In this document: positions 1-64,000 of the stretch, piece by piece
How the letters are laid out: each line of letters begins with the position of its first letter
Position numbering within the stretch: position 1 is the first letter of the stretch
DNA from: a virus
Lineage: Duplodnaviria; Heunggongvirae; Uroviricota; Caudoviricetes
Reading direction: 5' to 3' (one strand)
IMG/VR virus record: IMGVR_UViG_3300027896_000022
Location: 17,954 to 81,953 of that record
DNA length: 64,000 nucleotides
Program-made: the position numbers and the translations under genes
Notes under the pieces: generated by a model
What the model saw: only the letters and a program-made list of their open reading frames with translations
The model's database searches: none
Told to the model about the DNA's origin: nothing

Positions 1-12
1 TTAGCTAACGAA

Positions 13-3000
13 ATGCGGGATAACAATGCTTTAGGCATTAAAGTTGTAGTTGAAATTGATCCTCAAACTTTATCTTCTAAAGCAAGAGGAACTAAGGAAA
101 GTTTTTTTAAAGTCCATGTTACAGATGATTCTTGGGATCCGGCAAATATTAAAAGAACAACTGAATTAATGGTTAAAGGCACTAATTTGCCTAATAATGA
201 AATCAATGTGGCTGCCAATGCAATTCATGACGTTTTAAAAGATAAACCGGAGGTTATAGCTAACTACATAGCAGGCACGCCAAAAGAAAATATAGAAACT
301 GCAAATCCTCCTGGGGCTGTTCTTGAAGAACCTATTGCAACCACTCCTGAAGAGTCAGCAGCATCTTTTGAGGCCTTTATGCATGACAATATTCCATTTA
401 AAAATTCAACTGAGACAGCATTATTGAATAAAGAAATGGAACCGGTTCATATGGCGGCAACAATCAAGGAAACAACTCCAATAATTCGTGAGGCGATTAC
501 AACTAAAAGAGCTATGCCGGCAGAAGAACCTAGAATCAGTGAAGAAACTATTTCATCAGCAATTCCAGTAAAAACAAAAACACCTGTTACTAATTGGAAA
601 AATTTTTCAGTTCAACCCGGAGGAGGAGAAGAAATAAATGCAGGAGCAATGGCACATACAGACGATCCTGTTGTTTTACAATCTTTTACTAGAAAAAATC
701 TTTATGATATTGCCAAAGGAGCTTCTAAAAAAGGTGCTGAAGTAGGTGCGGGATGGAAAACATTCTTAAATAATATAAATAGCAAATTAAAGACTCCAAT
801 TACTGATAAAAATGAATTAAATGATTTAAGATGGTTATATAAAAGAGGTGCCAATTCTTCTTCGCGTCTTGAACTTACTAGTGAAAAAAATTTAATTCCT
901 GGAGCTCCAGAGAATAAAGGCAAAGGAGATGCGGATATTGAAAAATTTAACAAAGATAATAATCTTCCTGCTGATGCTGTCCAAATTATTGGAATTAATA
1001 AACAGCGAACATATGGACCTGACCCTAAATATACAGATAGTAGGAATAAATTTGATGAAGATGTAAAAACATTATCTAAGGTAGGTAAAGATAAATTTTT
1101 ACCAGTAGGGCAGCTTGCTAAAGGTTCTACGCAAGTTATATTTGCCAAATTTTCTCCTGAATATGTAAAAATATTTGATAAAAATCCTGAAAAATATACT
1201 CCAACTGGAGCAAAAATAGTTACTCCTGAAGATAAATTTCTTCAAGTCTTAAAAGTAGGAGCTTTAAATTTGCCCAAAGACATGAACACTGGTGATTTTA
1301 TTAAAAGGTCGTCCTTGATTTTTACCAGAGGGCAACAATATAACGGAATAGATAATAATTCTAAATTTACTTTAAATATTTTAAAATCTCCTACAGTAGG
1401 TGAGGAAGGAAATGTCAATTCAGATAATTTTGAAAATCCAAAAGACCCCAAAGTTCAAGATGCCATTAATGGCTTGACTGAAATGAGCCGAATAGACGGC
1501 AAAATTATTTTAGGAGAAGATTTGTTTGATAAAATTAGAAATGACACCAATTATGATCCTGCCAAATATAAGACCGGTTTAAAAATCACTCTTAATGGTC
1601 AGGGAAACCTAATTGGAAATGAAAATGATTTATATCAAATGATTCATAAAGGAAGTGCCATTAAAGCTGATCCAGCCATTAGAGCTTATATAAAATCTGT
1701 TTACGGCTTTGATCTTCCCAAAGGTGAAGCTGCCAGCTTTGATACAAACGCCAAAGTTGGCCCAAAAGAAGGAAAATTTGAAACTCCTCTTTCTAGTATT
1801 TTTACTCAAGCTGTTTCTCCCAGTGAGGAAGGCCGTGTTACTCCTGATTTTGAAAGAAAGTTGCAAAGTTCAGATGCAGGAGCTACAAATGATATTCTTA
1901 ATATTAATCAAAAACGTTTACAGGTTTTTAAGCAATTGAATGATGATATTGCCGCTACCACCAATAAAAAAGAATTAGAAGATGTCTTAAACAAATATTC
2001 GGATAAATACAATTTAGACAAAGCATCCTTGTTTTACGGCGATCTTGGCGAATCTTTTAATTTGGGAGCTGCCAAAATAAATCTTTCTCATAATCTGGAA
2101 AGAGTTTTAAAGAATATTTTCAATGAAAGTGTTATTAATGACGTTTTACCTGGAAGTGGAAGAGCAACCTTGTCTTTTTCCTTGCCTTTAAAATTGGATG
2201 GACCAAATAATCCAGCCAGAGTTGTAAACAATGAAGAAATTGTCTTAGGAAAGGAATTCATGAAAGCCCATAATATAAAGGAAGGAGATGATGTGATGGT
2301 CTTAAGAAATCCCTCAATAGACATGAATAATATTCTTGTTCTTAAGGCCAGAGATGGTTCAACTTTAGGACATACTAGTTTAGGAACAGAACATACAATA
2401 GTCAGCCCTTTTAATGAAAGAATCATTCTTGGTGGAGATCAAGATGGTGATGATGTTCTTATTACTAAAGTAGGGGAAGGTGGAATTCCAGAAAGTTATG
2501 TCAATGCTGTTAAGACAAGAGGATCTAAAGCAATTCCTTTTTCAGAAGTCACCCCTCGGCCATCTACACCTACAACCATAGCTAATATAACAGATGTTAT
2601 TCATAATTATTTGGTAGGAGATAATCAAACTAGCCATATTTCCATGGTTAATAGGATGATGAATTCTTTACAAGACAATGGATTGACTGTAAAAGTATAT
2701 CCTTCATCTGGAAAAAATAGCCGTTATGAATTAGTAGCCAATGGAAAAGTTGTTGAATCAGGCATAACTTCTGCCAGCAAAGCTGGTTTTGAGGCTACCC
2801 CGCAATTAGATTATAATGTCAGACAATTAAGAACCCAGGCTTTACAAGAAGCGGTAGACTCTAAAAAGTCTAATGATATTGTGGCTCGTTCTAATAATAA
2901 TGATCCTCTTTGGATGCTTAAGCAGGTCTTTAAAAGTAGTGATGGAAAAGAGTTAGATGATTATCAGGCTGTTGCATTACGCAAAGCTTTACAGAATTAT

Positions 3001-4110
3001 CAGGATGCTTATCAAAGCAAATCTTTTGTCGCCAATGCCAGAAATGTTGATGAAATTTTCTCAAAAACAGTCAAGGGCAAAACAGTCGGTCTTGATCCGG
3101 CAATAGCCTTGATAACTAAAATAAAAAAAGCAGGTGCTTCAATAACCCCTTTCCAGGAAAAACTTTTAGCTTTAGCTGATGAAAAAGGCAAAGGTTTTAA
3201 GACCGTTCAAGCTGATATTGTTAAAGCCGATAAAGCTGGAGCAACTGCAGTAAGAGAAAAATTCAAGCAAGAACCAAGTAAAGCCTTAAATACCATTAGA
3301 GGAATAGCTATAAAAGCTAGGCAAGATTATAATTCAACTAAAAATTATGCAAAAAAGAAAGAAGCTGCACAAAGAGTTTCGGATTATTTTGATGCTAATA
3401 GAAAAAAATTTAATAAAACTGATTTAACACAAATTGCACGATGGAATTCAATTTCTGATGAGGCAAATATCGCTCATGGACCTCAGTATAGAACCCCAGT
3501 ATATATCCGCAGATCCAATACTTTAACAAATGCTGACCCGGAAGTTGCCAAAACATATTATGAAGCCTCAGAAAAGGCTATTCCCCCTGCTGAAAAATAT
3601 AGCAATCTAGCTAAACAGACTGCAAAAACAACAACAAAACCGGTAGAAGAGCCTTTAACGACCATGTCTGGAATTCAATTAAAAAAAGAAACCACCCCTG
3701 CAGGTGATTATTGGTTAGAACAGAATGTGGCAAAGTCTGGCGGTAAATGGACGCCAGTAGTAAAAGCTGGCCATACGGTAGAGCATTTAATGCTAAAAGG
3801 CGGTGGCGGTTATGCTGGAAAGGTAAGAATCGATGGTGTTGAATATACTTATCCTGAAGCTGAAGCCAAATTTCTCAATCCTGTTGCCAAATATAATAAT
3901 TTAGCTAAAACCGTGAAGACGACTATGCCAAAATATACAATTGGTGCTACCTTTGATTATGAGGGAAAAAAATGGGAAATAAAGGATTTCCCAGGGCTTA
4001 AACTTGTCACTGTTGCTCAAGTTGATAATCCAAATATAACTCAAGATTTAAGTCGTTCCGCACTTTTATCTGGCGATATTGGAACTAATTTAAAGAATCC
4101 TACAGTTTAA
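13..4110 (+). CDS. Giant protein of at least 1365 aa. The frame is open to the window start, so the N-terminus may lie upstream. It carries a beta-prime-like catalytic-loop motif, so it is a candidate phage-encoded or virion two-barrel RNA polymerase.
   Basis: Long uninterrupted ORF. The segment VLRNPS...HTIV...GGDQDGDD at nt ~2290-2460 resembles bacterial beta-prime LLNRAPTLH...HPLV...NADFDGDQ, including a DxDGD loop. Confidence in the ORF is high; confidence in the product is low. Confidence 0.4.
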   Translation: MRDNNALGIKVVVEIDPQTLSSKARGTKESFFKVHVTDDSWDPANIKRTTELMVKGTNLPNNEINVAANAIHDVLKDKPEVIANYIAGTPKENIETANPPGAVLEEPIATTPEESAASFEAFMHDNIPFKNSTETALLNKEMEPVHMAATIKETTPIIREAITTKRAMPAEEPRISEETISSAIPVKTKTPVTNWKNFSVQPGGGEEINAGAMAHTDDPVVLQSFTRKNLYDIAKGASKKGAEVGAGWKTFLNNINSKLKTPITDKNELNDLRWLYKRGANSSSRLELTSEKNLIPGAPENKGKGDADIEKFNKDNNLPADAVQIIGINKQRTYGPDPKYTDSRNKFDEDVKTLSKVGKDKFLPVGQLAKGSTQVIFAKFSPEYVKIFDKNPEKYTPTGAKIVTPEDKFLQVLKVGALNLPKDMNTGDFIKRSSLIFTRGQQYNGIDNNSKFTLNILKSPTVGEEGNVNSDNFENPKDPKVQDAINGLTEMSRIDGKIILGEDLFDKIRNDTNYDPAKYKTGLKITLNGQGNLIGNENDLYQMIHKGSAIKADPAIRAYIKSVYGFDLPKGEAASFDTNAKVGPKEGKFETPLSSIFTQAVSPSEEGRVTPDFERKLQSSDAGATNDILNINQKRLQVFKQLNDDIAATTNKKELEDVLNKYSDKYNLDKASLFYGDLGESFNLGAAKINLSHNLERVLKNIFNESVINDVLPGSGRATLSFSLPLKLDGPNNPARVVNNEEIVLGKEFMKAHNIKEGDDVMVLRNPSIDMNNILVLKARDGSTLGHTSLGTEHTIVSPFNERIILGGDQDGDDVLITKVGEGGIPESYVNAVKTRGSKAIPFSEVTPRPSTPTTIANITDVIHNYLVGDNQTSHISMVNRMMNSLQDNGLTVKVYPSSGKNSRYELVANGKVVESGITSASKAGFEATPQLDYNVRQLRTQALQEAVDSKKSNDIVARSNNNDPLWMLKQVFKSSDGKELDDYQAVALRKALQNYQDAYQSKSFVANARNVDEIFSKTVKGKTVGLDPAIALITKIKKAGASITPFQEKLLALADEKGKGFKTVQADIVKADKAGATAVREKFKQEPSKALNTIRGIAIKARQDYNSTKNYAKKKEAAQRVSDYFDANRKKFNKTDLTQIARWNSISDEANIAHGPQYRTPVYIRRSNTLTNADPEVAKTYYEASEKAIPPAEKYSNLAKQTAKTTTKPVEEPLTTMSGIQLKKETTPAGDYWLEQNVAKSGGKWTPVVKAGHTVEHLMLKGGGGYAGKVRIDGVEYTYPEAEAKFLNPVAKYNNLAKTVKTTMPKYTIGATFDYEGKKWEIKDFPGLKLVTVAQVDNPNITQDLSRSALLSGDIGTNLKNPTV

Positions 4111-4391
4111 ATACTGCGTAATCCTAGTAAACCAATTTCATTTTCATCTATTCTTAATTTTTCACAAGATGGGCATCTTAATTCTGCCCATCTTTTTTTT
4201 TCTTCATCAGGATTAAAATCAAGCTTGGTATGTTGACCGCAATATTGGCAGGCAAAAACTGGAAAATCTTTTACTTCATTTATTACTTTCTTTTCAGCTT
4301 TATAACATTTTTGGCAGCAAAAAAGTTGCTTTTTTTTAGTAGGAATAAAAGATTTTTTGCAAAAACCGCATTTTAATTTCTTTTTTTTCAT
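4107..4391 (-). CDS. Small Cys-rich zinc-ribbon protein
   Basis: 94-aa ORF with four CxxC pairs, directly downstream of the block on the same strand. Confidence 0.5.
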   Translation of the reverse strand: MKKKKLKCGFCKKSFIPTKKKQLFCCQKCYKAEKKVINEVKDFPVFACQYCGQHTKLDFNPDEEKKRWAELRCPSCEKLRIDENEIGLLGLRSI

Positions 4392-4397
4392 AATTTG

Positions 4398-4772
4398 TTA
4401 CTGATTACCCATATGACTGAACTCATTAAGAATTCCTTTTTGAAGACACTTTAAAGCATTGATAAATTGTTCTATGTTGGCTAAGTGGCATTTGGCTTGT
4501 TCAGCTGTATAGGCTTCATCTGAAGCCTCTGCAATGCTCTTGGCCTTAGCACTGCTAAGTTGCTTGCCAGTTGCCTCATCTATTTGGGCTTCAGCATCTC
4601 TAACTATTAAGGCATAGGCTCTTTCAGCTAAAACACGCTTTAAATTATGTTCAGCATAATATTGAGCCATCCTAACGACAATTTCACCAACTTCCTCACC
4701 GGTTACCTGACCAGTGCTATAATCTTTAATAAATTTTGTATATTCTTCAATGTATGGTAATGTTTCTGACAT
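4398..4772 (-). CDS. Hypothetical protein
   Basis: 124-aa ORF, tightly packed with neighbours. Confidence 0.5.
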   Translation of the reverse strand: MSETLPYIEEYTKFIKDYSTGQVTGEEVGEIVVRMAQYYAEHNLKRVLAERAYALIVRDAEAQIDEATGKQLSSAKAKSIAEASDEAYTAEQAKCHLANIEQFINALKCLQKGILNEFSHMGNQ

Positions 4773-4782
4773 AGTTTTATTA

Positions 4783-5271
4783 TTAATTATTTAAATTCAT
4801 TGTTCCTCGATGCAATCTGGCCATTGTTTCCGGTGATCTTTCATAGTTTCCAACCCGAGGATCGCCTTTTTTAAACCAATATTTTTTTCCTTTTTTTAAA
4901 TTGGTTTTTATCTTTTCCCAAGTAGCTTGATTTAATTCATGTTTAATATCTCTATACCATTCTGGAATATATCCACGCTTGACATCTTTGCCAATATATT
5001 TCTTATATTCCCTGCCTGTCATTTTATGCCGCAAATAAGCATGAGAGCAAATTTGAACATACCAACCGCCACAAATAACACATTGGATTTTCCCAGGCTT
5101 ATATTCAGCTCTTTTTTTTCTGAACCATTCTAAATGTTGTTCGGCAAATTTTTGATTATAGAATTTAGTCCTGCATTTTTGACTGCAATAAGTTCTAAAC
5201 CTTTTTTTGACTATTGGAAGGCCGCAAGTTTTGCATTTATTCCTTAATTCTATTTTCCATTTTTTTTTCAT
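4783..5271 (-). CDS. Zinc-finger protein (C-x2-C...H-x3-H, Ros/MucR-like motif), basic
   Basis: Carries CVICGGWYVQICSHAYLRH and an N-terminal CxxC...CxxC. The same motif is found in ORF 15996-16832. Confidence 0.5.
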   Translation of the reverse strand: MKKKWKIELRNKCKTCGLPIVKKRFRTYCSQKCRTKFYNQKFAEQHLEWFRKKRAEYKPGKIQCVICGGWYVQICSHAYLRHKMTGREYKKYIGKDVKRGYIPEWYRDIKHELNQATWEKIKTNLKKGKKYWFKKGDPRVGNYERSPETMARLHRGTMNLNN

Positions 5272-5750
5272 ATTGAATAAATTAACTTTCCTTGACCATG
5301 CAGAATTTCATGCTGATATATTTGAGCGTCACGGCCAGACAATTTTTTGATTTCTCTGGCACCGATAGTGCCTTCTGGCGTCAAAATACTGCATTCAACT
5401 TCTATCTTATGAAATCTTTGAACTTTAATTGGCGGTCTGTCGGGAAATGACAAGCATCCTTCAATTTTTATTATTGGTACCTTAGTATGTCTAATGATTA
5501 TTGGATTAATAATTATTCCTTTTTCTTGAGTAACAAAAAAATTTAAAGGATTCTTATTGTCAATCTGGCTATGATGGACGGCAAAAGAACCTGGAATTGG
5601 CCCTACCTGCATATAACAGAGGTTATAAAGGATATGTGATTCATTTATCAGGCGTGGAAGATCTTTTTCTGTAACTTCTTTGCTCTTTTTTTTATGAGGC
5701 GGCACAAGATAACTTTTAAAGTCTGTTAAATCTTGTTTTGCTTCTTCCAT
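5268..5750 (-). CDS. def: Peptide deformylase
   Basis: Contains the PDF motif 2 EGCLSFPD and motif 3 QHEILHGQGKL (HExxH). Motif 1 is divergent. Confidence 0.75.
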   Translation of the reverse strand: MEEAKQDLTDFKSYLVPPHKKKSKEVTEKDLPRLINESHILYNLCYMQVGPIPGSFAVHHSQIDNKNPLNFFVTQEKGIIINPIIIRHTKVPIIKIEGCLSFPDRPPIKVQRFHKIEVECSILTPEGTIGAREIKKLSGRDAQIYQHEILHGQGKLIYSI

Positions 5751-5754
5751 ATTT

Positions 5755-7881
5755 TTAAATTATCTTGGAAGTATTTCCTTCCTTGATTATATTAATTTTT
5801 TCCTCAAAACTATCTTTGATGGTCTGAAGATGCGAAATGCAAAGGACTTGGGAAAATTTGTCTTGCAGGGAAAGCATGACTTCATTGAAGCCACTGATAG
5901 TATTTTCATCGAGGCCTAAAAATGTTTCATCAAATATTCTAAAACCAGACTTCTGCAGAGTGGCTAAGGCCTCAGCAATGGCAACTGTAATTTTCAATTT
6001 TTGTCCGCCTGAATAATTGTCTAATGGAAATATTTCACCTTGTTCGTTATAAATATTGATAAACAATCCTTCAGTATTGCCATCACCATCTGCTTTTTCT
6101 TTCTGTGTTTCCAGCCTGATCTTAAAATCAGACATTTTGGAAAGAATTTCATTAATCCGATATTCCAGGCGAGGAATAAGATAGTCGACGATGACAGTCT
6201 TAATGCCTTTTGACCCGAAAGCTTCTTTGACTATTTCCAGACATTCCTTATTAGCCATATTCTTGTCTTTTACCTTTATCAATTCATGCATTTTTACTTT
6301 TATTTCCTTAATTTCTTTTTCTGATTCTTTCGCCATATCTAATTGATGTTTTAAGCTTATATAATCGGTTTTTTCTTTGTCTAAAAGAACATCTAAAGTT
6401 GCCAAATTTTCATATGTTATTTCTGCCATATTTTCTCTAAGATTTTTATTTACGCCCTCTAAAGTTTCCACGTCACCATTCAGCATGGCGATGGATAATT
6501 CAAGATTTTGAATTTCTTCATTAAGATAAATTATTGTTTTTTTCTTTTCTTCATCGGCAAGTTCTTGCTCGGCATAAATAGCCAATACCTTTTCTTCTTC
6601 TTCTAATTTTTTAATTCTGTCTATATCTTCCTGCTTCAAAACCGGCATAGGAATATCCGATAAAGCTTTCATATAGGAAGCATTATCACTTTCCTGCTTG
6701 GTAATTCTTTCCGTAATGTCTTTTATCTGTTCTTCTATAAAGATTGACTTATTCTTCAATTCCTGTTCCAACTTAGGGCAATTCTTTCCTAAATCTTTAC
6801 AGAAGACGTCATTAGAGAGCGTTATGTCCATTAATTGGTCATTTAAACGCTTCAGAACAGCGCTGTAGTCGTTTTGGGGGCTTCTGCCGCCAATTATGGC
6901 CTGACGCTTTAAATTGTTCTCATAATCCTTCTTTTGATCTTCATGAAGTATTTCTAAGGCTAATCTGGCAACCTTTAAATTATTTTTAGCATCTTCAATT
7001 ATTACACCATTTGTATTAGAAATTTTTTCAAGTTTTTCTCTTTTTTCTTTGATGGTTTTCTCAGCTTCAATAATTCTGGTTTTCTTTGACAAAATATCAA
7101 CATTATTAGTTGATATTTGATTTTGATTTATCTTGATATAATCATCAGCCGCCTTGGCTTCGCCAATTCTTTTTTTTATTTTATTCAGACGATCTTCTGA
7201 AGCAGAAAGATTAAGCGTAATCTCTGGAATAAGCTTAATCATTTCGTCAATTTTTTTGATATTTGAATCAAATGAATTTATTTCTAAATCTGCCAAGCGG
7301 ATATTATCAATAGCTTCATTCAGTTTATTTTTAGCACGTTCATAAAGATCGTCATAATTTTCCATATTAGCTATTTCCAGCAATAATTCCTTTCTTCTGG
7401 TGGCAGTCTGTTTGACGAAATTTTCTATATTATCTTGTGGATAAGCCACAGAGTTGATGAATAAGGCATAGGATGACCGTAGAAGGTCTTTTTCGACCCA
7501 TTCTTGAGCATCCCTGAGACCTACATGCTTCATTGGCAGATAAACCTTGCCTTTCTTCTCGCCAATATCCAGAGAGTGTTTCCCGGCCATATTGGTATTT
7601 CTTTCTATCCTATAGGCCTTATCATCATCCAATATTTCCAAAATAACCGTGGCATATTTGGTTCCACGTTTAATCAGGTTTTTATTTTCCACTCTTCCTT
7701 TGCCATACAATGCCCAAATAATGGCTTCAACTATACTGGATTTGCCAGAACCGCTGTCGCCAGATATTAAAAGCTTTTGATTTTCCTTGAAAGAAATTTC
7801 AGTTTCCTTATGGCTGAGAAAGTTTATGATTTTAATCTTTTTTAAAGTCACCATAAATAATATAATCAAGTCTTTTTCCAA
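5755..7881 (-). CDS. sbcC: SbcC/Rad50-like SMC-family ATPase
   Basis: Walker A GDSGSGKSS at the N-terminus, a long coiled-coil middle, the ABC signature SGGQKLK, and Walker B FRIFDE at the C-terminus. Confidence 0.8.
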   Translation of the reverse strand: MEKDLIILFMVTLKKIKIINFLSHKETEISFKENQKLLISGDSGSGKSSIVEAIIWALYGKGRVENKNLIKRGTKYATVILEILDDDKAYRIERNTNMAGKHSLDIGEKKGKVYLPMKHVGLRDAQEWVEKDLLRSSYALFINSVAYPQDNIENFVKQTATRRKELLLEIANMENYDDLYERAKNKLNEAIDNIRLADLEINSFDSNIKKIDEMIKLIPEITLNLSASEDRLNKIKKRIGEAKAADDYIKINQNQISTNNVDILSKKTRIIEAEKTIKEKREKLEKISNTNGVIIEDAKNNLKVARLALEILHEDQKKDYENNLKRQAIIGGRSPQNDYSAVLKRLNDQLMDITLSNDVFCKDLGKNCPKLEQELKNKSIFIEEQIKDITERITKQESDNASYMKALSDIPMPVLKQEDIDRIKKLEEEEKVLAIYAEQELADEEKKKTIIYLNEEIQNLELSIAMLNGDVETLEGVNKNLRENMAEITYENLATLDVLLDKEKTDYISLKHQLDMAKESEKEIKEIKVKMHELIKVKDKNMANKECLEIVKEAFGSKGIKTVIVDYLIPRLEYRINEILSKMSDFKIRLETQKEKADGDGNTEGLFINIYNEQGEIFPLDNYSGGQKLKITVAIAEALATLQKSGFRIFDETFLGLDENTISGFNEVMLSLQDKFSQVLCISHLQTIKDSFEEKINIIKEGNTSKII

Positions 7882-8098
7882 CTTCTTTAAAACATTTGCT
7901 ACAAAGATGCAGGCGATAATTACTAATTATTGCCCGGTTAGATCCGCTATATCTTCTTTTTGGATCTTGCATTCTTATTCTGATTGAACCAATATCATAG
8001 GTTATCTTGTTGCAAATATCGCAAACCTTCCTTTCTTGCTGCTGGCCAATTCTGAATGAATCAATCTTCATTTTATTTTTTTTCATATTATTTTTCAT
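7832..8098 (-). CDS. Small zinc-ribbon protein
   Basis: 88-aa ORF with CDIC...CSKC. It overlaps the sbcC start. Confidence 0.35.
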   Translation of the reverse strand: MKNNMKKNKMKIDSFRIGQQQERKVCDICNKITYDIGSIRIRMQDPKRRYSGSNRAIISNYRLHLCSKCFKEVGKRLDYIIYGDFKKD

Positions 8099-8369
8099 TA
8101 ATGATATTCTTAATCACATCATCAGCATCTTTAGGCCCAAAAACGGTCGTTTCATCATTCAACCAAATAAGTGCTTGTTCTAAAGCAGGACCAATTATTG
8201 CTTTATTTTCTGTCAGATTCTTTTTTACATATTCCTTGGCAGAAGTAATATCATTTTCAGTCAAGATTCCCTTAATTTCAGGGGTTGGTGATTCAACCTC
8301 AATCAAAATCACACCCTGGCAATGAGGACAAATACTTTTCAGCAAAACTTTTATAATGTTTTCGTTCAT
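8088..8369 (-). CDS. Hypothetical protein
   Basis: 93-aa ORF with a CPHC motif. Confidence 0.4.
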   Translation of the reverse strand: MNENIIKVLLKSICPHCQGVILIEVESPTPEIKGILTENDITSAKEYVKKNLTENKAIIGPALEQALIWLNDETTVFGPKDADDVIKNIINEK

Positions 8370-8371
8370 AA

Positions 8372-9040
8372 TTATTTATTAAGAATCATCTTGTTAGTTT
8401 CATCAACTAAGGTTTTCTGTTTTTCCTCTACAGTTTTATCTTTCTTTATTGCTTTCTTAATTTTTTCAACGATTTGTTTAATCTTTCCCATAGATTTATT
8501 GTTAATTTTATTATTAGATTTATTATTTTCCTGAACTTTCCAGGTTGCCCATCGACAATTTTTTTTATTATAACCTTTATCATTATTAATTCTATCTATT
8601 GTAGTATTTTTTTCTCCATATTTTTGACAATGTTTAAAATAAGCATTCCCCATATCTCGCCAAAAATTTTCAAAATTTTCCCATCTTGGATCATATTTTA
8701 TACCTCTTTTGCCATAATTTTTATATTTTTTATTATTTGAATTAGTGCATCGACTTTTAAGATTACACCAAATATTATAAGGTCTTTTATACCGAAATCC
8801 ATGAGTTTTTCTTGGAATAATTAATCCTTTTGACATTGCTTTATATCTTTCTTTCAATTTACAACCACAGGAGGTTTTACGTCTTATTTTTCTGCATAGA
8901 TTTTCAGAAGGAACTAAAATAATTGAACCACAGATGCATTTACACTTCCAAACCACACTGGATTTTTTTCTAAATTTAGTCTTATGTAAGACAATTAATC
9001 TTCCAATTTTTTTTCCTTTTAAGTCAATTAATGCTCCCAT
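8372..9040 (-). CDS. HNH homing-type endonuclease (HNH_3/AP2-like)
   Basis: Contains YNIWCNLKSRC...NYGKRGIKYDPRW...IDRINNDKGYNKKNCRWAT, a pattern typical of phage HNH endonucleases. Confidence 0.55.
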   Translation of the reverse strand: MGALIDLKGKKIGRLIVLHKTKFRKKSSVVWKCKCICGSIILVPSENLCRKIRRKTSCGCKLKERYKAMSKGLIIPRKTHGFRYKRPYNIWCNLKSRCTNSNNKKYKNYGKRGIKYDPRWENFENFWRDMGNAYFKHCQKYGEKNTTIDRINNDKGYNKKNCRWATWKVQENNKSNNKINNKSMGKIKQIVEKIKKAIKKDKTVEEKQKTLVDETNKMILNK

Positions 9041-9602
9041 GTTGTTTTTTTATTACCGAAACAACCTCTTCTTGTGCTTTTATTAATTTTATTTCTGGAT
9101 TTATCAATGCTTCTCCAATTTTTGCAAGGACAAAAGCATCTGCAGAGTTATTGTTATTAAAAGATATTTTATATCTTTTATATAATTCTAATAAAATAAG
9201 GTCTTTTTGACAGTTTCCTTTTCCAGTAGCAAATTTTTTTAAACCTGTAGGAGTTACAAGGTAGACGGTATAATAATTAAATATTATATCTCTTAACATG
9301 TAATTTAAACCAGAAAGCTGAATTAAAGCTGTAGTATTTCTTGCATTCATAGCAACAGATTCCATAACTACTATTGTTGGATGATATTTTTCTAAAAAGA
9401 ATTTAATCTCATTGACAATATCTTTTATTCTTGTCAACTCTGCTGCTGGTGTATCACCTTCTTTTTTTGTCTTAATCAAATGAGAAAATTCTATTTTTCC
9501 ATTTCTAAGTCCGACCATTCCTGTTTCAGTTAATGAAGGATCAATCCCAATAGACAATCCAATATAATTATTTTTTATTATTTTTTTTGCTTTTTCTGAC
9601 AT
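9024..9602 (-). CDS. ruvC: RuvC-like Holliday junction resolvase
   Basis: N-terminal IGLSIGIDPSLTETGM matches the RuvC catalytic start (GIDPG..TG). Confidence 0.55.
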   Translation of the reverse strand: MSEKAKKIIKNNYIGLSIGIDPSLTETGMVGLRNGKIEFSHLIKTKKEGDTPAAELTRIKDIVNEIKFFLEKYHPTIVVMESVAMNARNTTALIQLSGLNYMLRDIIFNYYTVYLVTPTGLKKFATGKGNCQKDLILLELYKRYKISFNNNNSADAFVLAKIGEALINPEIKLIKAQEEVVSVIKKQHGSIN

Positions 9603-10050
9603 CTCTTTTTTCTTTTAATTTTTTTAATTCATTTTTATTGACTGGCCATAAATTTACATTCCCAATATAATCTACTGTTTTAACATTTTCCATTGCTACT
9701 TTTATATTTTTAGGAAAAAAATCTTCCTTTAAATATCCGGCATAAACCATTGAGTCAATCAGCACTATCATTGATTTCATAATCAGGTTTATATTTTCAA
9801 ATGGAGGATCCATATTTACTTCTTCTTTTGTTATTTTTCCTTCAAAAATCATTTTATCTAAGATAGACCCCATTAAGGCATTAGAATTTTTGAAAAGAAA
9901 GGCAAGAATGCCAATTTCTTTTTCAGACAAATAGTTAAAAATATAATTAATTTTTGAACTAAGTTGTTCTGGGCCACCATTAGATTCCAAATAATTTCTG
10001 AATTTTTCTCCAGAATTATCAAATTGTTCTTTTTTTTCAAAGATATCCAT
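9568..10050 (-). CDS. Hypothetical protein
   Basis: 160-aa ORF in an operon arrangement. Confidence 0.45.
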   Translation of the reverse strand: MDIFEKKEQFDNSGEKFRNYLESNGGPEQLSSKINYIFNYLSEKEIGILAFLFKNSNALMGSILDKMIFEGKITKEEVNMDPPFENINLIMKSMIVLIDSMVYAGYLKEDFFPKNIKVAMENVKTVDYIGNVNLWPVNKNELKKLKEKRDVRKSKKNNKK

Positions 10051-10054
10051 ATAT

Positions 10055-11056
10055 TTATTTTATTAAGTCATATCCAGCCTGAAGTTTGGCTAAATCAATC
10101 TTTTTTTCCTTGGAATAAATTGCCATTAGGTTGCCTATTTCCAGATTCAAATCGTCATCAGAAAATTTAATTATTTTCCTTTCCGTTTTGTAGTCTTCTA
10201 TCAGAATAGAGCCATCGTAATTGGCTAATTCCTTTTTAAGGGAGGTTAAGTCATTTTCAGTAGGTTTTTTTGTTAAAATCAATTTAATTATAGAGTTTTT
10301 AGGGAATCCCTTAAAAGTGACAGGATCTTCTACTTTAATAATGCTTCTTCCTGGCAAAATACATTCTATAATTTTTCCATCATCCATAATATAGACATAT
10401 CCCGGCCCTTCATTTATCTCTTGAGCAAAAATACTTCCTGCATAAAGTATATTACTTTTTGTATCGCAATAGGCCGTATGTATATGGCCGCAAAAGATAT
10501 TCTCATACATCTTGGTTATCTTTGCCCTTGGCAGGACAATTTCATTCAGGTCGTCAGTTCTGATTCCTTTAATATTATGACCTGAAATAGCATGATGTAT
10601 AAACAAATTTTTGCCTTTAGGCAGCATTTTTAGAAGCTTTTCTGAGGCTTCTTCATGCGTACCGCATTCCAATTCACCCTTGTAAAAATAAGGGCAGAAA
10701 ACATCACCATCTATTTCAACTATCTCGTTAGTAATAATATGCCATCTTTTATTTTTAACTTCTTTCATGAAATCAATGGCACTTTTACCATCACCAACTT
10801 TTTCATGATTACCAGCCAATATATAAATATCCTGTTTAAATTTTTCAATAAACTGAACAAACTCTCTTATGACTTCAGACGGATTATTACGGCCATTTAG
10901 TTGATCGCCAAGAAAAATAACCTTATCGCAGCCTTTACTTGCAGCAAAAATAAAATTTAAAACTTCTTCCTTTTCTTTCTTTCTGCCATCGGCAACAAAA
11001 TCGGCATAACCCATTTTTTCTTTAAGATGTAAATCACTAACTATTAAATATTTCAT
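10055..11056 (-). CDS. sbcD: SbcD/Mre11-like calcineurin-type nuclease
   Basis: Carries the phosphoesterase motifs IVSDLHL, GDQLNGRN and GNHE. Confidence 0.8.
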   Translation of the reverse strand: MKYLIVSDLHLKEKMGYADFVADGRKKEKEEVLNFIFAASKGCDKVIFLGDQLNGRNNPSEVIREFVQFIEKFKQDIYILAGNHEKVGDGKSAIDFMKEVKNKRWHIITNEIVEIDGDVFCPYFYKGELECGTHEEASEKLLKMLPKGKNLFIHHAISGHNIKGIRTDDLNEIVLPRAKITKMYENIFCGHIHTAYCDTKSNILYAGSIFAQEINEGPGYVYIMDDGKIIECILPGRSIIKVEDPVTFKGFPKNSIIKLILTKKPTENDLTSLKKELANYDGSILIEDYKTERKIIKFSDDDLNLEIGNLMAIYSKEKKIDLAKLQAGYDLIK

Positions 11057-11132
11057 ACAAGCCCTTGCGGGCTGCCTCTCTAGCCAGTCTAAAATGACTA
11101 GAGAGGCAGAAGAAGATGGTGTAGATAGTTTA

Positions 11133-11792
11133 TTAGATAGACTTTAACTTAGCTAAAATAGCATCAAGGTTAGCCGGAATAAAATCCAAGCTAGTCTTTT
11201 CCTTGATTTTAGCTTTTACCTCTTCAGTGCTGACAGCGCCAAGCTTGCTTTTCGCCAAGTTAGCAATCTCTTTAATTTTGTCAGAATCTGAAACCAAAGA
11301 GGCTTCTAAGATAGCCTCAGCAGTGATTTTATCAGGAAAAATTTCCTTAGCCGTCATGCCCGCTGTCGGGTTTTCCTCTTTTGCTTGTTCTTTCAACCAT
11401 TCTTCATCCTTATATTTGGGATCATGAACGATCCGGATGAATTTAGTCGGCTGCTTTCCAGGATTATCCTTGGTTCCGGTAAAAATGAAACCAACAATGT
11501 CACCTAGAGAGCAATTGTCCAATTCGTTCAAAAGACCGGTCTTGTTGTGTCTAATAGACACAGTTTTGATGGTCTTGTCTGGCTGTAGAAGACTGACCAA
11601 AGTCTGGGCATTCTTGTAGCCATCGATCGAATTGTCGTCTCTTTTAATTAAGGTTCCTTGAACCTTGTCGCCGATGTTGACGAATTTGAAGAAATCTTTC
11701 GATTCTTCATAATCCACCTCATCGAAAATGTTTACTGGCATGCTGTTTTGTCGTTTAGCTAACAGGCTGTATATGCTGTATAGCAGATCCAA
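11133..11792 (-). CDS. Hypothetical protein
   Basis: 219-aa ORF. Confidence 0.5.
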   Translation of the reverse strand: MDLLYSIYSLLAKRQNSMPVNIFDEVDYEESKDFFKFVNIGDKVQGTLIKRDDNSIDGYKNAQTLVSLLQPDKTIKTVSIRHNKTGLLNELDNCSLGDIVGFIFTGTKDNPGKQPTKFIRIVHDPKYKDEEWLKEQAKEENPTAGMTAKEIFPDKITAEAILEASLVSDSDKIKEIANLAKSKLGAVSTEEVKAKIKEKTSLDFIPANLDAILAKLKSI

Positions 11793-11815
11793 TTAAGGAT
11801 CATATTATATTAAAT

Positions 11816-12247
11816 CTACACCATCTCAATTCCTTTGGCCTTCATTAAACTTCGGCATAATTGGCCAATGCTTTCAGTCAATGTTTCTACGGCGATTTCT
11901 ATTTCTCTTTTAGTCGCATAACGCTCATGCGCCAAATCGCCTAAAGGATTAGTCAATACATGAGCGATCTCATGCGTTAAGCCTTGCCGTAAAATGGCAA
12001 AATCTTTTTTCTTGAATAAATCCAAAAAATAAGGATAATACCAGATATTTGCCGTCTTGTAAGGGACAGAATAATTCATTCTGAATCCTGTTATGCCTTG
12101 TTTAGTTTTTTCATCTTTAGTTTCCTCATGAAAAACTACAGTTATTCCACCCAGGCCATATAATTCTATAAGCAAACAAACGGATCTTCCTATCCAGTTT
12201 CTAAAGGCTTTTTTAAGTTTTGTATCTTTGTTGTTTCTTTTCTTCAT
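11816..12247 (-). CDS. Hypothetical protein with an HExxH motif (possible small metallopeptidase-like protein). Probably leaderless.
   Basis: Contains THEIAH. The ATG lies 7 nt downstream of the -10 of a consensus promoter. Confidence 0.45.
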   Translation of the reverse strand: MKKRNNKDTKLKKAFRNWIGRSVCLLIELYGLGGITVVFHEETKDEKTKQGITGFRMNYSVPYKTANIWYYPYFLDLFKKKDFAILRQGLTHEIAHVLTNPLGDLAHERYATKREIEIAVETLTESIGQLCRSLMKAKGIEMV

Positions 12248-12254
12248 AATTCAT

Positions 12255-12283
12255 ATTATACACCCGTGTAAAATATTTGTCAA
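12255..12283 (-). promoter_or_regulatory. Sigma70-type promoter: TTGACA, a 17-nt spacer, then TATAAT
   Basis: The minus strand reads cTTGACAaatattttacacgggtgTATAATatg. Confidence 0.6.
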
Positions 12284-14019
12284 GAGGGTAGGGTGGATTT
12301 ACCTTCCTTGACAATTCTTCTCTTTTCTTTCAATTCGATAGATTTAATAATACTGCTTGCATAACTTTTAAAACCTTCTCTGGGTATTTCCGCACCGTCA
12401 ATTAACTGATCAAAAAGCAATTGTTTCTTGCCTAATAATTTAAACATATATTCATCCACTGTCTTCTTAGAATAAAGCTGATAAATGGTTATATGCTCAG
12501 AGGTAGAACCGATACGGTGGATTCTATCAATTGCTTGAGAATGGTCTGCTGGAGTCCAAGAATAATCCAGAAAGACAACATTAGTGGCAGCTGTCAGGTT
12601 AATGCCGACACCAGCACTTTTAATTCCGCCAAAAAAAATCTTTAATTTTTCTTTGGATTGAAATTCATTTACTATATTATTTCTTTCTTCAGCGTCAATC
12701 TTCCCTGTCACTAAGACAGAAATATCCTTAAAATATTTATGCAACTGCTCTAAAGGTTCATTATAACAGCTAAAGACAACTACTTTTTCGCCATTCTCAA
12801 TGATATTTTGAATAATTTCTTTGCTTTGTTCTATCTTACCCAAGCTGCTTAATTGCCTTAAAGCACCTAATTTTACTAACTTTTCAGCTTGCATTGATCG
12901 AGCTGCTTCTTTTTCTGTCTTCTTTTTAATATTAATCAAAAACCGGCCAAATTCTTCTTCCGCCATCTTGTATTTTTCAGCTATCACTGGATCAAGCTCT
13001 AATGGATGATAGATGAATCTTTTCTCAGGAAGATCAGGCAGAATTTCTTTTTTTGATCGTCTGATAAAATACGGACTGATACGTTCCTGCAATTCTGTAA
13101 TATTAGTTGAACCTCGATCGTCCCAGCCAAATCTTCCCATATGGCCGTTGCAATATCTTCGGCTATAGGCGTAATAATCAAACCAGTTTTTAGGATCCAA
13201 GGTATTCAATGGATTAAACAATTCTATCGGGCGGGAAAGAAATGGAGTTCCGCTTAACATCAAAATTTTAGGAATATGTGCCACCAATTTTTTTGTCGCC
13301 CTGCTTCTGAAAGCTGATTTATTTTTAATATAATGAACCTCGTCCAAAATGCATGCTTCCCAAGAAATGCTACTTAAAACCTTAAAGAATTTTTTTAGTA
13401 TATCATAATTGATTACGAAAATCTGATGTTTATTTATATTCTCTATAACAGTAAGCTCTTTCTCATCGCTATCAATCACCATAACTTTTAAATCTGTCCA
13501 TTTTTCTACTTCAGCTTTCCAGTTATATTTGACAACAGCCGGACAAATAACCAATGTTTTTTTTATATCAGAATGAGTAATATAAGCCAAGGCTTGAACT
13601 GTTTTGCCCGCGCCCATTGGGTCGCTGTTCATGGCCCTGCCATTGCTATTTATAAAAAATTCTACACCTACCTTTTGATAAGGAAGAAGTTCCCCCTTAA
13701 TGCCTTTAATTTTAATATTTGATTCTTTTGTTTTCTTTAAACGATCGGCATTTGCTTTGGCTAAAATAGCTTCTTTTGTCAAGTATCGAGCCAGTTCATA
13801 TTCCATTTTTATTTCTTCATCTATTTCTATTTCTGGATAGCGATCTTTCAATTCTACAGCAAAGTCAATGTCGGTAAATCGCCAAGCACCGTTTAAAAAA
13901 GAAAAACGCTTAAAACCATATTTATCGCTTAGGTATTTGCAATATTCAACCATTTCATAGTCAAACTTAAAAGACAATGAATAGCTATATCCAGTTGTAT
14001 TATTTCGTTCTATTTTCAT
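12280..14019 (-). CDS. SNF2-family (SWI2/Rad54-like) helicase
   Basis: Walker A DPMGAGKT, DEAH-box-like DEVHYIKN, and C-terminal helicase motifs. Confidence 0.8.
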   Translation of the reverse strand: MKIERNNTTGYSYSLSFKFDYEMVEYCKYLSDKYGFKRFSFLNGAWRFTDIDFAVELKDRYPEIEIDEEIKMEYELARYLTKEAILAKANADRLKKTKESNIKIKGIKGELLPYQKVGVEFFINSNGRAMNSDPMGAGKTVQALAYITHSDIKKTLVICPAVVKYNWKAEVEKWTDLKVMVIDSDEKELTVIENINKHQIFVINYDILKKFFKVLSSISWEACILDEVHYIKNKSAFRSRATKKLVAHIPKILMLSGTPFLSRPIELFNPLNTLDPKNWFDYYAYSRRYCNGHMGRFGWDDRGSTNITELQERISPYFIRRSKKEILPDLPEKRFIYHPLELDPVIAEKYKMAEEEFGRFLINIKKKTEKEAARSMQAEKLVKLGALRQLSSLGKIEQSKEIIQNIIENGEKVVVFSCYNEPLEQLHKYFKDISVLVTGKIDAEERNNIVNEFQSKEKLKIFFGGIKSAGVGINLTAATNVVFLDYSWTPADHSQAIDRIHRIGSTSEHITIYQLYSKKTVDEYMFKLLGKKQLLFDQLIDGAEIPREGFKSYASSIIKSIELKEKRRIVKEGKSTLPS

Positions 14020-14242
14020 TGATGAGGTCTCTTATATTAGCCAGACTATGTCCAGCCTTTCTTAATTTTTGCATCCTGTCCCAGGTAGCCAAGATTTTCT
14101 TTTCTTCAAACAAGGCAGCCTTTCCGGCATACATATCCGGAATTAAAATGCCCATTTGAACATAATAAATCAAGGACGATTTTTTGACCTTTAACATCTT
14201 GCTTAAATCAAGTAAAGTGACGTAATTAATTTTTGTTACCAT
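14000..14242 (-). CDS. Small MerR/excisionase-like HTH protein
   Basis: 80-aa ORF. The N-terminal LLDLSKMLKVKKSSLIYYVQMGIL is HTH-like. Confidence 0.4.
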   Translation of the reverse strand: MVTKINYVTLLDLSKMLKVKKSSLIYYVQMGILIPDMYAGKAALFEEKKILATWDRMQKLRKAGHSLANIRDLINENRTK

Positions 14243-14271
14243 TTTTTTATGATTAATTTTTTAACTCTTTA

Positions 14272-14300
14272 ATTATACACCTATATAAAATAGTTGTCAA
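14272..14300 (-). promoter_or_regulatory. Sigma70-type promoter: TTGACA, a 17-nt spacer, then TATAAT
   Basis: Minus strand reads cTTGACAactattttatataggtgTATAATt, upstream of the 14242 start. Confidence 0.55.
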
Positions 14301-14556
14301 GTAAGATATTTTCTGATGGGGGACGGCAAGTCGTCAGCTTTGCTCGTGGCCAGAAAAAACTTCAAAGAAAATTCCAACCACGGCGGACCGCTTGGCCGAA
14401 GGGGGGATTCATTTCCCCACTTGCCGCACCCTCATCAAAAAAACAAAAACTAATTGGCTTAATAATCTATCGTGCGTTCAATTAACTTAGCCGGAAATAG
14501 CCCGAAAGGAACCTAATACCTTTGCACACGTTCCGGAACCAATTGGAGAGTTTTAG

Positions 14557-14628
14557 ACCAGGTAACAGAAATCGGACCTGCTTCATGAGATTGGAAATCT
14601 CAGGTAATAACCATTATACGATACCTGG
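14557..14628 (-). tRNA. tRNA-Gly (anticodon TCC). The cloverleaf was folded by hand. CCA is not encoded.
   Basis: Reverse complement reads ccaggta tc gtat aatggtta ttac c tgaga tttccaa tctca tgaa gcagg tccgatt tctgt tacctgg t. It has a 7-bp perfect acceptor stem, U8, A14, GG in the D-loop, U33 and A37. The T-loop is atypical. Confidence 0.45.
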
Positions 14629-14755
14629 GGCAAGGGAAGACAAAGCTTCCCTCACTGAATGGCTCAGCCATCTATAGTTGGCTTCAGCTGATTTAATCCT
14701 GGATGGCTCTAGAGGCTCATCGCAGCCTTCCAACACGCCAGGAACCAATTTTATA

Positions 14756-15058
14756 TTAAAACCACCGTTCTTCGTCAGTTCTCTTATCTTCAGGCTCTGG
14801 CACAGAAGCCTCAAATTGGCTCATAATTTGCATTAATTGCTCGCCTACGTGTTTGTGGTTAAAAAGGTTGGCATGCGTCTTGTCAGCCTTCTTTTGGACG
14901 GTATTTAAGGCTTTAATCATATCCTTGACGACAAAATGCAATCTTTCTATCTTTTGGTCAACTGTGGCCTTAATCCAAGGGACCATTTGTTCGTTGTTTG
15001 TAGGTGGTGTCATTTCTGCAGCCATTTGCACAATTGGCGGCTTAACATTTTTTGGCAT
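14756..15058 (-). CDS. Hypothetical protein
   Basis: 100-aa ORF. Confidence 0.4.
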   Translation of the reverse strand: MPKNVKPPIVQMAAEMTPPTNNEQMVPWIKATVDQKIERLHFVVKDMIKALNTVQKKADKTHANLFNHKHVGEQLMQIMSQFEASVPEPEDKRTDEERWF

Positions 15059-15073
15059 AATTTTTTTAATTAA

Positions 15074-15238
15074 TTATTTATTTGAATCATATATTTCTTT
15101 TAAACTTTTTCCATCATCATTGGCGGCCAAGGCTTTGTCGGCTATTTCTTCATGTTCTTGGCACCAGGCGATATAAAGATCACCAAGTCTTACCCATCCA
15201 TCCACTTCTTTTTTACAATTTTTGATAAAACATTTCAT
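15074..15238 (-). CDS. Small hypothetical protein of 54 aa (MKCFIKNCKKEVDGW...). It is not in the ORF track.
   Basis: ATG-to-stop ORF on the minus strand in an otherwise empty gap. It is Cys-containing. Confidence 0.25.
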   Translation of the reverse strand: MKCFIKNCKKEVDGWVRLGDLYIAWCQEHEEIADKALAANDDGKSLKEIYDSNK

Positions 15239-15347
15239 AGTTTTTAATTTTTTAAAAAATTAAAAGTATTAAGAAGCCCTAAAAAAGTCATAATTATTAA
15301 TACTATAATGGCAATCCAATAAATGATGTCCCCTATTTTCATAAAAT

Positions 15348-15695
15348 TTAACCCTTGCAGACCCACCAATTTTTATGGTCTGGATAGAGTTTTAAAAAAC
15401 ATCTTATGTTATCCTCATAATTTAATACGTCACCAGTACAATAATTTTTCCACGTTTTGTCAATAAATTGATAAACACCCTTGGCGGTGCTTTGCTGATT
15501 AAAAAGCTGTGTGCCATACTGGCTTTCGCACGCGGCAATACGCAAGGCTTTTTTTGAATCAAAATTATACTCTTCAGAAATCGCAACTATCTGCCCTTTT
15601 ATTGTATCATGATTAATTGGCAAATGATTGCAATTCATCAATAAAATGCTACAAATTGAAAGTAAATCCATAAAGTTATATTTTATATTTCTCAA
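15348..15695 (-). CDS. Rpf/transglycosylase-like (lysozyme-like) domain protein
   Basis: IAACESQYGTQ...KGVYQF resembles the Rpf-type transglycosylase CES...G..QF motif. Confidence 0.4.
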   Translation of the reverse strand: MRNIKYNFMDLLSICSILLMNCNHLPINHDTIKGQIVAISEEYNFDSKKALRIAACESQYGTQLFNQQSTAKGVYQFIDKTWKNYCTGDVLNYEDNIRCFLKLYPDHKNWWVCKG

Positions 15696-15995
15696 TCTTC
15701 TTCTTCAATTCAAGAAATTCGTCTTTGGTTAAAGTTATGTGATTATAACAATTTTTATTATCTAAAATAATAAAAGAATCATTAACTTTCTTGTCATTCT
15801 TAAATTCTTCTTTGTGGTCGATTTTAATCATAGAGGTTTAAAATCTAATTTTAATATTTCAATTTTTTTTATTCCTATTTGCTTTTTTGCTTTTTCAGCT
15901 TCTTTTAATGAATAATAAAATTTAAAAAGTCCTAATTCTTTATGACCAAAATATTTTCCATTTAATCTTAAAACATAATATTGTTTCATAATTTT

Positions 15996-16832
15996 TTATA
16001 TTAGATTTAAAGCATCTTTTAAACTGCCAAAATTCTTCTCATATAGAGAACAAGCAGGCAAGAGTTGCTGGCCAAAATCTGAAAATGAGGCATCCCTTCC
16101 ATTTATCTTACCAAATTCTTTTAAACAACCCAAGAGGAATGGCTTGCTCAATTCTCTTTCTCTTCCAACACTTACATCTAATTTTAATAATTTAAGTGCT
16201 TCAACATAACTGCCAAAAGTTCTTTTAATTGTAGAATAAAGTTTTTGTCCCTTAGAACCTTTTAAATATCTTCCCGAAGGAACCTTGCCTTGTTTAATAG
16301 CTGTTTTTTTAATCAAGTCTAACAATTGAAGATAGCAAGTTCCTTCTTTGTTCTTTTTTCCCGCACATAATTTATTATTTACCCCACGATGAGATCCGGC
16401 TCTGTTCCATTTTTTAGCCCATCTTCTTCTTTTCCTTTCCCAATAAGGTTCGTTGTTTCTTGTTTCAATTATCTTGGCTCTTATCTCTGACGAACAAAGA
16501 GCGGTTGAATGCATCAAGCCAAACAAGTCCTTATAAGCATTGGCAAGGTGTTTTTGCTTGGTAGGATGGATTGCTTTCCCTTCCAACTCTTCCTTATGAA
16601 GCTTCAAATGTCCGCCCATGCTGTAGAACCATTTTCCGCAAAGATGACATTGGATTCTACCTGTATCAGCATCCTCTAATACAACGCCCTCATAGCCAAA
16701 ATATTTTTTAGCAAGAGGAATCAAAGGGTCTTTGTAGCCCCGATAGATGATATTAACTGGTGCGGGATAATTTTTTCTTTTTCTTGGCATAAAACTCAAT
16801 CTTCGGCCCCCATTTGGCAATGGGTAGCACAT
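15996..16832 (-). CDS. Zinc-finger (Ros/MucR-like C2H2) DNA-binding protein
   Basis: Contains CHLCGKWFYSMGGHLKLH. It is a paralog of the motif in ORF 4783-5271. Confidence 0.5.
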   Translation of the reverse strand: MCYPLPNGGRRLSFMPRKRKNYPAPVNIIYRGYKDPLIPLAKKYFGYEGVVLEDADTGRIQCHLCGKWFYSMGGHLKLHKEELEGKAIHPTKQKHLANAYKDLFGLMHSTALCSSEIRAKIIETRNNEPYWERKRRRWAKKWNRAGSHRGVNNKLCAGKKNKEGTCYLQLLDLIKKTAIKQGKVPSGRYLKGSKGQKLYSTIKRTFGSYVEALKLLKLDVSVGRERELSKPFLLGCLKEFGKINGRDASFSDFGQQLLPACSLYEKNFGSLKDALNLI

Positions 16833-16946
16833 AAATCACTGCAGAAATTTTTTGTTTCATTCTGATAATTTATCCTGATTATTCTTTTAATCACGTCCTT
16901 CTCTTCCAATTCTTTTCCACATTGATCACATTTAATTTTATTCATA

Positions 16947-17150
16947 TTATTTAATCACGCAAGACGGCTTAATAGCGCCATCTTTTAAACGTTTTTCTAA
17001 TAATTCCTTTAAGAATTTTTGCTCTTTCTTTAAATCTTTAAACTTTCCCAGCGGCATATTCACTCTTTGCCAAATATCAATATCCTCTGGATTTCCAAGA
17101 GTAGGACGCCAACTGGCAATTAATTGTTCTATTTCATCTGTTAGCCTCAT
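16947..17150 (-). CDS. Small hypothetical protein
   Basis: 67-aa ORF. Confidence 0.35.
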   Translation of the reverse strand: MRLTDEIEQLIASWRPTLGNPEDIDIWQRVNMPLGKFKDLKKEQKFLKELLEKRLKDGAIKPSCVIK

Positions 17151-17388
17151 TTTTTTTCTTGATTAAATATTTTTTTACCGCTTTATTAACTATTTTTTTA
17201 ACTCTTTCCGGATTTTTTTTCATCCAGCTGATAGTCCTGGCAGTTTGTGCTTTCCGGTATTTCTTGTCATTCTTCCAACGATTGACAATATAGTCATGGT
17301 TATAACAAGTATAGCAAAGTCCTTTTCTCTTTTTTAAGGAAATCAAGGCAGAACATTTTTTGCATTTTTTAAATAATTTTTCTTTCAT
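17134..17388 (-). CDS. Small basic zinc-ribbon protein
   Basis: Contains CKKC...CYTC and is Lys-rich. Confidence 0.4.
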   Translation of the reverse strand: MKEKLFKKCKKCSALISLKKRKGLCYTCYNHDYIVNRWKNDKKYRKAQTARTISWMKKNPERVKKIVNKAVKKYLIKKKNEANR

Positions 17389-17392
17389 ATTC

Positions 17393-17566
17393 TTATAATA
17401 TTACTTTTTTAAATTCTTCTTCCAAATATTCGACCATATACTTGGCAAAAGACGTTAAAATTTCCCGGTCTTTCCAGAAGAAAGAATTTTCCTGCTCTTT
17501 TTTGGCTTTAAGGTAGAGGTCTTTAAGCTCTTTTAAATCTGCAGCGCTGACTGAAACATTTTTCAT
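17393..17566 (-). CDS. Small hypothetical protein of 57 aa. It is not in the ORF track.
   Basis: Minus-strand ATG-to-stop ORF (MKNVSVSAADLKELKDLYLKAKKEQ...), downstream of the 17706-17734 promoter. Confidence 0.3.
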   Translation of the reverse strand: MKNVSVSAADLKELKDLYLKAKKEQENSFFWKDREILTSFAKYMVEYLEEEFKKVIL

Positions 17567-17705
17567 ATTTTTACTTTTTAATTATTCCGCCATTTTCCCA
17601 TTCCATATAATTAGATGGGGGCATAGTGATTTTTTTAACTTTTACTGGTTTTTTAATCGGCTTTTTCTTTTTAACCATAAAATTAATTTTTATTAGCTTT
17701 CCTAT

Positions 17706-17734
17706 ATTATACACCCGTGTAAAATATTTGTCAA
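17706..17734 (-). promoter_or_regulatory. Sigma70-type promoter. The 30-mer is identical to the one at 12255-12283.
   Basis: Minus strand reads cTTGACAaatattttacacgggtgTATAATatagg. Confidence 0.6.
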
Positions 17735-17825
17735 GAGAGGGATAGAATTAATGCCATTTTGTCAAGTTGTAGGATTTGTGCTATAATGTAAAAAAATATT
17801 ATAATAAAAATAACATTATCTAATT

Positions 17826-18104
17826 ATGACACCTGAAATTTTTAGCACCAGAGATCTTTACCTGGCTGCCACGCTCGTTTCCTTAAAATTCCCTATGATA
17901 GGTATAGACTACCAAGTTGAGGGTGAAAAAAACCGCCCGATCGGTTTTTTCAAGTTTGAAAACTCTGGCAGATTAATGGAAGCCAAGACCCAATACAACC
18001 AGGGAATGCTGGTTGTGGAACCCCGGAACTTTGTCACCAATCTCAATGGCTTAAAAGCTGAAGTAATCGGCGCTTTAACCAACCCGCATACCAGACAACC
18101 TTAA
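17826..18104 (+). CDS. Hypothetical protein
   Basis: 92-aa ORF. It is the first + strand gene after the strand switch. Confidence 0.45.
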   Translation: MTPEIFSTRDLYLAATLVSLKFPMIGIDYQVEGEKNRPIGFFKFENSGRLMEAKTQYNQGMLVVEPRNFVTNLNGLKAEVIGALTNPHTRQP

Positions 18105-18122
18105 AACAGATAGACAGGCTCT

Positions 18123-18151
18123 TGACAGGAATTTTTTTTAGGTGTATACTG
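18123..18151 (+). promoter_or_regulatory. Sigma70-type promoter: TTGACA, a 17-nt spacer, then TATACT
   Basis: Sequence is tcTTGACAggaattttttttaggtgTATACTg. Confidence 0.5.
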
Positions 18152-18248
18152 AAAATAATAATAATGAAAAAATAAAAATAATTTAATGCAATCTTTACCT
18201 ATTAAAAGATTGTTTCGATAATAACTTTACCCTTCAAGGTTTTTTTAA

Positions 18249-18329
18249 AAGACATTTCCCTGTTCGTCTCTTCTAAGGAACGAAAGTTCCCCTTGAAGGG
18301 GGAGTCTAACAGGAAAGTGTCTTTTTTTA
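18249..18329 (+). terminator. Long imperfect stem-loop followed by a T-run. It could be an intrinsic terminator, an attenuator, or the 3' end of a ~170-nt sRNA.
   Basis: aagacatttccctgtt pairs with aacaggaaagtgtctt and is followed by TTTTTTT. Inner hairpins are ggaacgaaagttcc and ccccttgaaggggg. Confidence 0.45.
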
Positions 18330-18348
18330 TTTAATATTAGCCTATATC

Positions 18349-18567
18349 ATGAAACAACATACTTTAAAAGATCTGGAAAATGCCCCAGATACTTTAATAA
18401 AATTTTTTCTTTTACAGGGCAAAGCCGAACCATCGATGCTTGAAGATGCTCTTGAGTTTTATAAAACGGTTTCAGTCAGTGCCTGGAAATCTCAAAGAAA
18501 AAATAGAAAAAATTTTATCAAATATTTTCTTAGAACAATGAAATTTTTTAATTCTATAAAACGATGA
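18349..18567 (+). CDS. Small hypothetical protein
   Basis: 72-aa ORF. Confidence 0.4.
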   Translation: MKQHTLKDLENAPDTLIKFFLLQGKAEPSMLEDALEFYKTVSVSAWKSQRKNRKNFIKYFLRTMKFFNSIKR

Positions 18568-19415
18568 TTAAAAACCATGGCGCCTTTGTCGTCGCCAGAC
18601 AATTTTTTGAAAGTGAACTTTGGTTAATGAAGCCAGCAAGTTGGGGAAAGATATGGCTTTATATTTTTGGAAAAGTTCATCATGAGACAGATAAACACTT
18701 TGAAAGAGGCTCTGGATTCTTTAATTTTAGCCGAGAATTAAAACTTATTGGCCCTGATATTACCTATGATAATATTCGCCACGCATTGCATTTCTTCAAA
18801 ATGAGCACAATGATAAGCACAAAGAAAACCACAAGAGGAATTATTATAAAAGTGCTTAATTATAATAAGTTTCAAACACTTAGCAATTATAAAAGCACAA
18901 TAGAAAGCACAAGCTCAAGCACAAGAAAAGCACAACAGAAGCACAACAGAAGCACAACTATAGACAAGTATGGTAAGAATGATAAGAATGATAATAATAC
19001 CCCCCTACCCCCCAAGGGGGGTTCCGAATCGGAAGAGATTAATCTTAATGGTTCTAAAAATAATAAACTTAGGGGCGGAACACAAAATCTTGAAATTGTC
19101 AAGGGGGTAGAGGCGGAAGAGATCCAGGAAGTTTTGAATGTTTTTTACGAAGACGCAAAAGCAAACAATGTTGAGTTTAGGTTCGGCCACAGAGGATACC
19201 GGAAAGCGGTAGAGGAATTAATTCTTTCTCATGGCGTGGGGCAGGTGGTTGCCGTGGCCAAGATAGCAATCGGGCTTAGGGGGGTTGATCAATTTGCTCC
19301 AAGCATTACGAGCCCTTTTGATTTGAGAGATAAATGGATGAAGCTTGTGGCTTATGGCCAACGTCAAGCTATTGAACCTCCAAAGAAAATAGGATGGGTT
19401 ACATGCGAATATTGA
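18564..19415 (+). CDS. Hypothetical protein. From its position in the replication module it may be an initiator or loader.
   Basis: 283-aa ORF overlapping the upstream stop. It has a low-complexity Ser/Thr/Lys middle. Confidence 0.45.
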   Translation: MIKNHGAFVVARQFFESELWLMKPASWGKIWLYIFGKVHHETDKHFERGSGFFNFSRELKLIGPDITYDNIRHALHFFKMSTMISTKKTTRGIIIKVLNYNKFQTLSNYKSTIESTSSSTRKAQQKHNRSTTIDKYGKNDKNDNNTPLPPKGGSESEEINLNGSKNNKLRGGTQNLEIVKGVEAEEIQEVLNVFYEDAKANNVEFRFGHRGYRKAVEELILSHGVGQVVAVAKIAIGLRGVDQFAPSITSPFDLRDKWMKLVAYGQRQAIEPPKKIGWVTCEY

Positions 19416-19433
19416 TTTGTTAACTTAAAAAAC

Positions 19434-19862
19434 ATGAGAATTTTAGAATTAAACAATAAAAAGCATTATGAAATTACGGAAAAAGAGTTTCAACTTATCA
19501 GAAACTCTTCAGCTGGTGCGTCAGGGGTATTGATTGAATTGCCTCGGCTTCAGTTGGTGATTAATTCCTTTGCTATCACAAGCATTGAGCCAGTTCAGGG
19601 CCAGATAGGGGAACGAGTGCCTTATTTGATTGAAGGTAGAGATAGTCAGGGAAGGGATTCTTCGTGGAGAGGATTCTATGTTGGCGGACATTATATTTGC
19701 AAGTCGAATGACGGGGAAGAGCGTTATTTTGAAATAACAGCAACAGATCTTAAAGTAAATGGCTATACCGTTAATCAGGAAGATGAGATACTTGAAGAAA
19801 GATACAAGGAAAAAGTGAAAAGTCTTTTAAAAGAGAATAATGAAAAAAAACAATTAAAATAA
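19434..19862 (+). CDS. Hypothetical protein
   Basis: 142-aa ORF. Confidence 0.45.
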   Translation: MRILELNNKKHYEITEKEFQLIRNSSAGASGVLIELPRLQLVINSFAITSIEPVQGQIGERVPYLIEGRDSQGRDSSWRGFYVGGHYICKSNDGEERYFEITATDLKVNGYTVNQEDEILEERYKEKVKSLLKENNEKKQLK

Positions 19863-19863
19863 T

Positions 19864-21600
19864 ATGGACATTGACCTGGTTCTTCGGCAAGAAGAATTAA
19901 AATTAGCTGCCAAAGATTATATTTCCAAGGGTCTTAGCATAATTCCGGTTGGAAAAGATAAAAAACCACTAATCCTGTGGAAGGAATTTTGCGCTAGGAT
20001 CGCGAATCCTGAAGAAGTTGATGAATGGTTCAAAAAATACCCTTTCGCGCAGCTAGGCATGGTTACGGGGCAAATTTCGGGCATTACGGTGGTGGATGTG
20101 GAAGCTGAAGGCGGCGAAAAAGAATGGTTAAAACTTCCGCAGGAATGTCCGATTGTAAAAACAGGCTCTGGGGGCCGTCATTATTGGTATCTTTACGACA
20201 AGACTGCCAAGACTGGGGCAAGACTTGAAGGTGAATTGGAATTTTGCGATTGTCGCAACGATGGCGGTTATGTGATTTTACCGCCCAGCGTCTCTGAAAA
20301 AGGAAGCTATGAATGGATACAAAAAGTTCCGCCTTGCCGCTTTCCAAAAGAATTGTTTAAAGCGAGAGAGAGCCAGGGGGGCTATGTTGCCTCGCAAGTT
20401 CAGAATAAAGGTTTTGCCATGAAGTTGATGGCTGATTTATATCTTGGGGCTGATGTTGGAAACAGAAATGACGCCATGGTTAAATATATCGGATATATTT
20501 TGACGCAGATTCATCCGGCAGATTGGGAAGAAAAAGCATGGCCGCTAGCGATTGAAGCCAATAATAAAAACACTCCGCCATTGGCAATGCATGAGCTACG
20601 CCGTTCTTATGATTCTATTCGTCAGGCGGAAAAAACAAAAAATCCAGATAGGTTTTCTTCTGGCATTCCAGAGAAATGGGAAACAGGGGAAGAAAACGAT
20701 GAGGTAAAATTGTTATCTGAAGTAGCGGAAGCGCAGACAATGGATTTGTCTCATCCTTTTCCTAGTGGAATAGAAATTTTTGATAAAGAAATTCGAGGGG
20801 GTTTTTTCCCAGGCGACTTAATTGTCATTGCCGCCGGTTCTGGCCATGGCAAAACTTCTTTTAGCCAGTATCTTTCTTATAATTTTTTAAAATATAATAA
20901 ACAAAAGGTTTTGTTTTTTTCATACGAGGTTTTATCTTTCTTTGTCTGGGATAAGTTTAAGCGAATGGGGCTGCAGAAGGAAGATCTGATTTATATGCCA
21001 TTTAGGCATGTCACCGGAAATATTGAGTGGATAGAGAAAAAAATCAAAGAGGCAAAAGAAAAGTATGGTGTAAATTTTGTCGTAATTGATCATTTGGGAT
21101 TTTTAGAGCCATCTAAAAAGATGGCTGGGCAGAAGAATTTTTATGAAATAGAAAGATTCCTTGTTCGCCAGGTCAAAAAAATAGCCGTTAGGGAAGAGAT
21201 AATGATTGTTATGCCAGTTCATGTCAGAAAGAAGCCCAGCGGCGATAGGCGGCCAAATTCTGACCTTGAGATGGAAGATATTGCGGGGTCTGCGGGCATT
21301 TATCAGGAATCAGACATTGTTTTCCTGCTTCAACGTGAAGAGGCGACAAAGAATAACTCAGATGATCTTTATACCAATTATACTAGAATTTCTTTAGGCA
21401 AAAACAGAAGAGGAAGCAAGAATCCCAGGGGATGGTTTACTTTGCTGAATGATGTTTTTGTCCATGATCCATATAAAGGCAATCTAATTTCTTCTAAACC
21501 TCCTTCGTCATTTTATACGGAAAAAGGGTTAGAAGAAGAATTGGAACGAGAGCATAAACAGCAAGAAGCTCAGGCCGCCATGTTTGGCGATAAAGATTAA
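19864..21600 (+). CDS. Primase-polymerase N-terminal domain fused to an SF4/DnaB-RepA-like helicase
   Basis: The N-terminal SIIPVGKDKKPLILWKEF resembles the bifunctional prim-pol domain. The C-terminal half has P-loop AAGSGHGKTS and Walker B-like VVIDHLGF. Confidence 0.6.
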   Translation: MDIDLVLRQEELKLAAKDYISKGLSIIPVGKDKKPLILWKEFCARIANPEEVDEWFKKYPFAQLGMVTGQISGITVVDVEAEGGEKEWLKLPQECPIVKTGSGGRHYWYLYDKTAKTGARLEGELEFCDCRNDGGYVILPPSVSEKGSYEWIQKVPPCRFPKELFKARESQGGYVASQVQNKGFAMKLMADLYLGADVGNRNDAMVKYIGYILTQIHPADWEEKAWPLAIEANNKNTPPLAMHELRRSYDSIRQAEKTKNPDRFSSGIPEKWETGEENDEVKLLSEVAEAQTMDLSHPFPSGIEIFDKEIRGGFFPGDLIVIAAGSGHGKTSFSQYLSYNFLKYNKQKVLFFSYEVLSFFVWDKFKRMGLQKEDLIYMPFRHVTGNIEWIEKKIKEAKEKYGVNFVVIDHLGFLEPSKKMAGQKNFYEIERFLVRQVKKIAVREEIMIVMPVHVRKKPSGDRRPNSDLEMEDIAGSAGIYQESDIVFLLQREEATKNNSDDLYTNYTRISLGKNRRGSKNPRGWFTLLNDVFVHDPYKGNLISSKPPSSFYTEKGLEEELEREHKQQEAQAAMFGDKD

Positions 21601-21847
21601 ATTTATGGATACAAAAATGTTGGAAAATATTTTGGAAGAGCAAGGCTTGACTCAAGAGCAGATGGTTGAGATTATGGCTGAGATTGCCGAGATTGATATG
21701 GGGGTCATAGATCCGACAATGCCACAGAGGGAATTAATTGGTTTTGAGCAACGCGAAATTGACTTAAGGCAAGCTATGGATAAAGAGACTGATTGGCGGA
21801 AAAAAGCGGCAATAGCGGCCAGGATACTTTCTATTCATTTGGAATAG
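21584..21847 (+). CDS. Small acidic hypothetical protein
   Basis: 87-aa ORF. Confidence 0.35.
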   Translation: MAIKIKFMDTKMLENILEEQGLTQEQMVEIMAEIAEIDMGVIDPTMPQRELIGFEQREIDLRQAMDKETDWRKKAAIAARILSIHLE

Positions 21848-21851
21848 GCTC

Positions 21852-21880
21852 TTGACAAATATTTTATGCGGGTGTATAAT
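21852..21880 (+). promoter_or_regulatory. Sigma70-type promoter. It is near-identical to the 30-mer on the other strand at 12255 and 17706.
   Basis: Sequence is cTTGACAaatattttatgcgggtgTATAATt. Confidence 0.6.
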
Positions 21881-21902
21881 TTAAAAAGATAAAGATAAAA
21901 AA

Positions 21903-22058
21903 ATGCCAGCAGGGAAAAGCACAATTTTTAAGAAATCAGTTGCCGTCAGCCTTGAAGATTTGGATTTTCTTAAAAGCATTAAGGGCGATAAGTCAGTGGC
22001 AGAAAAAAATCGGGAAATAATTAATTATTATAAATTAAATTATAAGCATGTTAACTGA
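21903..22058 (+). CDS. Small ORF of 51 aa with an RHH/CopG-like N-terminus. It is not in the ORF track.
   Basis: Translates as MPAGKSTIFKKSVAVSLEDLDFLKSI... It lies between the promoter and recA and overlaps the recA start. Confidence 0.3.
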   Translation: MPAGKSTIFKKSVAVSLEDLDFLKSIKGDKSVAEKNREIINYYKLNYKHVN

Positions 22059-23091
22059 AAAGGAAAAAGCTAAATCGATTGAAGACGCCTTGGCTGTTTT
22101 GCATAAGAAATACGGCAAAGAATCAGTGGTTGAATTAGATAAAAGCATGGACATTGAGGTTGAAGTTATTCCGACAGGCTGCTTTGCCTTGGATGAAGCT
22201 TTTGGTTGCGGCGGATTGCCGCGGGGAAGGATAATTGAATTGTTTGGTCAAGAAAGTTCTGGAAAGAGTACTATGGCAACTTTTTTAATGGCACAGATAC
22301 AGAAGCAAGGGGGCAAGGTTGCCCTTATAGACGCTGAATTTGCGTTTGATGCCAATTATGCGAGGAATATCGGTCTGGACACTACAAAGTTGATTCTGGC
22401 GCAACCTGGAAGCTTAGAAGAGGCAATGGATATTCTTAATGGTTTGGTTAAAAGCAATGGTTTGGATATAGTCGTGATTGACTCGGTCGCCGCCCTTGTT
22501 CCTAAATCAGAAATTGAAGGTGAGGAAATGTTAAAAGATTCAATGGCTGTTCAAGCTCGGCTGATGGGAAAAGCTTTAAGGATTTTAACGGGGGCGATTG
22601 CTCGAAGCAGAACTGTGGTTATATTCATTAATCAAATTCGTGAAAAGGTAGGCGTTTTTTTCGGCAATAAGGAAACGACGCCAGGAGGCAAGGCTTTAAA
22701 GTTTTTCAGTTCTGTCCGCATTGACGTCAAGAAAGGGGAAAGGATTGAAGGCAAAGACAAGGAATTGATCGGGCATGTTCTTAAGGTAACGATGGTTAAG
22801 AATAAGGTTGGTTATCCTTGGAAGCAGGCTACTTTTGAATTATACTTTGGTTCTGGGATAGACATGCAAGGCGATGCTCTTGATTTTGGTGAAAAAATAA
22901 AAATTATTACTAAAACTGGTAATTCATATTCTCTTAATGGTGGTTTATTGGGGGGAAGCAGAGATAAGGCAAAACTTTTTCTTAAGGTTAATCCGGATGT
23001 TTTTAATAAACTGGTTGCAGAAATAAAAAAAACTATTAAAATTAAGGGAAAACAATCTCCTGTTGAGGAGGTAAGAAACCCTGAAAAATAA
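22048..23091 (+). CDS. recA: RecA-family recombinase
   Basis: Contains GRIIELFGQESSGKST (RecA P-loop region), VVIDSVAAL, and the L2-like region. Confidence 0.85.
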   Translation: MLTEKEKAKSIEDALAVLHKKYGKESVVELDKSMDIEVEVIPTGCFALDEAFGCGGLPRGRIIELFGQESSGKSTMATFLMAQIQKQGGKVALIDAEFAFDANYARNIGLDTTKLILAQPGSLEEAMDILNGLVKSNGLDIVVIDSVAALVPKSEIEGEEMLKDSMAVQARLMGKALRILTGAIARSRTVVIFINQIREKVGVFFGNKETTPGGKALKFFSSVRIDVKKGERIEGKDKELIGHVLKVTMVKNKVGYPWKQATFELYFGSGIDMQGDALDFGEKIKIITKTGNSYSLNGGLLGGSRDKAKLFLKVNPDVFNKLVAEIKKTIKIKGKQSPVEEVRNPEK

Positions 23092-23111
23092 TTAATTTTA
23101 AATTAAATTTT

Positions 23112-23609
23112 ATGTCTGAGAACAAAGACAAGAAGACAATTTTGGATCAAGTTAAGGATTGGGAAAAAATAAAAAAGCAAAGATTGCTTCTTAAAAATAT
23201 TCAGAAACTTAAAGAACTTTGTGCTGATGTTGTTGAGGCGAAAGAAGAAGTCAATATTATTTTGGAAAAATTGGCAATCAGTAAAGAGGACAGCAAAGCT
23301 TTAATTGATTTTCTCAATGAAAATGAGGATGTAAAGATGAATAAGGAAAAGAGGAAAAAAATTGAAGAGGATGTAGAAAAAGAATTAAAGCAAGAGAAAA
23401 ATAAAGTCATAGAAGAATTGGAAGAATCATTAAGAAAGAATCCCTACGGTTTTGCTACCACTTCTTATAATTCTGGGATAATACAGGCTTATAATTGCCA
23501 TACTACCAGTGCCCCAAATTACTTGGGTAATATATGCATGAGTTCTAATACAAGTGGCAATGCCGTTAATCTTTCAGACGGAAAAACTGATCTTGTTTTA
23601 AAAATTTAA
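23112..23609 (+). CDS. Hypothetical coiled-coil protein
   Basis: 165-aa ORF. Confidence 0.45.
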   Translation: MSENKDKKTILDQVKDWEKIKKQRLLLKNIQKLKELCADVVEAKEEVNIILEKLAISKEDSKALIDFLNENEDVKMNKEKRKKIEEDVEKELKQEKNKVIEELEESLRKNPYGFATTSYNSGIIQAYNCHTTSAPNYLGNICMSSNTSGNAVNLSDGKTDLVLKI

Positions 23610-23611
23610 AT

Positions 23612-23660
23612 CTCATCCCCGAATGGCTCAGGCAGGTTCGATTCCTGCCCGGGGATCAAA
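23612..23660 (+). other. tRNA-3'-half-like hairpin (T-arm-like ggcaggttcgattcctgcc flanked by tccccg and cgggga). It is not a complete tRNA.
   Basis: It has a GGTTCGATTCC T-loop consensus and nested stems. No D-arm or anticodon arm is found upstream. Confidence 0.3.
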
Positions 23661-23680
23661 TTAATTATTAATAAAAAAAT

Positions 23681-24022
23681 ATGGTAGAAAAAAAACAAGA
23701 AGAAGAACGATGCTTAAAAATTGTCGATCAGGAAGGAAGAGAAACTTTTAAGATCGGCGAGAAAGGCGAAGTTTTTTGGTTTAATGCTGAAGTGGGTGAT
23801 ATGGTTCAAGCTAAGACTGATTTGGATTTGGGCAAAGCGATGGCCTTGGTTATCGTTCAGTTATCAGGAATGGATTATGTTCGCCTTTTGGAAATTTATG
23901 TCGGTGAATCAACTTCGGCTTTCAGGCATCTTTTGATTAAGAAAATTATGGAAACAGCTGTTAAATCCAAGACGATTAAAAAGGCTGATTTAGTCAAGAT
24001 AATTAATGATTTTAAGATATAA
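23681..24022 (+). CDS. Hypothetical protein
   Basis: 113-aa ORF. Confidence 0.4.
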   Translation: MVEKKQEEERCLKIVDQEGRETFKIGEKGEVFWFNAEVGDMVQAKTDLDLGKAMALVIVQLSGMDYVRLLEIYVGESTSAFRHLLIKKIMETAVKSKTIKKADLVKIINDFKI

Positions 24023-24239
24023 CATTATGCAAGACATTGAAGAAATGGCAAGGATTCCAATTGTATGGATTGCTTCTAAATTAGATGGAAAAACTTGCCA
24101 TACCTTTGTCAAGCCGGAAGATAAAGCTGATAGGATTTTAGAGTTGGTAATGGCTGGGCATGAAGATATTTATGAGCCTTATAATGAAGCAGCTTTAAAA
24201 TATTTAGGAACTTTTATTAACGGCCAGTCGCCTTTTTAA
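24006..24239 (+). CDS. Hypothetical protein
   Basis: 77-aa ORF. Confidence 0.35.
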   Translation: MILRYNIMQDIEEMARIPIVWIASKLDGKTCHTFVKPEDKADRILELVMAGHEDIYEPYNEAALKYLGTFINGQSPF

Positions 24240-24242
24240 TTT

Positions 24243-24767
24243 ATGATTGATGAAAATTTTTTAAAGAAGATGTTTAATCTTCCGCAAGAAACCCATCCGG
24301 AAAAACTTTGGGTTTTGAAATATGTTCCTGCTGAAGCAAAAATTATTTACGACCTTGGTTGCGGATCAAAAAAGACTGTTGAAAATGCTATTGGGGTTGA
24401 TATTAAGCCAGGGTCGGACAAAGTGGCTAGTATGGATTTTTTGCCTTTTATTGAAAATCAGACGGTTGACATTGTTGTTTTTCGGCATTCTTTGGAACAC
24501 ATGCTTGATCCGGTGAAGACCCTGAAAGAATGGTGGCGAATTTTAAAGAATGATGGGAAGATAATTATTATTTTGCCTGATTCTACCGTTTTGAATACGA
24601 TGAATATAGCGATTAGCAGAGGACAGCATTTGCATGCTTATACGCCAGATAGTTTTAAATCTTTAATTTCTTTATTTCCAGAATTCTATTTGGAAAAAAT
24701 AGAAGTAGTGATAGACGAATGGAGTTTTGAAGCAGTCTTACAAAAAAAATATGACAAAAAAAACTGA
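24243..24767 (+). CDS. Class I SAM-dependent methyltransferase
   Basis: Motif I DLGCGSKK and motif post-II VVFRHSLEHMLDP. Confidence 0.6.
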   Translation: MIDENFLKKMFNLPQETHPEKLWVLKYVPAEAKIIYDLGCGSKKTVENAIGVDIKPGSDKVASMDFLPFIENQTVDIVVFRHSLEHMLDPVKTLKEWWRILKNDGKIIIILPDSTVLNTMNIAISRGQHLHAYTPDSFKSLISLFPEFYLEKIEVVIDEWSFEAVLQKKYDKKN

Positions 24768-27693
24768 ATTATGTAATTTGGCGTTTAAATATCATTCTGA
24801 CAAATGCCCGGCCTTGCTGCATGGCTACACCCCTTTTTATCACGAATTATTGAAAGACAAGAGGAATGATGTCAAGAAAGTGCTGGAAATAGGAATTGGC
24901 TGCCCTGAGACAATGGAAATTATTAAGGGATATAAAACCGGTGCCAGTTTGTTTATGTGGCGGGATTATTTTCCTAATGCCGAAATATTCGGGGTTGATA
25001 TTTTGGATTCAGCTTTAGTGAATGGGAACAGAATCAAATCTTTTAAGTGCGATCAAAGCAACAATACGGATCTTATTTCCTTGAAAGAAAAGATTGGCAA
25101 TGATTTTGATTTAATCGTTGATGATGGTTCTCACAAAGCTGAAGATCAGGTTTTTTCATTAATTTTTTTATTTCCTTGTGTCAAGGAAGGCGGAATCTAC
25201 GTGATTGAAGATATTAAAGACCTTGATAAATTAGTCGAATTTTTAAAGATAAATAATTATAATTATGAAGTGAAATTGCCGCCTAATCCGGTTAGTATTT
25301 ATGACAGAATGATAATAATAAAAAAAGAAGAAAAAAAGAAAATCACTTTGGCAATGACTTCCTGGCCTAAGAGCAAGGAAAGGATTGAGTATATTCGCCG
25401 GACAATTGAATCATTGGAAAAAAATCTTATTGTTCCAGGATTTGAAATAAAAAAAATATTGTCTTGCGAATCAGATCAGGTGTCTGAGGAAAACATAAAG
25501 AAAGTTGAATCTTTAGGATGGCCGGTTGTTTGGCGCCATGCCGCCCCCAGTCTGGGGATGCATTTTAATGATTTGTTTGGCTCATTGACGGGGATAGTAA
25601 TGCTGGTGGAAGACGATTGCTATTTGAGCATGCCGTTGAATATCACGCCGGGGATTGAACTTATTGAAAGCGGGCAGGAAGAAGTGGTTCGTTATTGGAC
25701 TTGCAATAATAATTTGCTGGTGAAAGAAGGCGTGCATTTTACTTACAAGGGGGATACTTTTGTCCATTTGGGCGAGTGCTTGCCAAATCAGTTTGTTGAT
25801 CGCCAGCTGTATTCTGACCGCCCTTTTTTGACTGACGTGAAGTTATGGAAAAGAATAGGCCAGTATAAGTCTTTTTCCCAGCATGAATTTGATATGGATT
25901 GGCGGTTTAAGGAATTTAAAGTTCAAGTTGCCGTCAGGCTTCCTTCCGTGTTTTGGCACATTGGAATAGATACTTTGTATAAAGGAAAAATATGGCCTGA
26001 TACTTATGATGTTTCAAAAAATACTATCGAAGGGATGATGTTGGATAATGAATTGCTCTGGCTTTTTAATACTGCGTTAGGGATGAATAGTTTCCTGGAA
26101 ATTGGTTCATGGATGGGGCGAAGCACTCACGCGATATTATCCGGTTGCCGGGGGAAAGTTCATTCGGTAGATCATTTTTTGGGTTCGGCTGATCCGATTG
26201 AAACTGGCAACAGAGATGTTTTTCCGCAATTTTTTAAGAATGTTGGTGCTTTTAATAATTTGATTATTCATAAAAAGTCAAGCCTGGAAGCGGCAAAAGA
26301 GTTTGAGGATGGTTCGCTTGATTGCGTGTTTATTGACGGCGGGCATCAATATCATGAAGTTGTTGAAGATATTAGGGCGTGGAAGCCGAAGGCCAGGAAG
26401 ATCCTTTGCGGCCATGATTATCAATCCGGCCCGGTCAGAAAATCGGTGGCTGACGAGCTTGGTGAAGTAAAGGTCTATGAAAGAATTTGGTGGGTGGAAC
26501 TGGAAAAGGAACCTGATGAAGAATTGCTGCCTGGTGTTTCTATTGTTATTCCGAATTTGGGCCGTCCAGAGAAATTAAAGGCTTGTCTTGAAGCCATTAA
26601 AAAAAATGCCGGTTATCCTGTGGACAAACATGAAGTGATAGTTCAGGATGATGATTTTAAAGATAGGCAAGGGGCCCCGAAAACCTTGATGGCTGGGGTT
26701 GCCAAGGCCAAGCATGATTTGATTATGTTTTTGGGGAACGACACTATTCCGAAAAAGTTTTTCTTATTGGAAGCGGTGAAGAAAATGTTGGAAGTCTTTC
26801 CTGACCAAGATGGTTTGGTCGGGTTGAATGATGAATTTTGGAATGGCGACCTGTCGGCTCATTGGCTGGTAAGCAAGAAGATTTTGAATAAATATTTTTG
26901 CACTGATTATCACCATATTTGCTGCGACAATGAATTGGTGGAAAGATGCAAATTGATGGGAAAATATACTTGGGCGGAAAGGGCGAAAATATATCATGAT
27001 CATCCTGAGGCTACGGGGAAGTCAGATGAAGTATACGCTTTGGGTTATGAAAAGAAAAAATGGGATGAAGATTTTGCCTTATGGAAGCAAAGAAGCGAAA
27101 AGCTTGGCTTTCCGATGAGGCATTATAGCAAGAAAGAAGTTATTCTTGGCGGCTTTACCCGTTATGACGTTAATTTAAAGCCTCGGATTATGAGCTTGGA
27201 TTGGTGCAAGAATATTGAAGATTATAAAGTTTTAAATGTAGGCGTTGGTGATGGTTCGGGTGGCCTTGCCAAGCAGCTTCCTATTTTAAAGTTTAAGCAG
27301 CTTAATCATTTGGATGTTGAAGAAAGTTATTTTTCTGCGGCTAAAAAATTAAAATGGGCGACAGAGAAAGTGAACTTTATTGCCGGAGATATCAGGGACT
27401 TTGACTTTAGCGATTATGATTTGGTTTTTTTGTTTGATATCTTAGAGCATTTGCCCAAGGAAGATAGTTTGAAGATTATTGAAAAATTGAAGAGAGCGAT
27501 CATTTTTATTCCGTTGGAAAAACATTTTAGGAAGAATCTTTGGGGCGTAAAAGCCCAGGATCATTTGTCTCTTTGGACTGAAGAAGATTTTAAGTCCAGG
27601 GGATTTAAGACTGAGATACTGCCTAATTTTCATCAGAATGAATTGAATGAGAAATTTCATGCCCTTTGGGCGACAAAATATGCCAAGCAATAA
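24727..27693 (+). CDS. 988-aa multidomain enzyme. It contains an O-methyltransferase-like domain (TylF/CmcI family), a second MTase of the same family, a GT2-like glycosyltransferase segment, and a C-terminal class I MTase.
   Basis: Key segments are VLEIGIGCPETM...DDGSHK; LEIGSWMGRSTHAILSGC...FIDGGHQYHEV...CGHDY; VSIVIPNLGRPEKLKACLEAI...VIVQDDD; and LNVGVGDGSG...LVFLFDILEHL. Confidence 0.55.
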   Translation: MKQSYKKNMTKKTELCNLAFKYHSDKCPALLHGYTPFYHELLKDKRNDVKKVLEIGIGCPETMEIIKGYKTGASLFMWRDYFPNAEIFGVDILDSALVNGNRIKSFKCDQSNNTDLISLKEKIGNDFDLIVDDGSHKAEDQVFSLIFLFPCVKEGGIYVIEDIKDLDKLVEFLKINNYNYEVKLPPNPVSIYDRMIIIKKEEKKKITLAMTSWPKSKERIEYIRRTIESLEKNLIVPGFEIKKILSCESDQVSEENIKKVESLGWPVVWRHAAPSLGMHFNDLFGSLTGIVMLVEDDCYLSMPLNITPGIELIESGQEEVVRYWTCNNNLLVKEGVHFTYKGDTFVHLGECLPNQFVDRQLYSDRPFLTDVKLWKRIGQYKSFSQHEFDMDWRFKEFKVQVAVRLPSVFWHIGIDTLYKGKIWPDTYDVSKNTIEGMMLDNELLWLFNTALGMNSFLEIGSWMGRSTHAILSGCRGKVHSVDHFLGSADPIETGNRDVFPQFFKNVGAFNNLIIHKKSSLEAAKEFEDGSLDCVFIDGGHQYHEVVEDIRAWKPKARKILCGHDYQSGPVRKSVADELGEVKVYERIWWVELEKEPDEELLPGVSIVIPNLGRPEKLKACLEAIKKNAGYPVDKHEVIVQDDDFKDRQGAPKTLMAGVAKAKHDLIMFLGNDTIPKKFFLLEAVKKMLEVFPDQDGLVGLNDEFWNGDLSAHWLVSKKILNKYFCTDYHHICCDNELVERCKLMGKYTWAERAKIYHDHPEATGKSDEVYALGYEKKKWDEDFALWKQRSEKLGFPMRHYSKKEVILGGFTRYDVNLKPRIMSLDWCKNIEDYKVLNVGVGDGSGGLAKQLPILKFKQLNHLDVEESYFSAAKKLKWATEKVNFIAGDIRDFDFSDYDLVFLFDILEHLPKEDSLKIIEKLKRAIIFIPLEKHFRKNLWGVKAQDHLSLWTEEDFKSRGFKTEILPNFHQNELNEKFHALWATKYAKQ

Positions 27694-28297
27694 AGAAATA
27701 TTTACCGCTTATTATTTGGAAAATCTTTGGGGTGATCCAATGTCTGTTTCTGGCCCGAGTTCGACTGTTGAGCATACGAGAGAGACTAGAAATATTATTA
27801 GTGTTTTAATTTGTTCATTAAAGATTAAGAAAATATTGGATGCGCCTTGCGGGGATTATAATTGGTTTAGGTTTGTGCATAAAAATAGTTCTGTTTCTTA
27901 TCTTGGGGCGGATATAGTTGAGCCGCTGATTGAAAAAAATAATATTTGGTATGGTGATTATAATACCAAATTTATCAAGCTGGATATTCTTGAAGACGTT
28001 TTGCCAAAGGCAGATTTGCTGATTTGCCGCGAATGTTTGCAGCATTTGCCGATGAAAGATTGTTTTAAGTTCTTTGAGAATTTTAAGAAAAGCGAGATAA
28101 AATATCTTTTAATAACTTCTTGGGACAGTGAAAAGAATGAAGATACGGTTGTAGGGGGGTTTAGAAGATTGGATTTATTAAAAAAACCTTTTGACTTTGA
28201 AGCACCGCTGGGGTCTTTTAAAGAATGGTCATGGCCGGGTCAGTCTGAGAAACGGCTGATTCTTTGGGAAAGAAAAAAAATGTTTAAAAAAATATGA
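27647..28297 (+). CDS. Class I SAM-dependent methyltransferase
   Basis: Contains LDAPCGDYNW...LLICRECLQHLP. It overlaps the upstream gene, which suggests coupling. Confidence 0.5.
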   Translation: MRNFMPFGRQNMPSNKEIFTAYYLENLWGDPMSVSGPSSTVEHTRETRNIISVLICSLKIKKILDAPCGDYNWFRFVHKNSSVSYLGADIVEPLIEKNNIWYGDYNTKFIKLDILEDVLPKADLLICRECLQHLPMKDCFKFFENFKKSEIKYLLITSWDSEKNEDTVVGGFRRLDLLKKPFDFEAPLGSFKEWSWPGQSEKRLILWERKKMFKKI

Positions 28298-29028
28298 GCA
28301 TTCCTAAAAATATTATGACAGTGTGGCTGACTTTTGATAATGGGCCTTTGCCGCCGCTGATTAAAAGATGCATTGAAAGCCAGAAGCTTCCGGGTTATAC
28401 ACAGAAAGTGATTACCTTGGAGAATTGCTATAAAGGTTCAAAGTATGTTAATAAGGCCTTAGAGAAAGCCAAGGCTTTACATGATGCCGGGAAGCCCATT
28501 ACAGGGCCTTGGGATAATCCTTTGACCTGGATAGTCAAGGCTTCTGATTGGCTTCGCTGTTATCATATCTGCGAGGAAGGCGGGATTTACCTTGATGCGG
28601 ATATGGAAGTTATTCCAGGGAAGAACTTTGATGATTTGCTGGATTGCCGGTTCTTTACGGAAATAGAAGCTTTCGGTATGCCGGCTAATTCTGCCTTTGG
28701 ATCGGAAGCGGGCCATCCTTTTTTAAAAGAATATCTTCCTAGAATTGAAGAGAATTTTTGTGGGGACGGGATAATGGTATTTGAACCGGGGGCCAGAGCG
28801 TTTGCCGATTTGATGTGGATTTATGACAAGGCCAAAAATGGGATAAAGATTTTTGATACTTCCATGTTTTTTCCTTATACTCATGGCAAAGAAATAATTA
28901 AAGTCACGCCGCAGACCAAGGTTTATCATCATTATGTCAATTCCTGGTGTGATGACCGGTGCAAGAAAAAGCTGGGGACAGAGTATGAAACCAAGGATTT
29001 TACGGAAATATTTAAAGGTAAAATATGA
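28294..29028 (+). CDS. Glycosyltransferase with a DXD sugar-binding region (GT32/Och1-like)
   Basis: Contains GGIYLDADMEVI. It has a 4-nt overlap with the upstream gene. Confidence 0.5.
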   Translation: MSIPKNIMTVWLTFDNGPLPPLIKRCIESQKLPGYTQKVITLENCYKGSKYVNKALEKAKALHDAGKPITGPWDNPLTWIVKASDWLRCYHICEEGGIYLDADMEVIPGKNFDDLLDCRFFTEIEAFGMPANSAFGSEAGHPFLKEYLPRIEENFCGDGIMVFEPGARAFADLMWIYDKAKNGIKIFDTSMFFPYTHGKEIIKVTPQTKVYHHYVNSWCDDRCKKKLGTEYETKDFTEIFKGKI

Positions 29029-29187
29029 TTAAATATTGTTTCTTAACAACTATCATCGTTGAGGTGGGCGTAAAAAATGCCTATGCGGGATAGAATTAAT
29101 CAATCTATTCTTAAGATTACATCGGTCGAGAGTCCGTCTGTGCCGAGGTTGATAACCATAAAGGCGAGCAGTGAAACATGATGGTAG

Positions 29188-29652
29188 TTGTTAGGAAATA
29201 ATTTAATTTATATGGAATATCCTGTTTTATTAAGAAAAGATAGTTTGCGTTGTAAATTGCTTGATGAGGATATTTTATATTTGAGAAAATTAAAAAAAAT
29301 AGGTTATTCTAATCAAAAAATAGCTAATATAATGAGATTATCCACTTTTACTGTTTGGTATTGGACAACTACTGGGAAAAATCGAGAATTATACTCAAAG
29401 AAAAAATACCAAAAAAATAAACCTTTTATAGATAAGGCATATCACCGACAAAAAGTTTATGAAAGCATTAAAAGAAAAAAGAAAATTCAAGGTAAAGAAT
29501 TTAAAAAATGGTTTAATGAAAGATTTGTTTTTCCTTTTTTAAAAAAGCCTGAATACATTAAAAAGAAAAAAGAATATTGGAATAAGAATAAAAAAAGACT
29601 TAACGAACAAAGAAGAAAAAAATATTGGAAAAATAAGAAAAAAATAATTTAA
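29188..29652 (+). CDS. Very basic Lys-rich protein with an N-terminal HTH-like segment
   Basis: Contains YSNQKIANIMRLSTFTVWYW, followed by KKKY/KNKKK-rich low complexity. Confidence 0.35.
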   Translation: MLGNNLIYMEYPVLLRKDSLRCKLLDEDILYLRKLKKIGYSNQKIANIMRLSTFTVWYWTTTGKNRELYSKKKYQKNKPFIDKAYHRQKVYESIKRKKKIQGKEFKKWFNERFVFPFLKKPEYIKKKKEYWNKNKKRLNEQRRKKYWKNKKKII

Positions 29653-29818
29653 TTTAAAATAAACTATGAAAAAAATTAAAAAGATTTATGCTATTTGCAA
29701 TGAATGTTCTAAACAATTATATCCTTCAGAGTGTTTTAAAAAAGGTAGAAATTCCTATTAACTGCCTTGAGTGCGGTCATTGGTTTTTTAAAGGAGTGGA
29801 TATAACTGAATAACTTAT

Positions 29819-30007
29819 ATGAAAATGATTAAAAATATAAATAAAAAAGTTAATTTTGATATTCATCCTGATGGAGATATTTTTGTTTGGAATAAAAAAA
29901 CAAAAAAATTTGAGTATATTGGCTTTATAGTAGATGAAGAAATTTGTTGTGTTAGCCCGGCTTTAAATCCAGTTGCCGACAGATTTTATAAAGCCTTAAA
30001 AAAATAA
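29819..30007 (+). CDS. Small hypothetical protein
   Basis: 62-aa ORF. Confidence 0.3.
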   Translation: MKMIKNINKKVNFDIHPDGDIFVWNKKTKKFEYIGFIVDEEICCVSPALNPVADRFYKALKK

Positions 30008-30014
30008 TTTCTAT

Positions 30015-30236
30015 ATGCAAGACAAAATAAAGGATATTCCTATGGGAATAAGTCAATGGAAAGAATATGGAAAGAAATATCAATATTGGGATTATTTTTT
30101 AGAAGAAATTGAAGAAGAAATATTATATTGGATTAATGATTGGAAAGCAGAAGGTCAGCCATATGGATTAATAGGATTAAAAAGAAAGATAAAAAAGATT
30201 TTTAAAAAACATCTATTATGGAAAATGAAGAAATAA
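30015..30236 (+). CDS. Small hypothetical protein
   Basis: 73-aa ORF. Confidence 0.3.
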   Translation: MQDKIKDIPMGISQWKEYGKKYQYWDYFLEEIEEEILYWINDWKAEGQPYGLIGLKRKIKKIFKKHLLWKMKK

Positions 30237-30384
30237 AAAAATGGTTAAAAAGGGAAATTGAAATTTGCGAAGAAGAAAGACAAAGTGCTATTAAAAGTGC
30301 TGAATCTGCAATAAATGTTAGAGATTATTACAGTAGAAGAGGAGAATTTCTTAATAAAATTTTAAATTTAATAGAATAATTTAT

Positions 30385-31566
30385 ATGGAAAATAATATGG
30401 AAAACGATCATTATGAAGGAAATAACATTCAGGGCTGGATGCAGCCGGTTGAGTTGGAGTTTCTCTATCAGGAGGCTAAGAAGGCCAATTCTGTCTTGGA
30501 AATCGGTTCCTGGAAGGGCAGAAGCACCCATGCGATACTTTCAGGGTGCAAAGGAATGGTCACCGCTGTGGACCATTTTAAGGGTTCAGCGCAATTAGGC
30601 GATGCCACGAATCAAATGGGCAAAGTGGAAGATGTTTATAAGCAGTTCATGGAAAATGTCGGGCATTTCAGCAATCTGAGGGTTATTAAGGCTACTTCAA
30701 GGGAAGCCAGAGTCCTTTTGAAAGATGAAAAGTTCGACATGATCTTCATTGATGGCGAACATAGTTATGAAGCGGTAAAGGAAGACATTGGCTTATGGCA
30801 GGGCAGGGCTAAAAAGATCCTTTGTGGCCATGATTATTGCCCCCCTTGGCCGCCAGTAATGCAGGCTGTTGATGAATCTATCGCCAAAGACGGGGTGGCT
30901 GGAAGTATTTGGTATAAATATGTCCAAGATGATTCTACAATTGAGCAATTTATTGATTTTATTAAAGAAAAAGAGAATTTTAGCTTTATTAAACGCGGGG
31001 ATGGAGAGGAATTCTGCATGTCCGGGATGGTAGGGCAGAATTGTGATGGACATAATTATAGCCCAATATTAGGGAAAGAATTGAAAAGAGCCTATGAATA
31101 CTTTGAATCCAGAGAGGATTGCTTTGTTCCTTTATTTCAAGATCAGAATTATTTTAATGCTCTTTTGCATCGAGTCGGCAAGAATAATGCCAAAGTGAAG
31201 GAATTTTATCAGGCGATTCGGGAAGACGGGCGTAAAAAGTTCTTTGTTGGCCCAGAAAGGCTGAAAATAGTGGCTAAGATATTAAAGGCTAAGCATATAA
31301 TTATTCCGGAAAAGAATGCTTTTGAGGAATATGGCGAGATTTCTGCCAAATTGAAGAAAGAAATTGGCAAAGACAAGGATGTCATAGTTTTGTTCAGCGC
31401 TGGAATGCCGGCCAAGGTTTTAATTGCGGAATGCCTAGAGAAAGACAATGGTATTACTTGCCTGGATTTGGGTTCTGCCTTTGATTCCTTGATCAAAGAA
31501 TCAAGAACTAATCAGATGCCAAGGGCCCAGATACTGGAATTGTATGCCGATTGGATTATGGAATAA
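30385..31566 (+). CDS. TylF/CmcI-family SAM-dependent methyltransferase. It is a paralog of the central domain of the 988-aa protein and has an unknown C-terminal domain.
   Basis: LEIGSWKGRSTHAILSGCKG...IFIDGEHSYEAV...CGHDY is nearly colinear with residues of ORF 24727-27693. Confidence 0.55.
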   Translation: MENNMENDHYEGNNIQGWMQPVELEFLYQEAKKANSVLEIGSWKGRSTHAILSGCKGMVTAVDHFKGSAQLGDATNQMGKVEDVYKQFMENVGHFSNLRVIKATSREARVLLKDEKFDMIFIDGEHSYEAVKEDIGLWQGRAKKILCGHDYCPPWPPVMQAVDESIAKDGVAGSIWYKYVQDDSTIEQFIDFIKEKENFSFIKRGDGEEFCMSGMVGQNCDGHNYSPILGKELKRAYEYFESREDCFVPLFQDQNYFNALLHRVGKNNAKVKEFYQAIREDGRKKFFVGPERLKIVAKILKAKHIIIPEKNAFEEYGEISAKLKKEIGKDKDVIVLFSAGMPAKVLIAECLEKDNGITCLDLGSAFDSLIKESRTNQMPRAQILELYADWIME

Positions 31567-31606
31567 TCAGGGAAGTTTAATATATTAATTAATATGAAAA
31601 AATACT

Positions 31607-32407
31607 ATGAATGAAACAAATAAGAAAATAGCAAGCTTGATTGTTTGGGTGTTGGTGGCAATAGTTATTTTGATTCTTTTTTTCAGTTCGATTGCTATTG
31701 TCAATGCCGGTGAAAGGGGTGTCGTAATGAATTGGGGCGCTGTTTCGCAGGATGTGAAAGGCGAAGGATTCCATTGGCTTATTCCCATTAAGCAGACGAT
31801 GAAAATTGTGGATGTGAAGAATATCAAGATTGAAACTAAAACCCAGTCTTATTCCAAAGACATCCAGACGGTTGATGTTTCGCTGGCTTTAAATTACAAC
31901 GTCAAGCCGGGTTTGGCCGCCAAGATTTATCAGGAAGTGGGGACCAGCTATCAGGCGACCATTATCGATCCGGCCATCCAGGAAAGCGTCAAAGCGGCGG
32001 TAGCTCTATTTACGGCCCAGGAATTAATTGAACAGCGTCCAAAAGTCAAGGATGCCATTACTTTGGAATTAACTAACAGGCTCTCCAATTACTTTGTGGT
32101 CAGCCAGTTTTCCATTACGGATTTCTCTTTTTCTAATGAATATGAAAAGGCCGTGGAAGCCAAGCAGGTAGCCCAGCAAAAGGCCTTGGAGCAGGAGAAT
32201 ATCACTAAGCAGGTGGAAGAGCAGGCCAAGCAGACAGTGGCTTCGGCGACCGCCCAGGCTAAAGCCATCCAAATACAGGCAGAAGCAGTCACCCAGCAAG
32301 GCGGGGCTGATTATGTAAAACTTCAAGCGATTCAAAAATGGTCAGGTATTCTGCCAACTACGATGGTTCCTGGAGGTGCTTTACCATTTATAAATTTAAC
32401 CTATTAA
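31607..32407 (+). CDS. SPFH/Band-7 (prohibitin/HflC-like) membrane protein
   Basis: N-terminal TM helix, then MNWGAVSQDVKGEGFHWLIPI...VDVKNIKIET and a Gln/Ala-rich coiled coil. Confidence 0.6.
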   Translation: MNETNKKIASLIVWVLVAIVILILFFSSIAIVNAGERGVVMNWGAVSQDVKGEGFHWLIPIKQTMKIVDVKNIKIETKTQSYSKDIQTVDVSLALNYNVKPGLAAKIYQEVGTSYQATIIDPAIQESVKAAVALFTAQELIEQRPKVKDAITLELTNRLSNYFVVSQFSITDFSFSNEYEKAVEAKQVAQQKALEQENITKQVEEQAKQTVASATAQAKAIQIQAEAVTQQGGADYVKLQAIQKWSGILPTTMVPGGALPFINLTY

Positions 32408-32408
32408 A

Positions 32409-32870
32409 ATGAGTATCCCTTGGTTAAAAAAATATAATTTTAAGAAAGGTAAAAATCATCGTGGATGGAAAGGTGGAAGGATAAAAAATCATAATGGTTA
32501 TATTTGGGTTTATCTTCCATCTCATCCTTTAGCAAGGAAAAGGTCAAGAAAAGGATATGTCTTAGAACACAGATTGGTAATGTGCAAAAAACTTGGTAGA
32601 ATTATTAAAAGCAAAGAGATTGTTCATCATTTAAATGGTGTAAGAGATGACAATCGCCCAGAAAACCTTGTTTTAACATCTACTTCTAAACATATTGCTG
32701 GACATAATGCAAAAAGAGTTTGGAAAAAAGAAAGTAAATTAAAGCAAACTATAAAAGCGTCTTTATTTGAAAGAGATGCTAATGGCAGATTTCTTAAATA
32801 TCCAAATGGCGTTTTGCCCTCTACAATGGTTCCGGGAAGCTCAGTGCCGTTTCTTGATTTGAAGTATTAA
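32409..32870 (+). CDS. HNH endonuclease. Its last ~19 codons duplicate the C-terminus of the prohibitin gene.
   Basis: HNH motif VHHLNGVRDDNRPENL...HIAGH. The C-terminus VLPSTMVPGSSVPFLDLKY matches the prohibitin tail ILPTTMVPGGALPFINLTY. Confidence 0.65.
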   Translation: MSIPWLKKYNFKKGKNHRGWKGGRIKNHNGYIWVYLPSHPLARKRSRKGYVLEHRLVMCKKLGRIIKSKEIVHHLNGVRDDNRPENLVLTSTSKHIAGHNAKRVWKKESKLKQTIKASLFERDANGRFLKYPNGVLPSTMVPGSSVPFLDLKY

Positions 32871-32967
32871 CAAAAAAATAAACTGGTGCCAGTTGTCAGG
32901 CGCGGGGATTCTTAGTCGCTTCTTCTGCGTTAAAGGATTGGGTAAATGGCCGTAGGACCAGCCGGTG

Positions 32968-33055
32968 GGGCAGATAGCCTCGTAGAGAGCGAGAGCAGAC
33001 TGTAAATCTGTCATCCATTAGGGTCTTGTTGGTGCGACTCCAGCTCTGCCCACCA
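32968..33055 (+). tRNA. Class-II (long variable arm) tRNA with encoded CCA and anticodon GTA (Tyr), folded by hand
   Basis: Acceptor gggcaga/tctgccc is 7 bp perfect, and ACCA is encoded. The anticodon arm is gcaga-ctGTAaa-tctgt with U33 and A37. The T-arm is gttgg-tgcgact-ccagc. The D-arm is irregular. Confidence 0.45.
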
Positions 33056-33066
33056 CGTTTAAATCT

Positions 33067-33294
33067 ATGCCACACAATTGCTGTGCCATTTGCAAAAGGC
33101 CTTTGTTAGGGCTTTCGGTCAGCGTCGGCCGGGATCAATTTCATCCTGACTGCTTTTATAAAACCCCTAAAGGCCAAGAAGTGGAAAAAGGCTTTCAAGA
33201 GTTTAAAAAGAATTATAATAATAAAAAATATGAAGAAAAGATTGATAATTTGCTATCACGGAACAAGCCAGGAATGCGCCAGGGAAATTCTTAA
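33067..33294 (+). CDS. Small Cys-containing hypothetical protein. It overlaps the next ORF.
   Basis: 75-aa ORF with CCAIC...DC. Confidence 0.25.
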   Translation: MPHNCCAICKRPLLGLSVSVGRDQFHPDCFYKTPKGQEVEKGFQEFKKNYNNKKYEEKIDNLLSRNKPGMRQGNS

Positions 33295-33541
33295 GAAGGG
33301 TTTTAAGAAATACACTTATTTCGCCAAGCACTTAGAGGATGCCCTGGAATTCGGCGGCAATTTTGTTTTTGAAGCCGCATTCAAAGAAAGTGAAGTCGCC
33401 CCTCTTGGCTGGCAATTTAAAATTGAGACAAAAAAGTCTCAAAAGGAAATCGTGAGATTGAGGAAATACCCTGATTATATAGGGATTTTTGAGAACAAGA
33501 AATTGGGGAAAAGGGTGTTTGAAAGCAATCTTCCCAAGTGA
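33230..33541 (+). CDS. Hypothetical protein
   Basis: 103-aa ORF. It starts in an A-rich context. Confidence 0.35.
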   Translation: MKKRLIICYHGTSQECAREILKKGFKKYTYFAKHLEDALEFGGNFVFEAAFKESEVAPLGWQFKIETKKSQKEIVRLRKYPDYIGIFENKKLGKRVFESNLPK

Positions 33542-33568
33542 TAAATCTCTCTGTTTATATTTTTGTTT

Positions 33569-33580
33569 TTGTGCTATAAT
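33569..33580 (+). promoter_or_regulatory. Extended -10 promoter element TGcTATAAT
   Basis: The tttgtgctataat sequence is shared with 52569-52577. Confidence 0.4.
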
Positions 33581-34019
33581 TATGCACAGGCGATTTAAAT
33601 GGTATTTTCATCTCTAGCTTAGAAAGAGAAAGGCGGCAATATTTTAATTTGAAGGCTTTTTCTCTCTCGCCAGCATGAAAGGGGATAAAAATCTTATCTT
33701 GCCCAAAGTTGCCGGGAAAATTAAAGGGGATTAATGAAAGCCGCTTTTTCTGGATGCTCTCTGGAAAATAAAGCTGAAGTCTTCTTCAATCGGCAACAAC
33801 GAAAGAGCGAAGAACCCTGCAAGCCCCTGGATATATTTATCCAATTTGCCGGAGAACAAAGGCGTGTTTCTTCCCACCAAGCTTGGCAGCTCTTTAGCTC
33901 TTTTGTTTTCGCCCTATGACCGATTTTGAAATGAAATTTGTAATTATAGTGTTTCTCACCCCAGCCCTGCTGGCGGTATTTTTTTGTTTAAACAGCAATT
34001 ATCAATGGATAGGCGGATT

Positions 34020-34260
34020 AATGTAGTGTAGGTAGCGTAGGGAAAAAAATGTAAAAAGTCATAGGAAGGAACAGGAAAGGAATAGGAAAGGAATAGGGGA
34101 AATAAAGGATATAGAATAGGAATGGTTAATAGGGAATTATATTAAAGGGGAATCCCCGGGCGGAAGCCCGCCGCGCCGCAGCGCGGAATAGTTTTGGATA
34201 TATTGGATATAGGGATTTTTGGAATTTGGGATTTTAAGAATTTATAGTTTTTTTTATTTT
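34020..34260. repeat. Iteron-like purine-rich direct repeats with ~11-nt periodicity (aataggaaagg twice plus degenerate copies). They are followed by two adjacent GC-only hairpins and GGATAT/TTTGGAATTT direct repeats, making this a candidate origin or packaging region.
   Basis: 34060-34140 reads ggaaggaacaggaaaggaataggaaaggaatagggg. 34150-34185 has ggcgg-aagc-ccgcc and ccgcgc-cgca-gcgcgg. 34195-34250 has ggatatattggatatagg and tttggaatttgggatttt. Confidence 0.4.
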
Positions 34261-34452
34261 TTGGAAGAATTTTCGCCAAAAGTGTGAAAAATGGCGGTAA
34301 AAGTGAAAAGTTGCGGATAAATATGTAAATGTTACAGTACTTTTCTATAAAAAAAACCTTAATATAACCCAATAAATCATTGATTAAAATGCATATTTGA
34401 CAAAATTTTAAATTTGACAATTCAAAAACATTCGTGTTCTTATGTTGCTGTT

Positions 34453-34492
34453 AAAAAAAAGCATAGTAGTATTGCTACCACTATGCTTTTTC
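34453..34492. terminator. Bidirectional intrinsic terminator between convergent gene blocks
   Basis: The A8 run, then gcatagt...actatgc hairpin, then T-run gives a symmetric terminator usable on both strands. Confidence 0.55.
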
Positions 34493-34503
34493 TTTGCATA
34501 ATT

Positions 34504-34950
34504 CTATGCTTCAATTTCAGTGACCTTCTGGCTGTAATAGGATTCAAGCAGATCTTTTGCTTTGACATCCAAATTCTCGGCAGTAACCTTCAGTTCTCCT
34601 GATTCAATCTTGGTGATTGTGGCATTCTCTTCGGCTATTCTTTTCTCAATGCCTACAATAACTTCCTTCACATTCTTGATGGATTCATTGCAATAAGCGA
34701 TGCTTTCATTTTCATTCTTTAACAGATCTTCATAGCTGGGATTCTTTTTGTCCAGTATAGATATGTTATAATTAGCTTGAGCGATCCTCTTGTTAAAAGA
34801 TCCTAACAGACCGTTCTCTTCGGTGATTCTGCCGTTTAAATGCATTACCTCTTGCAGGATGTTGCTGATCCAGCGGGCTCTCAAGAGCTCTCTGGCTAAG
34901 TCCCTGATGGCCATTACCAAGGTGGAATTGGCTTTCATTGTTTCGTTCAT
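34504..34950 (-). CDS. Hypothetical coiled-coil protein
   Basis: 148-aa ORF. Confidence 0.45.
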   Translation of the reverse strand: MNETMKANSTLVMAIRDLARELLRARWISNILQEVMHLNGRITEENGLLGSFNKRIAQANYNISILDKKNPSYEDLLKNENESIAYCNESIKNVKEVIVGIEKRIAEENATITKIESGELKVTAENLDVKAKDLLESYYSQKVTEIEA

Positions 34951-34984
34951 AGTTGTGTTTGTTGGCTAGATAATCCCTTTTAGC

Positions 34985-35278
34985 TTATTTAGCCTGCTTA
35001 TATATTTTAATTAAATCTTTCAGTTTTATCTTCCTTTTGAATTGATGTTTCTCTCGGAAAGCCAAGGCTTTGCCGACGATTATCGCCATTCCTTCTTCGC
35101 TCACATTCTTGGCGATGTTCTTCTTGGCGCTTCCTATCCTGCTGACCAGATCGACGGTGAATCTGTCTTTCTTGTTTTTTGTGCCAAGAATAGAGAAATG
35201 CGTGGTGGGGATGGGGATTAGAAGCTTGTTGTCTAATCCTTCTTGGATGATGATTTCTACGTTGGTTGGTACTTTCAT
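34985..35278 (-). CDS. Hypothetical basic protein
   Basis: 97-aa ORF. Confidence 0.4.
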   Translation of the reverse strand: MKVPTNVEIIIQEGLDNKLLIPIPTTHFSILGTKNKKDRFTVDLVSRIGSAKKNIAKNVSEEGMAIIVGKALAFREKHQFKRKIKLKDLIKIYKQAK

Positions 35279-35441
35279 AATTTTATTTCGTTATGCTTTT
35301 GACATAACTGTCAAGTGATGTCTTAATGCGATTATTTTTAATATTAGCCTCTAATTGAAGTTTGGCCCGCTGGGCGAAGTTCTTTGAGGCAGCATTTTTA
35401 TTTCATGGCATCTTTGACAGTTATGTCAAGTTTAGCGTTTG

Positions 35442-35864
35442 TTATTTGGCTAACTTTAGCATATGACCTTCCCAATGAAGTTTCTTGAACTCTTTTGGGA
35501 AAGTGGTGGCAAATAACTTGGTGCTCCAGGCACAGGCAGCAAGTTCGCTTATGCCGTAGAGATGATGGGCGTATTCGTGCAGGGTGGATAAGATGCTGGG
35601 ATGGTGGCAATCCAATAAGATTGTCCCAGTGTCGGGACTGTAACAGTATTGATAATTTTCTATCTTGCAGTTGGCCGGTTCACGGCTGGCAGTGTTGAGT
35701 CGCATGACTAAATTATAAAGTGCGTAAAGCTTATGCTTGACGTCGGTTTTTTTCCAGTTGTCTTTGTAATAGATCTTTTTCCATTCTGCTATTTCATTTA
35801 TTGTTTCCTGGCCGGCTTCAATCTTTTTGGCTTGAGCCAGGATTTCTTCCTTGGTTGGATACAT
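35442..35864 (-). CDS. Hypothetical protein with an HExxH motif
   Basis: Contains LHEYAHHL. Confidence 0.4.
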   Translation of the reverse strand: MYPTKEEILAQAKKIEAGQETINEIAEWKKIYYKDNWKKTDVKHKLYALYNLVMRLNTASREPANCKIENYQYCYSPDTGTILLDCHHPSILSTLHEYAHHLYGISELAACAWSTKLFATTFPKEFKKLHWEGHMLKLAK

Positions 35865-35868
35865 ATGA

Positions 35869-36960
35869 TTATACTATAGTTGGTTGATAATCTTTATCGA
35901 TGATGTCGTTGGCATGGATTGTCTTGGCTTCTTTCAAGGCATCCAGCAACGAGATCCTGATTGATTCCAGCGTCAGATCGATGTCCTTTTCGGAAATGGT
36001 TTCTATCTGATATTCGTTGTAGAGCATATCGAAGAAGCTATCCAGCGTTCCGAAGACCTCTTCGTTCTTGTCTTCTAGCGCCATTTCCAATTCGGTTGGC
36101 TCGTCTTCCGGACCTTCATTAATGACGTTCTTTTCATATCTCTTGCCATGCTGATTAGCTGGCTTCCATTTGTAATGGATATATTCGCCATATTTATCTT
36201 CCTTGTAATCATAATCCCATGCCGGGAAACAGGTTGCTTTAACTTCTTTCTTTTCCACTTCGGCAAATGGCATCTTTTCTTTCTTCAATTTCATTTCTTC
36301 ATCCAGCTTGCAGCTGTATAAAGTGTTGGCTTCTATTTCGCTTCCTTGCCCGGTTGAGGACAGGAACAGTTTGCCTCTGGTCTTGGCCATGTTCAGCGGA
36401 TTGGTGTTGCGGCCGAAGAACAGCTTGCTGATCTTCTCGGTTTCACGATTGATTTGCACGCAGATGAAAGCGGCAGAGCCTTCGATATTGACCTTGTCTG
36501 ATTGCTTCTCGATGAAGCGGGCCAGCTCGATGGTGAAGCATTCGCTGTCGTTGTATTTGCTTTTGTCGGTGTATTCGGTAGCGTAGGCGAATCCCAGTTT
36601 TTCATGGGCTTCTTTCAGCTTGTTATCGTTTTGAATGATGCCGTTGTGCACTACCAGATATTTATATTTTAAAGAACCGTTGTCTACTAAGATGGGATGA
36701 GTTTGAGCAAGTAGGTTGTCGGAACTGGTTGGCGTCCGATGATGGACAATCATTGCCCGGACTTTTTCCGAGTGTATGTCCCACATGAATTTGTAGCCTT
36801 CGGTTGCTCTCTCTACTTTGTATTCCATCTTGTCGTTTATTTTGATAATGCCAAAACCGTTTAGCCCTCTTTCTTTCTGATCTTCAAATTGATTGAGGAC
36901 GGCTTCGTTGACGGGATTGGCATTTTGGCCTGTATGAAAACAGCCTATGATTCCGCACAT
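35869..36960 (-). CDS. Class-II (Ntn) glutamine amidotransferase domain protein
   Basis: N-terminal MCGIIG with a Cys2 nucleophile, and VVHNGIIQN. The C-terminal ~180 aa are unknown. Confidence 0.55.
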   Translation of the reverse strand: MCGIIGCFHTGQNANPVNEAVLNQFEDQKERGLNGFGIIKINDKMEYKVERATEGYKFMWDIHSEKVRAMIVHHRTPTSSDNLLAQTHPILVDNGSLKYKYLVVHNGIIQNDNKLKEAHEKLGFAYATEYTDKSKYNDSECFTIELARFIEKQSDKVNIEGSAAFICVQINRETEKISKLFFGRNTNPLNMAKTRGKLFLSSTGQGSEIEANTLYSCKLDEEMKLKKEKMPFAEVEKKEVKATCFPAWDYDYKEDKYGEYIHYKWKPANQHGKRYEKNVINEGPEDEPTELEMALEDKNEEVFGTLDSFFDMLYNEYQIETISEKDIDLTLESIRISLLDALKEAKTIHANDIIDKDYQPTIV

Positions 36961-36998
36961 ATTTTATTGGTTAGCCGTCTATTGCTAATCGGCTTTAG

Positions 36999-38657
36999 TT
37001 AATTATTATTGTCTTCTTGTTCTCTTATTGCTTCGGCAAGCTCATTGTTCATCGGCGTGCTATGCTCTTCTTCATAAATGATTGTTGCGGCATTGTTGAT
37101 GGACATATTTCTGGCTATCGAATTAGTGTCGAAAGGAATCTTGTCATTGTCATCGACTTCCACTCCGACATTGTTGCAATATTTCCAGAACAATCCTCTT
37201 TCCCTGATGGTTAAGGTTAAGTTTTCATCATCAATCAGATTCTTATATTCCATTTCTAGATTCATCGGCGTGATTGTTTCTTTCTCCAGCGGATAAATAA
37301 TCTTAATTAAGTCTTTGACATCGTTGGCGATCCGCATGGCGTAAGGCAAGCCGATAATTACTAATTTCTCTTTCTCTATCTTCATGGTTAAAGGATTGAT
37401 GGTCTTTCTTTTTGAAGCGTAAGTCTTTTCAAACATCCGCTCCATCATTTCATCCATGGCTTGCTTGTCTGATCTGGTTTTGATTTCTTCTTTGCCGCAG
37501 AGCAATTCCTTGTCTTGGTTGAAGATGATCGGCGTGTCCAATCCTTTCTTCAAGCCGAAGAGATAATAATTGTTCTTCAATTTCCATTCGAAAGCGGCCA
37601 CATGCTTCTTGAAAGATTCGACCATGTCGGCGACATTGATATCATTGTTGTATTTGATGTCTATCGCTTCGGTCATGATGTCCAGATTCTTTTTGTTGGC
37701 GATCTCTTTGAACTTCTTGTCGTTTATCAGAATCTTGAAAGACGGATCTTTTATCTTGGTTGATTTTTCCAGGTTCCAGCCGACTACGATATTGTATTCG
37801 GCCTTCTGCTTGTCCTCCATCACTTTCTTGGGGTTGAGGATGTAATCCACTTCGGCTTTATAATCGTTATAAAGCTCGAAAGTCTTGACCGCTTTTTTGA
37901 TATCGTTGAACAGCTTTTCGGTGACGCCGATATATTCGGTCACCGCCAGCTTATGCAGGGCAAAAGCCTGCTCTCGGTTGCGATAAACGATGTACATATA
38001 CTTCTTGAAATTTTCCGGCTGATACAAGATTTCGTTATAGACTACGGCGAAATACGCCAAAGTCGCTCTGGTTATTTTTTCTGTCACTAGCCATTCGGCC
38101 GATGGCGTTCGGAACTCATAAGTGAAATCATATCCGCTGCCGTTACTGAAAGCGTTGTCGCCATGAAAATCGGTGAGAGTTCCATAGCCGCCTCCCTGCG
38201 ATCTGATCCGCAGATTCATTTTATTCTCGCTAATTAAAACCGGCAGATAGAAGCTGGCGATTTTCTTGTGCAGGCTTTCCACCAGCTTTTGATTGTCGTG
38301 CATCTCTTGGGAAATCTGAAAATGGATATGGCCTCCGACCGGCGCGTGGATTGAGAGCACTGACATGTCGCACATTGACAGATGCTGGTGCGATTGGGTG
38401 ATAATGCTTTTGATGTTTCCTGCCAGCTCTTCTATTGAATTGCTTGGCTTGGGCCTTAATTCGCCGGTGGCGCTACAGCCGTCCCAGCCCATTTCGCCTC
38501 CTTCGCAGGCGAATCCCGAGCTCTTTATCAGGAATCCTTTCTTTCTTTTTAAATTGCTTTCCAGCAATTCGCAGGCGTCCACTCTCTTGCCTTGATAGAC
38601 GAAAGAGAATTCCGGGTCTGCTCCTAGTTTGAATTTTAGTTTGTTTGTTTCAATCAT
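36999..38657 (-). CDS. Large hypothetical enzyme-like protein. It may be a carboxylate-amine (amidoligase-type) ligase partnered with the adjacent GATase.
   Basis: 552-aa ORF immediately upstream of the GATase on the same strand. The N-terminal LGADPEFSF vaguely resembles the GvElEf start of GCS2/amidoligase families. The assignment is weak. Confidence 0.25.
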   Translation of the reverse strand: MIETNKLKFKLGADPEFSFVYQGKRVDACELLESNLKRKKGFLIKSSGFACEGGEMGWDGCSATGELRPKPSNSIEELAGNIKSIITQSHQHLSMCDMSVLSIHAPVGGHIHFQISQEMHDNQKLVESLHKKIASFYLPVLISENKMNLRIRSQGGGYGTLTDFHGDNAFSNGSGYDFTYEFRTPSAEWLVTEKITRATLAYFAVVYNEILYQPENFKKYMYIVYRNREQAFALHKLAVTEYIGVTEKLFNDIKKAVKTFELYNDYKAEVDYILNPKKVMEDKQKAEYNIVVGWNLEKSTKIKDPSFKILINDKKFKEIANKKNLDIMTEAIDIKYNNDINVADMVESFKKHVAAFEWKLKNNYYLFGLKKGLDTPIIFNQDKELLCGKEEIKTRSDKQAMDEMMERMFEKTYASKRKTINPLTMKIEKEKLVIIGLPYAMRIANDVKDLIKIIYPLEKETITPMNLEMEYKNLIDDENLTLTIRERGLFWKYCNNVGVEVDDNDKIPFDTNSIARNMSINNAATIIYEEEHSTPMNNELAEAIREQEDNNN

Positions 38658-38664
38658 AGGTTTG

Positions 38665-39084
38665 TTAAATTAATATTTCGTTATTGCAGAATTCGCAGAT
38701 GATCGACCTGTCTTCGCCGCGGAAATTCATCTTGTGGCATTCCGGGCATTCGACAGAAGGAAAGTAGTTAGCGACTCTTTCCTCCGGCGATATGTCATTG
38801 TTTCTGCGTACGGGATTTATTATCACATGCTCTTGCAGACGTTCTTCAGAGTTGCAATCATCCAATGAATCCACAATGTCTTCGCTAAAATTAATTTCTT
38901 CGTCGCACTCTGGGCAATGATAAGTATATTCATCCGTGCTGTAATCATTGGAATCATGGTCGGTTGTTTCAGAATTGCCTCCGTCTAAATCGCAGGTTCC
39001 ATATTCGGTTCCTGTTTCAGTGTAATAGCAGCGATAATCCAGATTGGTTATTTCTGCTCGGCAGTATCGGCAATATTTTGGCAT
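38665..39084 (-). CDS. Acidic zinc-ribbon protein
   Basis: Several CxxC pairs: CRYC, CPEC, CPEC and CEFC. Confidence 0.45.
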   Translation of the reverse strand: MPKYCRYCRAEITNLDYRCYYTETGTEYGTCDLDGGNSETTDHDSNDYSTDEYTYHCPECDEEINFSEDIVDSLDDCNSEERLQEHVIINPVRRNNDISPEERVANYFPSVECPECHKMNFRGEDRSIICEFCNNEILI

Positions 39085-39272
39085 ATGCTTGATTCTTCTT
39101 TTGGCAGATCATTGCTGATGAAAGCCATGGTGTCAGCCAAAAGACTGTTGATTTCTTCTTCCTCTTCGTTGCGGCAAAGCAAGACATCTTCGACCTTGAT
39201 AGATTCTCTCAATGCTTTTCCTTCCGGCGTTATAGCCAGATTGCCATCGAACGGATTGAAGCTTTTGTTCAT
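39048..39272 (-). CDS. Small hypothetical protein
   Basis: 74-aa ORF. Confidence 0.3.
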   Translation of the reverse strand: MNKSFNPFDGNLAITPEGKALRESIKVEDVLLCRNEEEEEINSLLADTMAFISNDLPKEESSICQNIADTAEQK

Positions 39273-39290
39273 AAAGTTTTTGTTAGTTGA

Positions 39291-39614
39291 TTAGCGATTG
39301 TTGGATATGTATTCATCCAGTCTTTTTTGTAAAGTGGCGGTCACTCGGTTATACTTCATCATCCATCTGATGTTGCCGATGCTGGCTCCTGTTCTGGCAG
39401 GCAGCATTTTCTTGACTTTATTCATGGATAGATTGATGGTTTCCATAACTTTGTACAGCTCTTCTCCTGTCCAAGAACGGCGTCTGACGCCTCTGCCATA
39501 CTTTGGCGTTTTGACTGTCACTTTGATTTTTTCCGGTTTGGAAATCTTGGCAAAGTCCAGGCATTCGCTGACTGTCCCTTCGCCGACAATTCCATTGGGC
39601 ATGTAAATTTTCAT
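39291..39614 (-). CDS. Hypothetical protein
   Basis: 107-aa ORF. Confidence 0.4.
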   Translation of the reverse strand: MKIYMPNGIVGEGTVSECLDFAKISKPEKIKVTVKTPKYGRGVRRRSWTGEELYKVMETINLSMNKVKKMLPARTGASIGNIRWMMKYNRVTATLQKRLDEYISNNR

Positions 39615-39679
39615 AGTTTGTTTTCTTTATTAATTAAAGGTTTTTCTTTTGGGGAAAAACCACAAAAAAGTAGTAGGAA

Positions 39680-40033
39680 TTATTTTATTCTGCCTAAGAA
39701 GAATATGGTCTGCTTGTCCAGTTGGATTTCGCCCCGCATGTCTTCTTCGTACAGGTAATTAATTATTTCTTGGTTGCTGCCTTGTTCGTCTTGTAATTGA
39801 TTGACAGCCATCTCGCATTTGTTTATTCTTCCTGTCATGCTTTGTTTGCCGTCATGATAATTGGTTACGGCCACCAGCGTGATAAACGCTAAGCCCAGTA
39901 GTACGAAGATTGTTTTCGTAATGCATTCTTTCATAGTTGTATTGTTAATTATTAAATGCTTTTGCCTTATAGGCAAAAGCTCAAAAAAATAGTAAAAGAA
40001 AAGAAGGGAAGAAATAAATCTTCCCTTCTTCAT
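39680..40033 (-). CDS. Small membrane or secreted protein. The true start is probably internal (MKECITKTIFVLLGLAFITLVAV).
   Basis: Hydrophobic helix. Confidence 0.35.
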   Translation of the reverse strand: MKKGRFISSLLFFYYFFELLPIRQKHLIINNTTMKECITKTIFVLLGLAFITLVAVTNYHDGKQSMTGRINKCEMAVNQLQDEQGSNQEIINYLYEEDMRGEIQLDKQTIFFLGRIK

Positions 40034-40188
40034 TCGTCACTCGCCTTGATCAATGTCGGCTCCGTAAAAATCACTTGTGTGACTTGGCACGGCTTGATGA
40101 TTGTCGGTCCCAGCGAAATTGTTTTGCTGGGCAGATAAGCGAAAGAAAAGACTGCGGAAAGAGCAATGATTGATAATGCTAAACGCAT
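40030..40188 (-). CDS. Small secreted or signal-peptide protein of 52 aa (MRLALSIIALSAVFSFAYLPSK...). It is not in the ORF track.
   Basis: A strong SD (aggagga) lies 6 nt upstream of the ATG. It has an N-terminal signal-like helix. The overlapping 91-aa track ORF 40037-40312 in the other frame is probably spurious. Confidence 0.4.
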   Translation of the reverse strand: MRLALSIIALSAVFSFAYLPSKTISLGPTIIKPCQVTQVIFTEPTLIKASDE

Positions 40189-40301
40189 GCTTCCTCCTTG
40201 TTTGATTGTTGGTTATAATGCTTTCATTTATAAGACAGAATTCCAAAAAAATAGTAGTCAAAGAAAAAGGGGAAGGCATTGCTGCCTTCCCCTTAGTTCT
40301 T

Positions 40302-40484
40302 TTACTTGGCAATGACTCTGGTGCCTTTCTCTTTCAAACCGGCGATGAACGCTTGGTTATTCATGAGTGAGCAGCGATTGTCAATCTTGGCAAAACTGTA
40401 TTCTCTCATTTTGCCGTCTTTGCCTTTGCAAGTGCCTTCGAATATAACGAAGTCGCTCGCGCGTAATTCTTGGATAGGGTCCAT
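40302..40484 (-). CDS. Small hypothetical protein
   Basis: 60-aa ORF. Confidence 0.3.
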   Translation of the reverse strand: MDPIQELRASDFVIFEGTCKGKDGKMREYSFAKIDNRCSLMNNQAFIAGLKEKGTRVIAK

Positions 40485-40646
40485 AGAAATAAAATTATGA
40501 AAGGCTTAATTGCCTTTTCTGAAAAATTAGTAGTTATATAAATTGATTAAAGATTGCCGGCTGAAGGCCGTAACCGTTACGGGGAATTCAGCCTATGTGA
40601 TTAAGCCGTTAGGCTTATATATTGATGCTTGAAAAGCTATCAATAT

Positions 40647-40805
40647 TCAGGCCTGCTCAGGCTCGATGCCGCACATTTCAAACGGACGCGCTTCCTGGTC
40701 AACAGTGAAGCAGTGTCCGCATTCGCAAGTGATGCCTTCTTCTATCTCTTGCCCAGCGATGAAGCAAGGCTGATTGCAAAGAGGGCAATTGTAGAAACTT
40801 AACAT
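40647..40805 (-). CDS. Small zinc-ribbon protein of 52 aa (MLSFYNCPLCNQPC...CECGHC). It is not in the ORF track.
   Basis: ATG-to-stop ORF on the minus strand in a GC-richer patch of the 650-bp intergenic region. It has CxxC...CxCxxC. Confidence 0.3.
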   Translation of the reverse strand: MLSFYNCPLCNQPCFIAGQEIEEGITCECGHCFTVDQEARPFEMCGIEPEQA

Positions 40806-41149
40806 ATATTTTTTTATAGCAGGCAGAGCCTATGCATAGGCAAGGGTGCTGGCTGCAAGAATAAATAAAGACCGAGAGAATAGTAGTGATGAAGACTGTA
40901 TGCGATTGAGGGATTGGGGGGTTGTTCTTTTGATTCTGAAGATGTAGTAGATACTATAGTGAAATGTCCCCACCTGTAAAAAAATACTTTTTTTATCCTC
41001 ATGACCGCGATTAGGGGGCGTTCATTTGAAGTATTTCCCCAATAAAGTATTATCGTCTATAAAAAAATTTTCCAAATTTTTGTAACCTTTCCTTGACAAA
41101 AGTTAGAAGAATGTTATAAAATAGGATTATTAAAAAAAATGATAAAAAT

Positions 41150-41452
41150 ATGAATCATGTTTTTAATGGATTGAAGAAAAAAGAATTTTTTAGTGAAATT
41201 AGCCAGTTGGCCAATTTCTGTGATGAAAAGTTAGTAAGAAATGTTTATTACGCGATGATTAAAGTGATGTCCAGGGAACTGAGAAAAGGCAAAAGAGTCA
41301 AAATGCCTGATTGGGGGGATTTTTATATTCATCTTGCGGCACCCAGATTTGGGAATGATCTTAAAACTGGGATGCCAAGAAATTTTAGAATGCAAAAATT
41401 AGTTAAATTTAGGGCTGATTATAAGGTGAGGGCATATTTTAAAGCGCTTTGA
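41150..41452 (+). CDS. HU/IHF-family histone-like DNA-binding protein
   Basis: The beta-arm region GKRVKMPDWGDFYIHLAAPRFGNDLKTGMPRNFRMQKLVKFRADYKVR resembles the HU RxxRNPxTGxxIxIxAxxVxxFKxGK pattern. Confidence 0.45.
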   Translation: MNHVFNGLKKKEFFSEISQLANFCDEKLVRNVYYAMIKVMSRELRKGKRVKMPDWGDFYIHLAAPRFGNDLKTGMPRNFRMQKLVKFRADYKVRAYFKAL

Positions 41453-41461
41453 AGAAAATTG

Positions 41462-41490
41462 TTGTTGAAAATTTGGATTTGTGATATAAT
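41462..41490 (+). promoter_or_regulatory. Promoter with an extended -10 (TGaTATAAT) and a TTGTTG/TTGAAA -35
   Basis: Sequence is gttgttgaaaatttggatttgtgatataat, 45 nt upstream of the 41536 start. Confidence 0.45.
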
Positions 41491-41535
41491 AGGGACTGAT
41501 ATTTATAGATGGTCTCTATTTTTTTATAAAAAAAC

Positions 41536-44500
41536 ATGGCAACAGCAAAAATACCTTTGACTTTGGATCAAATGGAGCAGCAAAATGCAGATTTGGACAG
41601 GCAACAGGCAATTTTGGATGCAAAAGTACAAAATACAGGCAGTTTTTTCAGTGAAGCAACTCCAACTTCACCAGAATTGAATTTAGATATTCAGCAAAGG
41701 GCGTTAAATGCCAAACAAGACACGCTACAAAGCAATATATTAGCTAGAAAAGTATATGGCGACACTACTGCCATGGGGGAAGATACTGCCAGCAAGCAGG
41801 GATTGGTAGGAGGTATAGTAAATACGCTCAGTGCCCCATTATATGGCGTGGTTGGTGCGGCTAAATATGCCTTAGGCAAAAGCGACCAGCCGACATTTGG
41901 CGAGAGTGTGATGGAAAACGTTAAAAGCACCAAGGACACTTGGGGAAATTTATTGCGGCAGATGGGAACGGCACCCTTGATAGCGGCACCATTGGGATTT
42001 GGATTGGATGTGATTACCGATCCGGTGAATTTGGCGACAGGCGGATGGGCGGGGTTGGAAAGAACCGCCTTGGGAAAAATTGTCACTGGTGCGGCCAAGG
42101 CCGGAAAAGAAGGCTTGGTAGCCGGGGCCAAAACGGCAACTTTGGATTTGGCTTCCCGGATAGCCAGTGTGGTTCCAGGAATGAATGTAGATACGATTGC
42201 CAGGGATGCGGCAGAAAAGTTGGCTAAAGAAGGGGTTGCCGCCAATACTCCGGAATATATAGAGGCGGTAAAGAAGGCTTTCATTCCCGCGGACAAAGGG
42301 GTGGGAAATATTATCGGCAATATTCGCTATGGCATAAAGAATCTTTATGAAAAAACATTGACTGCCAAAAATAATTATGACGATGTGATTGGTTTTGATA
42401 TGGGCAAGATGCTGGATGCGCGGGCGGAAAGAGAAAGCATTGCTGATAAGACTAGTGCTTTGATTTCTTCAATTCCTAAGATTGGGCCCCTGCCTTCTGG
42501 GGTGGAAATGGCTGATTTCTTTTCTTACAATTCAAACAAATGGACGCAGAATGCAATCTTAATGAATAAGCTTGATGAAGCAATGGCTAAGGCGGGAAGG
42601 GTTGCGGTGGCGACGATTGATCCGCAAACTGGAGAGAAAATTTATCCGGGTGTGGAAGAATTGATGAGAGTGGTCAAAAATGTTCAAGGATTGGATCCTA
42701 ATCCGATAGCCATAAATAATGATATAAAGTTTAAAGATTTGAGCAAGATGATTGAAGACTGGGGCAATGGTTTGAAAAATGGCGCGGATGTCATGCATAT
42801 TCCTGGCGAGGATATTCGGGTAGCGTCGACGCCGGCAATGAACGATGCTTTTACGACCGAACTTAGAAACACTAATGTTTATAATGATCTTAATAACGCT
42901 CTTCGTGACATGATGGGGAAAGCCGACTTGAGTGCTGTGGATAAGTTTAGGAATTGGGTTAGCAAAGGGGTTTGGGGGAAGAATAGCGCCAAGAAAGTAG
43001 AATATGGCAAAAAGCTATTGAATTCTTATGATTTTTTGATGGGGTGGTTTAAGAACATGAAGATTTCTTCTTTGAGCCCTTCTTCCTTGGTTTATGCCAT
43101 TTTGGGTAATGGCACCATGCAGCATATGGCGGGAGTGAATATGCTTCGTCCGGAAGTATTTAATCGGATGAAAGATGCGGCAGTTCTGATGTCGGGCGGC
43201 AAGATTCCTGGGCTGGGAGGGATAAAAGAATTTGACCGCTTGGTTAATGAATTGATTGTTCATCCGAAAGATCGTTATTTAAGTGATTTTTTTACGCAAC
43301 ATAGTGATTTGGCAAGGCAAAATTTTGCTTTAAGCGGCAGGACTTTTGGTGTTCATAGTTTGGCAGATGATATTATTAATTCAACGATAGAGCAAGAGAG
43401 AAAGGTTTTGGGCAGAGATCTGACAACAATGGAGCGAAATGATATTTATAATGAGATCTACGCTAATAGAAGCAAGGAGGTTGATGCTCTTTTAAAAAGT
43501 GATACCGGGTTAGCAAGATTGAGCATGATGAATGGCACAATGCCTGCCGGGAAAGAATCAACTGGAATATTGGCTAATGAACTGGCTCCGCATAAAGCAT
43601 TTTTAAATTGGAAGAATAGTATTGCGGAAAAAGCGGCAGCACCGGGAGCGAGCAATGGCGTTAAATTTTTAAATTGGACTTTGAATAGAAGCAATGATTT
43701 TCAAATGACAGATCAGATTTGGAAATTGCAGAATTTTCTATTGCTGACTCAGGATGGCGTGACTGAAAGAGAATTGATGAAGTTGACTAATAATTTTATG
43801 TCGACAACCGCCCGGATTAATTCTTCTGATATTATTGGAACGGTTACTAAAGGAGGTCAAAAATATTATCGGATAGCTCCGGAGAAGGCGATGGAAATAG
43901 CCAATGAAACTTTCATGAACTATGCGGCCATGCCGGGATTTGTTAAAATGGTAAGAAGCATGCCGATTCTTGGTTCTCCCTTTTTCTCTTTTACTTATGC
44001 GATGCTCCAAAAGACAGCAAAGACTATGGTAAATAATCCGGCTGCTTTAAATCAGATTAATTTTTTACTGCAAGAAATGCAGCCGCCGCAAACGCCGCTG
44101 GAAAGAGAAGCGTTAAAAACTAAAGCTTATAGTTATTTAAGCCAGCCCGGAATGGTTAACTTGGGAGAAAATTTTCCGTTTTTTACTGGTAATCCTCTAT
44201 ATTTGAATTTGGCTCAAATGGTTCCTTATTATAGTTTGAATATTCTTAACCAGTCGACTAGAAATTTTAACGATACGGCCAGGGGAAAAGTAGCAACTGT
44301 CTTGGATAAATCTCCTTTAATGAAAGATCCAGTTGGTCAGTTATTGATGGATTATGTAGTGCTTCCTTCTTTAATGTATGACGAAACTCCGACTAATATG
44401 TTTGGCGGACAGTTGTATCCGACAGGCACTAGTGCTTCAGGAAAGCTTGGATATGCAACAAGATCTTTGGCTGAAGCCTTAACTCCTTCGACGGTTGCGC

Positions 44501-44724
44501 CAGTGGGGCTTGTTACTCCTGATTATTTAAAGAATTTATTGCCGAGTTATCCGGCAAGAAAATTAGGATATGCGGCTGAAGGAAAGACAGCGGTTGGAGT
44601 TCAGACAAAAGAGCCTCCGGCTCAGAAAGGATTAAGAGCATTATTAAGTACAATGGGAGTTAATCTTTATCCGGTGAATTTGACGATGGTTGCCACTGAA
44701 GTTAAAAATAAACAATTGCCGTAG
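41536..44724 (+). CDS. Large hypothetical protein of 1062 aa. It is a possible virion or ejected protein.
   Basis: Long ORF leading the late or structural block. It has an N-terminal coiled coil and no motif I can name. Confidence 0.6.
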   Translation: MATAKIPLTLDQMEQQNADLDRQQAILDAKVQNTGSFFSEATPTSPELNLDIQQRALNAKQDTLQSNILARKVYGDTTAMGEDTASKQGLVGGIVNTLSAPLYGVVGAAKYALGKSDQPTFGESVMENVKSTKDTWGNLLRQMGTAPLIAAPLGFGLDVITDPVNLATGGWAGLERTALGKIVTGAAKAGKEGLVAGAKTATLDLASRIASVVPGMNVDTIARDAAEKLAKEGVAANTPEYIEAVKKAFIPADKGVGNIIGNIRYGIKNLYEKTLTAKNNYDDVIGFDMGKMLDARAERESIADKTSALISSIPKIGPLPSGVEMADFFSYNSNKWTQNAILMNKLDEAMAKAGRVAVATIDPQTGEKIYPGVEELMRVVKNVQGLDPNPIAINNDIKFKDLSKMIEDWGNGLKNGADVMHIPGEDIRVASTPAMNDAFTTELRNTNVYNDLNNALRDMMGKADLSAVDKFRNWVSKGVWGKNSAKKVEYGKKLLNSYDFLMGWFKNMKISSLSPSSLVYAILGNGTMQHMAGVNMLRPEVFNRMKDAAVLMSGGKIPGLGGIKEFDRLVNELIVHPKDRYLSDFFTQHSDLARQNFALSGRTFGVHSLADDIINSTIEQERKVLGRDLTTMERNDIYNEIYANRSKEVDALLKSDTGLARLSMMNGTMPAGKESTGILANELAPHKAFLNWKNSIAEKAAAPGASNGVKFLNWTLNRSNDFQMTDQIWKLQNFLLLTQDGVTERELMKLTNNFMSTTARINSSDIIGTVTKGGQKYYRIAPEKAMEIANETFMNYAAMPGFVKMVRSMPILGSPFFSFTYAMLQKTAKTMVNNPAALNQINFLLQEMQPPQTPLEREALKTKAYSYLSQPGMVNLGENFPFFTGNPLYLNLAQMVPYYSLNILNQSTRNFNDTARGKVATVLDKSPLMKDPVGQLLMDYVVLPSLMYDETPTNMFGGQLYPTGTSASGKLGYATRSLAEALTPSTVAPVGLVTPDYLKNLLPSYPARKLGYAAEGKTAVGVQTKEPPAQKGLRALLSTMGVNLYPVNLTMVATEVKNKQLP

Positions 44725-44749
44725 TTTAATTAATATAAAGAAAAAAACT

Positions 44750-44941
44750 ATGCAAGATCCAGAAATTATTGACGGGGAATTTGAGGAGAAGGAAATTCTT
44801 CCCGAAGATTTTGACCCGTCTGATGAAGAGCCAGGAGAAGAAGATTTGTCTCCTGAAGAAGAATTTGAAGAAGAAGATGAAGAGTGTCCAGAAATGCTTG
44901 AAGGCATTACTAAAGATGTCGAAGAGGAACCGGAAGAATAA
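44750..44941 (+). CDS. Small highly acidic (Glu/Asp-rich) protein
   Basis: MQDPEIIDGEFEEKEILPEDFDPSDEEPGEEDL...; the internal ATG at 44750 avoids overlap with the upstream gene. Confidence 0.4.
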   Translation: MQDPEIIDGEFEEKEILPEDFDPSDEEPGEEDLSPEEEFEEEDEECPEMLEGITKDVEEEPEE

Positions 44942-45022
44942 TAATTTTTTTATAGTGTCCCTTTAGGGGGGCACTAATAAGGAAGTTATAAAGATAATTT
45001 AAATAAAATAATAATAAAATTT

Positions 45023-45628
45023 ATGGATCCAATTACAAACACGCCTACTGATTCGAATGTTGGGGCTCCTGACACAGCGACTGCGTCTGTGTCTGATACT
45101 AATGCGCCAGATCAAACAACTGAATCAGGCAATCAAGGAATGGCTACGCCAGAACAGATGGATCAGTTGAAAGAGTTGATGAATAAGATAGATGATAAAT
45201 ATCGTCAGACGAATGCTGAAGCTTTTGCTGGAGGCAATCAAACTGAAGCCCTTAGAAAAGGTTTGGTTGTTGATATGTTTAAATCTATGCAGCAATTAGG
45301 GGTTGACATGTCGGATCCGCATTCTGTTCGTCAATTTTTAGATGAGGTAGAACAAGCAAATCCAGATTTGTATGATCTTTTTGTTTCTGCTTTTGAGGGT
45401 TTGTTAGGTAATGAACAGCCAGGTGGAGCAACTGGAGAAGCACCAGGAGGGACGCCTAGCGGATTACCCAGTGGAGCACCGACTGGAGCTTTAAGTTCTA
45501 TCTTAGGGGGTGCAGCGACTCCAGATTTAACAACTCCGGGAAGCACACCATCCAATTCAGGATTAGCAGGAATGGTTCCGCCAGAAGGTGGAATTGCCAA
45601 TCAATTTCCAAATTTAGCAAAAAAATAA
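45023..45628 (+). CDS. Hypothetical protein with low-complexity Gly/Pro/Thr termini
   Basis: 201-aa ORF. Confidence 0.5.
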   Translation: MDPITNTPTDSNVGAPDTATASVSDTNAPDQTTESGNQGMATPEQMDQLKELMNKIDDKYRQTNAEAFAGGNQTEALRKGLVVDMFKSMQQLGVDMSDPHSVRQFLDEVEQANPDLYDLFVSAFEGLLGNEQPGGATGEAPGGTPSGLPSGAPTGALSSILGGAATPDLTTPGSTPSNSGLAGMVPPEGGIANQFPNLAKK

Positions 45629-45641
45629 TAAGTAAAAAAAT

Positions 45642-46181
45642 ATGAATTTAAAACCGGTAATGTTTGTGACTACCAGTTATCGTCAACATTATCAAAACAT
45701 TGCAGATCAATCCTTCATCCAAAAAGCTTTTCAAATGACTCAGGATCCCGAAAAGCTTAAACAAATGATTGGGGTAAAGGCGGTAGCTGATGTTTTTCAG
45801 ACTTTGGATAATTTAGATAAAATGGCGATTAGAAAAGATTACCATCAGGCCTTAGTGGAAAGCGGTATAGATTTTAAATTTATTGTGAAGGGAATAAAAC
45901 AAGAATGTTTGGAGGCTGATAAGCCTCAAGATAGGTTAAAGGGCTATCAAATTCTTTTAAAATCTATGGGGATGGATAGTTATGATGATAAAAAAGTGGA
46001 GGGTGGTAGTGGTTGGGAAGATGCTTTGCAGAAAGTTTTAAAAGATAAAGAGCCTATGAAAAAACTTAAGGCTCCCAAGAAAGATGATGAAGAATATAAA
46101 GTATCAGAACCTAAGATGCCTGATTCGATAAGAAAACGGAAACAGTTGGAGAAGGAAGAAGGAAAGAGTTTGTATGAATAA
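45642..46181 (+). CDS. Hypothetical protein. From its position it is a candidate terminase small subunit.
   Basis: 179-aa ORF immediately upstream of the terminase large subunit. Confidence 0.4.
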   Translation: MNLKPVMFVTTSYRQHYQNIADQSFIQKAFQMTQDPEKLKQMIGVKAVADVFQTLDNLDKMAIRKDYHQALVESGIDFKFIVKGIKQECLEADKPQDRLKGYQILLKSMGMDSYDDKKVEGGSGWEDALQKVLKDKEPMKKLKAPKKDDEEYKVSEPKMPDSIRKRKQLEKEEGKSLYE

Positions 46182-46186
46182 AAAAT

Positions 46187-47614
46187 ATGAATGAAAAATT
46201 ATTAGAAAAATTGAAAGATCCAAAATTCTTTTTGGAAAATTTAGTTAAAATAAAAGGTAAAACGCCAGGGTTAATTCCGTTTATTCTAAATGAAGCCCAG
46301 AAAGATCTTTTTAATACATTAAGGAAACATAATCGCGTGATTATCTGCAAAGCCCGGCAGATTGGATTTAGCACAGCCGTTGTTGGTTATCTTTATTGGA
46401 AGACTCTTATGACTCCGGGAACAAATACTGCAATTATTGGTTATAATGCTCCATTGACGGCTGAACTTTTGGATAAAGTTAAGACTTTTTATAGAAGTAC
46501 TCCAGCAGATCTTCGTCCGGCCATCCATTATAATTCTAAAAGTGAAATTTCTTTTCCAAATATTGACAGTAAGATAATCGTTTTGCCATCTACTGAGAAT
46601 GTGGGCAGAGGATATACTCTTCATAACGTTTTGGCCACTGAATTATCAGCCTGGGAAAAAGCGGAAGATAAAATGATGTCTCTTGAAGCTTCTGTTCCGT
46701 TAGATGGGTTGATTGTGGTGGAAAGCACTCCTCGCGGGCAAGGAAATCTTTATCATAAGATGTTTATTGAAGAAAATGGTTATGCCAAGAAGGAATACGG
46801 TTGGTGGTGGGGATATACAGAGGAAGAGATTGAGACGATTAAAAAAAGAATGAACAATCCGATGCGTTTTGCTCAAGAATACGGATTGGAATTTCTTGCT
46901 TCTGGCAGATCTGTCTTTGATCAGAATGTTATCAGAAAACAAAGGAAGAATATTCTTAAGGTTGGTGACAAACATGGTGATTGGACGGTTATAGAAGAAA
47001 GAGGTTTGAGAATTTATTCTAACGTTGATCCTTCGGCTATGTATATTTTTGGGGTAGATACTTCAGAGGGCGTGGATGGAGGAGATTATTCTACTGCTAC
47101 TGTTTTCAACAGAACAAGCGGCGAAGAAGCGGCTTTTTATAAAGGATTGATTGAACCGGATAAGTTGGCGAAACTTTTGAATGAATGGGGGAGAAAATTT
47201 AATAATGCTTTAATGGTAGTTGAGGTTAACAATCATGGATTGACGACGTTAACCGTATTGAAACAATTGATGTATCCAACGCTTTATTTCAGGCAATCTC
47301 AATATGAGACGATTGGAGCTAAATATTCTGATAGATTGGGTTGGAAGACGACAAAGTTGACCAGACCTTTATTAATTGATGATTTATCCCAGGCGGTTAG
47401 AGAAGGTGTTCTGACTATTCATAGTAAGGAAACGTTGGATGAGATGTCGACTTTTATATATGACAAAAATAATAACATGGTTGCTTCTGGGACAACTCAT
47501 GATGACTGTATTTTTTCAGCAGCAATTTCTTTTCAGGGGTTTAAAGTTATGTGGGATAAGCCGTTAGATCAAATAAATTATGCAAATCATCTTCCGATGA
47601 GTACTAATTATTAA
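46187..47614 (+). CDS. Terminase large subunit
   Basis: Walker A-like KARQIGFSTAV, plus a C-terminal nuclease-like region with conserved acidic residues (DTSEG, HDDCIFS). Confidence 0.7.
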   Translation: MNEKLLEKLKDPKFFLENLVKIKGKTPGLIPFILNEAQKDLFNTLRKHNRVIICKARQIGFSTAVVGYLYWKTLMTPGTNTAIIGYNAPLTAELLDKVKTFYRSTPADLRPAIHYNSKSEISFPNIDSKIIVLPSTENVGRGYTLHNVLATELSAWEKAEDKMMSLEASVPLDGLIVVESTPRGQGNLYHKMFIEENGYAKKEYGWWWGYTEEEIETIKKRMNNPMRFAQEYGLEFLASGRSVFDQNVIRKQRKNILKVGDKHGDWTVIEERGLRIYSNVDPSAMYIFGVDTSEGVDGGDYSTATVFNRTSGEEAAFYKGLIEPDKLAKLLNEWGRKFNNALMVVEVNNHGLTTLTVLKQLMYPTLYFRQSQYETIGAKYSDRLGWKTTKLTRPLLIDDLSQAVREGVLTIHSKETLDEMSTFIYDKNNNMVASGTTHDDCIFSAAISFQGFKVMWDKPLDQINYANHLPMSTNY

Positions 47615-47619
47615 AATAT

Positions 47620-47952
47620 ATGCAATTAAAGCCATCAAAAACAGAAAGAGAGCGAGCAATTTTAAAAAAGGTTGTTGATCGTTCTAAGAGTGGAAAGGGT
47701 GGAATTATGGGGCCTTATAATCCTTATCAAAAAACAATGGTTCCGGTACCTCCGTATATGACGACCTTATCGCCGACTCCTTCAGATAGCACTAATATCA
47801 ATTATTCCAGGAAAGAGAAAAATGATCAGGCGGCAGGCAGGGCGATTAGCAAGTATAAACAATTTGACAGAGCGCCAAGAGCAAAAGAAAAAGCTAATGG
47901 GATGGTTGGAAAGATTAATGATGAAAAAAAATTAAAAGGTTCTAATAAATAA
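47620..47952 (+). CDS. Hypothetical protein
   Basis: 110-aa ORF. Confidence 0.45.
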   Translation: MQLKPSKTERERAILKKVVDRSKSGKGGIMGPYNPYQKTMVPVPPYMTTLSPTPSDSTNINYSRKEKNDQAAGRAISKYKQFDRAPRAKEKANGMVGKINDEKKLKGSNK

Positions 47953-47962
47953 TTTAAAAATT

Positions 47963-48544
47963 ATGTTAAAAGATTTAAAAAAGAAACAAATTTTAAAAAA
48001 AGCAGTCAGAAAAGCAGAGAAAAACGACGGAAAAGGTGCGGCAAATATAGTTCAGACCAGCAGGTCTTCACAGATTGCTCCAGCGGCACTTAAGATGCAA
48101 TCTTTTCCGAACGTGAGATCTGGAATTCCTGGGGCAAAGATAGTGGTTGCACCAGCTAGTTTGATGCCTAGAACAAACAAAATGACTCCGTTAGATGTAA
48201 TAAAAGGTAGAGGAATTCAATTAAGCGAACAGAATCAAGAAATAGCGTCAGGAAGGAAGGGCCCGACTTTAACGGACAATTTAAGAGGTGCGGTTGATAA
48301 AGCTAATATTTTAAGCGGGAAACCTACTAATTATAATATGTCAAGAGTGACAAAAATTCCTGAAGGATGGGACGTTCAAACTTATAAAAATTTTAAAGTG
48401 GCTAATCCTACCTTGGAACCAACTGTTGAAGATACTCGTAGAATGCAAAATGCTGGGACTCCTGCAGAAAATAAGGCTTATATGAATTCTTTTCGGCCTA
48501 GAGTTAGAATAATAAATTCTAATCCAGTAAGGATTAGAAAATAA
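47963..48544 (+). CDS. Hypothetical protein
   Basis: 193-aa ORF. Confidence 0.45.
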   Translation: MLKDLKKKQILKKAVRKAEKNDGKGAANIVQTSRSSQIAPAALKMQSFPNVRSGIPGAKIVVAPASLMPRTNKMTPLDVIKGRGIQLSEQNQEIASGRKGPTLTDNLRGAVDKANILSGKPTNYNMSRVTKIPEGWDVQTYKNFKVANPTLEPTVEDTRRMQNAGTPAENKAYMNSFRPRVRIINSNPVRIRK

Positions 48545-48552
48545 TTAATCGT

Positions 48553-49230
48553 ATGTTAAGTCCTGAGAAAAAATCCATGGCTATAAAAAAAATAATAAAA
48601 GATAAAGGTGAAAAATCCGGAGTTGTTTATTTGGTTCGCCATGGTGAAACAAGATTCAATTCTACGGATCATTCCAAAGATAAAATAAGAGGTTGGCTTG
48701 ATATACCTTTAGATGATGCCGGGAAGAAAGAAGCGGAAAAGGTTGGAAAATATTTTGCAGATAAGAATATAGGCAAGATTTATTATTCTGATTTATCCAG
48801 GACTGCAGAAACGGCCAAGATAATAGATAAATACGTAAAAGCCCCGATGGTAATGACTGGGACATTGCGTCCTTGGCGTCTTGGTGAATTGCAGGGTCAA
48901 TCTAGTACCAAAGTTCATCCTATTATTGAAAAATATGTAGAGGATTCTAAGACGTCGCCTGATGGCGGTGAAACTTGGGATAAATTTAAGAATCGTTTTC
49001 TTGACAGAATGAGAGAAACCTTGGATGAAGCGGATAAGACAGGTAAAAATATTCTTCTTGTTTCTCATTATAGGAATTTAAAGGCTGCCATAGCTTGGGA
49101 TAAGGCAGGAATGAAAGAAAATAATGTTGATTTTCAAACAATGTGTCATGGTGATTTAGAAACTGCCGCAATCTTAAAATTTACTAAACAAGGAAATAAG
49201 TGGAATATTGAGCATGTTAAAATAAATTAA
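48553..49230 (+). CDS. Histidine phosphatase superfamily protein (phosphoglycerate-mutase-like branch)
   Basis: VVYLVRHGETRFNS is the RHG catalytic motif, and a downstream His region is present. Confidence 0.65.
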   Translation: MLSPEKKSMAIKKIIKDKGEKSGVVYLVRHGETRFNSTDHSKDKIRGWLDIPLDDAGKKEAEKVGKYFADKNIGKIYYSDLSRTAETAKIIDKYVKAPMVMTGTLRPWRLGELQGQSSTKVHPIIEKYVEDSKTSPDGGETWDKFKNRFLDRMRETLDEADKTGKNILLVSHYRNLKAAIAWDKAGMKENNVDFQTMCHGDLETAAILKFTKQGNKWNIEHVKIN

Positions 49231-49235
49231 TTTTT

Positions 49236-49439
49236 ATGGAAAATAATAAAATTGGAATTTTGAAAAAAATTGTAGGTAGTATTTCTGGGTCAGGGATTGG
49301 CAGTAAAGTTAAAAAGGGTATTGCCGGATTAAAAGAATTGAAAGTTAAACATAGTATAAAAATTAAATTCAACAAAGATGACACAACAGGAAAAAAAGAA
49401 GAAAATAATCAAGGAAGTGGTGAATCGAACCAAGTCTAA
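49236..49439 (+). CDS. Small hypothetical protein
   Basis: 67-aa ORF. Confidence 0.3.
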   Translation: MENNKIGILKKIVGSISGSGIGSKVKKGIAGLKELKVKHSIKIKFNKDDTTGKKEENNQGSGESNQV

Positions 49440-49638
49440 AATTTTGCCTAAGCAATTAGATAGGGGCATGGAAGTCGAGAGAGAACATTCTTCCTATAAT
49501 GGTGAAGAGGCTAGTCCTTCTACTGATGTTGTTCATGGTAGTAAACGCAAAATAGCCAAGATAGCCACGGTTCATCTTAAGGAAGATCCGAAGTATTATA
49601 CGCATCTTGACGAGATGGAAGAAAAATATGCTAAGTAA
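49378..49638 (+). CDS. Small hypothetical protein
   Basis: 86-aa ORF. It overlaps the previous ORF. Confidence 0.35.
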   Translation: MTQQEKKKKIIKEVVNRTKSKILPKQLDRGMEVEREHSSYNGEEASPSTDVVHGSKRKIAKIATVHLKEDPKYYTHLDEMEEKYAK

Positions 49639-49652
49639 ATTAATATAAAAAT

Positions 49653-51854
49653 ATGGCTATAGAAACCTACAATCCAAGCGATTTTGGTGACAAGGAAGTA
49701 GCTTTGCGTAATACTTTTATTTTACAGATGTATGATGCAAGAAACTATTTTTTAAATGTTACTAAACCTCGGTTGGATAGGGCATATAAATTATACATTG
49801 CTTATACTGGGGATAGACAAAGAGAAATAAAAAGGTGGCAGTCTAACGTTTTTGTTCCATATATAATGGCGGCAGTAGAAACCTTGATGCCTCGTATCTT
49901 GGATGCCAGACCGGATTTTACGGTTAAAGGAAGATCGGATGAAGATCAGTTGAAGACAGAAAAACAGCAACAACTGGCTGACTATCTTTGGGAAATTGCG
50001 AAGATGGATGCCACAACTGAAACGCTTGTTCGTTCTTGTCTTATTTACGGGACAGGTTATTTGCAGGTGAGTTGGAAAAAAGATGTTAGAAAATATAAAT
50101 TTTTAGGCACTAAAGATTTATTGGATAAAAAATATACTTATAAAGAAAAAGAAAAAGTTTTTTATGACGCTCCTTATTGCGAATGGATAGACAATTATCA
50201 ATTATGGTTTGATTGGCATAATACCACCAGAGATACAAAGCAGTATTGGTTTAAACGCCTGGTGTTGTCTGAACCTGAAATAAGGCGTCGTTATCCTAAT
50301 GCTGATAAAAAGAGATTGCAGATGGGGCTTAACGGTGTGGGAGGTGATTTAAACGACTATGCTTCTGTCAGAAATTTGGTAAAATCAAATCATCAGTTTA
50401 TTTTAAAAGGTTTTGCGCCAGTTACCAGTTATAGAGGAATTGGTGATGATAAATATCAGGTTTATGGCGATCCGAAATTAAGAATGTATGAAGTCTTTGA
50501 GTGGTGGAGGCCGTTTGAAGATGCTTATACGGTTATGGTTGGAAATAATTATGTTCCAATCTTTAAAGGCGGCGCTATTCCAATACCTTATGATTTTAAA
50601 GAGGCTCCTTTTATTGAAGTTCCTTATTTGAAAATGCCCTATGAATTTGAGGGCTATGGTTTGCCGATGATTTTGGAAAATCCTCAGATTATGTTAAATC
50701 TTATTAAAAACCAGAGATTGGATGCGGCTACTCTTTCTATTCATAAGATGTGGATTGTTAATCCGTTGGCGAATATAAATAAAGAAGAATTGGTCACTCG
50801 TCCATTTGGTATAATTTATTCTATTGATCCAAATGGAGTTAGAGAAGTTCAATTTAGTGATATAAAACAGAGTGCTTATAGGGAAGAAGATTTATTAAAG
50901 CAAGATATGAGATATTCTTCTGGAGTTGATGATGCCTCAATGGCTGTTGGCGGTGGAGCAAGCAGTGCGACTGAAGTCAGGCATCTTAGAGAATCAACTT
51001 TGGAGCGTGTCAGGCTGTTTGTTAATCATCTTGGAGAAGCATATTCTGACGTGCTAAGATATTGGATGGATATGCAACGGCAATTTTTCACTAAGCCGAT
51101 GCAGATTAGAGTTCTTGGCCAAGACGGTGAAACATCTTTTCCGTTGATAGAAAAAGATGATTTAAAAGGTAATTTTGACTATATTGCGACAGTTTTGCCT
51201 TCTATTGCCGGACAGCAGGATGTTCAGAAAAAACAGGATATGGATTTGTTCCAGTTGCTTATTAATTTGCCATTCATTGATCCGAAAAAGCTTACTTCTA
51301 AAGTTCTTCAAGATTTCGGTTGGAATCTTGATGGTATAACAGCTCCTGAACAAGGAGCTCAACCTCAAGTTGGTCCAGATGGTCAGCCGATTCCGGGAGG
51401 TCCTACTGATCAATTAGCGGGGGCAGCACCAGGTGGAGCTACTCCAGATATGGGTGCCGCGATGCCGCCTCCAGGCGGGTTGCCGCCTGGTGGAGCACCC
51501 CCAGGCGGTGGAGTTCCGCCAGGGTTGAGTCCAAATGGAATTCCTCCGGGTGTTATGATGAAAGCTTTAAAACTTTTAGGAGGAAAACCTCAGTTGCCTC
51601 CTGCCGCTACATCTCAATTTACACAAGCTAATGTTCCGATTAATATTCAGGCTGGCAATCCTCCGACAGTTCCTGGAATTCCGCCTTCATCGGGTGGAGG
51701 TCCGGGACCGAGTAGATATAGTCCAGGAGGAAAGACGACTAATCCTCGGGGAATGAACAGAGGAGGAAAAGTAAACACTAATGCTATGAATAAAAATGGC
51801 AATTCTAATCCTGAATCATCTTTATTGCGTAGTGTTAATAATATTCAACGGTAA
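49653..51854 (+). CDS. Putative portal protein, with a C-terminal Gly/Pro-rich low-complexity tail
   Basis: 733-aa ORF that follows the terminase in the canonical gene order. No explicit motif supports the call. Confidence 0.4.
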   Translation: MAIETYNPSDFGDKEVALRNTFILQMYDARNYFLNVTKPRLDRAYKLYIAYTGDRQREIKRWQSNVFVPYIMAAVETLMPRILDARPDFTVKGRSDEDQLKTEKQQQLADYLWEIAKMDATTETLVRSCLIYGTGYLQVSWKKDVRKYKFLGTKDLLDKKYTYKEKEKVFYDAPYCEWIDNYQLWFDWHNTTRDTKQYWFKRLVLSEPEIRRRYPNADKKRLQMGLNGVGGDLNDYASVRNLVKSNHQFILKGFAPVTSYRGIGDDKYQVYGDPKLRMYEVFEWWRPFEDAYTVMVGNNYVPIFKGGAIPIPYDFKEAPFIEVPYLKMPYEFEGYGLPMILENPQIMLNLIKNQRLDAATLSIHKMWIVNPLANINKEELVTRPFGIIYSIDPNGVREVQFSDIKQSAYREEDLLKQDMRYSSGVDDASMAVGGGASSATEVRHLRESTLERVRLFVNHLGEAYSDVLRYWMDMQRQFFTKPMQIRVLGQDGETSFPLIEKDDLKGNFDYIATVLPSIAGQQDVQKKQDMDLFQLLINLPFIDPKKLTSKVLQDFGWNLDGITAPEQGAQPQVGPDGQPIPGGPTDQLAGAAPGGATPDMGAAMPPPGGLPPGGAPPGGGVPPGLSPNGIPPGVMMKALKLLGGKPQLPPAATSQFTQANVPINIQAGNPPTVPGIPPSSGGGPGPSRYSPGGKTTNPRGMNRGGKVNTNAMNKNGNSNPESSLLRSVNNIQR

Positions 51855-52001
51855 TTATATGGATGAAGGACAAATGCCGCCAGGCAACGTTAGAACAACC
51901 GCAGATTCTGAGAAGGAAGGTCGACTTATCGTTTCTGCGGGTAATACGAAGACAAAAAAGCGTAAAATTTTAAAAAAATTAATTAAATCTAAGTAAAAAA
52001 T

Positions 52002-52211
52002 ATGTCTATTTCTAATATTGGAGAATCAATGAGAAGAATCATTCCCGACAAACCGGCCGATCAATTCGGCAAAGACATTACTGGAGCAAACAATCCGGTT
52101 CGGAACAGAACTATTGCCTTGGAAGGGGAAGATAATGCTGTGGATAAGAAAAAAAGTTCTGTTTTGAAGAATGTTTTGTCTAAAATTATCAAAAAAAAGG
52201 CTAAAAAATAA
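52002..52211 (+). CDS. Small basic protein
   Basis: 69-aa ORF. Confidence 0.35.
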   Translation: MSISNIGESMRRIIPDKPADQFGKDITGANNPVRNRTIALEGEDNAVDKKKSSVLKNVLSKIIKKKAKK

Positions 52212-52226
52212 GAGAAAATTATAAAT

Positions 52227-52535
52227 ATGAAAAATGATAATTATTTTAGCAAGGAAAAACAAGATTTAATCAATTCGATGAGTAATGATGAGATGAATGG
52301 TCTTCTGTTGGACCTTGAATCAACTGATTATTGGATTGCAATCTTAAAATATAGTCAAGGAAGGCAAATAGTTGTTCAAAATGCCTTAATTACTGGTGAC
52401 CCTATAAAAAATGCTACAGAAATGTGCAGAAATCAAGGTATTTTGATGGGGCAATCTGACCTAGCTCAAATGGTTATTATGTTGAAAGAAAGGGCAGACA
52501 AAAATGGGCCTGAAAAGGTTTCTAAAAAAGAATAA
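52227..52535 (+). CDS. Hypothetical protein
   Basis: 102-aa ORF. Confidence 0.4.
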   Translation: MKNDNYFSKEKQDLINSMSNDEMNGLLLDLESTDYWIAILKYSQGRQIVVQNALITGDPIKNATEMCRNQGILMGQSDLAQMVIMLKERADKNGPEKVSKKE

Positions 52536-52568
52536 TTATTTGACTTTTTTGTTTTTTCTTGAGTTTTG

Positions 52569-52577
52569 TGCTATAAT
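52569..52577 (+). promoter_or_regulatory. Extended -10 promoter element TGcTATAAT
   Basis: The ttttgtgctataat sequence is shared with 33569-33580. It lies 32 nt upstream of the 52609 ATG. Confidence 0.4.
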
Positions 52578-52608
52578 GGTAACTAATTAAATTAAAATCT
52601 CTAAATTT

Positions 52609-52788
52609 ATGGCTAATTGGATAGCTGGTGCTATAAAAAAGCCAGGAGCTCTGCATAAGTCTTTAGGAGTTCCGGCAGGAAAGAAAATTCCATCTTCTAA
52701 GATTAATAAAGCTGCTCATTCTACTAACCCGACTCTCAGGAGAAGGGCAATCTTGGCTAAAACATTAGCAGGATTTCATAAAAAATAA
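52609..52788 (+). CDS. Small conserved phage protein of 59 aa (MANWIAGAIKKPGALHKSLGVPAGKKIP...RRRAILAKTL). I recall it as a DUF3008-like family. It is not in the ORF track.
   Basis: ATG-to-stop ORF with its own promoter. The sequence pattern resembles a widespread ~60-aa phage and bacterial small protein family. The family name comes from memory. Confidence 0.4.
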   Translation: MANWIAGAIKKPGALHKSLGVPAGKKIPSSKINKAAHSTNPTLRRRAILAKTLAGFHKK

Positions 52789-52812
52789 TTAATAAATCTT
52801 AATAAAAAAAAT

Positions 52813-53064
52813 ATGGCAAAAACCATAAAAGATAAGAAAGGAGCTTTTTTAAAAAAAGTTTTAAAAAAAGCTAAAGCTAAAGCTAAGAAAGCTAAACCAG
52901 AAATGGAAGAAAAGGGAGAAAATAAGGCTGAAGAAGCAAAAGAGACTGCAGTAGAAGAAGCTGCTGAGGAAAACGAAGAGGAAAGTGCCGGTGGAGGCAA
53001 AGGTGGTTGCGGCAAGGGCGGTCCGGGTAAAAAATGGATGGCATTGGCTTTTAAGAAAAAATAA
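52813..53064 (+). CDS. Lys/Ala/Glu-rich histone-H1-like small protein
   Basis: Contains KKAKAKAKKAKPE and an acidic middle. It is a possible DNA-condensing or internal head protein. Confidence 0.35.
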   Translation: MAKTIKDKKGAFLKKVLKKAKAKAKKAKPEMEEKGENKAEEAKETAVEEAAEENEEESAGGGKGGCGKGGPGKKWMALAFKKK

Positions 53065-53250
53065 ATGGCTACTTTTTCAAGTGAACCAAAATTTAAAATG
53101 CCAAAAATGCCAAAGGTGTCGGTGGCGATAAAACCTCCGGGAGCTTTTTTCTCTGGAGGCAAATATGCCAAAGGTTTGAAAAAGGTAAGATCGCCTAAAG
53201 CGACAGCTCTTAGAGCTTCTTTGGGAAAGTATGTCAGCAAGAATATGTAA
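53065..53250 (+). CDS. Small basic protein
   Basis: 61-aa ORF. Confidence 0.3.
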   Translation: MATFSSEPKFKMPKMPKVSVAIKPPGAFFSGGKYAKGLKKVRSPKATALRASLGKYVSKNM

Positions 53251-53304
53251 ATATGAATTTATTTAATAATGGAATAATTTGCGCAGTTATTCCATTAACT
53301 AATT

Positions 53305-54084
53305 ATGAATTTTATGAATCCAAACAATCCAAACTCGTCCGCCCCTGATCAGGCGGGTAGCGGGAAGGGTCCTGCAGGTAACGGTGCAGGGCAGCCTGGA
53401 AACGTTAACTATGAAGCATTATACAATGAGCTTGAACAAAAGCTCGGATCCCAAGGAAAAGAGTTAGGTGAATATCGAACTTTTTTTGAAGGGATAGCGC
53501 CAATTTTGGATGTCTTAGACAAGAGTCCTGAAATGGTGCAAGCCATTACTGACGGAAAACTGGATAATTCTTTAGCCAAAGCGGCTTTAGAAGGAAAGTT
53601 GACTGTTAGTGATGTTAAAACAGTCGAGAAAGCCTATGCTGAAGTCCAAAAAGATTTGGGCAAGAAAGGCTACGAAAAAGCCACTGCGGAGGATATTACG
53701 AAACTCGTTGAGGAAAGAGTTGGTGAAGTTAAGAAAGAAATGGATAATTCTTTGCGTGAAAGTGAAGAATTACGAGCGTTTGAAGGCAAGGTCAATGATT
53801 TTGTCGAAAGAACGCCTGATTTCGCCAATTATGCTCGAGACATCGAAGGATGGCTTGACGATCATGAGGATATAACTGATATTGAAGTTGCTTACTATGC
53901 CGTCAAAGGACAGCTTTCTGGAAATGAAGCGTCTCAAAAGGCGGAAGAAGAAAAGGCTGAATACGCCAAAAACATGGCTTTAAATGCCGGTGGAGGCGGA
54001 TATAAGTCTAATTTCATAGATGCTTCTGAAGGGGATGTTATTGATTCCCTTATTGCTCCAAAGTCAAACCCGAATGCTTTTTAG
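53305..54084 (+). CDS. Putative scaffolding protein
   Basis: Acidic coiled-coil protein immediately upstream of the capsid gene. Confidence 0.4.
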   Translation: MNFMNPNNPNSSAPDQAGSGKGPAGNGAGQPGNVNYEALYNELEQKLGSQGKELGEYRTFFEGIAPILDVLDKSPEMVQAITDGKLDNSLAKAALEGKLTVSDVKTVEKAYAEVQKDLGKKGYEKATAEDITKLVEERVGEVKKEMDNSLRESEELRAFEGKVNDFVERTPDFANYARDIEGWLDDHEDITDIEVAYYAVKGQLSGNEASQKAEEEKAEYAKNMALNAGGGGYKSNFIDASEGDVIDSLIAPKSNPNAF

Positions 54085-54124
54085 ACAAAAGAATAGGCAT
54101 AAGATAATAAATTAAAATCTTAAT

Positions 54125-54352
54125 ATGCCTAATATTTATCCGTATTATAATGAGCCAACCCACGACCAGGGTAATGCCATTACATTAACGGCTCCAAATG
54201 CTGGGCGTACTTCCAAGACTGCGTCTGATGAGCAAAGGCTTATCGTCGATGCGGTTGACAAAATATTCTTACTCGAACCGAACAAGCATCCATTAGTTAC
54301 TCTTTTGACAAATGTCGGAAAAGTATACGATAAACAATTACTGTCGTATTAA
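54125..54352 (+). CDS. Major capsid protein exon 1. The ORF as called runs a few codons into the intron.
   Basis: It is followed by a group I intron. The capsid-like exon 2 continues at ~55380. Confidence 0.45.
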   Translation: MPNIYPYYNEPTHDQGNAITLTAPNAGRTSKTASDEQRLIVDAVDKIFLLEPNKHPLVTLLTNVGKVYDKQLLSY

Positions 54353-55385
54353 AATCGGGTTAATTCGGGGAAACTCTTTAGTAGACAATCCCGACCCAAG
54401 ATATTCAGGAATGAATATAAGGGCTAACGACTAATAGCATACCGCCAGAACGGCGATGAAGCTAACAAGAAATCCCGAAGCCAGAGATGGCTAAGATATA
54501 GTCTGAACATCATAGTGATATGATGAAACATAGGATAAAGAGCCTATGGTGATAACATTATAGGGTAAAGCTTGGAAAGGATCTTCCATGTTGAAAGCTT
54601 CAACTGGAAATCCGGAGTTTAAGTGGTTTTTTAGGCTTATATTAGCCGAGAATAAGTAATTCTTTGGACCACTATAAAATTAGCTATTTGCTGGAACACC
54701 CTAAAGGCTTGCGTACCATAGAAGAACATGATACAATGTAATCTATGGTAAAAATCTCAAGCATACAAAAAGTGGGCAATCAGCAGGTAACATCTACAAC
54801 TCTCGCATGGCTTGCGGGAATTTGGGATGGTGAAGGTACTTTTGGTATTTACGGATATCCTAATGGAAAAAAAAGAAGGATGTATTATTGTGGAAGAATG
54901 ACATTATCTAATACTTCTCCTTTAATGATTGATGAAATAATTAGGATTATGGAGTTGTTGGGAGTAAAAGTTGATGTTTGGAAAGAAAAAAAATCACGTA
55001 AAGAGAATCATAAAAAGGCCGTTCATCTTACATTAAATCGAATTGATTCAGTTAAAATGGTATGTGAATTATTAATTCCATACTTAGTTGCAAAAAAAGA
55101 TAGGGCAGAATTATTGTTAAAATTTCTTAATTCTCGTTTAACTTATAAAAGAAAAGTAAAACGAGATCCTGCCACAGGTCATATTCTTGGGGTTATTGAA
55201 CAAGGATATCCTAAAATAGATATTGCAATGTGGAAAAAAATGAGAGACTTGAATCAAGTAGGTATTGTTGTAGATGGTTCCTCAGAGACTACACGCTAAT
55301 CCTCTGGTAACAGAGTGATGATATAGTCCGAACTCACGCGAAATCGTGAGAGTTGTACAGAAATGATACAACCTCTTAATTGAGT
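54340..55385 (+). mobile_element. Group I self-splicing intron carrying a LAGLIDADG homing endonuclease ORF. The boundaries are approximate.
   Basis: Group I core elements are present: an R-like gggctaacgactaatagca at ~54420 and an S-like gatgatatagtccgaac at ~55318. The ~400-nt 5' part is structured and non-coding. It interrupts a capsid-like reading frame. Confidence 0.6.
54745..55299 (+). CDS. LAGLIDADG homing endonuclease, encoded within the intron
   Basis: Contains LAWLAGIWDGEGTFGIY, a single LAGLIDADG motif, and is a 184-aa basic protein. Confidence 0.7.
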   Translation: MVKISSIQKVGNQQVTSTTLAWLAGIWDGEGTFGIYGYPNGKKRRMYYCGRMTLSNTSPLMIDEIIRIMELLGVKVDVWKEKKSRKENHKKAVHLTLNRIDSVKMVCELLIPYLVAKKDRAELLLKFLNSRLTYKRKVKRDPATGHILGVIEQGYPKIDIAMWKKMRDLNQVGIVVDGSSETTR

Positions 55386-56390
55386 AACAAAAGCGAAGAC
55401 TATTACGGTGGAAGATACGCGCGCGTTGCAGCTGATTATGCAATTGGTGCAGCCTCATTTACTGTAACTGGAGCAGGTTCCAGTTCAGGTTACATATTTT
55501 CAATTGGTGATGTCGTTAAAAATGCCCGCACTGGTGAAAATATGTTGGTTACAGCTGTTGCTGCCAATACGATTACTATTACTAAAGCATTTGGTACTAC
55601 AGCTGATTCAGCTGGTTTAGCTGGCGATGGAATTTTCATCGTTGGTAATGCCAATGAAGAAAACTCGGGTGCTCGCAGTGTGAACTCCACACAGAGCACA
55701 CCGCAGACCAACTACACTCAGATATTTAAAACAACCATTGCTTTGTCTAACACTGAAAAGGAAGCCAATCTCTATGGAGGTAAAGACTTGCCTTATCAGA
55801 GAGCTAAGAAAGGCACTGAACATGCTTTGGATATTGAACGTGCATTTTGGTTTGGTCAGAAGAATTATGCCGCTGGCTTCAATGGCCCACAAGGCCATCC
55901 GAGACGCCAGACTGGTGGTGTTTTGGAATTCATTGAAGGGGGAAATTCCTATGTTCAGAATCAGGGTGGTGCTTTGACTGCTCCGGATTTGAACACTTTC
56001 TTGCGTGAAGGTTTCACTTATGGCAACTCTGAAAAGATGTTGTTCTGCGGTGGTTACGTCTTGCAAGCTATTAACGAAATTGCTCGTGGACAAATTTTGA
56101 TGAAACCGGTTGAGTCTACCTATGGGATGAAAATTTCTCAATGGGTGACCGCTTTCGGGACTGTCAATATTGTCCATAATCCGCTTTTTGTTGAAGAGTA
56201 CGCCGGTTATGCGTTCTTGCTGGATATGGAAAGCTTCAGATATCGCTTTATGAATAATCGCGATACTCAGTTGCAGACCAATATTCAAGCTCCGGATGCT
56301 GACGGCGAGGTGGATCAATACATCACTGAGTGCGGTCTTGAGAGAAAACAGTCTCCGAGACATGCTTTACTTAAGGGTGTCTTATCCTGA
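55380..56390 (+). CDS. Major capsid protein exon 2. The true exon start is a few nt downstream of 55380.
   Basis: 336-aa ORF following the intron. It is Gly/Thr/Asn-rich like capsid proteins, and its position follows the scaffold. Confidence 0.5.
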   Translation: MSNKSEDYYGGRYARVAADYAIGAASFTVTGAGSSSGYIFSIGDVVKNARTGENMLVTAVAANTITITKAFGTTADSAGLAGDGIFIVGNANEENSGARSVNSTQSTPQTNYTQIFKTTIALSNTEKEANLYGGKDLPYQRAKKGTEHALDIERAFWFGQKNYAAGFNGPQGHPRRQTGGVLEFIEGGNSYVQNQGGALTAPDLNTFLREGFTYGNSEKMLFCGGYVLQAINEIARGQILMKPVESTYGMKISQWVTAFGTVNIVHNPLFVEEYAGYAFLLDMESFRYRFMNNRDTQLQTNIQAPDADGEVDQYITECGLERKQSPRHALLKGVLS

Positions 56391-56545
56391 AGTAATTTAG
56401 TTTCTTAATTTTCATCGAGTTAAGATATTCACTACCCGGCGGCCTGAAGAAAAATGGCTGCCGGGTAGGGGCCTGAGTCCCCTACCCCGACATGGCTACG
56501 GGTCATTAGCCGGTTTAATAAATCGATGTTTAATCAAATAAGAAT

Positions 56546-57280
56546 ATGCCAAGTTTAGAACAAATACGCACTCGCAAATATTTGACTAGAGGTGTTGTTG
56601 GCCAGGTATGCGCTGACAATTCTGTGATATTTACGATGCGTTATATTGGCGGTGGTACGGTTACTTCGGTAATTACAACTGCTGCTACTGACATAACAAT
56701 GGTAACGGTTGTTGGCACTACCACTTATACAGATGCTTATACTTGGGCTGCTTATAATACCGTTGAGAAATTAGTGGCTGCAATTAATGCTGATGGCAGA
56801 TTTGAAGCCAAAGTTATGGATTGTTTGTCCACGACAGCTACGGCTGCAAACTTTGTTATCGGTGCAACTTTAGCAGTAGATGCTAACGGTAATTATGATA
56901 TTTTGGGTGATACTAGCAATATTCTCTTTATGGCCTATCGTCTGACCTATGATCGGACTTTTAATACAAATGCAAAAGTTCGAGGAAGCCATAGAGTTGC
57001 CATTCAGGAAATAGTCACTACGTTGACTCTAGGTGGAGCTCATGTGAACACATTCAAGATTTATGAATGTACTCCTGGCGGTAATTCTGAGTCTTATCCT
57101 TCATCTGAAACTTTGATTTATCAAAAGTCTCCGGTGACTGGTACGACTTCAACTTTGAATTGGGCTAGCGGAAATAGTGAGATTACCAGCAATGAAGGCA
57201 ATGATTTATTGTTAGTCATTTCTGATAGCGTATCTTTTGGAGCTTCTGATGTTGTTACGGTTACTGGTAAAGCAGAATAG
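56546..57280 (+). CDS. Structural protein, paralog A
   Basis: It starts MPSLEQIRTRKYLTRGVVGQV and contains IGGGTVTSVITTAATDIT. Confidence 0.5.
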   Translation: MPSLEQIRTRKYLTRGVVGQVCADNSVIFTMRYIGGGTVTSVITTAATDITMVTVVGTTTYTDAYTWAAYNTVEKLVAAINADGRFEAKVMDCLSTTATAANFVIGATLAVDANGNYDILGDTSNILFMAYRLTYDRTFNTNAKVRGSHRVAIQEIVTTLTLGGAHVNTFKIYECTPGGNSESYPSSETLIYQKSPVTGTTSTLNWASGNSEITSNEGNDLLLVISDSVSFGASDVVTVTGKAE

Positions 57281-57429
57281 TTATAAATTCCTAATTTTCA
57301 TTGAGTTAGGATATTCGTACGGAGCGGTCCGAAGAAATAATGATCGCTTTATAGAAACAAGATTTCTATCCCGACATGGCCACGGGTTATTGGCCGGTCT
57401 AATTAATCAATGTTTAATAAAATAAGAAT

Positions 57430-58170
57430 ATGCCAAGTTTAAACGAATCATACATCAGACATGAATTGACCAGAGGTGTTATTGGTCAAGTGCTTGATGA
57501 TGCGCCTGTATTATTTAAATTAAAGTATATTGGTGGTGGCACAGTTACTTCGGTAATTGTAACTGCTGCTACTGATATTACGTTAGTTTCATCCTATGCT
57601 GGCACTACCAGCACTGATGCTTTTCATTGGGCGGCTCCAGCAACTTATACTACCGTTCGTCTGATGGTTGATGCTATTAATAATACGGGAAGATGGGAAG
57701 CTAAAATCATGGATGCCTTATCTACTACTACTTTAGGTGCTAACTTAATGATAGGCGGGACCTTAGTAGTAAATGCTGATGGAGAATATGAAGTAGTGTC
57801 TGATACTAGTAATGCCAAATTTATGGCTTACAGATTGTCTTATGACAGAACTTTCAAGAATACCAGATCGTTAAGAAATGGTCATAGAGTAAGCATTAAA
57901 GAAATCGTCACTAATCTTACTTTGGGTGGTGGCGCTGACACAAATTCATTTAAGATTTATGAGTGTACTCCAGGTGGCAATACTGCACCTTATGGTGGAG
58001 CTGAAATTTTAGTTCTGCAAAGAACGCCGACCACTGGTAGTGCTGAAACTGTTACTTGGGCTTCGGGCAAAGGTAAAATTACTGCCGAAGAAGGTAATGA
58101 TTTATTAACTATCATTACTGATTCCGGTAGTATTACCGGCTCTATAACAGTTAATGGTGAATTAGAATAG
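57430..58170 (+). CDS. Structural protein, paralog B
   Basis: It starts MPSLNESYIRHELTRGVIGQV and is colinear with 56546-57280. Confidence 0.5.
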   Translation: MPSLNESYIRHELTRGVIGQVLDDAPVLFKLKYIGGGTVTSVIVTAATDITLVSSYAGTTSTDAFHWAAPATYTTVRLMVDAINNTGRWEAKIMDALSTTTLGANLMIGGTLVVNADGEYEVVSDTSNAKFMAYRLSYDRTFKNTRSLRNGHRVSIKEIVTNLTLGGGADTNSFKIYECTPGGNTAPYGGAEILVLQRTPTTGSAETVTWASGKGKITAEEGNDLLTIITDSGSITGSITVNGELE

Positions 58171-58272
58171 TTTAGGGTTTGTAGATAGTCAAACCTCGGG
58201 GGTGAGGAAGGCGAAAGTTATAAATCGCCTTCCTCATTAAGAGGAATATGAATAATAATTAATTTTAAAACT

Positions 58273-58812
58273 ATGAAATTTGTTTCCAAGAATTCAAATC
58301 TTAGAGTTGTTTTAAGACCAGGTATTCCGGCAAATCAAATGTCAGGAATTGCGGGTCAGCCTGGATTATATGTCAAATTCCAGAATGGAATTGTAGACAT
58401 AAAAGATGAAGATTTAATAAAGAAAATGCACGATCATCCTGGTTTTAATACTGATTATATTGCGGTTGACGATAACGGAGAGGATCCGTTTGCTGCGCAA
58501 AGAGAGGAGATAGAACCAGTTCATGTCCTTCAAGATATAAGATATGGACATGCTGAAAATAAAAGATTATCTCCAAACAGAAAAATTAGGATTGATCCTC
58601 AAGTTCAAAAATTAGTTGATGACTTGGCGGTTAAAAAGGTTAATGAAATGCTACCTAAAATGGTGGAAGAAACTGTTAAAAAAATGATTGAGATGGCTGA
58701 TGCTAAAGCTAAAGTTAAACAGGAATCTTCTGAAAAAAATGAAGAGGTTGAAGTGGAATTAGAAGAGGAACCAGTTGCAAAAAAAATAGGCAGGCCTAAA
58801 AAGGTAGAATAG
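58273..58812 (+). CDS. Hypothetical structural-module protein
   Basis: 179-aa ORF. Confidence 0.45.
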   Translation: MKFVSKNSNLRVVLRPGIPANQMSGIAGQPGLYVKFQNGIVDIKDEDLIKKMHDHPGFNTDYIAVDDNGEDPFAAQREEIEPVHVLQDIRYGHAENKRLSPNRKIRIDPQVQKLVDDLAVKKVNEMLPKMVEETVKKMIEMADAKAKVKQESSEKNEEVEVELEEEPVAKKIGRPKKVE

Positions 58813-58900
58813 TAAATCTTTTTAAATTTTTTCCTTCGGGTCATAAATTGATTTTTTAATTAATTAGTTTTTTAAATTAAATAAATTAATACTCAAAATT

Positions 58901-59455
58901 ATGACTAATTTTGTATATGACCCGAAGAGACAAGGGTACGACACAAATCTTTTCAAGACTTTGGTTGGAGTTCCAGCAGTAGTAGGTAATCATGTAATTT
59001 TAAATGCTACTGAAATAGTTGGTTATGCGGATATGTACGGATGTGACTTGACGATGCGTTTAATTATTCCAGCTGCACCTAAAGCTGGTGATGTTCGCCA
59101 ATTTGGTCTTGCAAGCGCTGCTTTTGGATCTTTGATAGTATTTGATATTACTGATGCTGTTTTTTCTATTTTGGCGACAAACGAACAAGGAGACACAAAA
59201 AGTGAAGTAGTGACATTTGATGCAGCATGGGCTGCCACTCCAGTTGATTTTGAAATCAGATGGAGAGGTACTTATGCTGATTTTTTAATTAGGGGAATAA
59301 ATGTTGTTACACCAGCAAATGTTTACGGTGCAACATATAGAATTACGGATGTGGCTATTCCGAAAGGTCCTTTAAGCATGTATTTTTTGAATGGGGTTGC
59401 TGATAATATGGAAATTGTTTCTATTAATGGAAAAAATATTCAAACATTTATATAA
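58901..59455 (+). CDS. Hypothetical structural-module protein
   Basis: 184-aa ORF. Confidence 0.45.
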   Translation: MTNFVYDPKRQGYDTNLFKTLVGVPAVVGNHVILNATEIVGYADMYGCDLTMRLIIPAAPKAGDVRQFGLASAAFGSLIVFDITDAVFSILATNEQGDTKSEVVTFDAAWAATPVDFEIRWRGTYADFLIRGINVVTPANVYGATYRITDVAIPKGPLSMYFLNGVADNMEIVSINGKNIQTFI

Positions 59456-59472
59456 TTAATTTTTAAAAAAAT

Positions 59473-62400
59473 ATGTCTTTACCTATTTATGTTCCGATAG
59501 CAGCCCCGGGAGGTGTAGGTGGTTCTACTGGTTATACAGGTTACACTGGTTACACTGGTGATGCCGGATCAGCAACTGATACTGGTGCTACCGGTTACAC
59601 TGGTTATACTGGTTACACTGGTTACACTGGTGATCCAGGAGCGGCAACTAATACCGGTGCCACTGGCTACACTGGTTATATTGGTGATACTGGTTACACT
59701 GGTTATACTGGTGCTGGTGCTTTTACGGGCGCTACTGGTTACACTGGCTACACTGGTAGAACAGGTTATACGGGTTATACAGGTTATACAGGTGATGCTG
59801 GTAATATAGGTCACACTGGTTACACTGGCCCTACTGGTTACACTGGCTATACTGGAGAAGGAGCTTTCACTGGTTATACTGGCTACACGAGTTATACTGG
59901 TTATACCGGTTATACTGGTGATGCTGGATCGGCGACTGATACAGGTGCTACCGGCTACACTGGTGCTACTGGTTACACTGGTTACACTGGTGCTGGTGGT
60001 TTTACTGGTTATACTGGTTACACAGGTGCTGGTGCTTTTACTGGTTATACAGGTTACACTGGTCCTCTTGGTGCTACTGGTGATACGGGCAATAAAGGAA
60101 ATCAAGGTCCTACTGGTTTTACTGGTTTTACTGGTTACACTGGTTATACTGGAGTAGGTGCTTTTACTGGTTATACTGGTTATACTGGATATACTGGTTA
60201 CACAGGAGATACTGGTTATACAGGTTATACTGGTTATACTGGTGCTGGTGCTTTTACTGGTTATACTGGCTACACCGGTGAAACAGGTTATACTGGCTAC
60301 ACTGGCTATACTGGTGATACAGGTGCTGGTGCTTTTACAGGATATACTGGATATACTGGTGAAACAGGTTATACTGGCTACACTGGTTATACTGGTGATA
60401 CAGGTGCTGGTGCTTTCACGGGATATACGGGATATACTGGTGACACTGGTGATATCGGAGATCAAGGTGACACTGGTTACACTGGTTATACAGGTTACAT
60501 TGGTTACACTGGCTACACTGGTGACACTGGAGATCAAGGTGATACAGGCTACACTGGTGACACTGGAGATATTGGCTATACTGGCTACACTGGTGACACT
60601 GGAGATCAAGGTGATACAGGCTACACTGGTGACACTGGAGATATTGGCTATACTGGCTATACTGGAGACACTGGAGATAAAGGTGATACAGGCTACACTG
60701 GTGACACAGGTGACATAGGTTATACTGGTTACACTGGTTATACTGGATATGGTGACACTGGATATACAGGTGATACAGGTGATACAGGAAATCAAGGTGA
60801 TACTGGTTACACTGGTTATACTGGATATACAGGTGATACAGGTGATACAGGAAATCAAGGTGATACTGGTTACACTGGTTATACTGGATATACAGGTGAT
60901 ACAGGTGATACAGGAAATCAAGGTGATACTGGTTACACTGGTTACACTGGTTATACAGGTGACACTGGTGATACGGGAAATCAAGGTGATACTGGTTACA
61001 CTGGTTATACTGGATATACAGGTGATACAGGTGATACAGGAAATCAAGGTGATACTGGTTACACCGGTTACACTGGTTATACAGGTGACACTGGTGATAC
61101 GGGAAATCAAGGTGATACTGGTGACACCGGAGACCAAGGTGACACAGGCTATACTGGCTACACTGGCTATACTGGATATGGCGACACTGGCTATACTGGT
61201 GACACTGGAGATCAAGGTTCTACTGGTTATACTGGCTACACTGGATATGGCGACACTGGCTATACTGGTTACACTGGTTATACTGGTGATAAAGGAGATG
61301 CAGCACTTACTGGTGCCACTGGTTACACTGGCTATGTTGGTTATACTGGTGATACTGGAGATCCAGGATCAGCAACTGATACTGGTGCCACAGGCTATAC
61401 TGGTTATACTGGTGATACTGGTTACACTGGCTATATAGGTTATACAGGCTTTACGGGTTATACTGGTTATACAGGTGATACCGGTGCTGGTGCTTTTACG
61501 GGTTATACAGGTTATACAGGTCGTACAGGATATACTGGCTATACTGGTTATACAGGTGCTGGTGCTTTTACTGGTTACACAGGTTATACAGGTGATACAG
61601 GTTATACTGGTTACACTGGTCGCACTGGCTATACGGGTTATACTGGTTATACTGGTACTACGGGATATACTGGTAGAACTGGTTATACAGGTTACACGGG
61701 TTATACTGGCTATACAGGTTATACCGGTGCTGGTGCTTTTACAGGCTATACTGGTTATACTGGTACTACAGGATATACTGGATATAGTGGTTATACTGGT
61801 ACTACCGGATATACTGGTTATACTGGTCCTGGTGCTTACACTGGCTACACTGGATACACTGGATATACTGGTTATACTGGTCCTGGTGCTTATACTGGCT
61901 ATACTGGATACACTGGATATACTGGTTATACTGGTGCTGGTGCTTATACTGGTTATACTGGATATAGTGGTTACACTGGTACTACAGGATATACGGGATA
62001 TACTGGTTATACTGGTGCAGGAGCTTTTACTGGCTACACTGGTTATAGTGGTTACACTGGTCCCACAGGTTACACTGGCTACACTGGTCGCACTGGCTAC
62101 ACTGGTACTACTGGTTATACTGGTTATACAGGTACTGGTGCTTTTACTGGATATACTGGATATACTGGTGGAACAGGTTATACTGGTTATACTGGACCAG
62201 GTGCTTACACAGGTTACACGGGTTATACTGGCTATACAGGTTATACTGGAGGAACTGGTGCTGGTGCCTTTACGGGTTATACTGGTTATACTGGCTACAC
62301 TGGTTACACTGGCTATACGGGTGCTGGTGCTTACACTGGCTACACTGGTTACACGGGTTATACGGGCCGCACAGGTTATACTGGTTACACGGGTTATACA

Positions 62401-62982
62401 GGTGATGCTGGTAACGTAGGCCATACGGGTTATACAGGTTATACAGGTACTACAGGTTATACAGGCTACACTGGTATTGGAGTTACTGGCTACACTGGTT
62501 ATACTGGACCTCAAATATTAACTACTTCAACAACGACGAACTTAACTGGTTTCATAAAAGGAAACGGGTCTGTTCTTAGTGCTGATAATACAACTTATGC
62601 ACCATTAGCTTCTCCTGTTTTTACCGGGAAAGCGACTATGAGTGGGAGTGATACAATTGGTAATATTTATAATCCTGATACTGGAGCTAAAAATGTTACG
62701 ATAGATTGTTCTACCCATAATATGCATATTGTTAATGGCCATACGGATGGAACGGCTATCACCTTCTTAGTGTCTAATGCCACTAATAATCAAGTATTCA
62801 TTGTTTCTGTTCTTCAAGGATCTGGAACAGTTTCAACGATTTCAGGATGGTTTGCTACAGTTAGATGGGTAGGAGGAACTACTCCAACTCTTACGGCAAC
62901 TCTTAATAAAAGAGATACTTTTGGATTTATTAGAACAGGTACAAATACTTATGATGGGTTTATAATCGGGCAAAATTGTTAA
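59473..62982 (+). CDS. Collagen-like Gly-X-Y repeat fiber protein of 1169 aa, with a C-terminal ~155-aa non-repetitive beta-rich domain. It is a candidate tail fiber or receptor-binding protein.
   Basis: About 1000 residues are uninterrupted G-X-Y triplets, mostly G-Y-T, with G-D-T, G-A-G and G-N-Q also present. The non-collagen C-terminus begins [21 protein letters not shown]. Confidence 0.7.
60760..61140 (+). repeat. Six near-identical tandem 63-nt repeats inside the collagen-like gene, each encoding [21 protein letters not shown]
   Basis: Direct reading shows ggttacactggttatactggatatacaggtgatacaggtgatacaggaaatcaaggtgatact repeated with 0-3 substitutions. Confidence 0.8.
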
Positions 62983-63018
62983 GTTGCAGGTTAAATTTAA
63001 ATTATAATAATATAAACT

Positions 63019-64000
63019 ATGAATTTAAAACCAAATTTTAGTGTTTGTTTTATTGGCCGCAATGAAGGTGCGGTATTGCAAAAAGCTCTTGATTCTTTAA
63101 AAGATTTTAAAGAGAAAGGCGGTGAAATATGCCTTCTTTCTACGGGAAGCACTGATAACACTGTCCAAATAGCCAAAGATTTTGGATGTAAAACTGAAGA
63201 AGTTGGTTCTAAGTTCATGATGACATTGACGAAAGAGCAGGCAGAAGGGATCAATAAGACATTTTTAGTTGAAGAGGAAGAACCGATAGTAAAAGAAGGC
63301 GGAAAGTTGTTTGATTTTGCTTCAGCCAGAAATTATTGTGCTGATAATTTGGCTACAAACGATATGGTGGCCTGGCTGGATTGCGATGAGGCTTATACGG
63401 CACTTAATGTAGAGGCAATTTGCAAGCTTATTGATGAAGGTATTGAACAATTTGAATATCAATTTGTCTTTTCACACGATTGGGCGAATAATCCGCTTTT
63501 GCAATTTGTTCAAAGCAAATTTTACAATAAGAAAAAGATGAAATGGACAGGAGTTGTCCATGAAGTGATAAGTGGCGGTGGAAAAAGGCAATATTTGACA
63601 GAAGATGTGTTAAAAAATGAACATTGGCAAAATGGCGGGACAAATAGGGCCGGTTATCTTGTAGGTTTGGCATTGGATTGTTATGAAAATCAAGGGAAAG
63701 ACAGACAAAGTCATTATTTTGCCCGTGAATTGATGTGGCATGATAGGCCCAAGTCTGCTATCAAGGAATTTGAACGTTATTTAAAAATATCTTGGTGGAA
63801 ACCAGAAAGAAGCCAATCGATGGTTTACATTGGTGATTGTTATAAGAAGTTAGGGGAACCAGAAAAGGCTGTGGAATGGTATCATAAGGCTTTTCAAGAA
63901 GAATCTGCCCGCAGAGAGCCGTTGATTAAATTGGCTGAATATTATAATACCAAAAAAGACTTGCAAAGAATCATTTGTTATTGTAAAGCGGCCTTGGAAA
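63019..64000 (+). CDS. Family-2 glycosyltransferase with C-terminal TPR-like region. It is partial and continues beyond the window.
   Basis: The ATG at 63019 opens a frame that runs to the window end. The N-terminal SVCFIGRNEGAVLQKALDSL...LSTGSTDNT is a GT2 signature and DCDE is DXD-like. It is absent from the ORF track because no stop falls within the window. Confidence 0.55.
   Translation, partial: MNLKPNFSVCFIGRNEGAVLQKALDSLKDFKEKGGEICLLSTGSTDNTVQIAKDFGCKTEEVGSKFMMTLTKEQAEGINKTFLVEEEEPIVKEGGKLFDFASARNYCADNLATNDMVAWLDCDEAYTALNVEAICKLIDEGIEQFEYQFVFSHDWANNPLLQFVQSKFYNKKKMKWTGVVHEVISGGGKRQYLTEDVLKNEHWQNGGTNRAGYLVGLALDCYENQGKDRQSHYFARELMWHDRPKSAIKEFERYLKISWWKPERSQSMVYIGDCYKKLGEPEKAVEWYHKAFQEESARREPLIKLAEYYNTKKDLQRIICYCKAALE

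What the first reader, a model, noticed from the sequence alone, without database searches (positions are those of the whole stretch)
32340..32870. HNH endonuclease gene inserted at the 3' end of the prohibitin gene with duplication of the target C-terminus
The SPFH/prohibitin ORF ends ...ILPTTMVPGGALPFINLTY*. One nucleotide later the HNH ORF starts, and it ends ...VLPSTMVPGSSVPFLDLKY*. The nucleotide sequences ctacgatggttcctgga and ctacaatggttccggga are also similar. This looks like the footprint of a homing endonuclease that invaded the 3' end of the host gene and carried or duplicated the displaced coding segment.
Basis: seen in the sequence. Interest (0 to 1): 0.6.

Follow-up and report, generated by a model that had tools for sequence, protein, structure and literature searches.

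The report
Homing endonuclease carrying spare prohibitin tail
A selfish HNH nuclease gene has inserted into the last 20 codons of a phage prohibitin-like gene, bringing its own replacement copy of the gene's end and leaving the original end stranded behind it. This layout is well known in fungal mitochondria, but I found no report of it for a phage.

Summary
The SPFH/Band_7 gene (31607-32407) ends SGILPTTMVPGGALPFINLTY*. One base later an HNH_3 gene (32409-32870) starts, and it ends NGVLPSTMVPGSSVPFLDLKY*. The similarity is not chance: BLASTP gives E=3e-8, and an SPFH family HMM aligns its last 20 positions to HNH residues 133-152 (full-sequence score 19.1 bits; best of 2000 shuffles 5.9).

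The motif is the conserved C-terminus of this SPFH family. Relatives without an HNH end with it. No other HNH relative carries it; all end near window residue 131.

The closest HNH relatives sit at the same place in three other contigs. Each shows a full SPFH gene, then the HNH, then an orphan SPFH tail starting at or near the N-G of K-W-N-G.

Third-position GC shows what moved. The last 34 SPFH codons (0.21) match the HNH (0.18). The orphan tail (0.48) matches the SPFH body (0.56). So the cassette brought a replacement 3' end. The native tail was displaced and, because the HNH lacks a stop codon here, it is translated as an HNH extension.

The closest known analogue is the endonuclease "mORF gene hybrid" of fungal mitochondria. 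This is a new member of a known kind, of moderate interest. Nuclease activity is untested.

The parts
31607..32407 (+). SPFH/Band_7 (prohibitin-family) gene, 266 aa, complete ORF. It is the target gene, now a hybrid.
   Evidence: Pfam PF01145 E=3.1e-35. 867 homologues at E<=1e-40. 88% identical to the SPFH protein of IMG/VR contig L001.
32303..32407 (+). Imported replacement 3' end of the SPFH gene (about codons 233-266, GADYVKLQAIQKWSGILPTTMVPGGALPFINLTY*). The left boundary is approximate.
   Evidence: GC3 is 7/34 = 0.21, against 115/206 = 0.56 in codons 27-232 (Fisher p=1.5e-4). It is indistinguishable from the HNH (23/131, p=0.80). Amino-acid divergence from L001 rises from 9/180 to 17/60 after residue 206 (permutation p<0.0005).
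32342..32407 (+). Tail 1: SGILPTTMVPGGALPFINLTY plus stop. This is the C-terminus now used by the SPFH protein.
   Evidence: Nearest family tail is P0203 (17/21). It is closer to the cassette-side tail of L007 (14/21 aa, 39/63 nt) than tail 2 is (9/21, 32/63).
32409..32804 (+). HNH endonuclease proper (codons 1-132). The ATG lies 1 nt after the SPFH stop (TAAaATG). There is no separate promoter spacer, unlike in the relatives.
   Evidence: Pfam HNH_3 E=1.5e-11. All invariant residues of the clade are kept. The AlphaFold core has pLDDT 82-93 and the best PDB fold hit is I-HmuI 1u3e, a weak match. Relatives end at the position of residue ~131.
32568..32693 (+). HNH_3 catalytic motif (residues 54-95: ...EHRLVM...VHHLNGVRDDNRPENL...).
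   Evidence: Pfam alignment covers residues 54-95. Invariant E53 H54 H73 H74 N76 N82 N86.
32802..32804 (+). Right junction of the cassette. Codon CCA (Pro132) stands where the relatives in L003, L004 and L005 have the HNH stop codon.
   Evidence: Codon-level comparison of junctions, with raw sequences.
32805..32870 (+). Tail 2: the orphan, probably native, SPFH C-terminus NGVLPSTMVPGSSVPFLDLKY plus stop. Here it is read in frame as an extension of the HNH ORF.
   Evidence: BLASTP E=3e-8 and an SPFH HMM match at positions 245-264 of 265. GC3 is 10/21 = 0.48, different from the HNH (p=0.004) and not from the SPFH body (p=0.50). pLDDT is below 50 in the model. No other HNH protein has it.

Best explanation
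Region 32303-32870 is the footprint of a free-standing HNH (HNH_3, I-HmuI-like) homing-endonuclease cassette. It has invaded the 3' end of a phage SPFH/prohibitin gene between the Trp codon and the following Asn-Gly codons of the conserved K-W-N-G-x-L-P motif.

The cassette consists of a foreign, AT-rich copy of the last ~34 SPFH codons followed by the HNH gene. The foreign copy now completes the SPFH reading frame, so the host gene stays intact. The resident last 21 codons were pushed downstream. In this phage the HNH has no stop codon at the junction (CCA where relatives have TAA). The orphan tail is therefore translated as a disordered 21-residue C-terminal appendage of the nuclease.

Inferred mechanism:
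1. The enzyme cuts or nicks HNH-less SPFH alleles at or near TGG|AAY.
2. The left end of the break invades the homologous SPFH sequence of a cassette-bearing donor and copies the donor tail and the HNH (co-conversion).
3. The right end is rejoined at the break.
4. The cassette's own upstream tail differs at the target site (KWSG here, a different tail subfamily in L003-L005) and so would be immune.

Shown: homology of the orphan tail, its absence from other HNH proteins, the recurrent insertion site, presence/absence polymorphism, and the compositional boundaries. Inferred: cleavage, its position, immunity, and the repair pathway.
For: 1. The motif is the family's C-terminus. Most of the 119 SPFH homologues end KW[NDS]G.[LV]P..[MF][IV]P[GN]..[VL]PF[IL][ND]L... 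The HNH-less relatives L001 and L002 do too.

2. Tail 2 is homologous to that C-terminus (E=3e-8; HMM full-sequence score 19.1 bits against at most 5.9 in 2000 shuffles).

3. HNH relatives lack it. The closest ones (P0002-P0006, 51-60% identity) stop at ...G.F.. which matches window residue ~131. None of the 119 relatives from the 5.8-billion-protein search has the motif. None of the best 150 in the 1.84-billion-representative search aligns past residue 131, and none of the 141 new ones among them has the motif.

4. The arrangement recurs in unrelated contexts:
- L003: Band_7 gene, 44-nt spacer, HNH P0002, then NGRFPVQMIPNSAVPFINLNR* overlapping the HNH stop by 1 nt.
- L004: Band_7, HNH P0005, then NGQLPQQMIPGSTVPFLNLTR*.
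- L005: Band_7, HNH P0004, then ILPTQMIPNGTLPFVNLTK*.
- L007: an SPFH end (KWSG...) and spacer upstream of HNH P0006.
In L003-L005 the upstream gene carries a different natural tail subfamily (KW.EAW..GG..VP...FLFN). That subfamily occurs without an HNH or an orphan in other genomes. A local duplication therefore cannot explain the orphan.

5. The association is specific. Among 240 loci of more distant HNH_3 relatives, 0 have an SPFH tail nearby. Among 79 IMG/VR SPFH loci, 0 have an HNH downstream or a second tail.

6. Composition. GC3 is 0.56 in the SPFH body, 0.21 in SPFH codons 233-266, 0.18 in the HNH and 0.48 in tail 2, with Fisher tests as given under parts.

7. Tail 1 and tail 2 are only 12/21 aa and 43/66 nt identical, which is the family average. 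Each has closer relatives elsewhere.

8. The spacer upstream of the HNH is homologous in L003, L004, L005 and L007 (TTGACAAGCrTTATCTAyT). The region upstream of the HNH therefore travels with it.

9. The model shows a folded HNH core and a tail with pLDDT below 50.

10. The same architecture in fungal mitochondria (inserted C-terminal, endonuclease mORF, native C*-terminal; 63.5% nt identity between the two atp6 ends) is attributed to endonuclease-driven mobility (PMC3630166, read).
Against: - No HNH-less allele of this same phage was found. The claim that tail 2 is the native one therefore rests on composition alone.
- The tail of the nearest relative, L001, is equally distant from both tails (37/63 and 39/63 nt).
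- Nuclease activity, cleavage position and immunity are untested.
- The protein core is only ~131 aa with no recognisable separate DNA-binding domain. Only weak NUMOD3 hits appear, in two relatives. How it would recognise a long site is therefore unclear.
- I-HmuI-type enzymes nick rather than make double-strand breaks (general knowledge).
- Only five or six loci of this clade are known, and most lie on contigs of 0.5-3.7 kb.
- Both window tails end in Tyr, which none of 184 family proteins does. This shared oddity is not explained by independent origins.
- The test for chimeric SPFH genes in L003-L005 was inconclusive.
Confidence: 0.8

Rival explanations
1. In-place tandem duplication. About 60-100 bp of the SPFH 3' end was duplicated locally, for example as a target-site duplication or by replication slippage. 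The HNH gene then landed between the copies, and the copies diverged.
For: Both window tails end in Tyr-stop (TAT TAA), a terminal residue seen in none of 184 family proteins. The two copies have the same length and register.
Against: - The copies are only 65% identical in DNA and 12/21 in protein, no closer than random family members. Each has nearer relatives elsewhere.
- Their GC3 differs (0.19 against 0.48) and matches the HNH and the gene body respectively.
- In L003-L005 the upstream tail is of another subfamily than the orphan, which a local duplication cannot produce.
Confidence: 0.07
2. Remnant of a second gene. The phage ancestor had two tandem SPFH paralogues, as in HflK/HflC pairs. 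The HNH gene replaced most of the second one, leaving only its last 21 codons.
For: SPFH genes do occur in pairs in bacteria (general knowledge). The orphan keeps an intact frame and its own stop.
Against: - None of 79 IMG/VR SPFH loci, nor L001, L002 or L327-L329, shows a second SPFH gene or a second tail.
- The orphan starts at the same codon in three loci (window, L003, L004) and a few bases away in L005, although their flanking genes are unrelated. This fits a site-specific event, not independent deletions.
Confidence: 0.04
3. Functional fusion. The SPFH C-terminal peptide on the HNH protein is selected, for example to dock the nuclease onto SPFH assemblies or the membrane. The arrangement would then be a domesticated gene rather than a scar.
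For: The 21 codons are intact and in frame with the HNH. The sequence is identical in three assemblies. The SPFH motif is strongly conserved and so is probably an interaction or assembly element.
Against: - Only the window has the fusion. In L003, L004 and L005 a stop codon lies at the junction and the orphan is out of frame.
- No other HNH among the relatives examined carries the motif: the 119, and the best 150 listed from the 1.84-billion-representative search.
- The tail is predicted to be disordered.
- Intactness is equally expected for a recent insertion.
Confidence: 0.05
4. Intron or intein. The HNH lies in a self-splicing element, and splicing joins the SPFH body to tail 2.
For: The same phage has a group I intron with a LAGLIDADG ORF in its capsid gene.
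Against: - The SPFH ORF is already complete, with a family-typical tail and a stop codon before the HNH.
- A permissive Rfam scan of 32300-33300 found no intron.
- The stop codon and the separate ATG exclude an intein.
- Relatives carry a promoter-like spacer before the HNH.
Confidence: 0.02

Closest known systems
Endonuclease 'mORF' gene hybrids of fungal mitochondria: Allomyces macrogynus atp6, Glomus sp. atp6/atp9/cox2/nad3, Rhizopus atp9, Mortierella cox2 (PMC3630166 and the Paquin et al. 1994 work it cites)
   Same: The order of parts is identical: host gene core, an inserted foreign C-terminal segment in phase, an endonuclease ORF, then the displaced native C*-terminal. The two C-terminal copies are strongly diverged (63.5% nt in Glomus atp6; 65% here). 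In some hybrids the mORF lacks a stop and is in phase with neighbouring segments. The endonuclease is held responsible for mobility.
   Different: Those elements live in mitochondrial genomes, encode LAGLIDADG or GIY-YIG enzymes and target respiratory-chain genes. Here the genome is a tailed phage, the enzyme is an HNH_3 nuclease, the target is an SPFH/prohibitin gene, and the duplicated segment is only ~21-34 codons.
Free-standing homing endonucleases of T4-like phages (seg and mob genes; 'intronless homing' with co-conversion of flanking markers; PMC2988022)
   Same: A phage-borne, intron-less nuclease gene sits next to a conserved gene. It shows presence/absence polymorphism. Flanking donor sequence is co-inherited. 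Some are promoter-less cassettes expressed from the upstream gene, as the window copy appears to be.
   Different: T4 seg and mob genes sit between genes and leave no duplicated piece of the target. Here the insertion point lies inside the coding sequence and a replacement end is carried. The T4 Mob proteins have an additional C-terminal region, which is not seen here.
I-HmuI and related HNH_3 endonucleases (PDB 1u3e)
   Same: Same Pfam family (HNH_3), and the best structural match of the predicted model.
   Different: I-HmuI is encoded in a group I intron and has extra DNA-binding modules. The match is weak (TM 0.38, 14% identity), and the window protein core is only ~131 aa.
HEG insertions that split phage genes (for example mobE in Aeh1 nrdA; from my own knowledge, not checked here)
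   Same: A free-standing HEG inserted inside a conserved phage coding sequence, with host function retained.
   Different: There the gene is left in two pieces that reassemble as protein. Here the gene is kept whole by a carried replacement end.

Membership tests
Free-standing homing endonuclease gene (intronless homing) | Encodes a nuclease of a recognised HEG family with catalytic residues intact | tested here: met
   Pfam HNH_3 E=1.5e-11. All clade-invariant residues are present, including E53 H54 H73 H74 N76 N82 N86. The best fold hit is I-HmuI.
Free-standing homing endonuclease gene (intronless homing) | Present or absent at one fixed site among otherwise homologous genes | tested here: met
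   Absent after the SPFH gene in L001, L002, L327-L329 and 79 IMG/VR loci. Present at the same site in the window, L003, L004 and L005.
Free-standing homing endonuclease gene (intronless homing) | Found at the same site in unrelated genomic backgrounds (evidence of movement) | tested here: met
   Flanking genes differ between the window, L003 and L005. The orphan tails differ in sequence (NGVLPSTMVPGSSVPFLDLKY, NGRFPVQMIPNSAVPFINLNR, NGQLPQQMIPGSTVPFLNLTR, ILPTQMIPNGTLPFVNLTK).
Free-standing homing endonuclease gene (intronless homing) | Co-conversion tract of donor sequence flanking the HEG | tested here: met
   SPFH codons 233-266 share the HNH's GC3 (0.21 and 0.18) and differ from the gene body (0.56, p=1.5e-4). 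A homologous spacer travels with the HNH in four loci. This evidence is compositional only.
Free-standing homing endonuclease gene (intronless homing) | The enzyme cleaves the HEG-less allele near the insertion site, and the HEG-bearing allele is resistant | not testable with these tools
   Needs a cleavage assay. KWSG alleles also occur without an HNH, so sequence alone gives no verdict on immunity.
mORF-type gene hybrid (Allomyces atp6 type) | Inserted foreign C-terminal segment in phase with the host gene, followed by an endonuclease ORF, followed by the displaced native C-terminal segment | tested here: met
   The architecture is as described in PMC3630166.
mORF-type gene hybrid (Allomyces atp6 type) | The native copy is closer to the orthologue of close relatives than the inserted copy is | tested here: inconclusive
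   The L001 tail matches tail 1 at 37/63 nt and tail 2 at 39/63 nt. No closer relative was found. Only GC3 supports native status for tail 2.
mORF-type gene hybrid (Allomyces atp6 type) | Mitochondrial element encoding a LAGLIDADG or GIY-YIG enzyme | tested here: not met
   The genome is a tailed phage (terminase, portal, tail fibre) and the enzyme is HNH_3. It works like these elements but is not one of them in the strict sense.
Intron- or intein-encoded homing endonuclease | Embedded in a self-splicing RNA, or in frame within a protein-splicing domain | tested here: not met
   No Rfam intron in 32300-33300 at E<=10. A stop codon and a separate ATG lie between SPFH and HNH. The SPFH ORF is complete.
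SPFH/Band_7 (prohibitin family), the target gene | Band_7 domain plus the family's conserved C-terminal KW.G.LP..M.PG..PF.NL motif | tested here: met
   PF01145 E=3.1e-35 over residues 31-207. C-terminus compared with 119 homologues.
I-HmuI-like HNH_3 endonucleases | HNH catalytic domain joined to separate DNA-binding modules (NUMOD, IENR or HTH) | tested here: inconclusive
   Only HNH_3 was found in the window protein. Weak NUMOD3 hits appear on relatives P0002 and P0005. The PDB sequence search found nothing and the fold match to 1u3e is weak.

The most novel reading that the evidence does not exclude
The orphan tail is not only a scar. It may be the cassette's portable right-hand homology arm. 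Flanked by SPFH sequence on both sides, the HNH cassette could home into any SPFH gene with this type of tail, whatever lies downstream. Repeated homing by this clade would then swap C-terminal tails between SPFH lineages. That would account for the observation that tail subtype (KWNG..QMIPG..PF.NL against KW.EAW..GG..VP..FLFN) does not track similarity of the gene body across phages and Patescibacteria-like hosts.
Probability: 0.25. Interest if true: 0.55.

Novelty: new member of a known kind. Interest (0 to 1): 0.42.

Why it matters
This locus is a clean, sequence-level example of how a free-standing homing endonuclease can sit inside a conserved gene without destroying it: it carries a spare copy of the piece it displaces. 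That solution is documented for LAGLIDADG and GIY-YIG elements in fungal mitochondria. Six searches of the held paper library turned up no phage example and no example involving HNH or SPFH genes.

It defines a small HNH_3 clade with a predictable target, the K-W-N-G coding site of SPFH genes, which could be tested directly for cleavage.

It is also a caution for annotation and phylogeny. The SPFH gene here is a hybrid of two lineages, and the '153-aa HNH protein' includes 21 residues of another gene.

It does not open a new mechanism or resolve an old question.

Tried and rejected
1. Distant HNH relatives. I scanned 240 loci of more distant HNH_3 relatives from metagenomes, IMG/VR and GTDB genomes for SPFH tails and found none. 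The association is confined to the P0001-P0006 clade.

2. SPFH loci in IMG/VR. I scanned 79 SPFH loci for a downstream HNH or a second tail and found none. L306 has an HNH upstream instead.

3. KWSG as an immunity mark. The hypothesis that the KWSG variant marks cassette-borne, cleavage-immune tails does not hold as a diagnostic. KWSG alleles occur without an HNH (L327-L329).

4. Chimerism in L003-L005. I tested whether their SPFH genes have a type-A body with a type-B tail. Bodies of genuine type-B genes are no closer to type B than to type A, so the test has no power.

5. Which window tail is nearer the closest relative. L001 matches tail 1 at 37/63 nt and tail 2 at 39/63 nt, which is uninformative.

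6. Empty-site allele or related downstream context in IMG/VR. A degenerate pattern found only distant SPFH genes. The exact tail-2 and tRNA-like patterns found nothing.

7. Structured RNA in 32300-33300. No Rfam intron was found; the only weak hit is a tRNA-like one.

8. Structure searches. The PDB sequence search with the HNH profile found nothing, and the fold search gave only a weak I-HmuI match.

9. Earlier misreading, corrected. I first read the L003 orphan as in frame with its HNH. Rechecking showed a 1-nt overlap with the stop codon, so it is out of frame.

10. Literature. Searches for a phage or prohibitin example of this architecture found none in the held library.
Full report
**What is in the sequence.** On the + strand, ORF 31607..32407 encodes a 266-aa protein with a Band_7/SPFH domain (PF01145, E=3.1e-35). 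It ends ...QKWSGILPTTMVPGGALPFINLTY, with stop TAA at 32405-32407. After a single base, ORF 32409..32870 encodes a 153-aa protein with an HNH_3 domain (PF13392, E=1.5e-11, residues 54-95). It ends ...RFLKYPNGVLPSTMVPGSSVPFLDLKY*. The window is a tailed-phage genome: large terminase, portal, tail fibre, helicases and primase all match PHROGs. The same SPFH-HNH DNA is identical in three independent assemblies.

**Is the resemblance real?** BLASTP of the two proteins gives one significant segment, HNH 133-153 against SPFH 246-266: 12/21 identical, 19/21 positive, E=3e-8. An HMM built from 119 SPFH homologues, with the window protein excluded, scores the HNH protein 19.1 bits in full (E=3.8e-8 for one target). 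It reports two stretches, one of which puts HNH residues 133-152 on HMM positions 245-264 of 265. Across 2000 shuffles of the tail the best score was 5.9 bits. None of the other 119 HNH homologues hits that part of the HMM.

**What the motif is.** Most of the 119 closest SPFH proteins in the 5.8-billion-protein collection end with KW[NDS]G.[LV]P..[MF][IV]P[GN]..[VL]PF[IL][ND]L.. followed by a stop. This includes the two IMG/VR relatives that have no HNH after the gene. L001 (88% identical protein) ends KWNGILPTQFVPGSAIPFLDLTTK*. L002 (58%) ends KWDGAVPITMVPGATVPFIELNK*.

**What the HNH normally looks like.** The closest HNH relatives (P0002-P0006, 51-60% identity, 125-137 aa) all stop at ...R[ND]..G.F.. 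This aligns with window residue ~131, so the window protein has about 22 extra residues. None of the 119 relatives from the first search has the motif. An exhaustive HMMER search of 1.84 billion representatives gave 39,587 hits. None of the best 150 aligns beyond query residue 131, and none of the 141 new proteins among them has the motif. An AlphaFold model has a confident core (pLDDT 82-93 over residues ~20-100) and a tail with pLDDT below 50. Its best PDB fold match is the HNH homing endonuclease I-HmuI, though weakly (probability 0.95, E=0.11, TM 0.38).

**The decisive comparison.** The closest HNH relatives lie at the same place in other contigs.
- L003: a Band_7 gene (2097..2936) is followed by a 44-nt spacer and HNH P0002 (2981..3394). 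Overlapping its stop by one base comes aac ggc aga ttt cca gtt caa atg ata cca aat tca gca gtt cct ttt att aac ttg aat aga taa, which reads NGRFPVQMIPNSAVPFINLNR*.
- L004: Band_7, HNH P0005, then NGQLPQQMIPGSTVPFLNLTR*.
- L005: Band_7, HNH P0004, then ILPTQMIPNGTLPFVNLTK*.
- L007: ends at the HNH stop, but shows an SPFH end (EKWSGTLPTQMIPNGALPFLNLNN*) and the spacer upstream of HNH P0006.

Lined up by codon, the orphan starts at the Asn codon of K-W-N-G in the window, L003 and L004, and a few bases later in L005. In those three relatives the HNH stop codon lies exactly at the junction. In the window that codon is CCA and the frame runs on.

In L003-L005 the complete upstream gene carries a different tail subfamily (KW.EAW..GG..VP..I.G..G.FLFN...). 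That subfamily is a natural one, found without an HNH and without an orphan in other genomes, including Patescibacteria-type contexts. An orphan of one subtype behind a gene of another subtype cannot arise by local duplication.

The association is specific. None of 240 loci of more distant HNH_3 relatives has an SPFH tail nearby. None of 79 IMG/VR SPFH loci has a downstream HNH or a second tail.

**Which tail is native in the window.** Third-position GC gives a clear pattern:

| Segment | GC3 | Comparison |
|---|---|---|
| SPFH codons 27-232 | 115/206 = 0.56 | reference body |
| SPFH codons 233-266 | 7/34 = 0.21 | vs body p=1.5e-4; vs HNH p=0.80 |
| HNH codons 1-131 | 23/131 = 0.18 | reference HNH |
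| Tail 2 | 10/21 = 0.48 | vs HNH p=0.004; vs body p=0.50 |

The imported block therefore runs from about 32303 to 32804, and 32805-32870 is resident sequence.

Three further results are consistent with this:
- Amino-acid divergence from L001 jumps from 9/180 to 17/60 after residue 206 (permutation p<0.0005).
- Tail 1 is closer to the cassette-side tail of L007 (14/21 aa, 39/63 nt) than tail 2 is (9/21, 32/63).
- The two window tails are no more alike (12/21) than either is to an average family member (11.7 and 11.1). Each has nearer relatives elsewhere (17/21 and 15/21).

The L001 tail is equidistant from both (37 and 39 of 63 nt), so sequence distance alone does not decide the question.

**How it most likely works.** Shown: a small HNH_3 clade is repeatedly found inserted at one codon boundary of SPFH genes. 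It carries SPFH 3' sequence and, in the four relatives L003, L004, L005 and L007 but not in the window, a homologous promoter-like spacer on its upstream side. The resident tail is left downstream.

Inferred, by analogy with intronless homing in T4-like phages (PMC2988022) and with mitochondrial mORF elements (PMC3630166):
1. The enzyme cuts or nicks HNH-less alleles near TGG|AAY.
2. The left end invades the homologous SPFH sequence of a donor and copies its tail and the HNH.
3. The right end is joined at the break, so the orphan begins at the cut.
4. The donor-derived tail differs at the target (KWSG or the other tail subtype) and would be immune.

In the window two secondary changes occurred. 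The spacer is missing, so the HNH start is 1 nt after the SPFH stop (TAAaATG) and is probably expressed by translational coupling. The HNH stop is also missing, so the orphan is translated.

**Rivals.**
- In-place duplication is disfavoured by composition, by divergence, and by the mixed-subtype loci.
- A decayed second paralogue is disfavoured by the absence of tandem SPFH genes anywhere and by the near-identical start codon of the orphans in unrelated contexts.
- A selected HNH-tail fusion is possible but is seen only here.
- An intron or intein is excluded by the complete SPFH ORF, the stop and ATG, and the lack of any intron signal.

**Comparison with what is known.** The architecture is that of the endonuclease 'mORF gene hybrids' of fungal mitochondria: inserted C-terminal in phase, endonuclease ORF, native C*-terminal downstream. 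Even the divergence between the two copies is similar (63.5% in Glomus atp6 against 65% here; PMC3630166).

It differs in three respects: the host is a phage, the nuclease family is HNH_3 rather than LAGLIDADG or GIY-YIG, and the target is an SPFH gene. Compared with the T4 seg and mob genes, it shares phage context and co-conversion. It differs in sitting inside a coding sequence with a carried replacement end.

Searches of the held library found no phage or prohibitin example. The library is incomplete, so this is not proof of absence.

**Unexplained.** Both window tails end in Tyr-stop, which none of 184 family proteins does. For tail 1 a possible cause is the deletion that removed the spacer: L007 has ...cctacTATATAAggATG where the window has ...accTATTAAaATG. 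For tail 2 it could be a single change from the ...LDLKN* type. This is conjecture.

**Verdict.** This is a new member of a known kind, of moderate interest. Nuclease activity and target site remain to be tested.

Noticed in passing
window 32968-33055 (+): A tRNA-like sequence lies directly downstream of the orphan tail. It has a 7-bp acceptor stem (GGGCAGA/UCUGCCC) followed by an encoded ACCA, an anticodon loop CUGUAAA (GUA, Tyr) and a long variable arm. Rfam matches tRNA-Sec at only 23.5 bits, below threshold, and ARAGORN does not call it. MFE is -32.2 kcal/mol, z=-2.4. It has an atypical 4-nt connector before the D stem and the T loop UGCGACU. It could be a degenerate or unusual phage tRNA-Tyr.
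   Followed up: partly
window 54125-56390 (+): The SU10-type major capsid gene (PF17236, E=6e-52 on 55380-56390) appears to be split by a group I intron (RF00028, 54297-54525, 61.6 bits). A LAGLIDADG ORF (54745-55299, PF14528 E=5e-5) lies between the intron match and the downstream part of the gene. The phage therefore hosts at least two homing-endonuclease elements.
   Followed up: partly
L306 2138-2437 (IMGVR_UViG_3300036766_000149): An HNH_3-like ORF lies directly upstream of an SPFH gene (2501-3235). This is a different placement from the clade studied here.
   Followed up: no
SPFH family proteins P0121-P0305: The tail subtype (KWNG..QMIPG..PF.NL or KW.EAW..GG..VP..FLFN) does not track overall similarity of the protein body. 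Genuine type-B proteins are on average no closer to other type-B bodies than to type-A bodies. This may reflect exchange of C-terminal segments between lineages.
   Followed up: partly
L003 2937-2980, L004 648-711, L005 323-362, L007 113-150: The spacer between the SPFH stop and the HNH start is homologous in four loci and looks like a sigma-70 promoter (TTGACAAGCrTTATCTAyT ... TATAAT-like), ending a few bases before the ATG. The window lacks it entirely (TAAaATG).
   Followed up: partly
L006 (ENA ERZ27284499 k141_133405), whole 744 bp: This short contig carries the primer-like sequence GTTTCCCAGTCACGATA at both ends, so it is probably an amplification fragment. It holds HNH P0003. Downstream of it lies a possible orphan of the other tail subtype (KKIESGSSVLFNLNGN*), and a 10-nt repeat ggatcaagtg flanks the HNH.
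   Followed up: no
window 30385-31566 (+): The gene upstream of SPFH encodes a fusion of a Methyltransf_24 domain (E=2e-16) with a GT-D-like glycosyltransferase domain. Its GC content (~0.40-0.48) stands out from the AT-rich small ORFs before it.
   Followed up: no

What the first reader, a model, noticed from the sequence alone, without database searches (positions are those of the whole stretch)
33920..34500. About 580-bp non-coding region with 11-nt-periodic purine iterons, twin GC hairpins and AT-rich direct repeats: candidate replication origin or packaging site
aataggaaagg-type repeats recur at roughly helical periodicity (34060-34140). Two back-to-back GC-only hairpins (34150-34185) stand out in a ~33% GC genome. 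Downstream come GGATAT and TTTGGAATTT direct repeats and a duplicated TTTGACAA (34400-34430). The region sits at a convergent strand switch ending in a bidirectional terminator. The 34142-34420 minus ORF here is low-complexity and probably not real.
Basis: seen in the sequence. Interest (0 to 1): 0.55.

Follow-up and report, generated by a model that had tools for sequence, protein, structure and literature searches.

The report
Repeat-and-hairpin spacer beside a phage RNA gene
The described repeats and twin GC hairpins are real and partly conserved in related uncultured phages, but they look like an optional DNA-level accessory site next to a newly noticed structured RNA gene, while the phage's main replication origin probably lies 15 kb away.

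Summary
Window 33986-34452 is non-coding. It has the highest GGA density in the 64 kb, TAGGRA repeats at about 11 nt, and two abutting GC-only hairpins found nowhere else in the window. It also has phased T-tracts, 19-nt GCGG repeats, a duplicated ATTTGACAA and a bidirectional terminator.

The same order of parts recurs in three relatives whose neighbouring proteins are 49-72% identical to the window's. There the first hairpin's stem covaries, and the loops (GGAA, GAA) fit DNA mini-hairpin motifs on the + strand only. The module is missing in four other close relatives and in one distant relative.

A more canonical origin candidate lies at 18.8-19.0 kb. It is an array of 8-9 AGCACAA repeats, an AT-rich stretch and a GC hairpin inside a DnaD-like gene, beside the Prim-Pol/helicase gene and at the GC-skew minimum. 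The terminase genes are 11 kb away, so a packaging site is unlikely.

My best reading, at low confidence (0.3), is an auxiliary replication or priming site. An RNA role or a regulatory binding array remain live rivals.

The finding's left edge is the terminator of a separate element I call RNA A (33586-33915, + strand). It is a roughly 330-nt structured RNA with its own promoter and strong covariation support, and it has no Rfam match.

The parts
33572..33580 (+). Extended -10 promoter TGCTATAAT of RNA A
   Evidence: Conserved in L004, L011 and L012, and as TGCTATTAT in L013. The same motif lies upstream of the first genes of other + strand blocks: 17779 before 17826, and TGnTATAAT at 41482 before 41536.
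33586..33915 (+). RNA A, a conserved structured non-coding RNA. It lies outside most of the finding but sets its left boundary.
   Evidence: RNAalifold predicts 54 pairs. 88.8% of cells are paired against 43-55% when partners are slid; 23 pairs have compensatory changes against 5-11 slid; 0 of 500 shuffles reach the observed score. Indels are not multiples of 3 and ORFs are not conserved. No Rfam match.
33957..33985 (+). Intrinsic terminator of RNA A (CCAGC-CCT-GCTGG core, then T7)
   Evidence: Found by the terminator scan. Hairpin-plus-T-run equivalents, judged by eye, sit at the same place in L004, L012, L013 and L096.
34018..34041 (+). TAG-rich lead-in (GTAGCGTAG, 2.1 copies)
   Evidence: Tandem Repeats Finder. 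TAGCGTAG also occurs in L011 just before its second purine block.
34061..34135 (+). Purine-rich TAGGRA repeats at about 11-nt spacing (ATAGGAAAGGA, 3.5 copies, plus dispersed copies)
   Evidence: L004 (AGGGA), L011 (ATAGGAAA) and L013 (AGGGAATAAC) each carry their own version of the repeat.
34120..34128 (+). Conserved GAATGGTTA motif that closes the purine block
   Evidence: GAATGGT lies 25-44 nt upstream of the hairpin(s) in the window, L004 and L011, and upstream of the single hairpin in L013.
34147..34186 (+). Three abutting GC hairpins: GGGG-AAT-CCCC, CGGGC-GGAA-GCCCG and CCGCGC-CGCA-GCGCGG
   Evidence: Single copy in the window. The stem of hairpin 1 covaries (CGGGC/GCCCG; TCGCC/GGCGA in L011; GCC/GGC in L004). 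Hairpin 2 is identical in L011 and is CCGCGC-GAA-GCGCGG in L004. GCGGAAGC, CCGAAGG and GCGAAGC fit the DNA mini-hairpin classes described in PMC13037366. The first small hairpin is not conserved.
34187..34262 (+). T/G-rich tract with TTTGG and GGATAT repeats and phased T-tracts
   Evidence: AA/TT phasing at 10.25 bp. GGAATAG(T)...TTTTGG follows the hairpin in L013 as well, which then has a long TGGTTTT-rich tract.
34270..34321 (+). GAAAA-N-GCGG repeats: two 19-nt direct copies plus one inverted partial copy (TTTTCGCCAAAAG)
   Evidence: Equivalents in relatives: GGAAAACACCGCGGGGATTATTGG four times or more in L010, where the contig ends inside the array; TTCGGAAAAATCCGAA in L013; ACGGAAAAATCCGT in L095; GCAAAAATGCGGAAATG in L011.
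34335..34356 (+). Conserved ACAGTACTTTTCTATAAAAAAA element (AGTACTTTT...TAAAA)
   Evidence: Seen by eye at the same relative position in L011, L014 and L095, and weaker in L013 and L004. Unique in the window.
34396..34421 (+). Pair of short direct repeats, ATTTGACAA twice, 17 nt apart
   Evidence: Most relatives examined carry a pair of short direct repeats here, but with different sequences: AACTCAAAAA-type in L004 and L013, CAGACCGCAT in L014 and L095, TGACAA in L012.
34453..34494 (.). Bidirectional intrinsic terminator (A8, long hairpin, T-rich run) ending the 148-aa gene at 34504-34950 (-)
   Evidence: Inverted repeat I1. The outer stem covaries and the core GTAGTATTGCTAC is kept in all close relatives; even L097 keeps GTATTTCTAC.

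Best explanation
Window 33986-34452 is a lineage-variable, non-coding, DNA-level cis-acting module. It sits between the terminator of a conserved structured RNA gene (RNA A) and the bidirectional terminator of the convergent operon.

Its parts, in order, are:
- an array of TAGGRA sites on one face of the helix (spacing about 11 bp);
- two or three abutting GC hairpins whose loops, on the + strand only, fit the unusually stable DNA mini-hairpin motifs (GCGNNAGC, GCGNAGC, CCGAAGG);
- a T-tract-phased, easily melted stretch;
- a second set of repeats (GAAAA-N-GCGG, palindromic in relatives).

I think it most likely works as an auxiliary replication-initiation or priming site. In this model proteins bind the phased repeats and bend the DNA, and the AT-rich stretch opens. 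The + strand hairpins then extrude and stay free of single-strand-binding protein. That would mark a start point for the phage's Prim-Pol/DnaB-type primase-helicase, as the ssiA hairpin does for the RepB' primase in the RSF1010 origin.

It is probably not the primary origin, which is better placed at 18.8-19.0 kb, and not a packaging site.

**Shown:** the anatomy, its uniqueness in the window, and partial conservation with hairpin covariation.
**Inferred:** the DNA-level reading, and every mechanistic step.
For: - **Real and unique.** The repeats and hairpins are statistically exceptional and single-copy.
- **Conserved order.** The sequence purine repeats, GAATGGT, hairpin(s), GGAAYAG, T-rich tract, GAAAA-N-(G)CGG repeats, AGTACTTTT..TAAAA, repeat pair, terminator recurs in L004, L011 and L013. 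Their neighbouring ligase is 72%, 49% and 51% identical to the window's.
- **Hairpin covariation.** The stem of hairpin 1 covaries, and the loops switch between GGAA and GAA. DNA mini-hairpins tolerate that switch. CCGAAGG is the very motif in RSF1010 ssiA, GCGAAAGC is in the phage G4 origin, and GAA/GGA loops occur in N4 hairpin promoters (PMC13037366).
- **One strand only.** These loop motifs exist only on the + strand.
- **Signs of protein-binding sites.** Each genome has its own repeat variant and copy number. The repeat cores in relatives are palindromes that cannot form hairpins (CCGCGG, GGATTAATCC).
- **Weak RNA signal.** RNA folding of the + strand is not better than shuffled sequence (z = -1.2 in the window, +1.2 in L013). 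No conserved sigma-70 promoter precedes the purine block (and inspection).
- **A plausible partner enzyme.** The phage encodes a Prim-Pol (AEP-type) primase fused to a DnaB-like helicase. By my recollection RepB' is AEP-like; this was not checked here.
Against: - The purine/hairpin/T-rich part is absent in L012, L096, L014 and L095 (ligase 52-60% identical). In L014 and L095 an unrelated 177-179-aa gene sits at that place. The whole unit is absent in L097. It is therefore dispensable.
- A canonical origin candidate exists elsewhere and does not share the repeat motif.
- GC skew shows no inflection at 34 kb.
- The region is 13 kb from the replication genes.
- No binding protein has been identified.
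- The hairpins would also form in RNA, and one loop (GGAA) is a GNRA tetraloop.
- The loop of hairpin 2 in the window and L011 (CGCA) fits no mini-hairpin class.
- Only four genomes carry the module, so the covariation evidence is thin.
Confidence: 0.3

Rival explanations
1. The region is RNA. It would be transcribed on the + strand, by read-through of the RNA A terminator or as part of a cluster of RNA genes. The unstructured GGA/AGGA repeats would act as a sponge for an RNA-binding protein, as CsrB/RsmZ do for CsrA. The GC hairpins would protect or define the 3' end.
For: - GGA density is the highest in the window, and GGA is the common core of the repeat variants in all four genomes.
- The region lies in a run of + strand RNA features: a tRNA-like element at 32966-33053, then RNA A.
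- The downstream terminator has a T-rich run on the + strand as well.
- One hairpin loop presents GGA (GGAA).
- An accessory anti-host RNA would explain the patchy distribution.
Against: - No Csr/Rsm or any other Rfam family scores, even at E <= 10.
- No conserved promoter precedes the repeats, and the RNA A terminator looks strong (8-bp stem plus T7).
- Folding energy is not significant.
- GGA is not presented in loops in L004 or L011, whose loops are GAA.
- No CsrA-like or other RNA-binding protein was found among the window's ORFs.
- An 11-nt period, phased T-tracts and loop-less palindromes are DNA properties.
Confidence: 0.2
2. The region is a transcription-regulatory or architectural DNA array. 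Operator-like repeats would control small promoters (for example one using AGTACTTTT..TAAAAT and ending at the bidirectional terminator). Phased sites would bind a phage nucleoid-type protein such as the HU-like protein. Together they would insulate the two convergent transcription units.
For: - Palindromic cores lie 12-16 nt from a conserved AGTACTTTT..TAAAAT element: TTCGGAAAAATCCGAA in L013, ACGGAAAAATCCGT in L095.
- TTGACA-type hexamers sit near the terminator in the window, L012 and L013.
- This 3' part is the most widely kept piece, present even in the relatives that lack the hairpins.
- The phage encodes an HU-like protein and a MerR-type regulator.
Against: - No promoter here reaches a good consensus on either strand. 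The scan finds no more promoter-like sites than shuffled sequence does.
- No gene lies downstream in either direction.
- This reading does not explain the GC mini-hairpins or the purine strand bias.
Confidence: 0.2
3. The region has no specific function beyond termination. Fast-evolving low-complexity tandem repeats would have accumulated in a tolerated gap between convergent terminators.
For: Distribution is patchy, repeat sequences turn over quickly, copy number varies, and the module is replaced by a gene in L014 and L095. Global alignment identity of the gap is only about 32%.
Against: - Module order, GAATGGT, the hairpin 2 sequence and GGAAYAG are kept between genomes whose proteins are only about 50% identical.
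- The stem of hairpin 1 covaries rather than decaying.
- This is the longest gene-free gap in a tightly packed genome.
Confidence: 0.15
4. The region is a packaging signal or a physical genome end (pac, cos or a terminal-repeat boundary).
For: Several relatives' contigs end inside the equivalent region: L005, L006-L009 and L010. Phased repeats and bent DNA are typical of sites bound by the small terminase subunit.
Against: - Those contig ends coincide with a tandem repeat array, a common cause of assembly breaks.
- Contigs of the window phage itself run straight through.
- The terminase genes are 11 kb away, and the large terminase is most similar, among others, to T4-like gp17 of cyanophages at 27-30% identity.
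- The module is missing in close relatives.
Confidence: 0.05
5. The hairpins are N4-type DNA hairpin promoters for a phage single-subunit RNA polymerase.
For: The hairpins have 5-6-bp GC stems and GAA or GGAA loops, like N4 vRNAP promoters (PMC13037366).
Against: - No RNA polymerase was found. The two large unassigned proteins have no family or PDB sequence match. The 1062-aa protein also gave only a low-confidence, mostly helical model (pLDDT 58) with no structural match.
- The hairpins are single-copy and abut each other.
- No gene lies downstream in either direction.
Confidence: 0.03

Closest known systems
RSF1010 (IncQ) oriV: iterons, a GC-rich stretch, an AT-rich stretch, and the ssiA/ssiB hairpins used by the RepB' primase
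   Same: Direct repeats, a GC-only segment, an AT-rich segment, and a hairpin carrying the CCGAAGG mini-hairpin motif (exact in L004 and L011). The element also encodes a primase that could use such a signal.
   Different: The repeats here are about 11 nt, not 20 bp. The hairpins are adjacent and on one strand, not on opposite strands. No RepC-like iteron-binding protein was found. The module is dispensable among close relatives, and a second origin-like array exists elsewhere.
Complementary-strand origins of phages G4, St-1 and alpha3 (primase-recognised hairpins with GCGNNAGC)
   Same: A cluster of adjacent GC hairpins with the GCGNNAGC motif (GCGGAAGC in the window) on one strand.
   Different: Those are single-stranded DNA phages in which the strand is naturally exposed. 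This is a double-stranded phage of at least 87 kb, so exposure would need unwinding, an R-loop or cruciform extrusion.
Lambda-type origins (iterons plus an AT-rich stretch inside the initiator gene)
   Same: Phased direct repeats next to AT-rich DNA.
   Different: That architecture fits the array at 18.8-19.0 kb inside the DnaD-like gene far better than it fits the finding.
CsrB/RsmY/RsmZ-type sponge RNAs
   Same: A very high density of (A)GGA motifs in a non-coding stretch.
   Different: No Rfam match, no promoter, motifs not presented in hairpin loops, and no evidence of transcription.
Plasmid R1 parC and other centromere arrays of 11-bp repeats
   Same: Direct repeats of about 11 bp, on one face of the helix.
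   Different: No ParM/ParR, ParA/ParB or TubZ/TubR genes were found in the window.
ColE1 origin (structured RNA II, then RNA-DNA hybrid, then a primosome assembly hairpin on the displaced strand)
   Same: The order matches: promoter, structured RNA, purine-rich stretch, then hairpins on the strand that + sense synthesis would displace.
   Different: A strong terminator separates RNA A from the purine stretch. There is no sequence similarity and no evidence of hybrid formation.

Membership tests
Iteron-type replication origin (theta or lambda-like) | Several direct repeats of one motif next to an AT-rich stretch that can unwind | tested here: met
   TAGGRA repeats at 34061-34135, GCGG repeats at 34284-34321, and an AT/T-rich stretch at 34187-34262 and 34340-34450.
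Iteron-type replication origin (theta or lambda-like) | Located in or next to the initiator or replication genes, or sharing iterons with such a site | tested here: not met
   The replication genes are at 12-23 kb. The repeat motifs of the region do not recur there. A separate AGCACAA array sits inside the DnaD-like gene.
Iteron-type replication origin (theta or lambda-like) | Strand-composition switch (GC-skew extremum) at the site | tested here: not met
   The cumulative skew minimum is at 17-19 kb, and the curve rises monotonically or plateaus through 34 kb. Skew in this phage largely follows transcription direction, so this test is weak.
Iteron-type replication origin (theta or lambda-like) | Conserved in relatives that share the replication machinery | tested here: inconclusive
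   Present in 3 of the 7 close relatives whose contigs span the junction, and absent in a distant one.
Iteron-type replication origin (theta or lambda-like) | Initiation of DNA synthesis at the site | not testable with these tools
   Needs marker-frequency analysis, 2D gels or in vitro replication.
Single-strand initiation (ssi) signal or DNA mini-hairpin | GC-stem hairpin with a GNA or GNNA loop closed by C-G (GCGNAGC, GCGNNAGC or CCGAAGG) | tested here: met
   GCGGAAGC (window hairpin 1), CCGAAGG (L004 and L011 hairpin 1) and GCGAAGC (L004 hairpin 2); motif definitions from PMC13037366. Hairpin 2 of the window and L011 (loop CGCA) does not fit.
Single-strand initiation (ssi) signal or DNA mini-hairpin | Recognition by a primase and priming nearby | not testable with these tools
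Packaging site (pac or cos) | Position in or beside the terminase genes, or at mapped genome ends | tested here: not met
   The large terminase is at 46187-47614. Contigs of this phage cross the region. Termini could not be mapped.
CsrA/RsmA-sequestering sRNA | Match to a Csr/Rsm covariance model | tested here: not met
   No such match at E <= 10.
CsrA/RsmA-sequestering sRNA | Several GGA motifs presented in hairpin loops, with its own promoter and terminator | tested here: not met
   GGA motifs are many, but only one lies in a loop and that is not conserved. There is no convincing promoter.
N4-type hairpin promoter | Cognate single-subunit virion RNA polymerase encoded by the phage | tested here: inconclusive
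   None was recognised in the window. About 24 kb of the genome lies outside the window.
Intrinsic terminator (for the twin hairpins) | A U-run directly after the stem, conserved in relatives | tested here: not met
   The window has AATAGTTTTG after hairpin 2 and is flagged by the scan. L011 (AACAGTATAAGG) and L004 (AACTTAAATG) have no U-run.

The most novel reading that the evidence does not exclude
RNA A and the repeat/hairpin module could form one transcription-primed origin, on the ColE1 RNA II or T4 oriF principle. In this reading, transcripts that escape the RNA A terminator run into the polypurine GGA repeats and form an unusually stable RNA-DNA hybrid. The displaced + strand, which is G-tract-rich and carries the mini-hairpins, stays open. 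The phage Prim-Pol/helicase then loads at the hairpins. This would be a new origin type for a large double-stranded DNA phage, and it would give a function to a new structured RNA family.
Probability: 0.08. Interest if true: 0.75.

Novelty: new variant of a known kind. Interest (0 to 1): 0.42.

Why it matters
**If the module is an auxiliary priming or initiation site.** It would extend mini-hairpin ssi signals to a large double-stranded phage. So far these are known from single-stranded phages and from IncQ plasmids. It would also link them to a Prim-Pol/DnaB fusion enzyme.

**The adjacent RNA A.** This may be the more durable result. It is a roughly 330-nt RNA with its own promoter and terminator. 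It has clear covariation in five genomes and no Rfam family. It belongs to an uncultured phage lineage that has no relatives in GenBank phages or IMG/VR.

**For annotation.** The practical message is that this gap should not be labelled as the origin or as pac. The array inside the DnaD-like gene at 18.8-19.0 kb is the better origin call.

Tried and rejected
- **Similarity to GenBank phages:** none for the region at DNA level, and none for the neighbouring 552-aa ligase. The large terminase is at most 30% identical to any GenBank phage.
- **IMG/VR and JGI metagenome scans:** scans with the neighbouring 148-aa protein, with an alignment of its homologues, and with three DNA patterns found no true relatives. 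The hits were chance matches or an unrelated gut element.
- **Identical contigs:** three contigs from other samples are identical across the gap, so they carry no information.
- **Rfam:** nothing at the gathering or permissive thresholds.
- **Global alignment of the gap across relatives:** poor, about 32% identity, so the parts were compared by motif and by eye.
- **RNA folding of the repeat/hairpin stretch:** not significant on the + strand.
- **Decayed copy of the L014/L095 177-aa gene:** rejected, no tblastn match.
- **phiEco32-type promoters:** TAATGTA occurs 8 times in the window, in line with my estimate of the chance rate, and mostly not upstream of gene starts. The 7-11-type bipartite motif does not fit.
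- **The 1062-aa protein next to the HU-like gene as a hidden polymerase:** the model has pLDDT 58 and there are no fold matches.
- **Partition or CsrA-like genes:** none found in a family scan of 63 window ORFs not individually scanned before.
- **Covariance model of RNA A:** not built, because a model of this length would exceed the calibration limit.
Full report
**Context**

The window comes from an uncultured tailed phage whose contig is at least 87 kb. Genes recognised in it include:
- an SU10-type major capsid protein, a portal and a large terminase only distantly similar to known ones;
- RecA, an SNF2 helicase, SbcC and a RuvC-like resolvase;
- a DnaD-like protein, and a Prim-Pol primase fused to a DnaB-like helicase;
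- many methyltransferases and glycosyltransferases, and a phiEco32-type COOH-NH2 ligase with a glutamine amidotransferase-like protein.

The phage has no close relatives in GenBank phages or IMG/VR.

The finding lies in the longest gene-free gap of the window, 33542-34503 (962 bp). The gap separates a + strand block (17.8-33.5 kb) from a - strand block (34.5-40.3 kb).

- *Purine repeats.* Tandem Repeats Finder reports ATAGGAAAGGA, period 11, 3.5 copies, at 34061-34097, with further TAGGRA copies up to 34135.
- *Statistics.* TAGG periodicity of about 11.25 nt and GGA density (19 per 200 nt against 3.3 ± 2.2) are both the window maxima.
- *Hairpins.* CGGGC-GGAA-GCCCG (34157-34170) and CCGCGC-CGCA-GCGCGG (34171-34186) abut each other. 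They are preceded by GGGG-AAT-CCCC. They have no second copy in the 64 kb. Folded as DNA the stretch gives -16.8 kcal/mol, z = -2.7.
- *Downstream features.* GGATAT twice; a 16-nt unit twice; T-tracts phased at 10.25 bp, just below the window's 99.9th percentile; two 19-nt GAAAA-N-GCGG repeats (34284-34321); ATTTGACAA twice; and a bidirectional terminator at 34453-34494.
- *Minus-strand ORF.* The ORF at 34142-34420 was not called on any of the three identical contigs. No gene is called at the equivalent place in the relatives that keep the module.

**What the left edge really is**

The stretch 33920-33985 is not part of the repeat region. It is the 3' end and terminator of a separate element that I call RNA A.

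- An extended -10 promoter, TGCTATAAT (33572-33580), is conserved in relatives. The same motif lies upstream of the first genes of other + strand blocks.
- About 330 nt follow that are conserved at the nucleotide level in L004, L011, L012 and L013, and recognisably in L014, L095 and L096. The flanking proteins of these genomes are only 50-72% identical to the window's.
- Indels are not multiples of three, and no ORF is conserved.
- RNAalifold predicts 54 pairs in eight helices.
- On that alignment 88.8% of cells pair, against 43-55% when partners are slid. 23 pairs show compensatory changes, against 5-11 slid. 0 of 500 shuffles reach the observed score. The structure was predicted on the same alignment of only five sequences, which flatters it somewhat.
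- Many G-U pairs place the RNA on the + strand.
- A hairpin-plus-T7 terminator follows at about 33957-33985, with equivalents in the relatives.
- Rfam has no match.

**Comparative anatomy of the repeat region**

Homologues of the adjacent 148-aa protein and of the ligase led to eight informative relatives. Two further lineages, represented by L005-L010, have contigs that stop inside the region and so show only its right-hand end.

*Relatives that keep the module.* L004, L011 and L013 keep the same order of parts as the window:
1. purine repeats, in each genome's own version (AGGGA, ATAGGAAA, AGGGAATAAC);
2. GAATGGT;
3. hairpin(s);
4. GGAAYAG;
5. a T/G-rich tract;
6. GAAAA-N-(G)CGG repeats;
7. 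AGTACTTTT..TAAAA;
8. a pair of short direct repeats;
9. the terminator.

*Hairpins in those relatives.*
- Hairpin 2 is identical in L011. In L004 it is CCGCGC-GAA-GCGCGG.
- The stem of hairpin 1 covaries: CGGGC/GCCCG in the window, TCGCC/GGCGA in L011, GCC/GGC in L004. Its loop is GGAA or GAA.
- L013 has a single, longer, mixed-sequence hairpin.

*Relatives that lack it.*
- L012 and L096 lack the purine/hairpin/T-rich part.
- In L014 and L095 an unrelated 177-179-aa zinc-ribbon gene sits there instead.
- The distant relative L097 has only a 136-bp junction with the terminator.

*Assembly breaks.* In another lineage the GAAAA-N-GCGG equivalent is an array of at least four GGAAAACACCGCGGGGATTATTGG units. 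Contigs from five samples stop at or inside this array.

*What is shared by the eight close relatives.* All carry RNA A (divergent in L014 and L095) and the bidirectional terminator with the core GTAGTATTGCTAC. Most also keep the palindrome or iteron, the AGTACTTTT element and an AT-rich stretch with a repeat pair, although these are weak or unclear in L012, L004 and L096.

**DNA or RNA?**

Several features point to DNA:
- The repeats have a helical period, and the T-tracts are phased.
- The repeat cores in relatives are palindromes with no possible loop (CCGCGG, GGATTAATCC).
- Folding of the + strand as RNA is no better than shuffled sequence (z = -1.2 in the window, +1.2 in L013).
- No conserved promoter precedes the purine block.
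- The hairpin loops alternate between GGAA and GAA, closed by C-G. GCGGAAGC, CCGAAGG and GCGAAGC are the GCGNNAGC/GCGNAGC-type DNA mini-hairpins.
- A 2026 review (PMC13037366) lists these motifs at the primase site of the phage G4 origin, in ssiA of the RSF1010 oriV (CCGAAGG exactly), and in N4 virion-RNA-polymerase promoters. The motifs exist only on the + strand here.

This is an argument from resemblance, not a test. One loop (CGCA) fits no class, and GGAA is also a GNRA tetraloop in RNA.

**Why it is probably not the primary origin or pac**

- Cumulative GC skew has its minimum at 17-19 kb and no inflection at 34 kb. Skew here largely follows gene orientation, so this is weak evidence.
- The DnaD-like gene (18564-19415) carries, in its low-complexity linker, 8-9 AGCACAA repeats at about 11-nt spacing (18804-18958; TRF period 11, 6 copies).
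- These are followed by AAGAATGAT (3.7 copies) and the GC hairpin CCCCC-CAAG-GGGGG (19008-19021).
- That array is one small ORF away from the Prim-Pol/DnaB gene. By my knowledge of lambda O and SPP1 gene 38, this is the classical origin-inside-the-initiator-gene layout.
- Its repeat motif is not shared with the finding.
- The terminase genes are at 45-47.6 kb, and nothing ties the region to packaging.
- The module is dispensable among close relatives.

**Best explanation and rivals**

I commit, at 0.3, to an auxiliary replication or priming site. In this model phased binding sites and bent, meltable DNA expose the + strand, and its mini-hairpins mark a start point for the Prim-Pol/helicase. 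The closest analogue is RSF1010 oriV.

| Rival | Confidence |
|---|---|
| + strand RNA with GGA-sponge character | 0.2 |
| Regulatory or architectural binding array with small promoters | 0.2 |
| Repeat expansion with no specific function | 0.15 |
| Packaging signal or genome end | 0.05 |
| N4-type hairpin promoters | 0.03 |

The most novel reading not excluded is that RNA A, the polypurine tract and the hairpins form one transcription-primed origin, on the ColE1 or T4 oriF principle. I put that at about 0.08.

**Limits**

- Only four genomes carry the module, so hairpin covariation rests on three or four sequences.
- Neither transcription data nor read data could be examined.
- About 24 kb of the genome lies outside the window.

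Noticed in passing
window 33572-33985 (+): RNA A is a conserved structured non-coding RNA of about 330 nt. It has its own TGCTATAAT promoter and an intrinsic terminator. 54 pairs are predicted and 23 have compensatory changes, well above the slid and shuffled controls. It has no Rfam match. It is present in all eight close relatives examined and absent in the distant relative L097.
   Followed up: partly
window 33896-33910 (+): The most conserved piece of RNA A, AGCUCUUUUGUUUUC (CGCUCUUUUG in L096), contains the GCUCUUU core that I recall from boxA antitermination elements. However, it is predicted to pair with ACGAAAGAGC at 33797-33806.
   Followed up: no
window 18804-19021 (+), inside the DnaD-like gene 18564-19415: An array of 8-9 AGCACAA repeats at about 11-nt spacing is followed by AAGAATGAT (3.7 copies) and the GC hairpin CCCCC-CAAG-GGGGG. 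It lies in the low-complexity linker of the DnaD-like protein, beside the Prim-Pol/DnaB gene and at the GC-skew minimum of the window. It is a better primary-origin candidate than the finding.
   Followed up: partly
window 32966-33053 (+): A tRNA-like element with a long variable arm and the anticodon-loop sequence CUGUAAA. It scores below threshold (23.5 bits on the tRNA-Sec model, E = 0.014) and ARAGORN does not call it. It lies between an HNH endonuclease gene and small ORFs.
   Followed up: partly
window 23625-23672 (+): The sequence ...GGTTCGATTCCTGCCCGGGGATCA, just upstream of the gene at 23681, looks like the T-arm and acceptor 3' half of a tRNA. Neither Rfam nor ARAGORN calls it.
   Followed up: partly
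window 54297-54525 (+): A group I intron (Rfam RF00028, 61.6 bits) lies in the 660-bp gap between ORFs 53305-54084 and 54745-55299. These two ORFs may be exons of one gene. LAGLIDADG and HNH homing-endonuclease domains are also present in the window.
   Followed up: no
L006-L010, last 170-290 nt of each contig (window-equivalent about 34220-34330): Contigs of one relative lineage, from five different samples, all stop at or inside a tandem array of GGAAAACACCGCGGGGATTATTGG units. This is either an assembly break at repeats or a real hot spot of variation.
   Followed up: partly
L014 8252-8785 (-) and L095 10843-11382 (-): In two relatives a 177-179-aa protein with a CxCG...CxxC zinc-ribbon motif and no family match sits directly after RNA A, at the place where the window has the purine/hairpin module.
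   Followed up: partly
window 41536-44724 (+) and 13-4110 (+): Two large conserved proteins (1062 and 1365 aa) have no Pfam, PHROG or PDB sequence match. The 1062-aa protein always follows an HU-like gene in relatives. Its structure model is mostly helical, low confidence (pLDDT 58) and has no fold match.
   Followed up: partly
window 56430-56545 and 57315-57429 (+): Near-identical upstream sequences (...CCCGACATGGCYACGGGTYATTRGCCGGTYTAAT...AATAAGAATATGCCA) precede two adjacent genes of similar length (56546-57280 and 57430-58170). The leader or regulatory element seems to have been duplicated, perhaps together with the gene; I did not compare the two proteins.
   Followed up: no
window 59520-62507 (+): A collagen-like tail-fibre gene carries about 333 copies of a 9-nt unit (a Gly-X-Y repeat).
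   Followed up: no
L090 (IMGVR_UViG_2773857810_000001), positions about 1000-1160: An unrelated 2.1-kb viral contig ends in a series of GC hairpins with GAA or GCA loops (CCGCGC-GAA-GCGCGG, GGCCGGC-GCA-GCCGGCC, GCGCGC-GCA-GCGCGC twice). They are separated by TTTTGTTGC and followed by poly-T. These are the same mini-hairpin type and may mark a telomere-like or single-stranded-origin end.
   Followed up: no
L072-L088 (human-gut metagenome contigs): An identical element of about 190 nt, containing the hairpin AGAAAGAAAAAGGCGG...TTTTTCTCTC, immediately precedes homologous but divergent coding sequences on many contigs. It may be mobile or a conserved leader, and is unrelated to this phage.
   Followed up: no

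Follow-up and report, generated by a model that had tools for sequence, protein, structure and literature searches.

A conserved gene block on the minus strand

The window, by which we mean the whole 64,000-nucleotide stretch analysed here from an 88-kb phage genome, carries on its minus strand the three neighbouring open reading frames (ORFs) that the first-pass annotation had described: an acidic double zinc-ribbon protein of 139 aa (38665–39084), a carboxylate-amine ligase of 552 aa (36999–38657) and a class-II glutamine amidotransferase (GAT-II) of 363 aa (35869–36960). The genes are closely packed, with intergenic gaps of 7 nt (zinc-ribbon to ligase) and 38 nt (ligase to GAT-II), and the next gene follows after 4 nt. 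This fourth gene (35442–35864, minus strand) encodes a 140-aa zincin-fold protein with an HExxH motif, a putative mini metallopeptidase. The span originally proposed for the cassette, 35869–39084, holds for the three genes within it, but not as the complete extent of the module: it overlooks the fourth conserved gene and two further small ORFs that are usually syntenic.

These two ORFs, both on the minus strand, are usually next in order after the zincin gene. The first (34985–35278) encodes a basic protein of 97 aa (pI 10.2) with no family match; an iterative HMM search recovers it at the corresponding position from 12 related loci, near-duplicates among them. The second (34504–34950) encodes a coiled-coil-like protein of 148 aa with weak sub-threshold matches, mostly to coiled-coil families; by the same kind of search it occupies the same position in nine related loci, again including some near-duplicates.

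The ORFs are real genes rather than chance occurrences: homologues of the principal enzymes are numerous in a metagenome protein collection (136 for the ligase, 300 for the GAT-II), and 15 related loci show the genes in this arrangement. The co-occurrence of the two enzymes, a check proposed with the original annotation, holds at these loci: ligase is followed by GAT-II in all 15. In addition, the nearest homologues of the two enzymes come from contigs of matching lengths. Ligase, GAT-II and zincin are found together at every related locus that extends far enough, and the order zinc-ribbon, ligase, GAT-II, zincin is maintained across ∼13 lineages with sufficiently complete loci; the zinc-ribbon gene is near the ligase at most related loci. 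The short gaps and the retention of gene order bear out the coupling of the first three genes, which had initially been suggested from the sequence alone, and point to an amidoligase module of at least four co-transcribed genes. In several relatives an additional gene, Gene X, adjoins the zinc-ribbon gene, being located between it and the ligase gene in loci L002, L003, L005, L006 and L014; it is absent from the window.

Among 50,697 GenBank phage records there was no match for the ligase or the GAT-II (tblastn), nor for the 15-kb region (tblastn and megablast searches), and the module has no cultured reference. Matches in genome collections were to MAG contigs only, of which three of the five are labelled CPR or DPANN and are probably binned phage; contigs of this phage lineage are repeatedly binned with CPR and DPANN genomes.

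The ligase, the amidotransferase and their conserved partners

The first-pass annotation had raised the possibility that the 552-aa protein is a ligase of the carboxylate-amine type, without being able to decide the matter by eye. The N-terminal domain (aa 1–275; 37833–38657, minus strand) decides it: the protein matches the PF14395 HMM over aa 39–274 at 48.9 bits (gathering cut-off 25; E 6.9e-13), PF14395 is precomputed on 119 of 120 homologues among the matches listed, and alignment of the ligase family with a short PF14395 member (hhalign) gives a probability of 99.25%. Fold comparison shows a catalytic fold like that of glutamine synthetase (GS) and glutamate-cysteine ligase (GCS). The 552-aa protein is thus a GCS/GS-fold carboxylate-amine ligase of PF14395. 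Alignment of the ligase family with an Amidoligase_2 protein, again by hhalign, returned a probability of 0.4%.

Twelve residues are invariant in 42 ligase sequences: D14, E16, D59, E66, R68, G108, G109, H110, H112, R152, E181 and R183. They include the acidic residues of the first strands, a GGHxH motif and an ExR strand; all twelve are common to the window ligase and the short ligase and, by analogy with the superfamily, may bind metal and ATP. Because the acidic strand motifs, GGHxH and ExR are invariant across the family, the ligase is probably active.

The C-terminal extension of ∼280 aa is confined to this ligase family. It comprises a family-specific alpha/beta domain (aa 276–470; 37248–37832, minus strand) and an acidic, low-confidence tail (aa 471–552 plus the stop codon; 36999–37247, minus strand; pLDDT 35–79, pI 4.25, 21% Asp+Glu). 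A search of the C-terminal domain against 1.84 billion representatives recovered the same architecture alone, and consequently yields no functional clue. BFVD returned no full-length match, and in PHROGs neither the ligase nor its zinc-ribbon and zincin partners are represented by a family. At the sequence level the ligase family profile matched nothing in the PDB even at E≤1, and for this comparison fold alone is informative. YbdK/GCS2 and the gamma-glutamylcysteine ligases share 9–14% identity with the window ligase, with no sequence match to a PDB chain; in contrast to these enzymes the window ligase has an additional C-terminal domain and phage-specific partners.

The 363-aa protein begins MCGIIG, placing the nucleophilic Cys directly after the initiator Met, and carries the HNGIIQN motif from which, together with that start, it had first been called a class-II amidotransferase. 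The call stands. Invariant in 34 homologues are M1, C2, G3, R31, G32, R75, P77, T78, N106, G107 and D138, and among these are counterparts of the pocket and oxyanion residues of PurF (Arg73, Asn101, Gly102 and Asp127, corresponding to R75, N106, G107 and D138): the HMMER alignment with PurF spans R75 and N106–G107, and D138 is matched to Asp127 by motif. The family profile matches PurF in the PDB at 1.8e-7, and also GlmS; the NCBIfam match is to the GlmS N-terminal domain (1.6e-14). In Pfam the window protein lies below the gathering cut-offs for GATase_6 (21.5 versus 27) and GATase_7 (19.5 versus 25), while many of its homologues carry PF13522. Since the family profile and NCBIfam match despite the sub-threshold Pfam scores, the fold assignment holds, although the sequence is divergent. 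The closest resemblance is to the GlmS/PurF amidotransferases (GATase_6, GATase_7) rather than to GATase_4 proteins of the YafJ/EgtC type.

The amidotransferase domain occupies aa 1–225 (36286–36960, minus strand). The remaining 138 aa (aa 226–363; 35869–36285, minus strand) form a variable, acidic extension (pI 4.6, 24% Asp+Glu) that is poorly conserved except for a terminal helical segment and that has no family match in Pfam or NCBIfam beyond the glutaminase domain. Only positions 1–266 of the 601 in the GlmS model are matched, and scores are far below the equivalog cut-offs for GlmS (53 versus 381), PurF (22 versus 350) and AsnB (19 versus 267). Identity as AsnB, GlmS or PurF was rejected on domain content: there is no synthase, isomerase or PRTase domain, and hence no equivalent of the acceptor or synthase domain that canonical enzymes (AsnB, GlmS, PurF, GltB) carry C-terminal to the glutaminase domain. 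The 363-aa protein is therefore none of these enzymes, but a stand-alone Ntn class-II amidotransferase domain with the full catalytic and glutamine-binding set.

Two conserved partners accompany this enzyme pair. The 140-aa protein has a zincin fold (mixed sheet, active-site helix and a following helix), HExxH and a candidate third metal ligand downstream; H96, E97, H100, E107 and H134 are invariant, and HExxH is kept in syntenic homologues from related loci. The fold is common to the minigluzincins (projannalysin, proabylysin, selecase) and to the SprT/Wss1 and IrrE/CapP proteases, and the likeness to minimal zincins extends to the invariant HExxH and to an invariant Glu located on the helix after it. 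There was no significant match to a curated peptidase family in Pfam, PHROG, NCBIfam or PADLOC, and PADLOC found no defence-system relative.

The zinc-ribbon protein, whose acidic character and position beside the ligase had been remarked upon at the outset, contains four CxxC pairs; Asp and Glu make up 24% of its residues, and its pI is 4.2. All eight Cys (C5, C8, C57, C60, C113, C116, C130 and C133) are invariant in 11 syntenic homologues, as are E27 and G29; the C-termini of the homologues are not conserved. Pfam returned sub-threshold zinc-ribbon matches alone. Between them, the zincin and the zinc-ribbon protein show an invariant N-terminus, MYPTK, and acidic linkers.

A variant of a known phage cassette

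According to later papers, a cassette of carboxylate-amine ligase and class-II GATase was predicted in 2009, and papers that cite it credit the definition of phiEco32-like cassettes (COOH-NH2 ligase type 2 plus GAT-II) to Iyer et al. 2009 (Mol Biosyst 5:1636). Such cassettes are widespread, being found in LUZ24-like, phiEco32-like and Lahexavirus phages and in marine and archaeal viruses. The searchable literature annotates them only as "amidoligase" or "GATase" auxiliary metabolic genes (AMGs), with speculated roles in cell-wall modification, in secondary-metabolite and nitrogen metabolism and in DNA hypermodification; we found in it no experimental test of the function of a phage amidoligase/GAT-II cassette.

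That the window might hold a cassette of this type was the central suggestion of the first-pass annotation, and the adjacency of a PF14395 ligase and a GAT-II supports it. The classic cassettes (LUZ24-like, Lahexavirus LAh_9 and the virome loci L016 and L017) have a ligase of the same family; in the window, L016, L017, LAh_9 and UFV-P2 alike it adjoins a GAT-II without a canonical synthase domain, and classic cassettes and window module are both located in non-structural regions of phage genomes. The adjacency persists even in very distant cassettes of the short type, at 21–26% identity.

Classic ligases are ∼265–300 aa in length, whereas the window ligase has 552 aa and a family-specific C-terminal domain. 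Classic cassettes also encode a second ligase, of the Amidoligase_2 type (PF12224), an ATP-grasp protein like RimK or GSH synthetase and often GGACT; none of the three was found in the window (Pfam on 37 ORFs; tblastn with LAh_9 and L016 proteins). In their place, and unlike the classic cassettes, the window variant has as fixed components the zincin-fold protein and the acidic double zinc-ribbon protein. In the distant relative L017 a CxxC…CxxC segment is fused to the C-terminus of the GAT-II ORF.

The window module is a new variant of the known phage amidoligase cassette, pared down further and oriented more towards proteins than any other version found: it has a single ligase, extended by a domain of its own, together with a glutaminase, a putative mini-protease and a zinc-ribbon protein. 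As a compact and translationally packed system of four proteins it is suited to reconstitution, and working out its function would probably show what chemistry cassettes of this class perform in general.

Predicted chemistry and competing explanations

It is very probable that the enzymes are correctly identified and functionally coupled, and the chemistry predicted for the module – formation of an amide bond coupled to hydrolysis of glutamine or of a gamma-glutamyl amide – is well supported. Our best explanation, to which we assign in its full form, inferred mechanism included, a probability of roughly 0.4, is that ligase and GAT-II are the two halves of a split glutamine-dependent amidotransferase that would convert a carboxylate to a carboxamide. 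The ligase would use ATP to activate the carboxylate to an acyl-phosphate; the GAT-II subunit would hydrolyse free glutamine and deliver ammonia to attack the acyl-phosphate. Recognition of the substrate could fall to the ligase-specific C-terminal domain, the zinc-ribbon protein or both, and the zincin may expose or trim the site of modification. The donation of ammonia in particular is advanced tentatively. A peptide or protein, of host or phage, is likelier as the substrate than a free metabolite because peptidase-like and zinc-ribbon proteins are fixed partners; we regard the odds of such a substrate as about even. Should the target prove to be a protein, phage-driven post-translational modification would gain a new type; a metabolite amidotransferase would be a modest addition to the auxiliary enzymes of phages.

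A different use of the same two enzymes is the explanation that survives best beside amidation. The ligase may couple glutamate, through its gamma-carboxylate, to an amine such as a protein lysine, a polyamine or an amino acid, in the manner of GCS, PuuA and EgtA, with the GAT-II acting as an EgtC-like gamma-glutamyl-amide hydrolase rather than an ammonia donor, so that the pair makes and edits a gamma-glutamyl product. Cellular pathways provide the precedent: EgtA/EgtC (ergothioneine biosynthesis) and PuuA/PuuD (putrescine utilisation) likewise combine a GS/GCS-fold ligase with a GATase-like amidohydrolase, and in these two systems the hydrolase (YafJ-like GATase_4 in EgtC, class I in PuuD) cleaves a gamma-glutamyl amide; zincin and zinc-ribbon partners are absent from both. 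Wherever a GS/GCS-fold ligase is known to stand beside a GATase-like protein (EgtA/EgtC, PuuA/PuuD, IpuC/IpuF), that protein hydrolyses gamma-glutamyl amides instead of donating ammonia, and the conserved Cys/Arg/Asn-Gly/Asp set does not discriminate between these two activities. However, the window GAT-II is nearest to the glutaminase domains of GlmS and PurF, with no match to GATase_4, and no relative of GGACT or ATP-grasp was found in the window (tblastn; Pfam on 37 ORFs). We consider gamma-glutamyl conjugation unlikely, though a credible competitor.

The ligase fold also resembles that of PafA and Dop, and with it comes a bolder proposal: a viral counterpart of pupylation, in which the ligase, guided by its own recognition domain, would modify particular proteins of host or phage through amide or isopeptide bonds, attaching a small phage protein or peptide to their lysines. 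The zinc-ribbon protein would then be the tag or an adaptor, the mini-zincin a protease that matures, removes or erases the tag, and the GAT-II a deamidase or a source of ammonia, and an uncultured phage lineage would use the system to take over its host or to counter defences. Yet YbdK/GCS2 scores as well as or better than PafA, so that the fold is no specific pointer to PafA; PafA/Dop pupylation has no counterpart to the GAT-II, and no proteasome or Mpa genes were found among the scanned window ORFs. A Pup-like GG[QE] end is likewise missing from the small ORFs of the block, whose C-termini are EILI, KLAK, KQAK, EIEA, AEQK and NNR, and the variable C-termini of the zinc-ribbon homologues also count against a tag. 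As judged from PurF and GlmS structures, Arg75 and Asp138 of the GAT-II would suit a free alpha-carboxylate and alpha-amino group (free glutamine or a gamma-glutamyl compound), not peptidyl glutamine. Tagging of this kind, whether in outline or in the full form given here, is improbable.

Marginally less probable still is that the module amidates or extends a cell-envelope precursor, for example a carboxylate of the peptidoglycan stem peptide, and thereby blocks superinfection. The chemistry would be the same glutamine-dependent carboxylate amidation as in our best explanation, and PMC10580990 credits the idea, for phiEco32, to Iyer et al. 2009. However, by eye neither a signal peptide nor a membrane segment is obvious at the start of any of the four sequences, there are no adjacent Mur-ligase or cell-wall genes, and the conserved zincin and zinc-ribbon partners are left unexplained.

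Hypermodification of DNA or nucleotides, with ligase and GAT-II decorating a modified base, has been proposed for amidoligase and amidotransferase genes that neighbour thymidine-hypermodification genes in viromes; Lee et al. 2021 (PMC8989533) note that amidoligase and glutaminotransferase domains are co-associated with genes for 5-HMUDK and aGPT-Pplase. No 5-HMUDK, aGPT-Pplase, dUMP hydroxymethylase or TET/JBP was found in the 37 window ORFs scanned (Pfam) or among the PHROG matches, the window representing 64 kb of the 88-kb genome, and the same domains were not found among precomputed Pfam matches for the called genes of related loci L001–L004. The module lies within a block of small genes, not among genes of nucleotide metabolism. 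Neighbouring genes thus lend thymidine hypermodification no support, and we rate this explanation as very improbable.

Finally, the resemblance of the GAT-II N-terminal domain to GlmS, PurF and AsnB, together with one paper that reads such genes as nitrogen-metabolism AMGs, might suggest an ordinary auxiliary metabolic gene (asparagine synthetase, GlmS, PurF or a helper in nitrogen assimilation), but this is effectively refuted by the domain content and equivalog scores given above: the ordinary biosynthetic enzyme that the first-pass annotation had named as the outcome fatal to its proposal did not materialise, the 552-aa protein being ligase-like and the GAT-II never occurring apart from a PF14395 ligase and a zincin in the related loci that extend far enough.

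A ligase and a glutaminase domain in one gene block

The window comes from a tailed phage whose genome lies on a contig of 88,184 nt, and codes for a large terminase, portal, collagen-like tail fibre, primase-helicase, UvsX-like recombinase and SbcCD-like proteins. Its TerL shares no more than about 30% identity with any GenBank phage TerL, and by sequence the phage is remote from isolates. The module occupies a block of small minus-strand genes, with replication/modification genes on one side and structural genes on the other. The three ORFs noticed in the first-pass annotation are indeed present, all on the minus strand: a Cys-rich acidic zinc-ribbon protein of 139 aa (38665–39084), a protein of 552 aa (36999–38657) and a glutamine amidotransferase-like protein (GAT) of 363 aa (35869–36960) that starts MCGIIG and contains HNGIIQN. 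The gaps between zinc ribbon and ligase (7 nt), ligase and GAT (38 nt) and GAT and the next gene (4 nt) indicate one translationally packed unit. Homologues occur in the metagenome protein collection (ligase, n = 136; GAT, n = 300), and the ORFs are real genes. Leaders of genes in the block are A-rich, without a Shine-Dalgarno motif. Within the block, upstream of the module, lies a perfect 12-bp GC-rich hairpin (AAGGGGAAGGCA...TGCCTTCCCCTT, 40267–40294), rated a terminator on both strands.

The 552-aa protein had been noted as a possible ligase, its fold left open. Pfam PF14395 ("Phage phiEco32-like COOH.NH2 ligase-type 2") matches residues 39–274 with 48.9 bits (E = 6.9e-13; gathering score 25) and is present in 119 of 120 homologues among the matches listed. 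An alignment of 42 sequences (32–70% identity) leaves G12-A-D14-P15-E16, D59, E66-x-R68, G108-G109-H110-x-H112, R152 and E181-x-R183 invariant: the motifs expected of the carboxylate-amine ligase superfamily. Profile comparison with a short (297-aa) virome PF14395 ligase gave 99.25% probability over residues 5–274, with the invariant motifs common to both; the same comparison with an Amidoligase_2 (PF12224) protein gave no similarity. Together with a confident AlphaFold2 model (pLDDT 87, pTM 0.83), these results settle the question of a ligase-like fold positively: the protein is a carboxylate-amine ligase of the GS/GCS fold, and probably an active one.

Homology to other ligases ends near residue 275. 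Residues 276–470 are modelled well as an alpha/beta domain with invariants of its own (N337, G368, G436, R442), and the tail that follows is acidic and poorly modelled. A search of 1.84 billion cluster representatives with the C-domain returned 191 proteins, in essentially all of which it lies at about residues 270–480 of proteins of 500–750 aa, the shorter matches probably being fragments. Given this constant position in ligase-sized proteins, the domain appears to exist only fused to ligases of this long type.

The GAT has the invariant residues of a class-II (Ntn) glutamine amidotransferase, as it had been called: M1-C2-G3, R31-G32, R75, P77-T78, N106-G107 and D138 are unchanged across 34 homologues. 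R75 and N106-G107 correspond to Arg73 and Asn101-Gly102 of PurF within the HMMER alignment, and D138 is equated with PurF Asp127 by motif. The family profile matches PurF (1.8e-7) and GlmS (2.5e-5); the window protein itself is divergent and falls slightly below Pfam cut-offs. Neither Pfam nor NCBIfam gave a match to the YafJ/EgtC-type GATase_4. Of the NCBIfam GlmS model, just the first 266 of 601 positions are matched (E = 1.6e-14), and scores are far short of the equivalog cut-offs (GlmS 53 against 381, PurF 22 against 350, AsnB 19 against 267). The final 138 residues are acidic (pI 4.6), conserved in length, variable in sequence and without a family match. Since the glutaminase part alone is matched, the GAT is not an ordinary biosynthetic enzyme; asparagine synthetase, an identity for which its C-terminal half was checked, and other ordinary fused amidotransferases are ruled out by domain content and sub-cut-off scores. 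It is, as judged from these comparisons, a stand-alone class-II glutaminase domain, probably active as an Ntn glutamine or gamma-glutamyl amidohydrolase.

Conserved partners

Related loci were gathered by exact-protein look-ups and pattern scans of IMG/VR. A GAT homologue lies directly downstream of the long-type ligase in all 15, and a homologue of the 140-aa zincin-fold gene (35442–35864) comes next in every locus reaching far enough (two, L006 and L012, stop early and are outside this count). The three genes of the first-pass cassette thus stand, while its extent does not: a fourth, downstream of the GAT, is conserved with them. On the contig of L006, also recorded as L021 (IMGVR_UViG_3300035208_005614, 101,237 nt), the ligase and the first part of the GAT gene lie at the very end and the zincin homologue at the very start, so the genome is apparently circularly permuted (complete) and the module intact.

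The 140-aa protein has invariant H96-E97-x-x-H100, E107, G133-H134 and an N-terminal M-Y-P. The longer N-terminus, M-Y-P-T-K-x-x-I-L, is (nearly) invariant in homologues that are elsewhere 35–55% identical, and might serve for docking, for autoinhibition or as a substrate. The zinc-ribbon protein, reported as acidic, proves so (four CxxC pairs, 24% Asp+Glu, pI 4.2); eight Cys, E27 and G29 are invariant among 11 syntenic homologues, and its linkers are acidic. From their conservation, both proteins are taken as fixed partners of the ligase and GAT in this lineage. Of the two small ORFs that come next, one encodes a basic protein of 97 aa and the other a coiled-coil-like protein of 148 aa; iterative HMM searches recover both at matching positions in most loci. 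An extra gene, absent from the window, adjoins the zinc-ribbon gene in several lineages, mostly between it and the ligase (L002, 5956–6981; L003, 6552–7001; L005, 5794–6948; L006, 6224–6988; L014, 6077–6937). In these five loci it codes for 149–384 aa with a conserved N-terminal ~150 aa and no Pfam hit on record.

A new form of phage amidoligase cassette and its putative chemistry

Pairing of PF14395 with GAT-II persists in very distant cassettes with short-type ligases, at ligase identities down to 21–26%: L016 has a 297-aa ligase, GAT-II and a RimK-like ATP-grasp; in L017 the ligase has 265 aa and the GAT-II ORF (4260–5576) bears a C-terminal CxxC...CxxC segment. This segment resembles the separate zinc-ribbon protein of the window. 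Pseudomonas phage UFV-P2 (LUZ24-like) encodes PF14395, Amidoligase_2, GATase and ATP-grasp (PMC3890496), and Aeromonas phage LAh_9 GGACT, PF14395, Amidoligase_2, an 846-aa GAT-II protein and a RimK-like ligase. The same pairing bears out the suspected amidoligase-type cassette. Unlike the classic cassettes, the window module combines a long ligase, whose C-domain is private to it, with fixed zincin and zinc-ribbon partners; Amidoligase_2, ATP-grasp and GGACT were not found among the scanned window ORFs, and no relatives were detectable in GenBank phages. The module is best classed, from its gene content, as a new form within a known class, and its compact four-protein make-up renders it a good candidate for reconstitution.

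Such genes have been read as nitrogen-metabolism AMGs (PMC10945688). Two later papers (PMC10580990, PMC11706807) credit Iyer et al. 2009 with the suggestion that they alter the cell wall against superinfection or yield secondary metabolites, and themselves leave the function open. The literature searched contained no biochemical study of phage amidoligase/GAT-II cassettes.

Ligase and GAT are encoded together and their link is conserved, zincin-fold and zinc-ribbon proteins being additions in the window's lineage. By the superfamily mechanism the ligase would activate a carboxylate with ATP to an acyl-phosphate, which an amine would then attack. We favour, at a probability of roughly one in three, ammonia set free from free glutamine by the GAT as this amine, the two proteins forming a split glutamine-dependent amidotransferase. 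The GAT is of GlmS/PurF type without a GATase_4 match, and its C-terminal extension of conserved length could dock on a partner, both of which point to ammonia donation. The strongest rival, gamma-glutamyl chemistry, seems to us rather unlikely. In the known ligase/GATase-like pairs EgtA/EgtC and PuuA/PuuD the GATase-like member of the pair cleaves off a gamma-glutamyl group, and GGACT is also found in classic phage cassettes; the conserved GAT residues are compatible with either role. The zincin and zinc-ribbon partners favour a peptide or protein substrate, for which we put the chances at about even. Such a substrate would be compatible with a pupylation-like tagging system, though we think this improbable, and no Pup-like GG[QE] C-terminus occurs in the gene block. 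Amidoligase and amidotransferase genes do occur beside thymidine-hypermodification genes in viromes (Lee et al. 2021, PMC8989533), but the neighbouring genes here give DNA hypermodification no support, and the domain content of the GAT excludes a role in ordinary biosynthesis.

Other observations

Long-type ligase relatives in genome_contigs (L022, L023, L024) are binned in CPR (Candidatus Shapirobacteria, Paceibacterota) and DPANN (Aenigmatarchaeota) MAGs; this is due to wrong binning of phage DNA or else gives a hint of the host range. L022 and the IMG/VR phage contig L014 are both 38,636 nt.

Just upstream of the module, methyltransferase and glycosyltransferase domains are densely clustered (24243–31566, +). 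The cluster, perhaps a phage module for glycans or sugar methylation, comprises methyltransferases of 174 and 216 aa, a 988-aa protein that combines three methyltransferase domains with a GT2 fragment, a DXD glycosyltransferase and a Methyltransf_24/GT-D fusion. An SPFH/Band_7 gene (31607–32407, +), ending ...ILPTTMVPGGALPFINLTY, is followed after 1 nt by an HNH_3 endonuclease gene (32409–32870, +), ending ...VLPSTMVPGSSVPFLDLKY; this repeat of the C-terminal tail points to a homing endonuclease having inserted at the Band_7 3′ end. In a relative, L001, the Band_7 gene has no called HNH neighbour. The window also carries a peptide deformylase gene (5268–5750, −), tRNA-Gly(TCC) (14556–14628, −) and a gene for an HU-like DNA-binding protein (41150–41452, +). 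Two very large ORFs, 13–4110 (+, 1365 aa) and 41536–44724 (+, 1062 aa), had no Pfam or PHROG match; the latter is kept beside the HU-like gene in L001.
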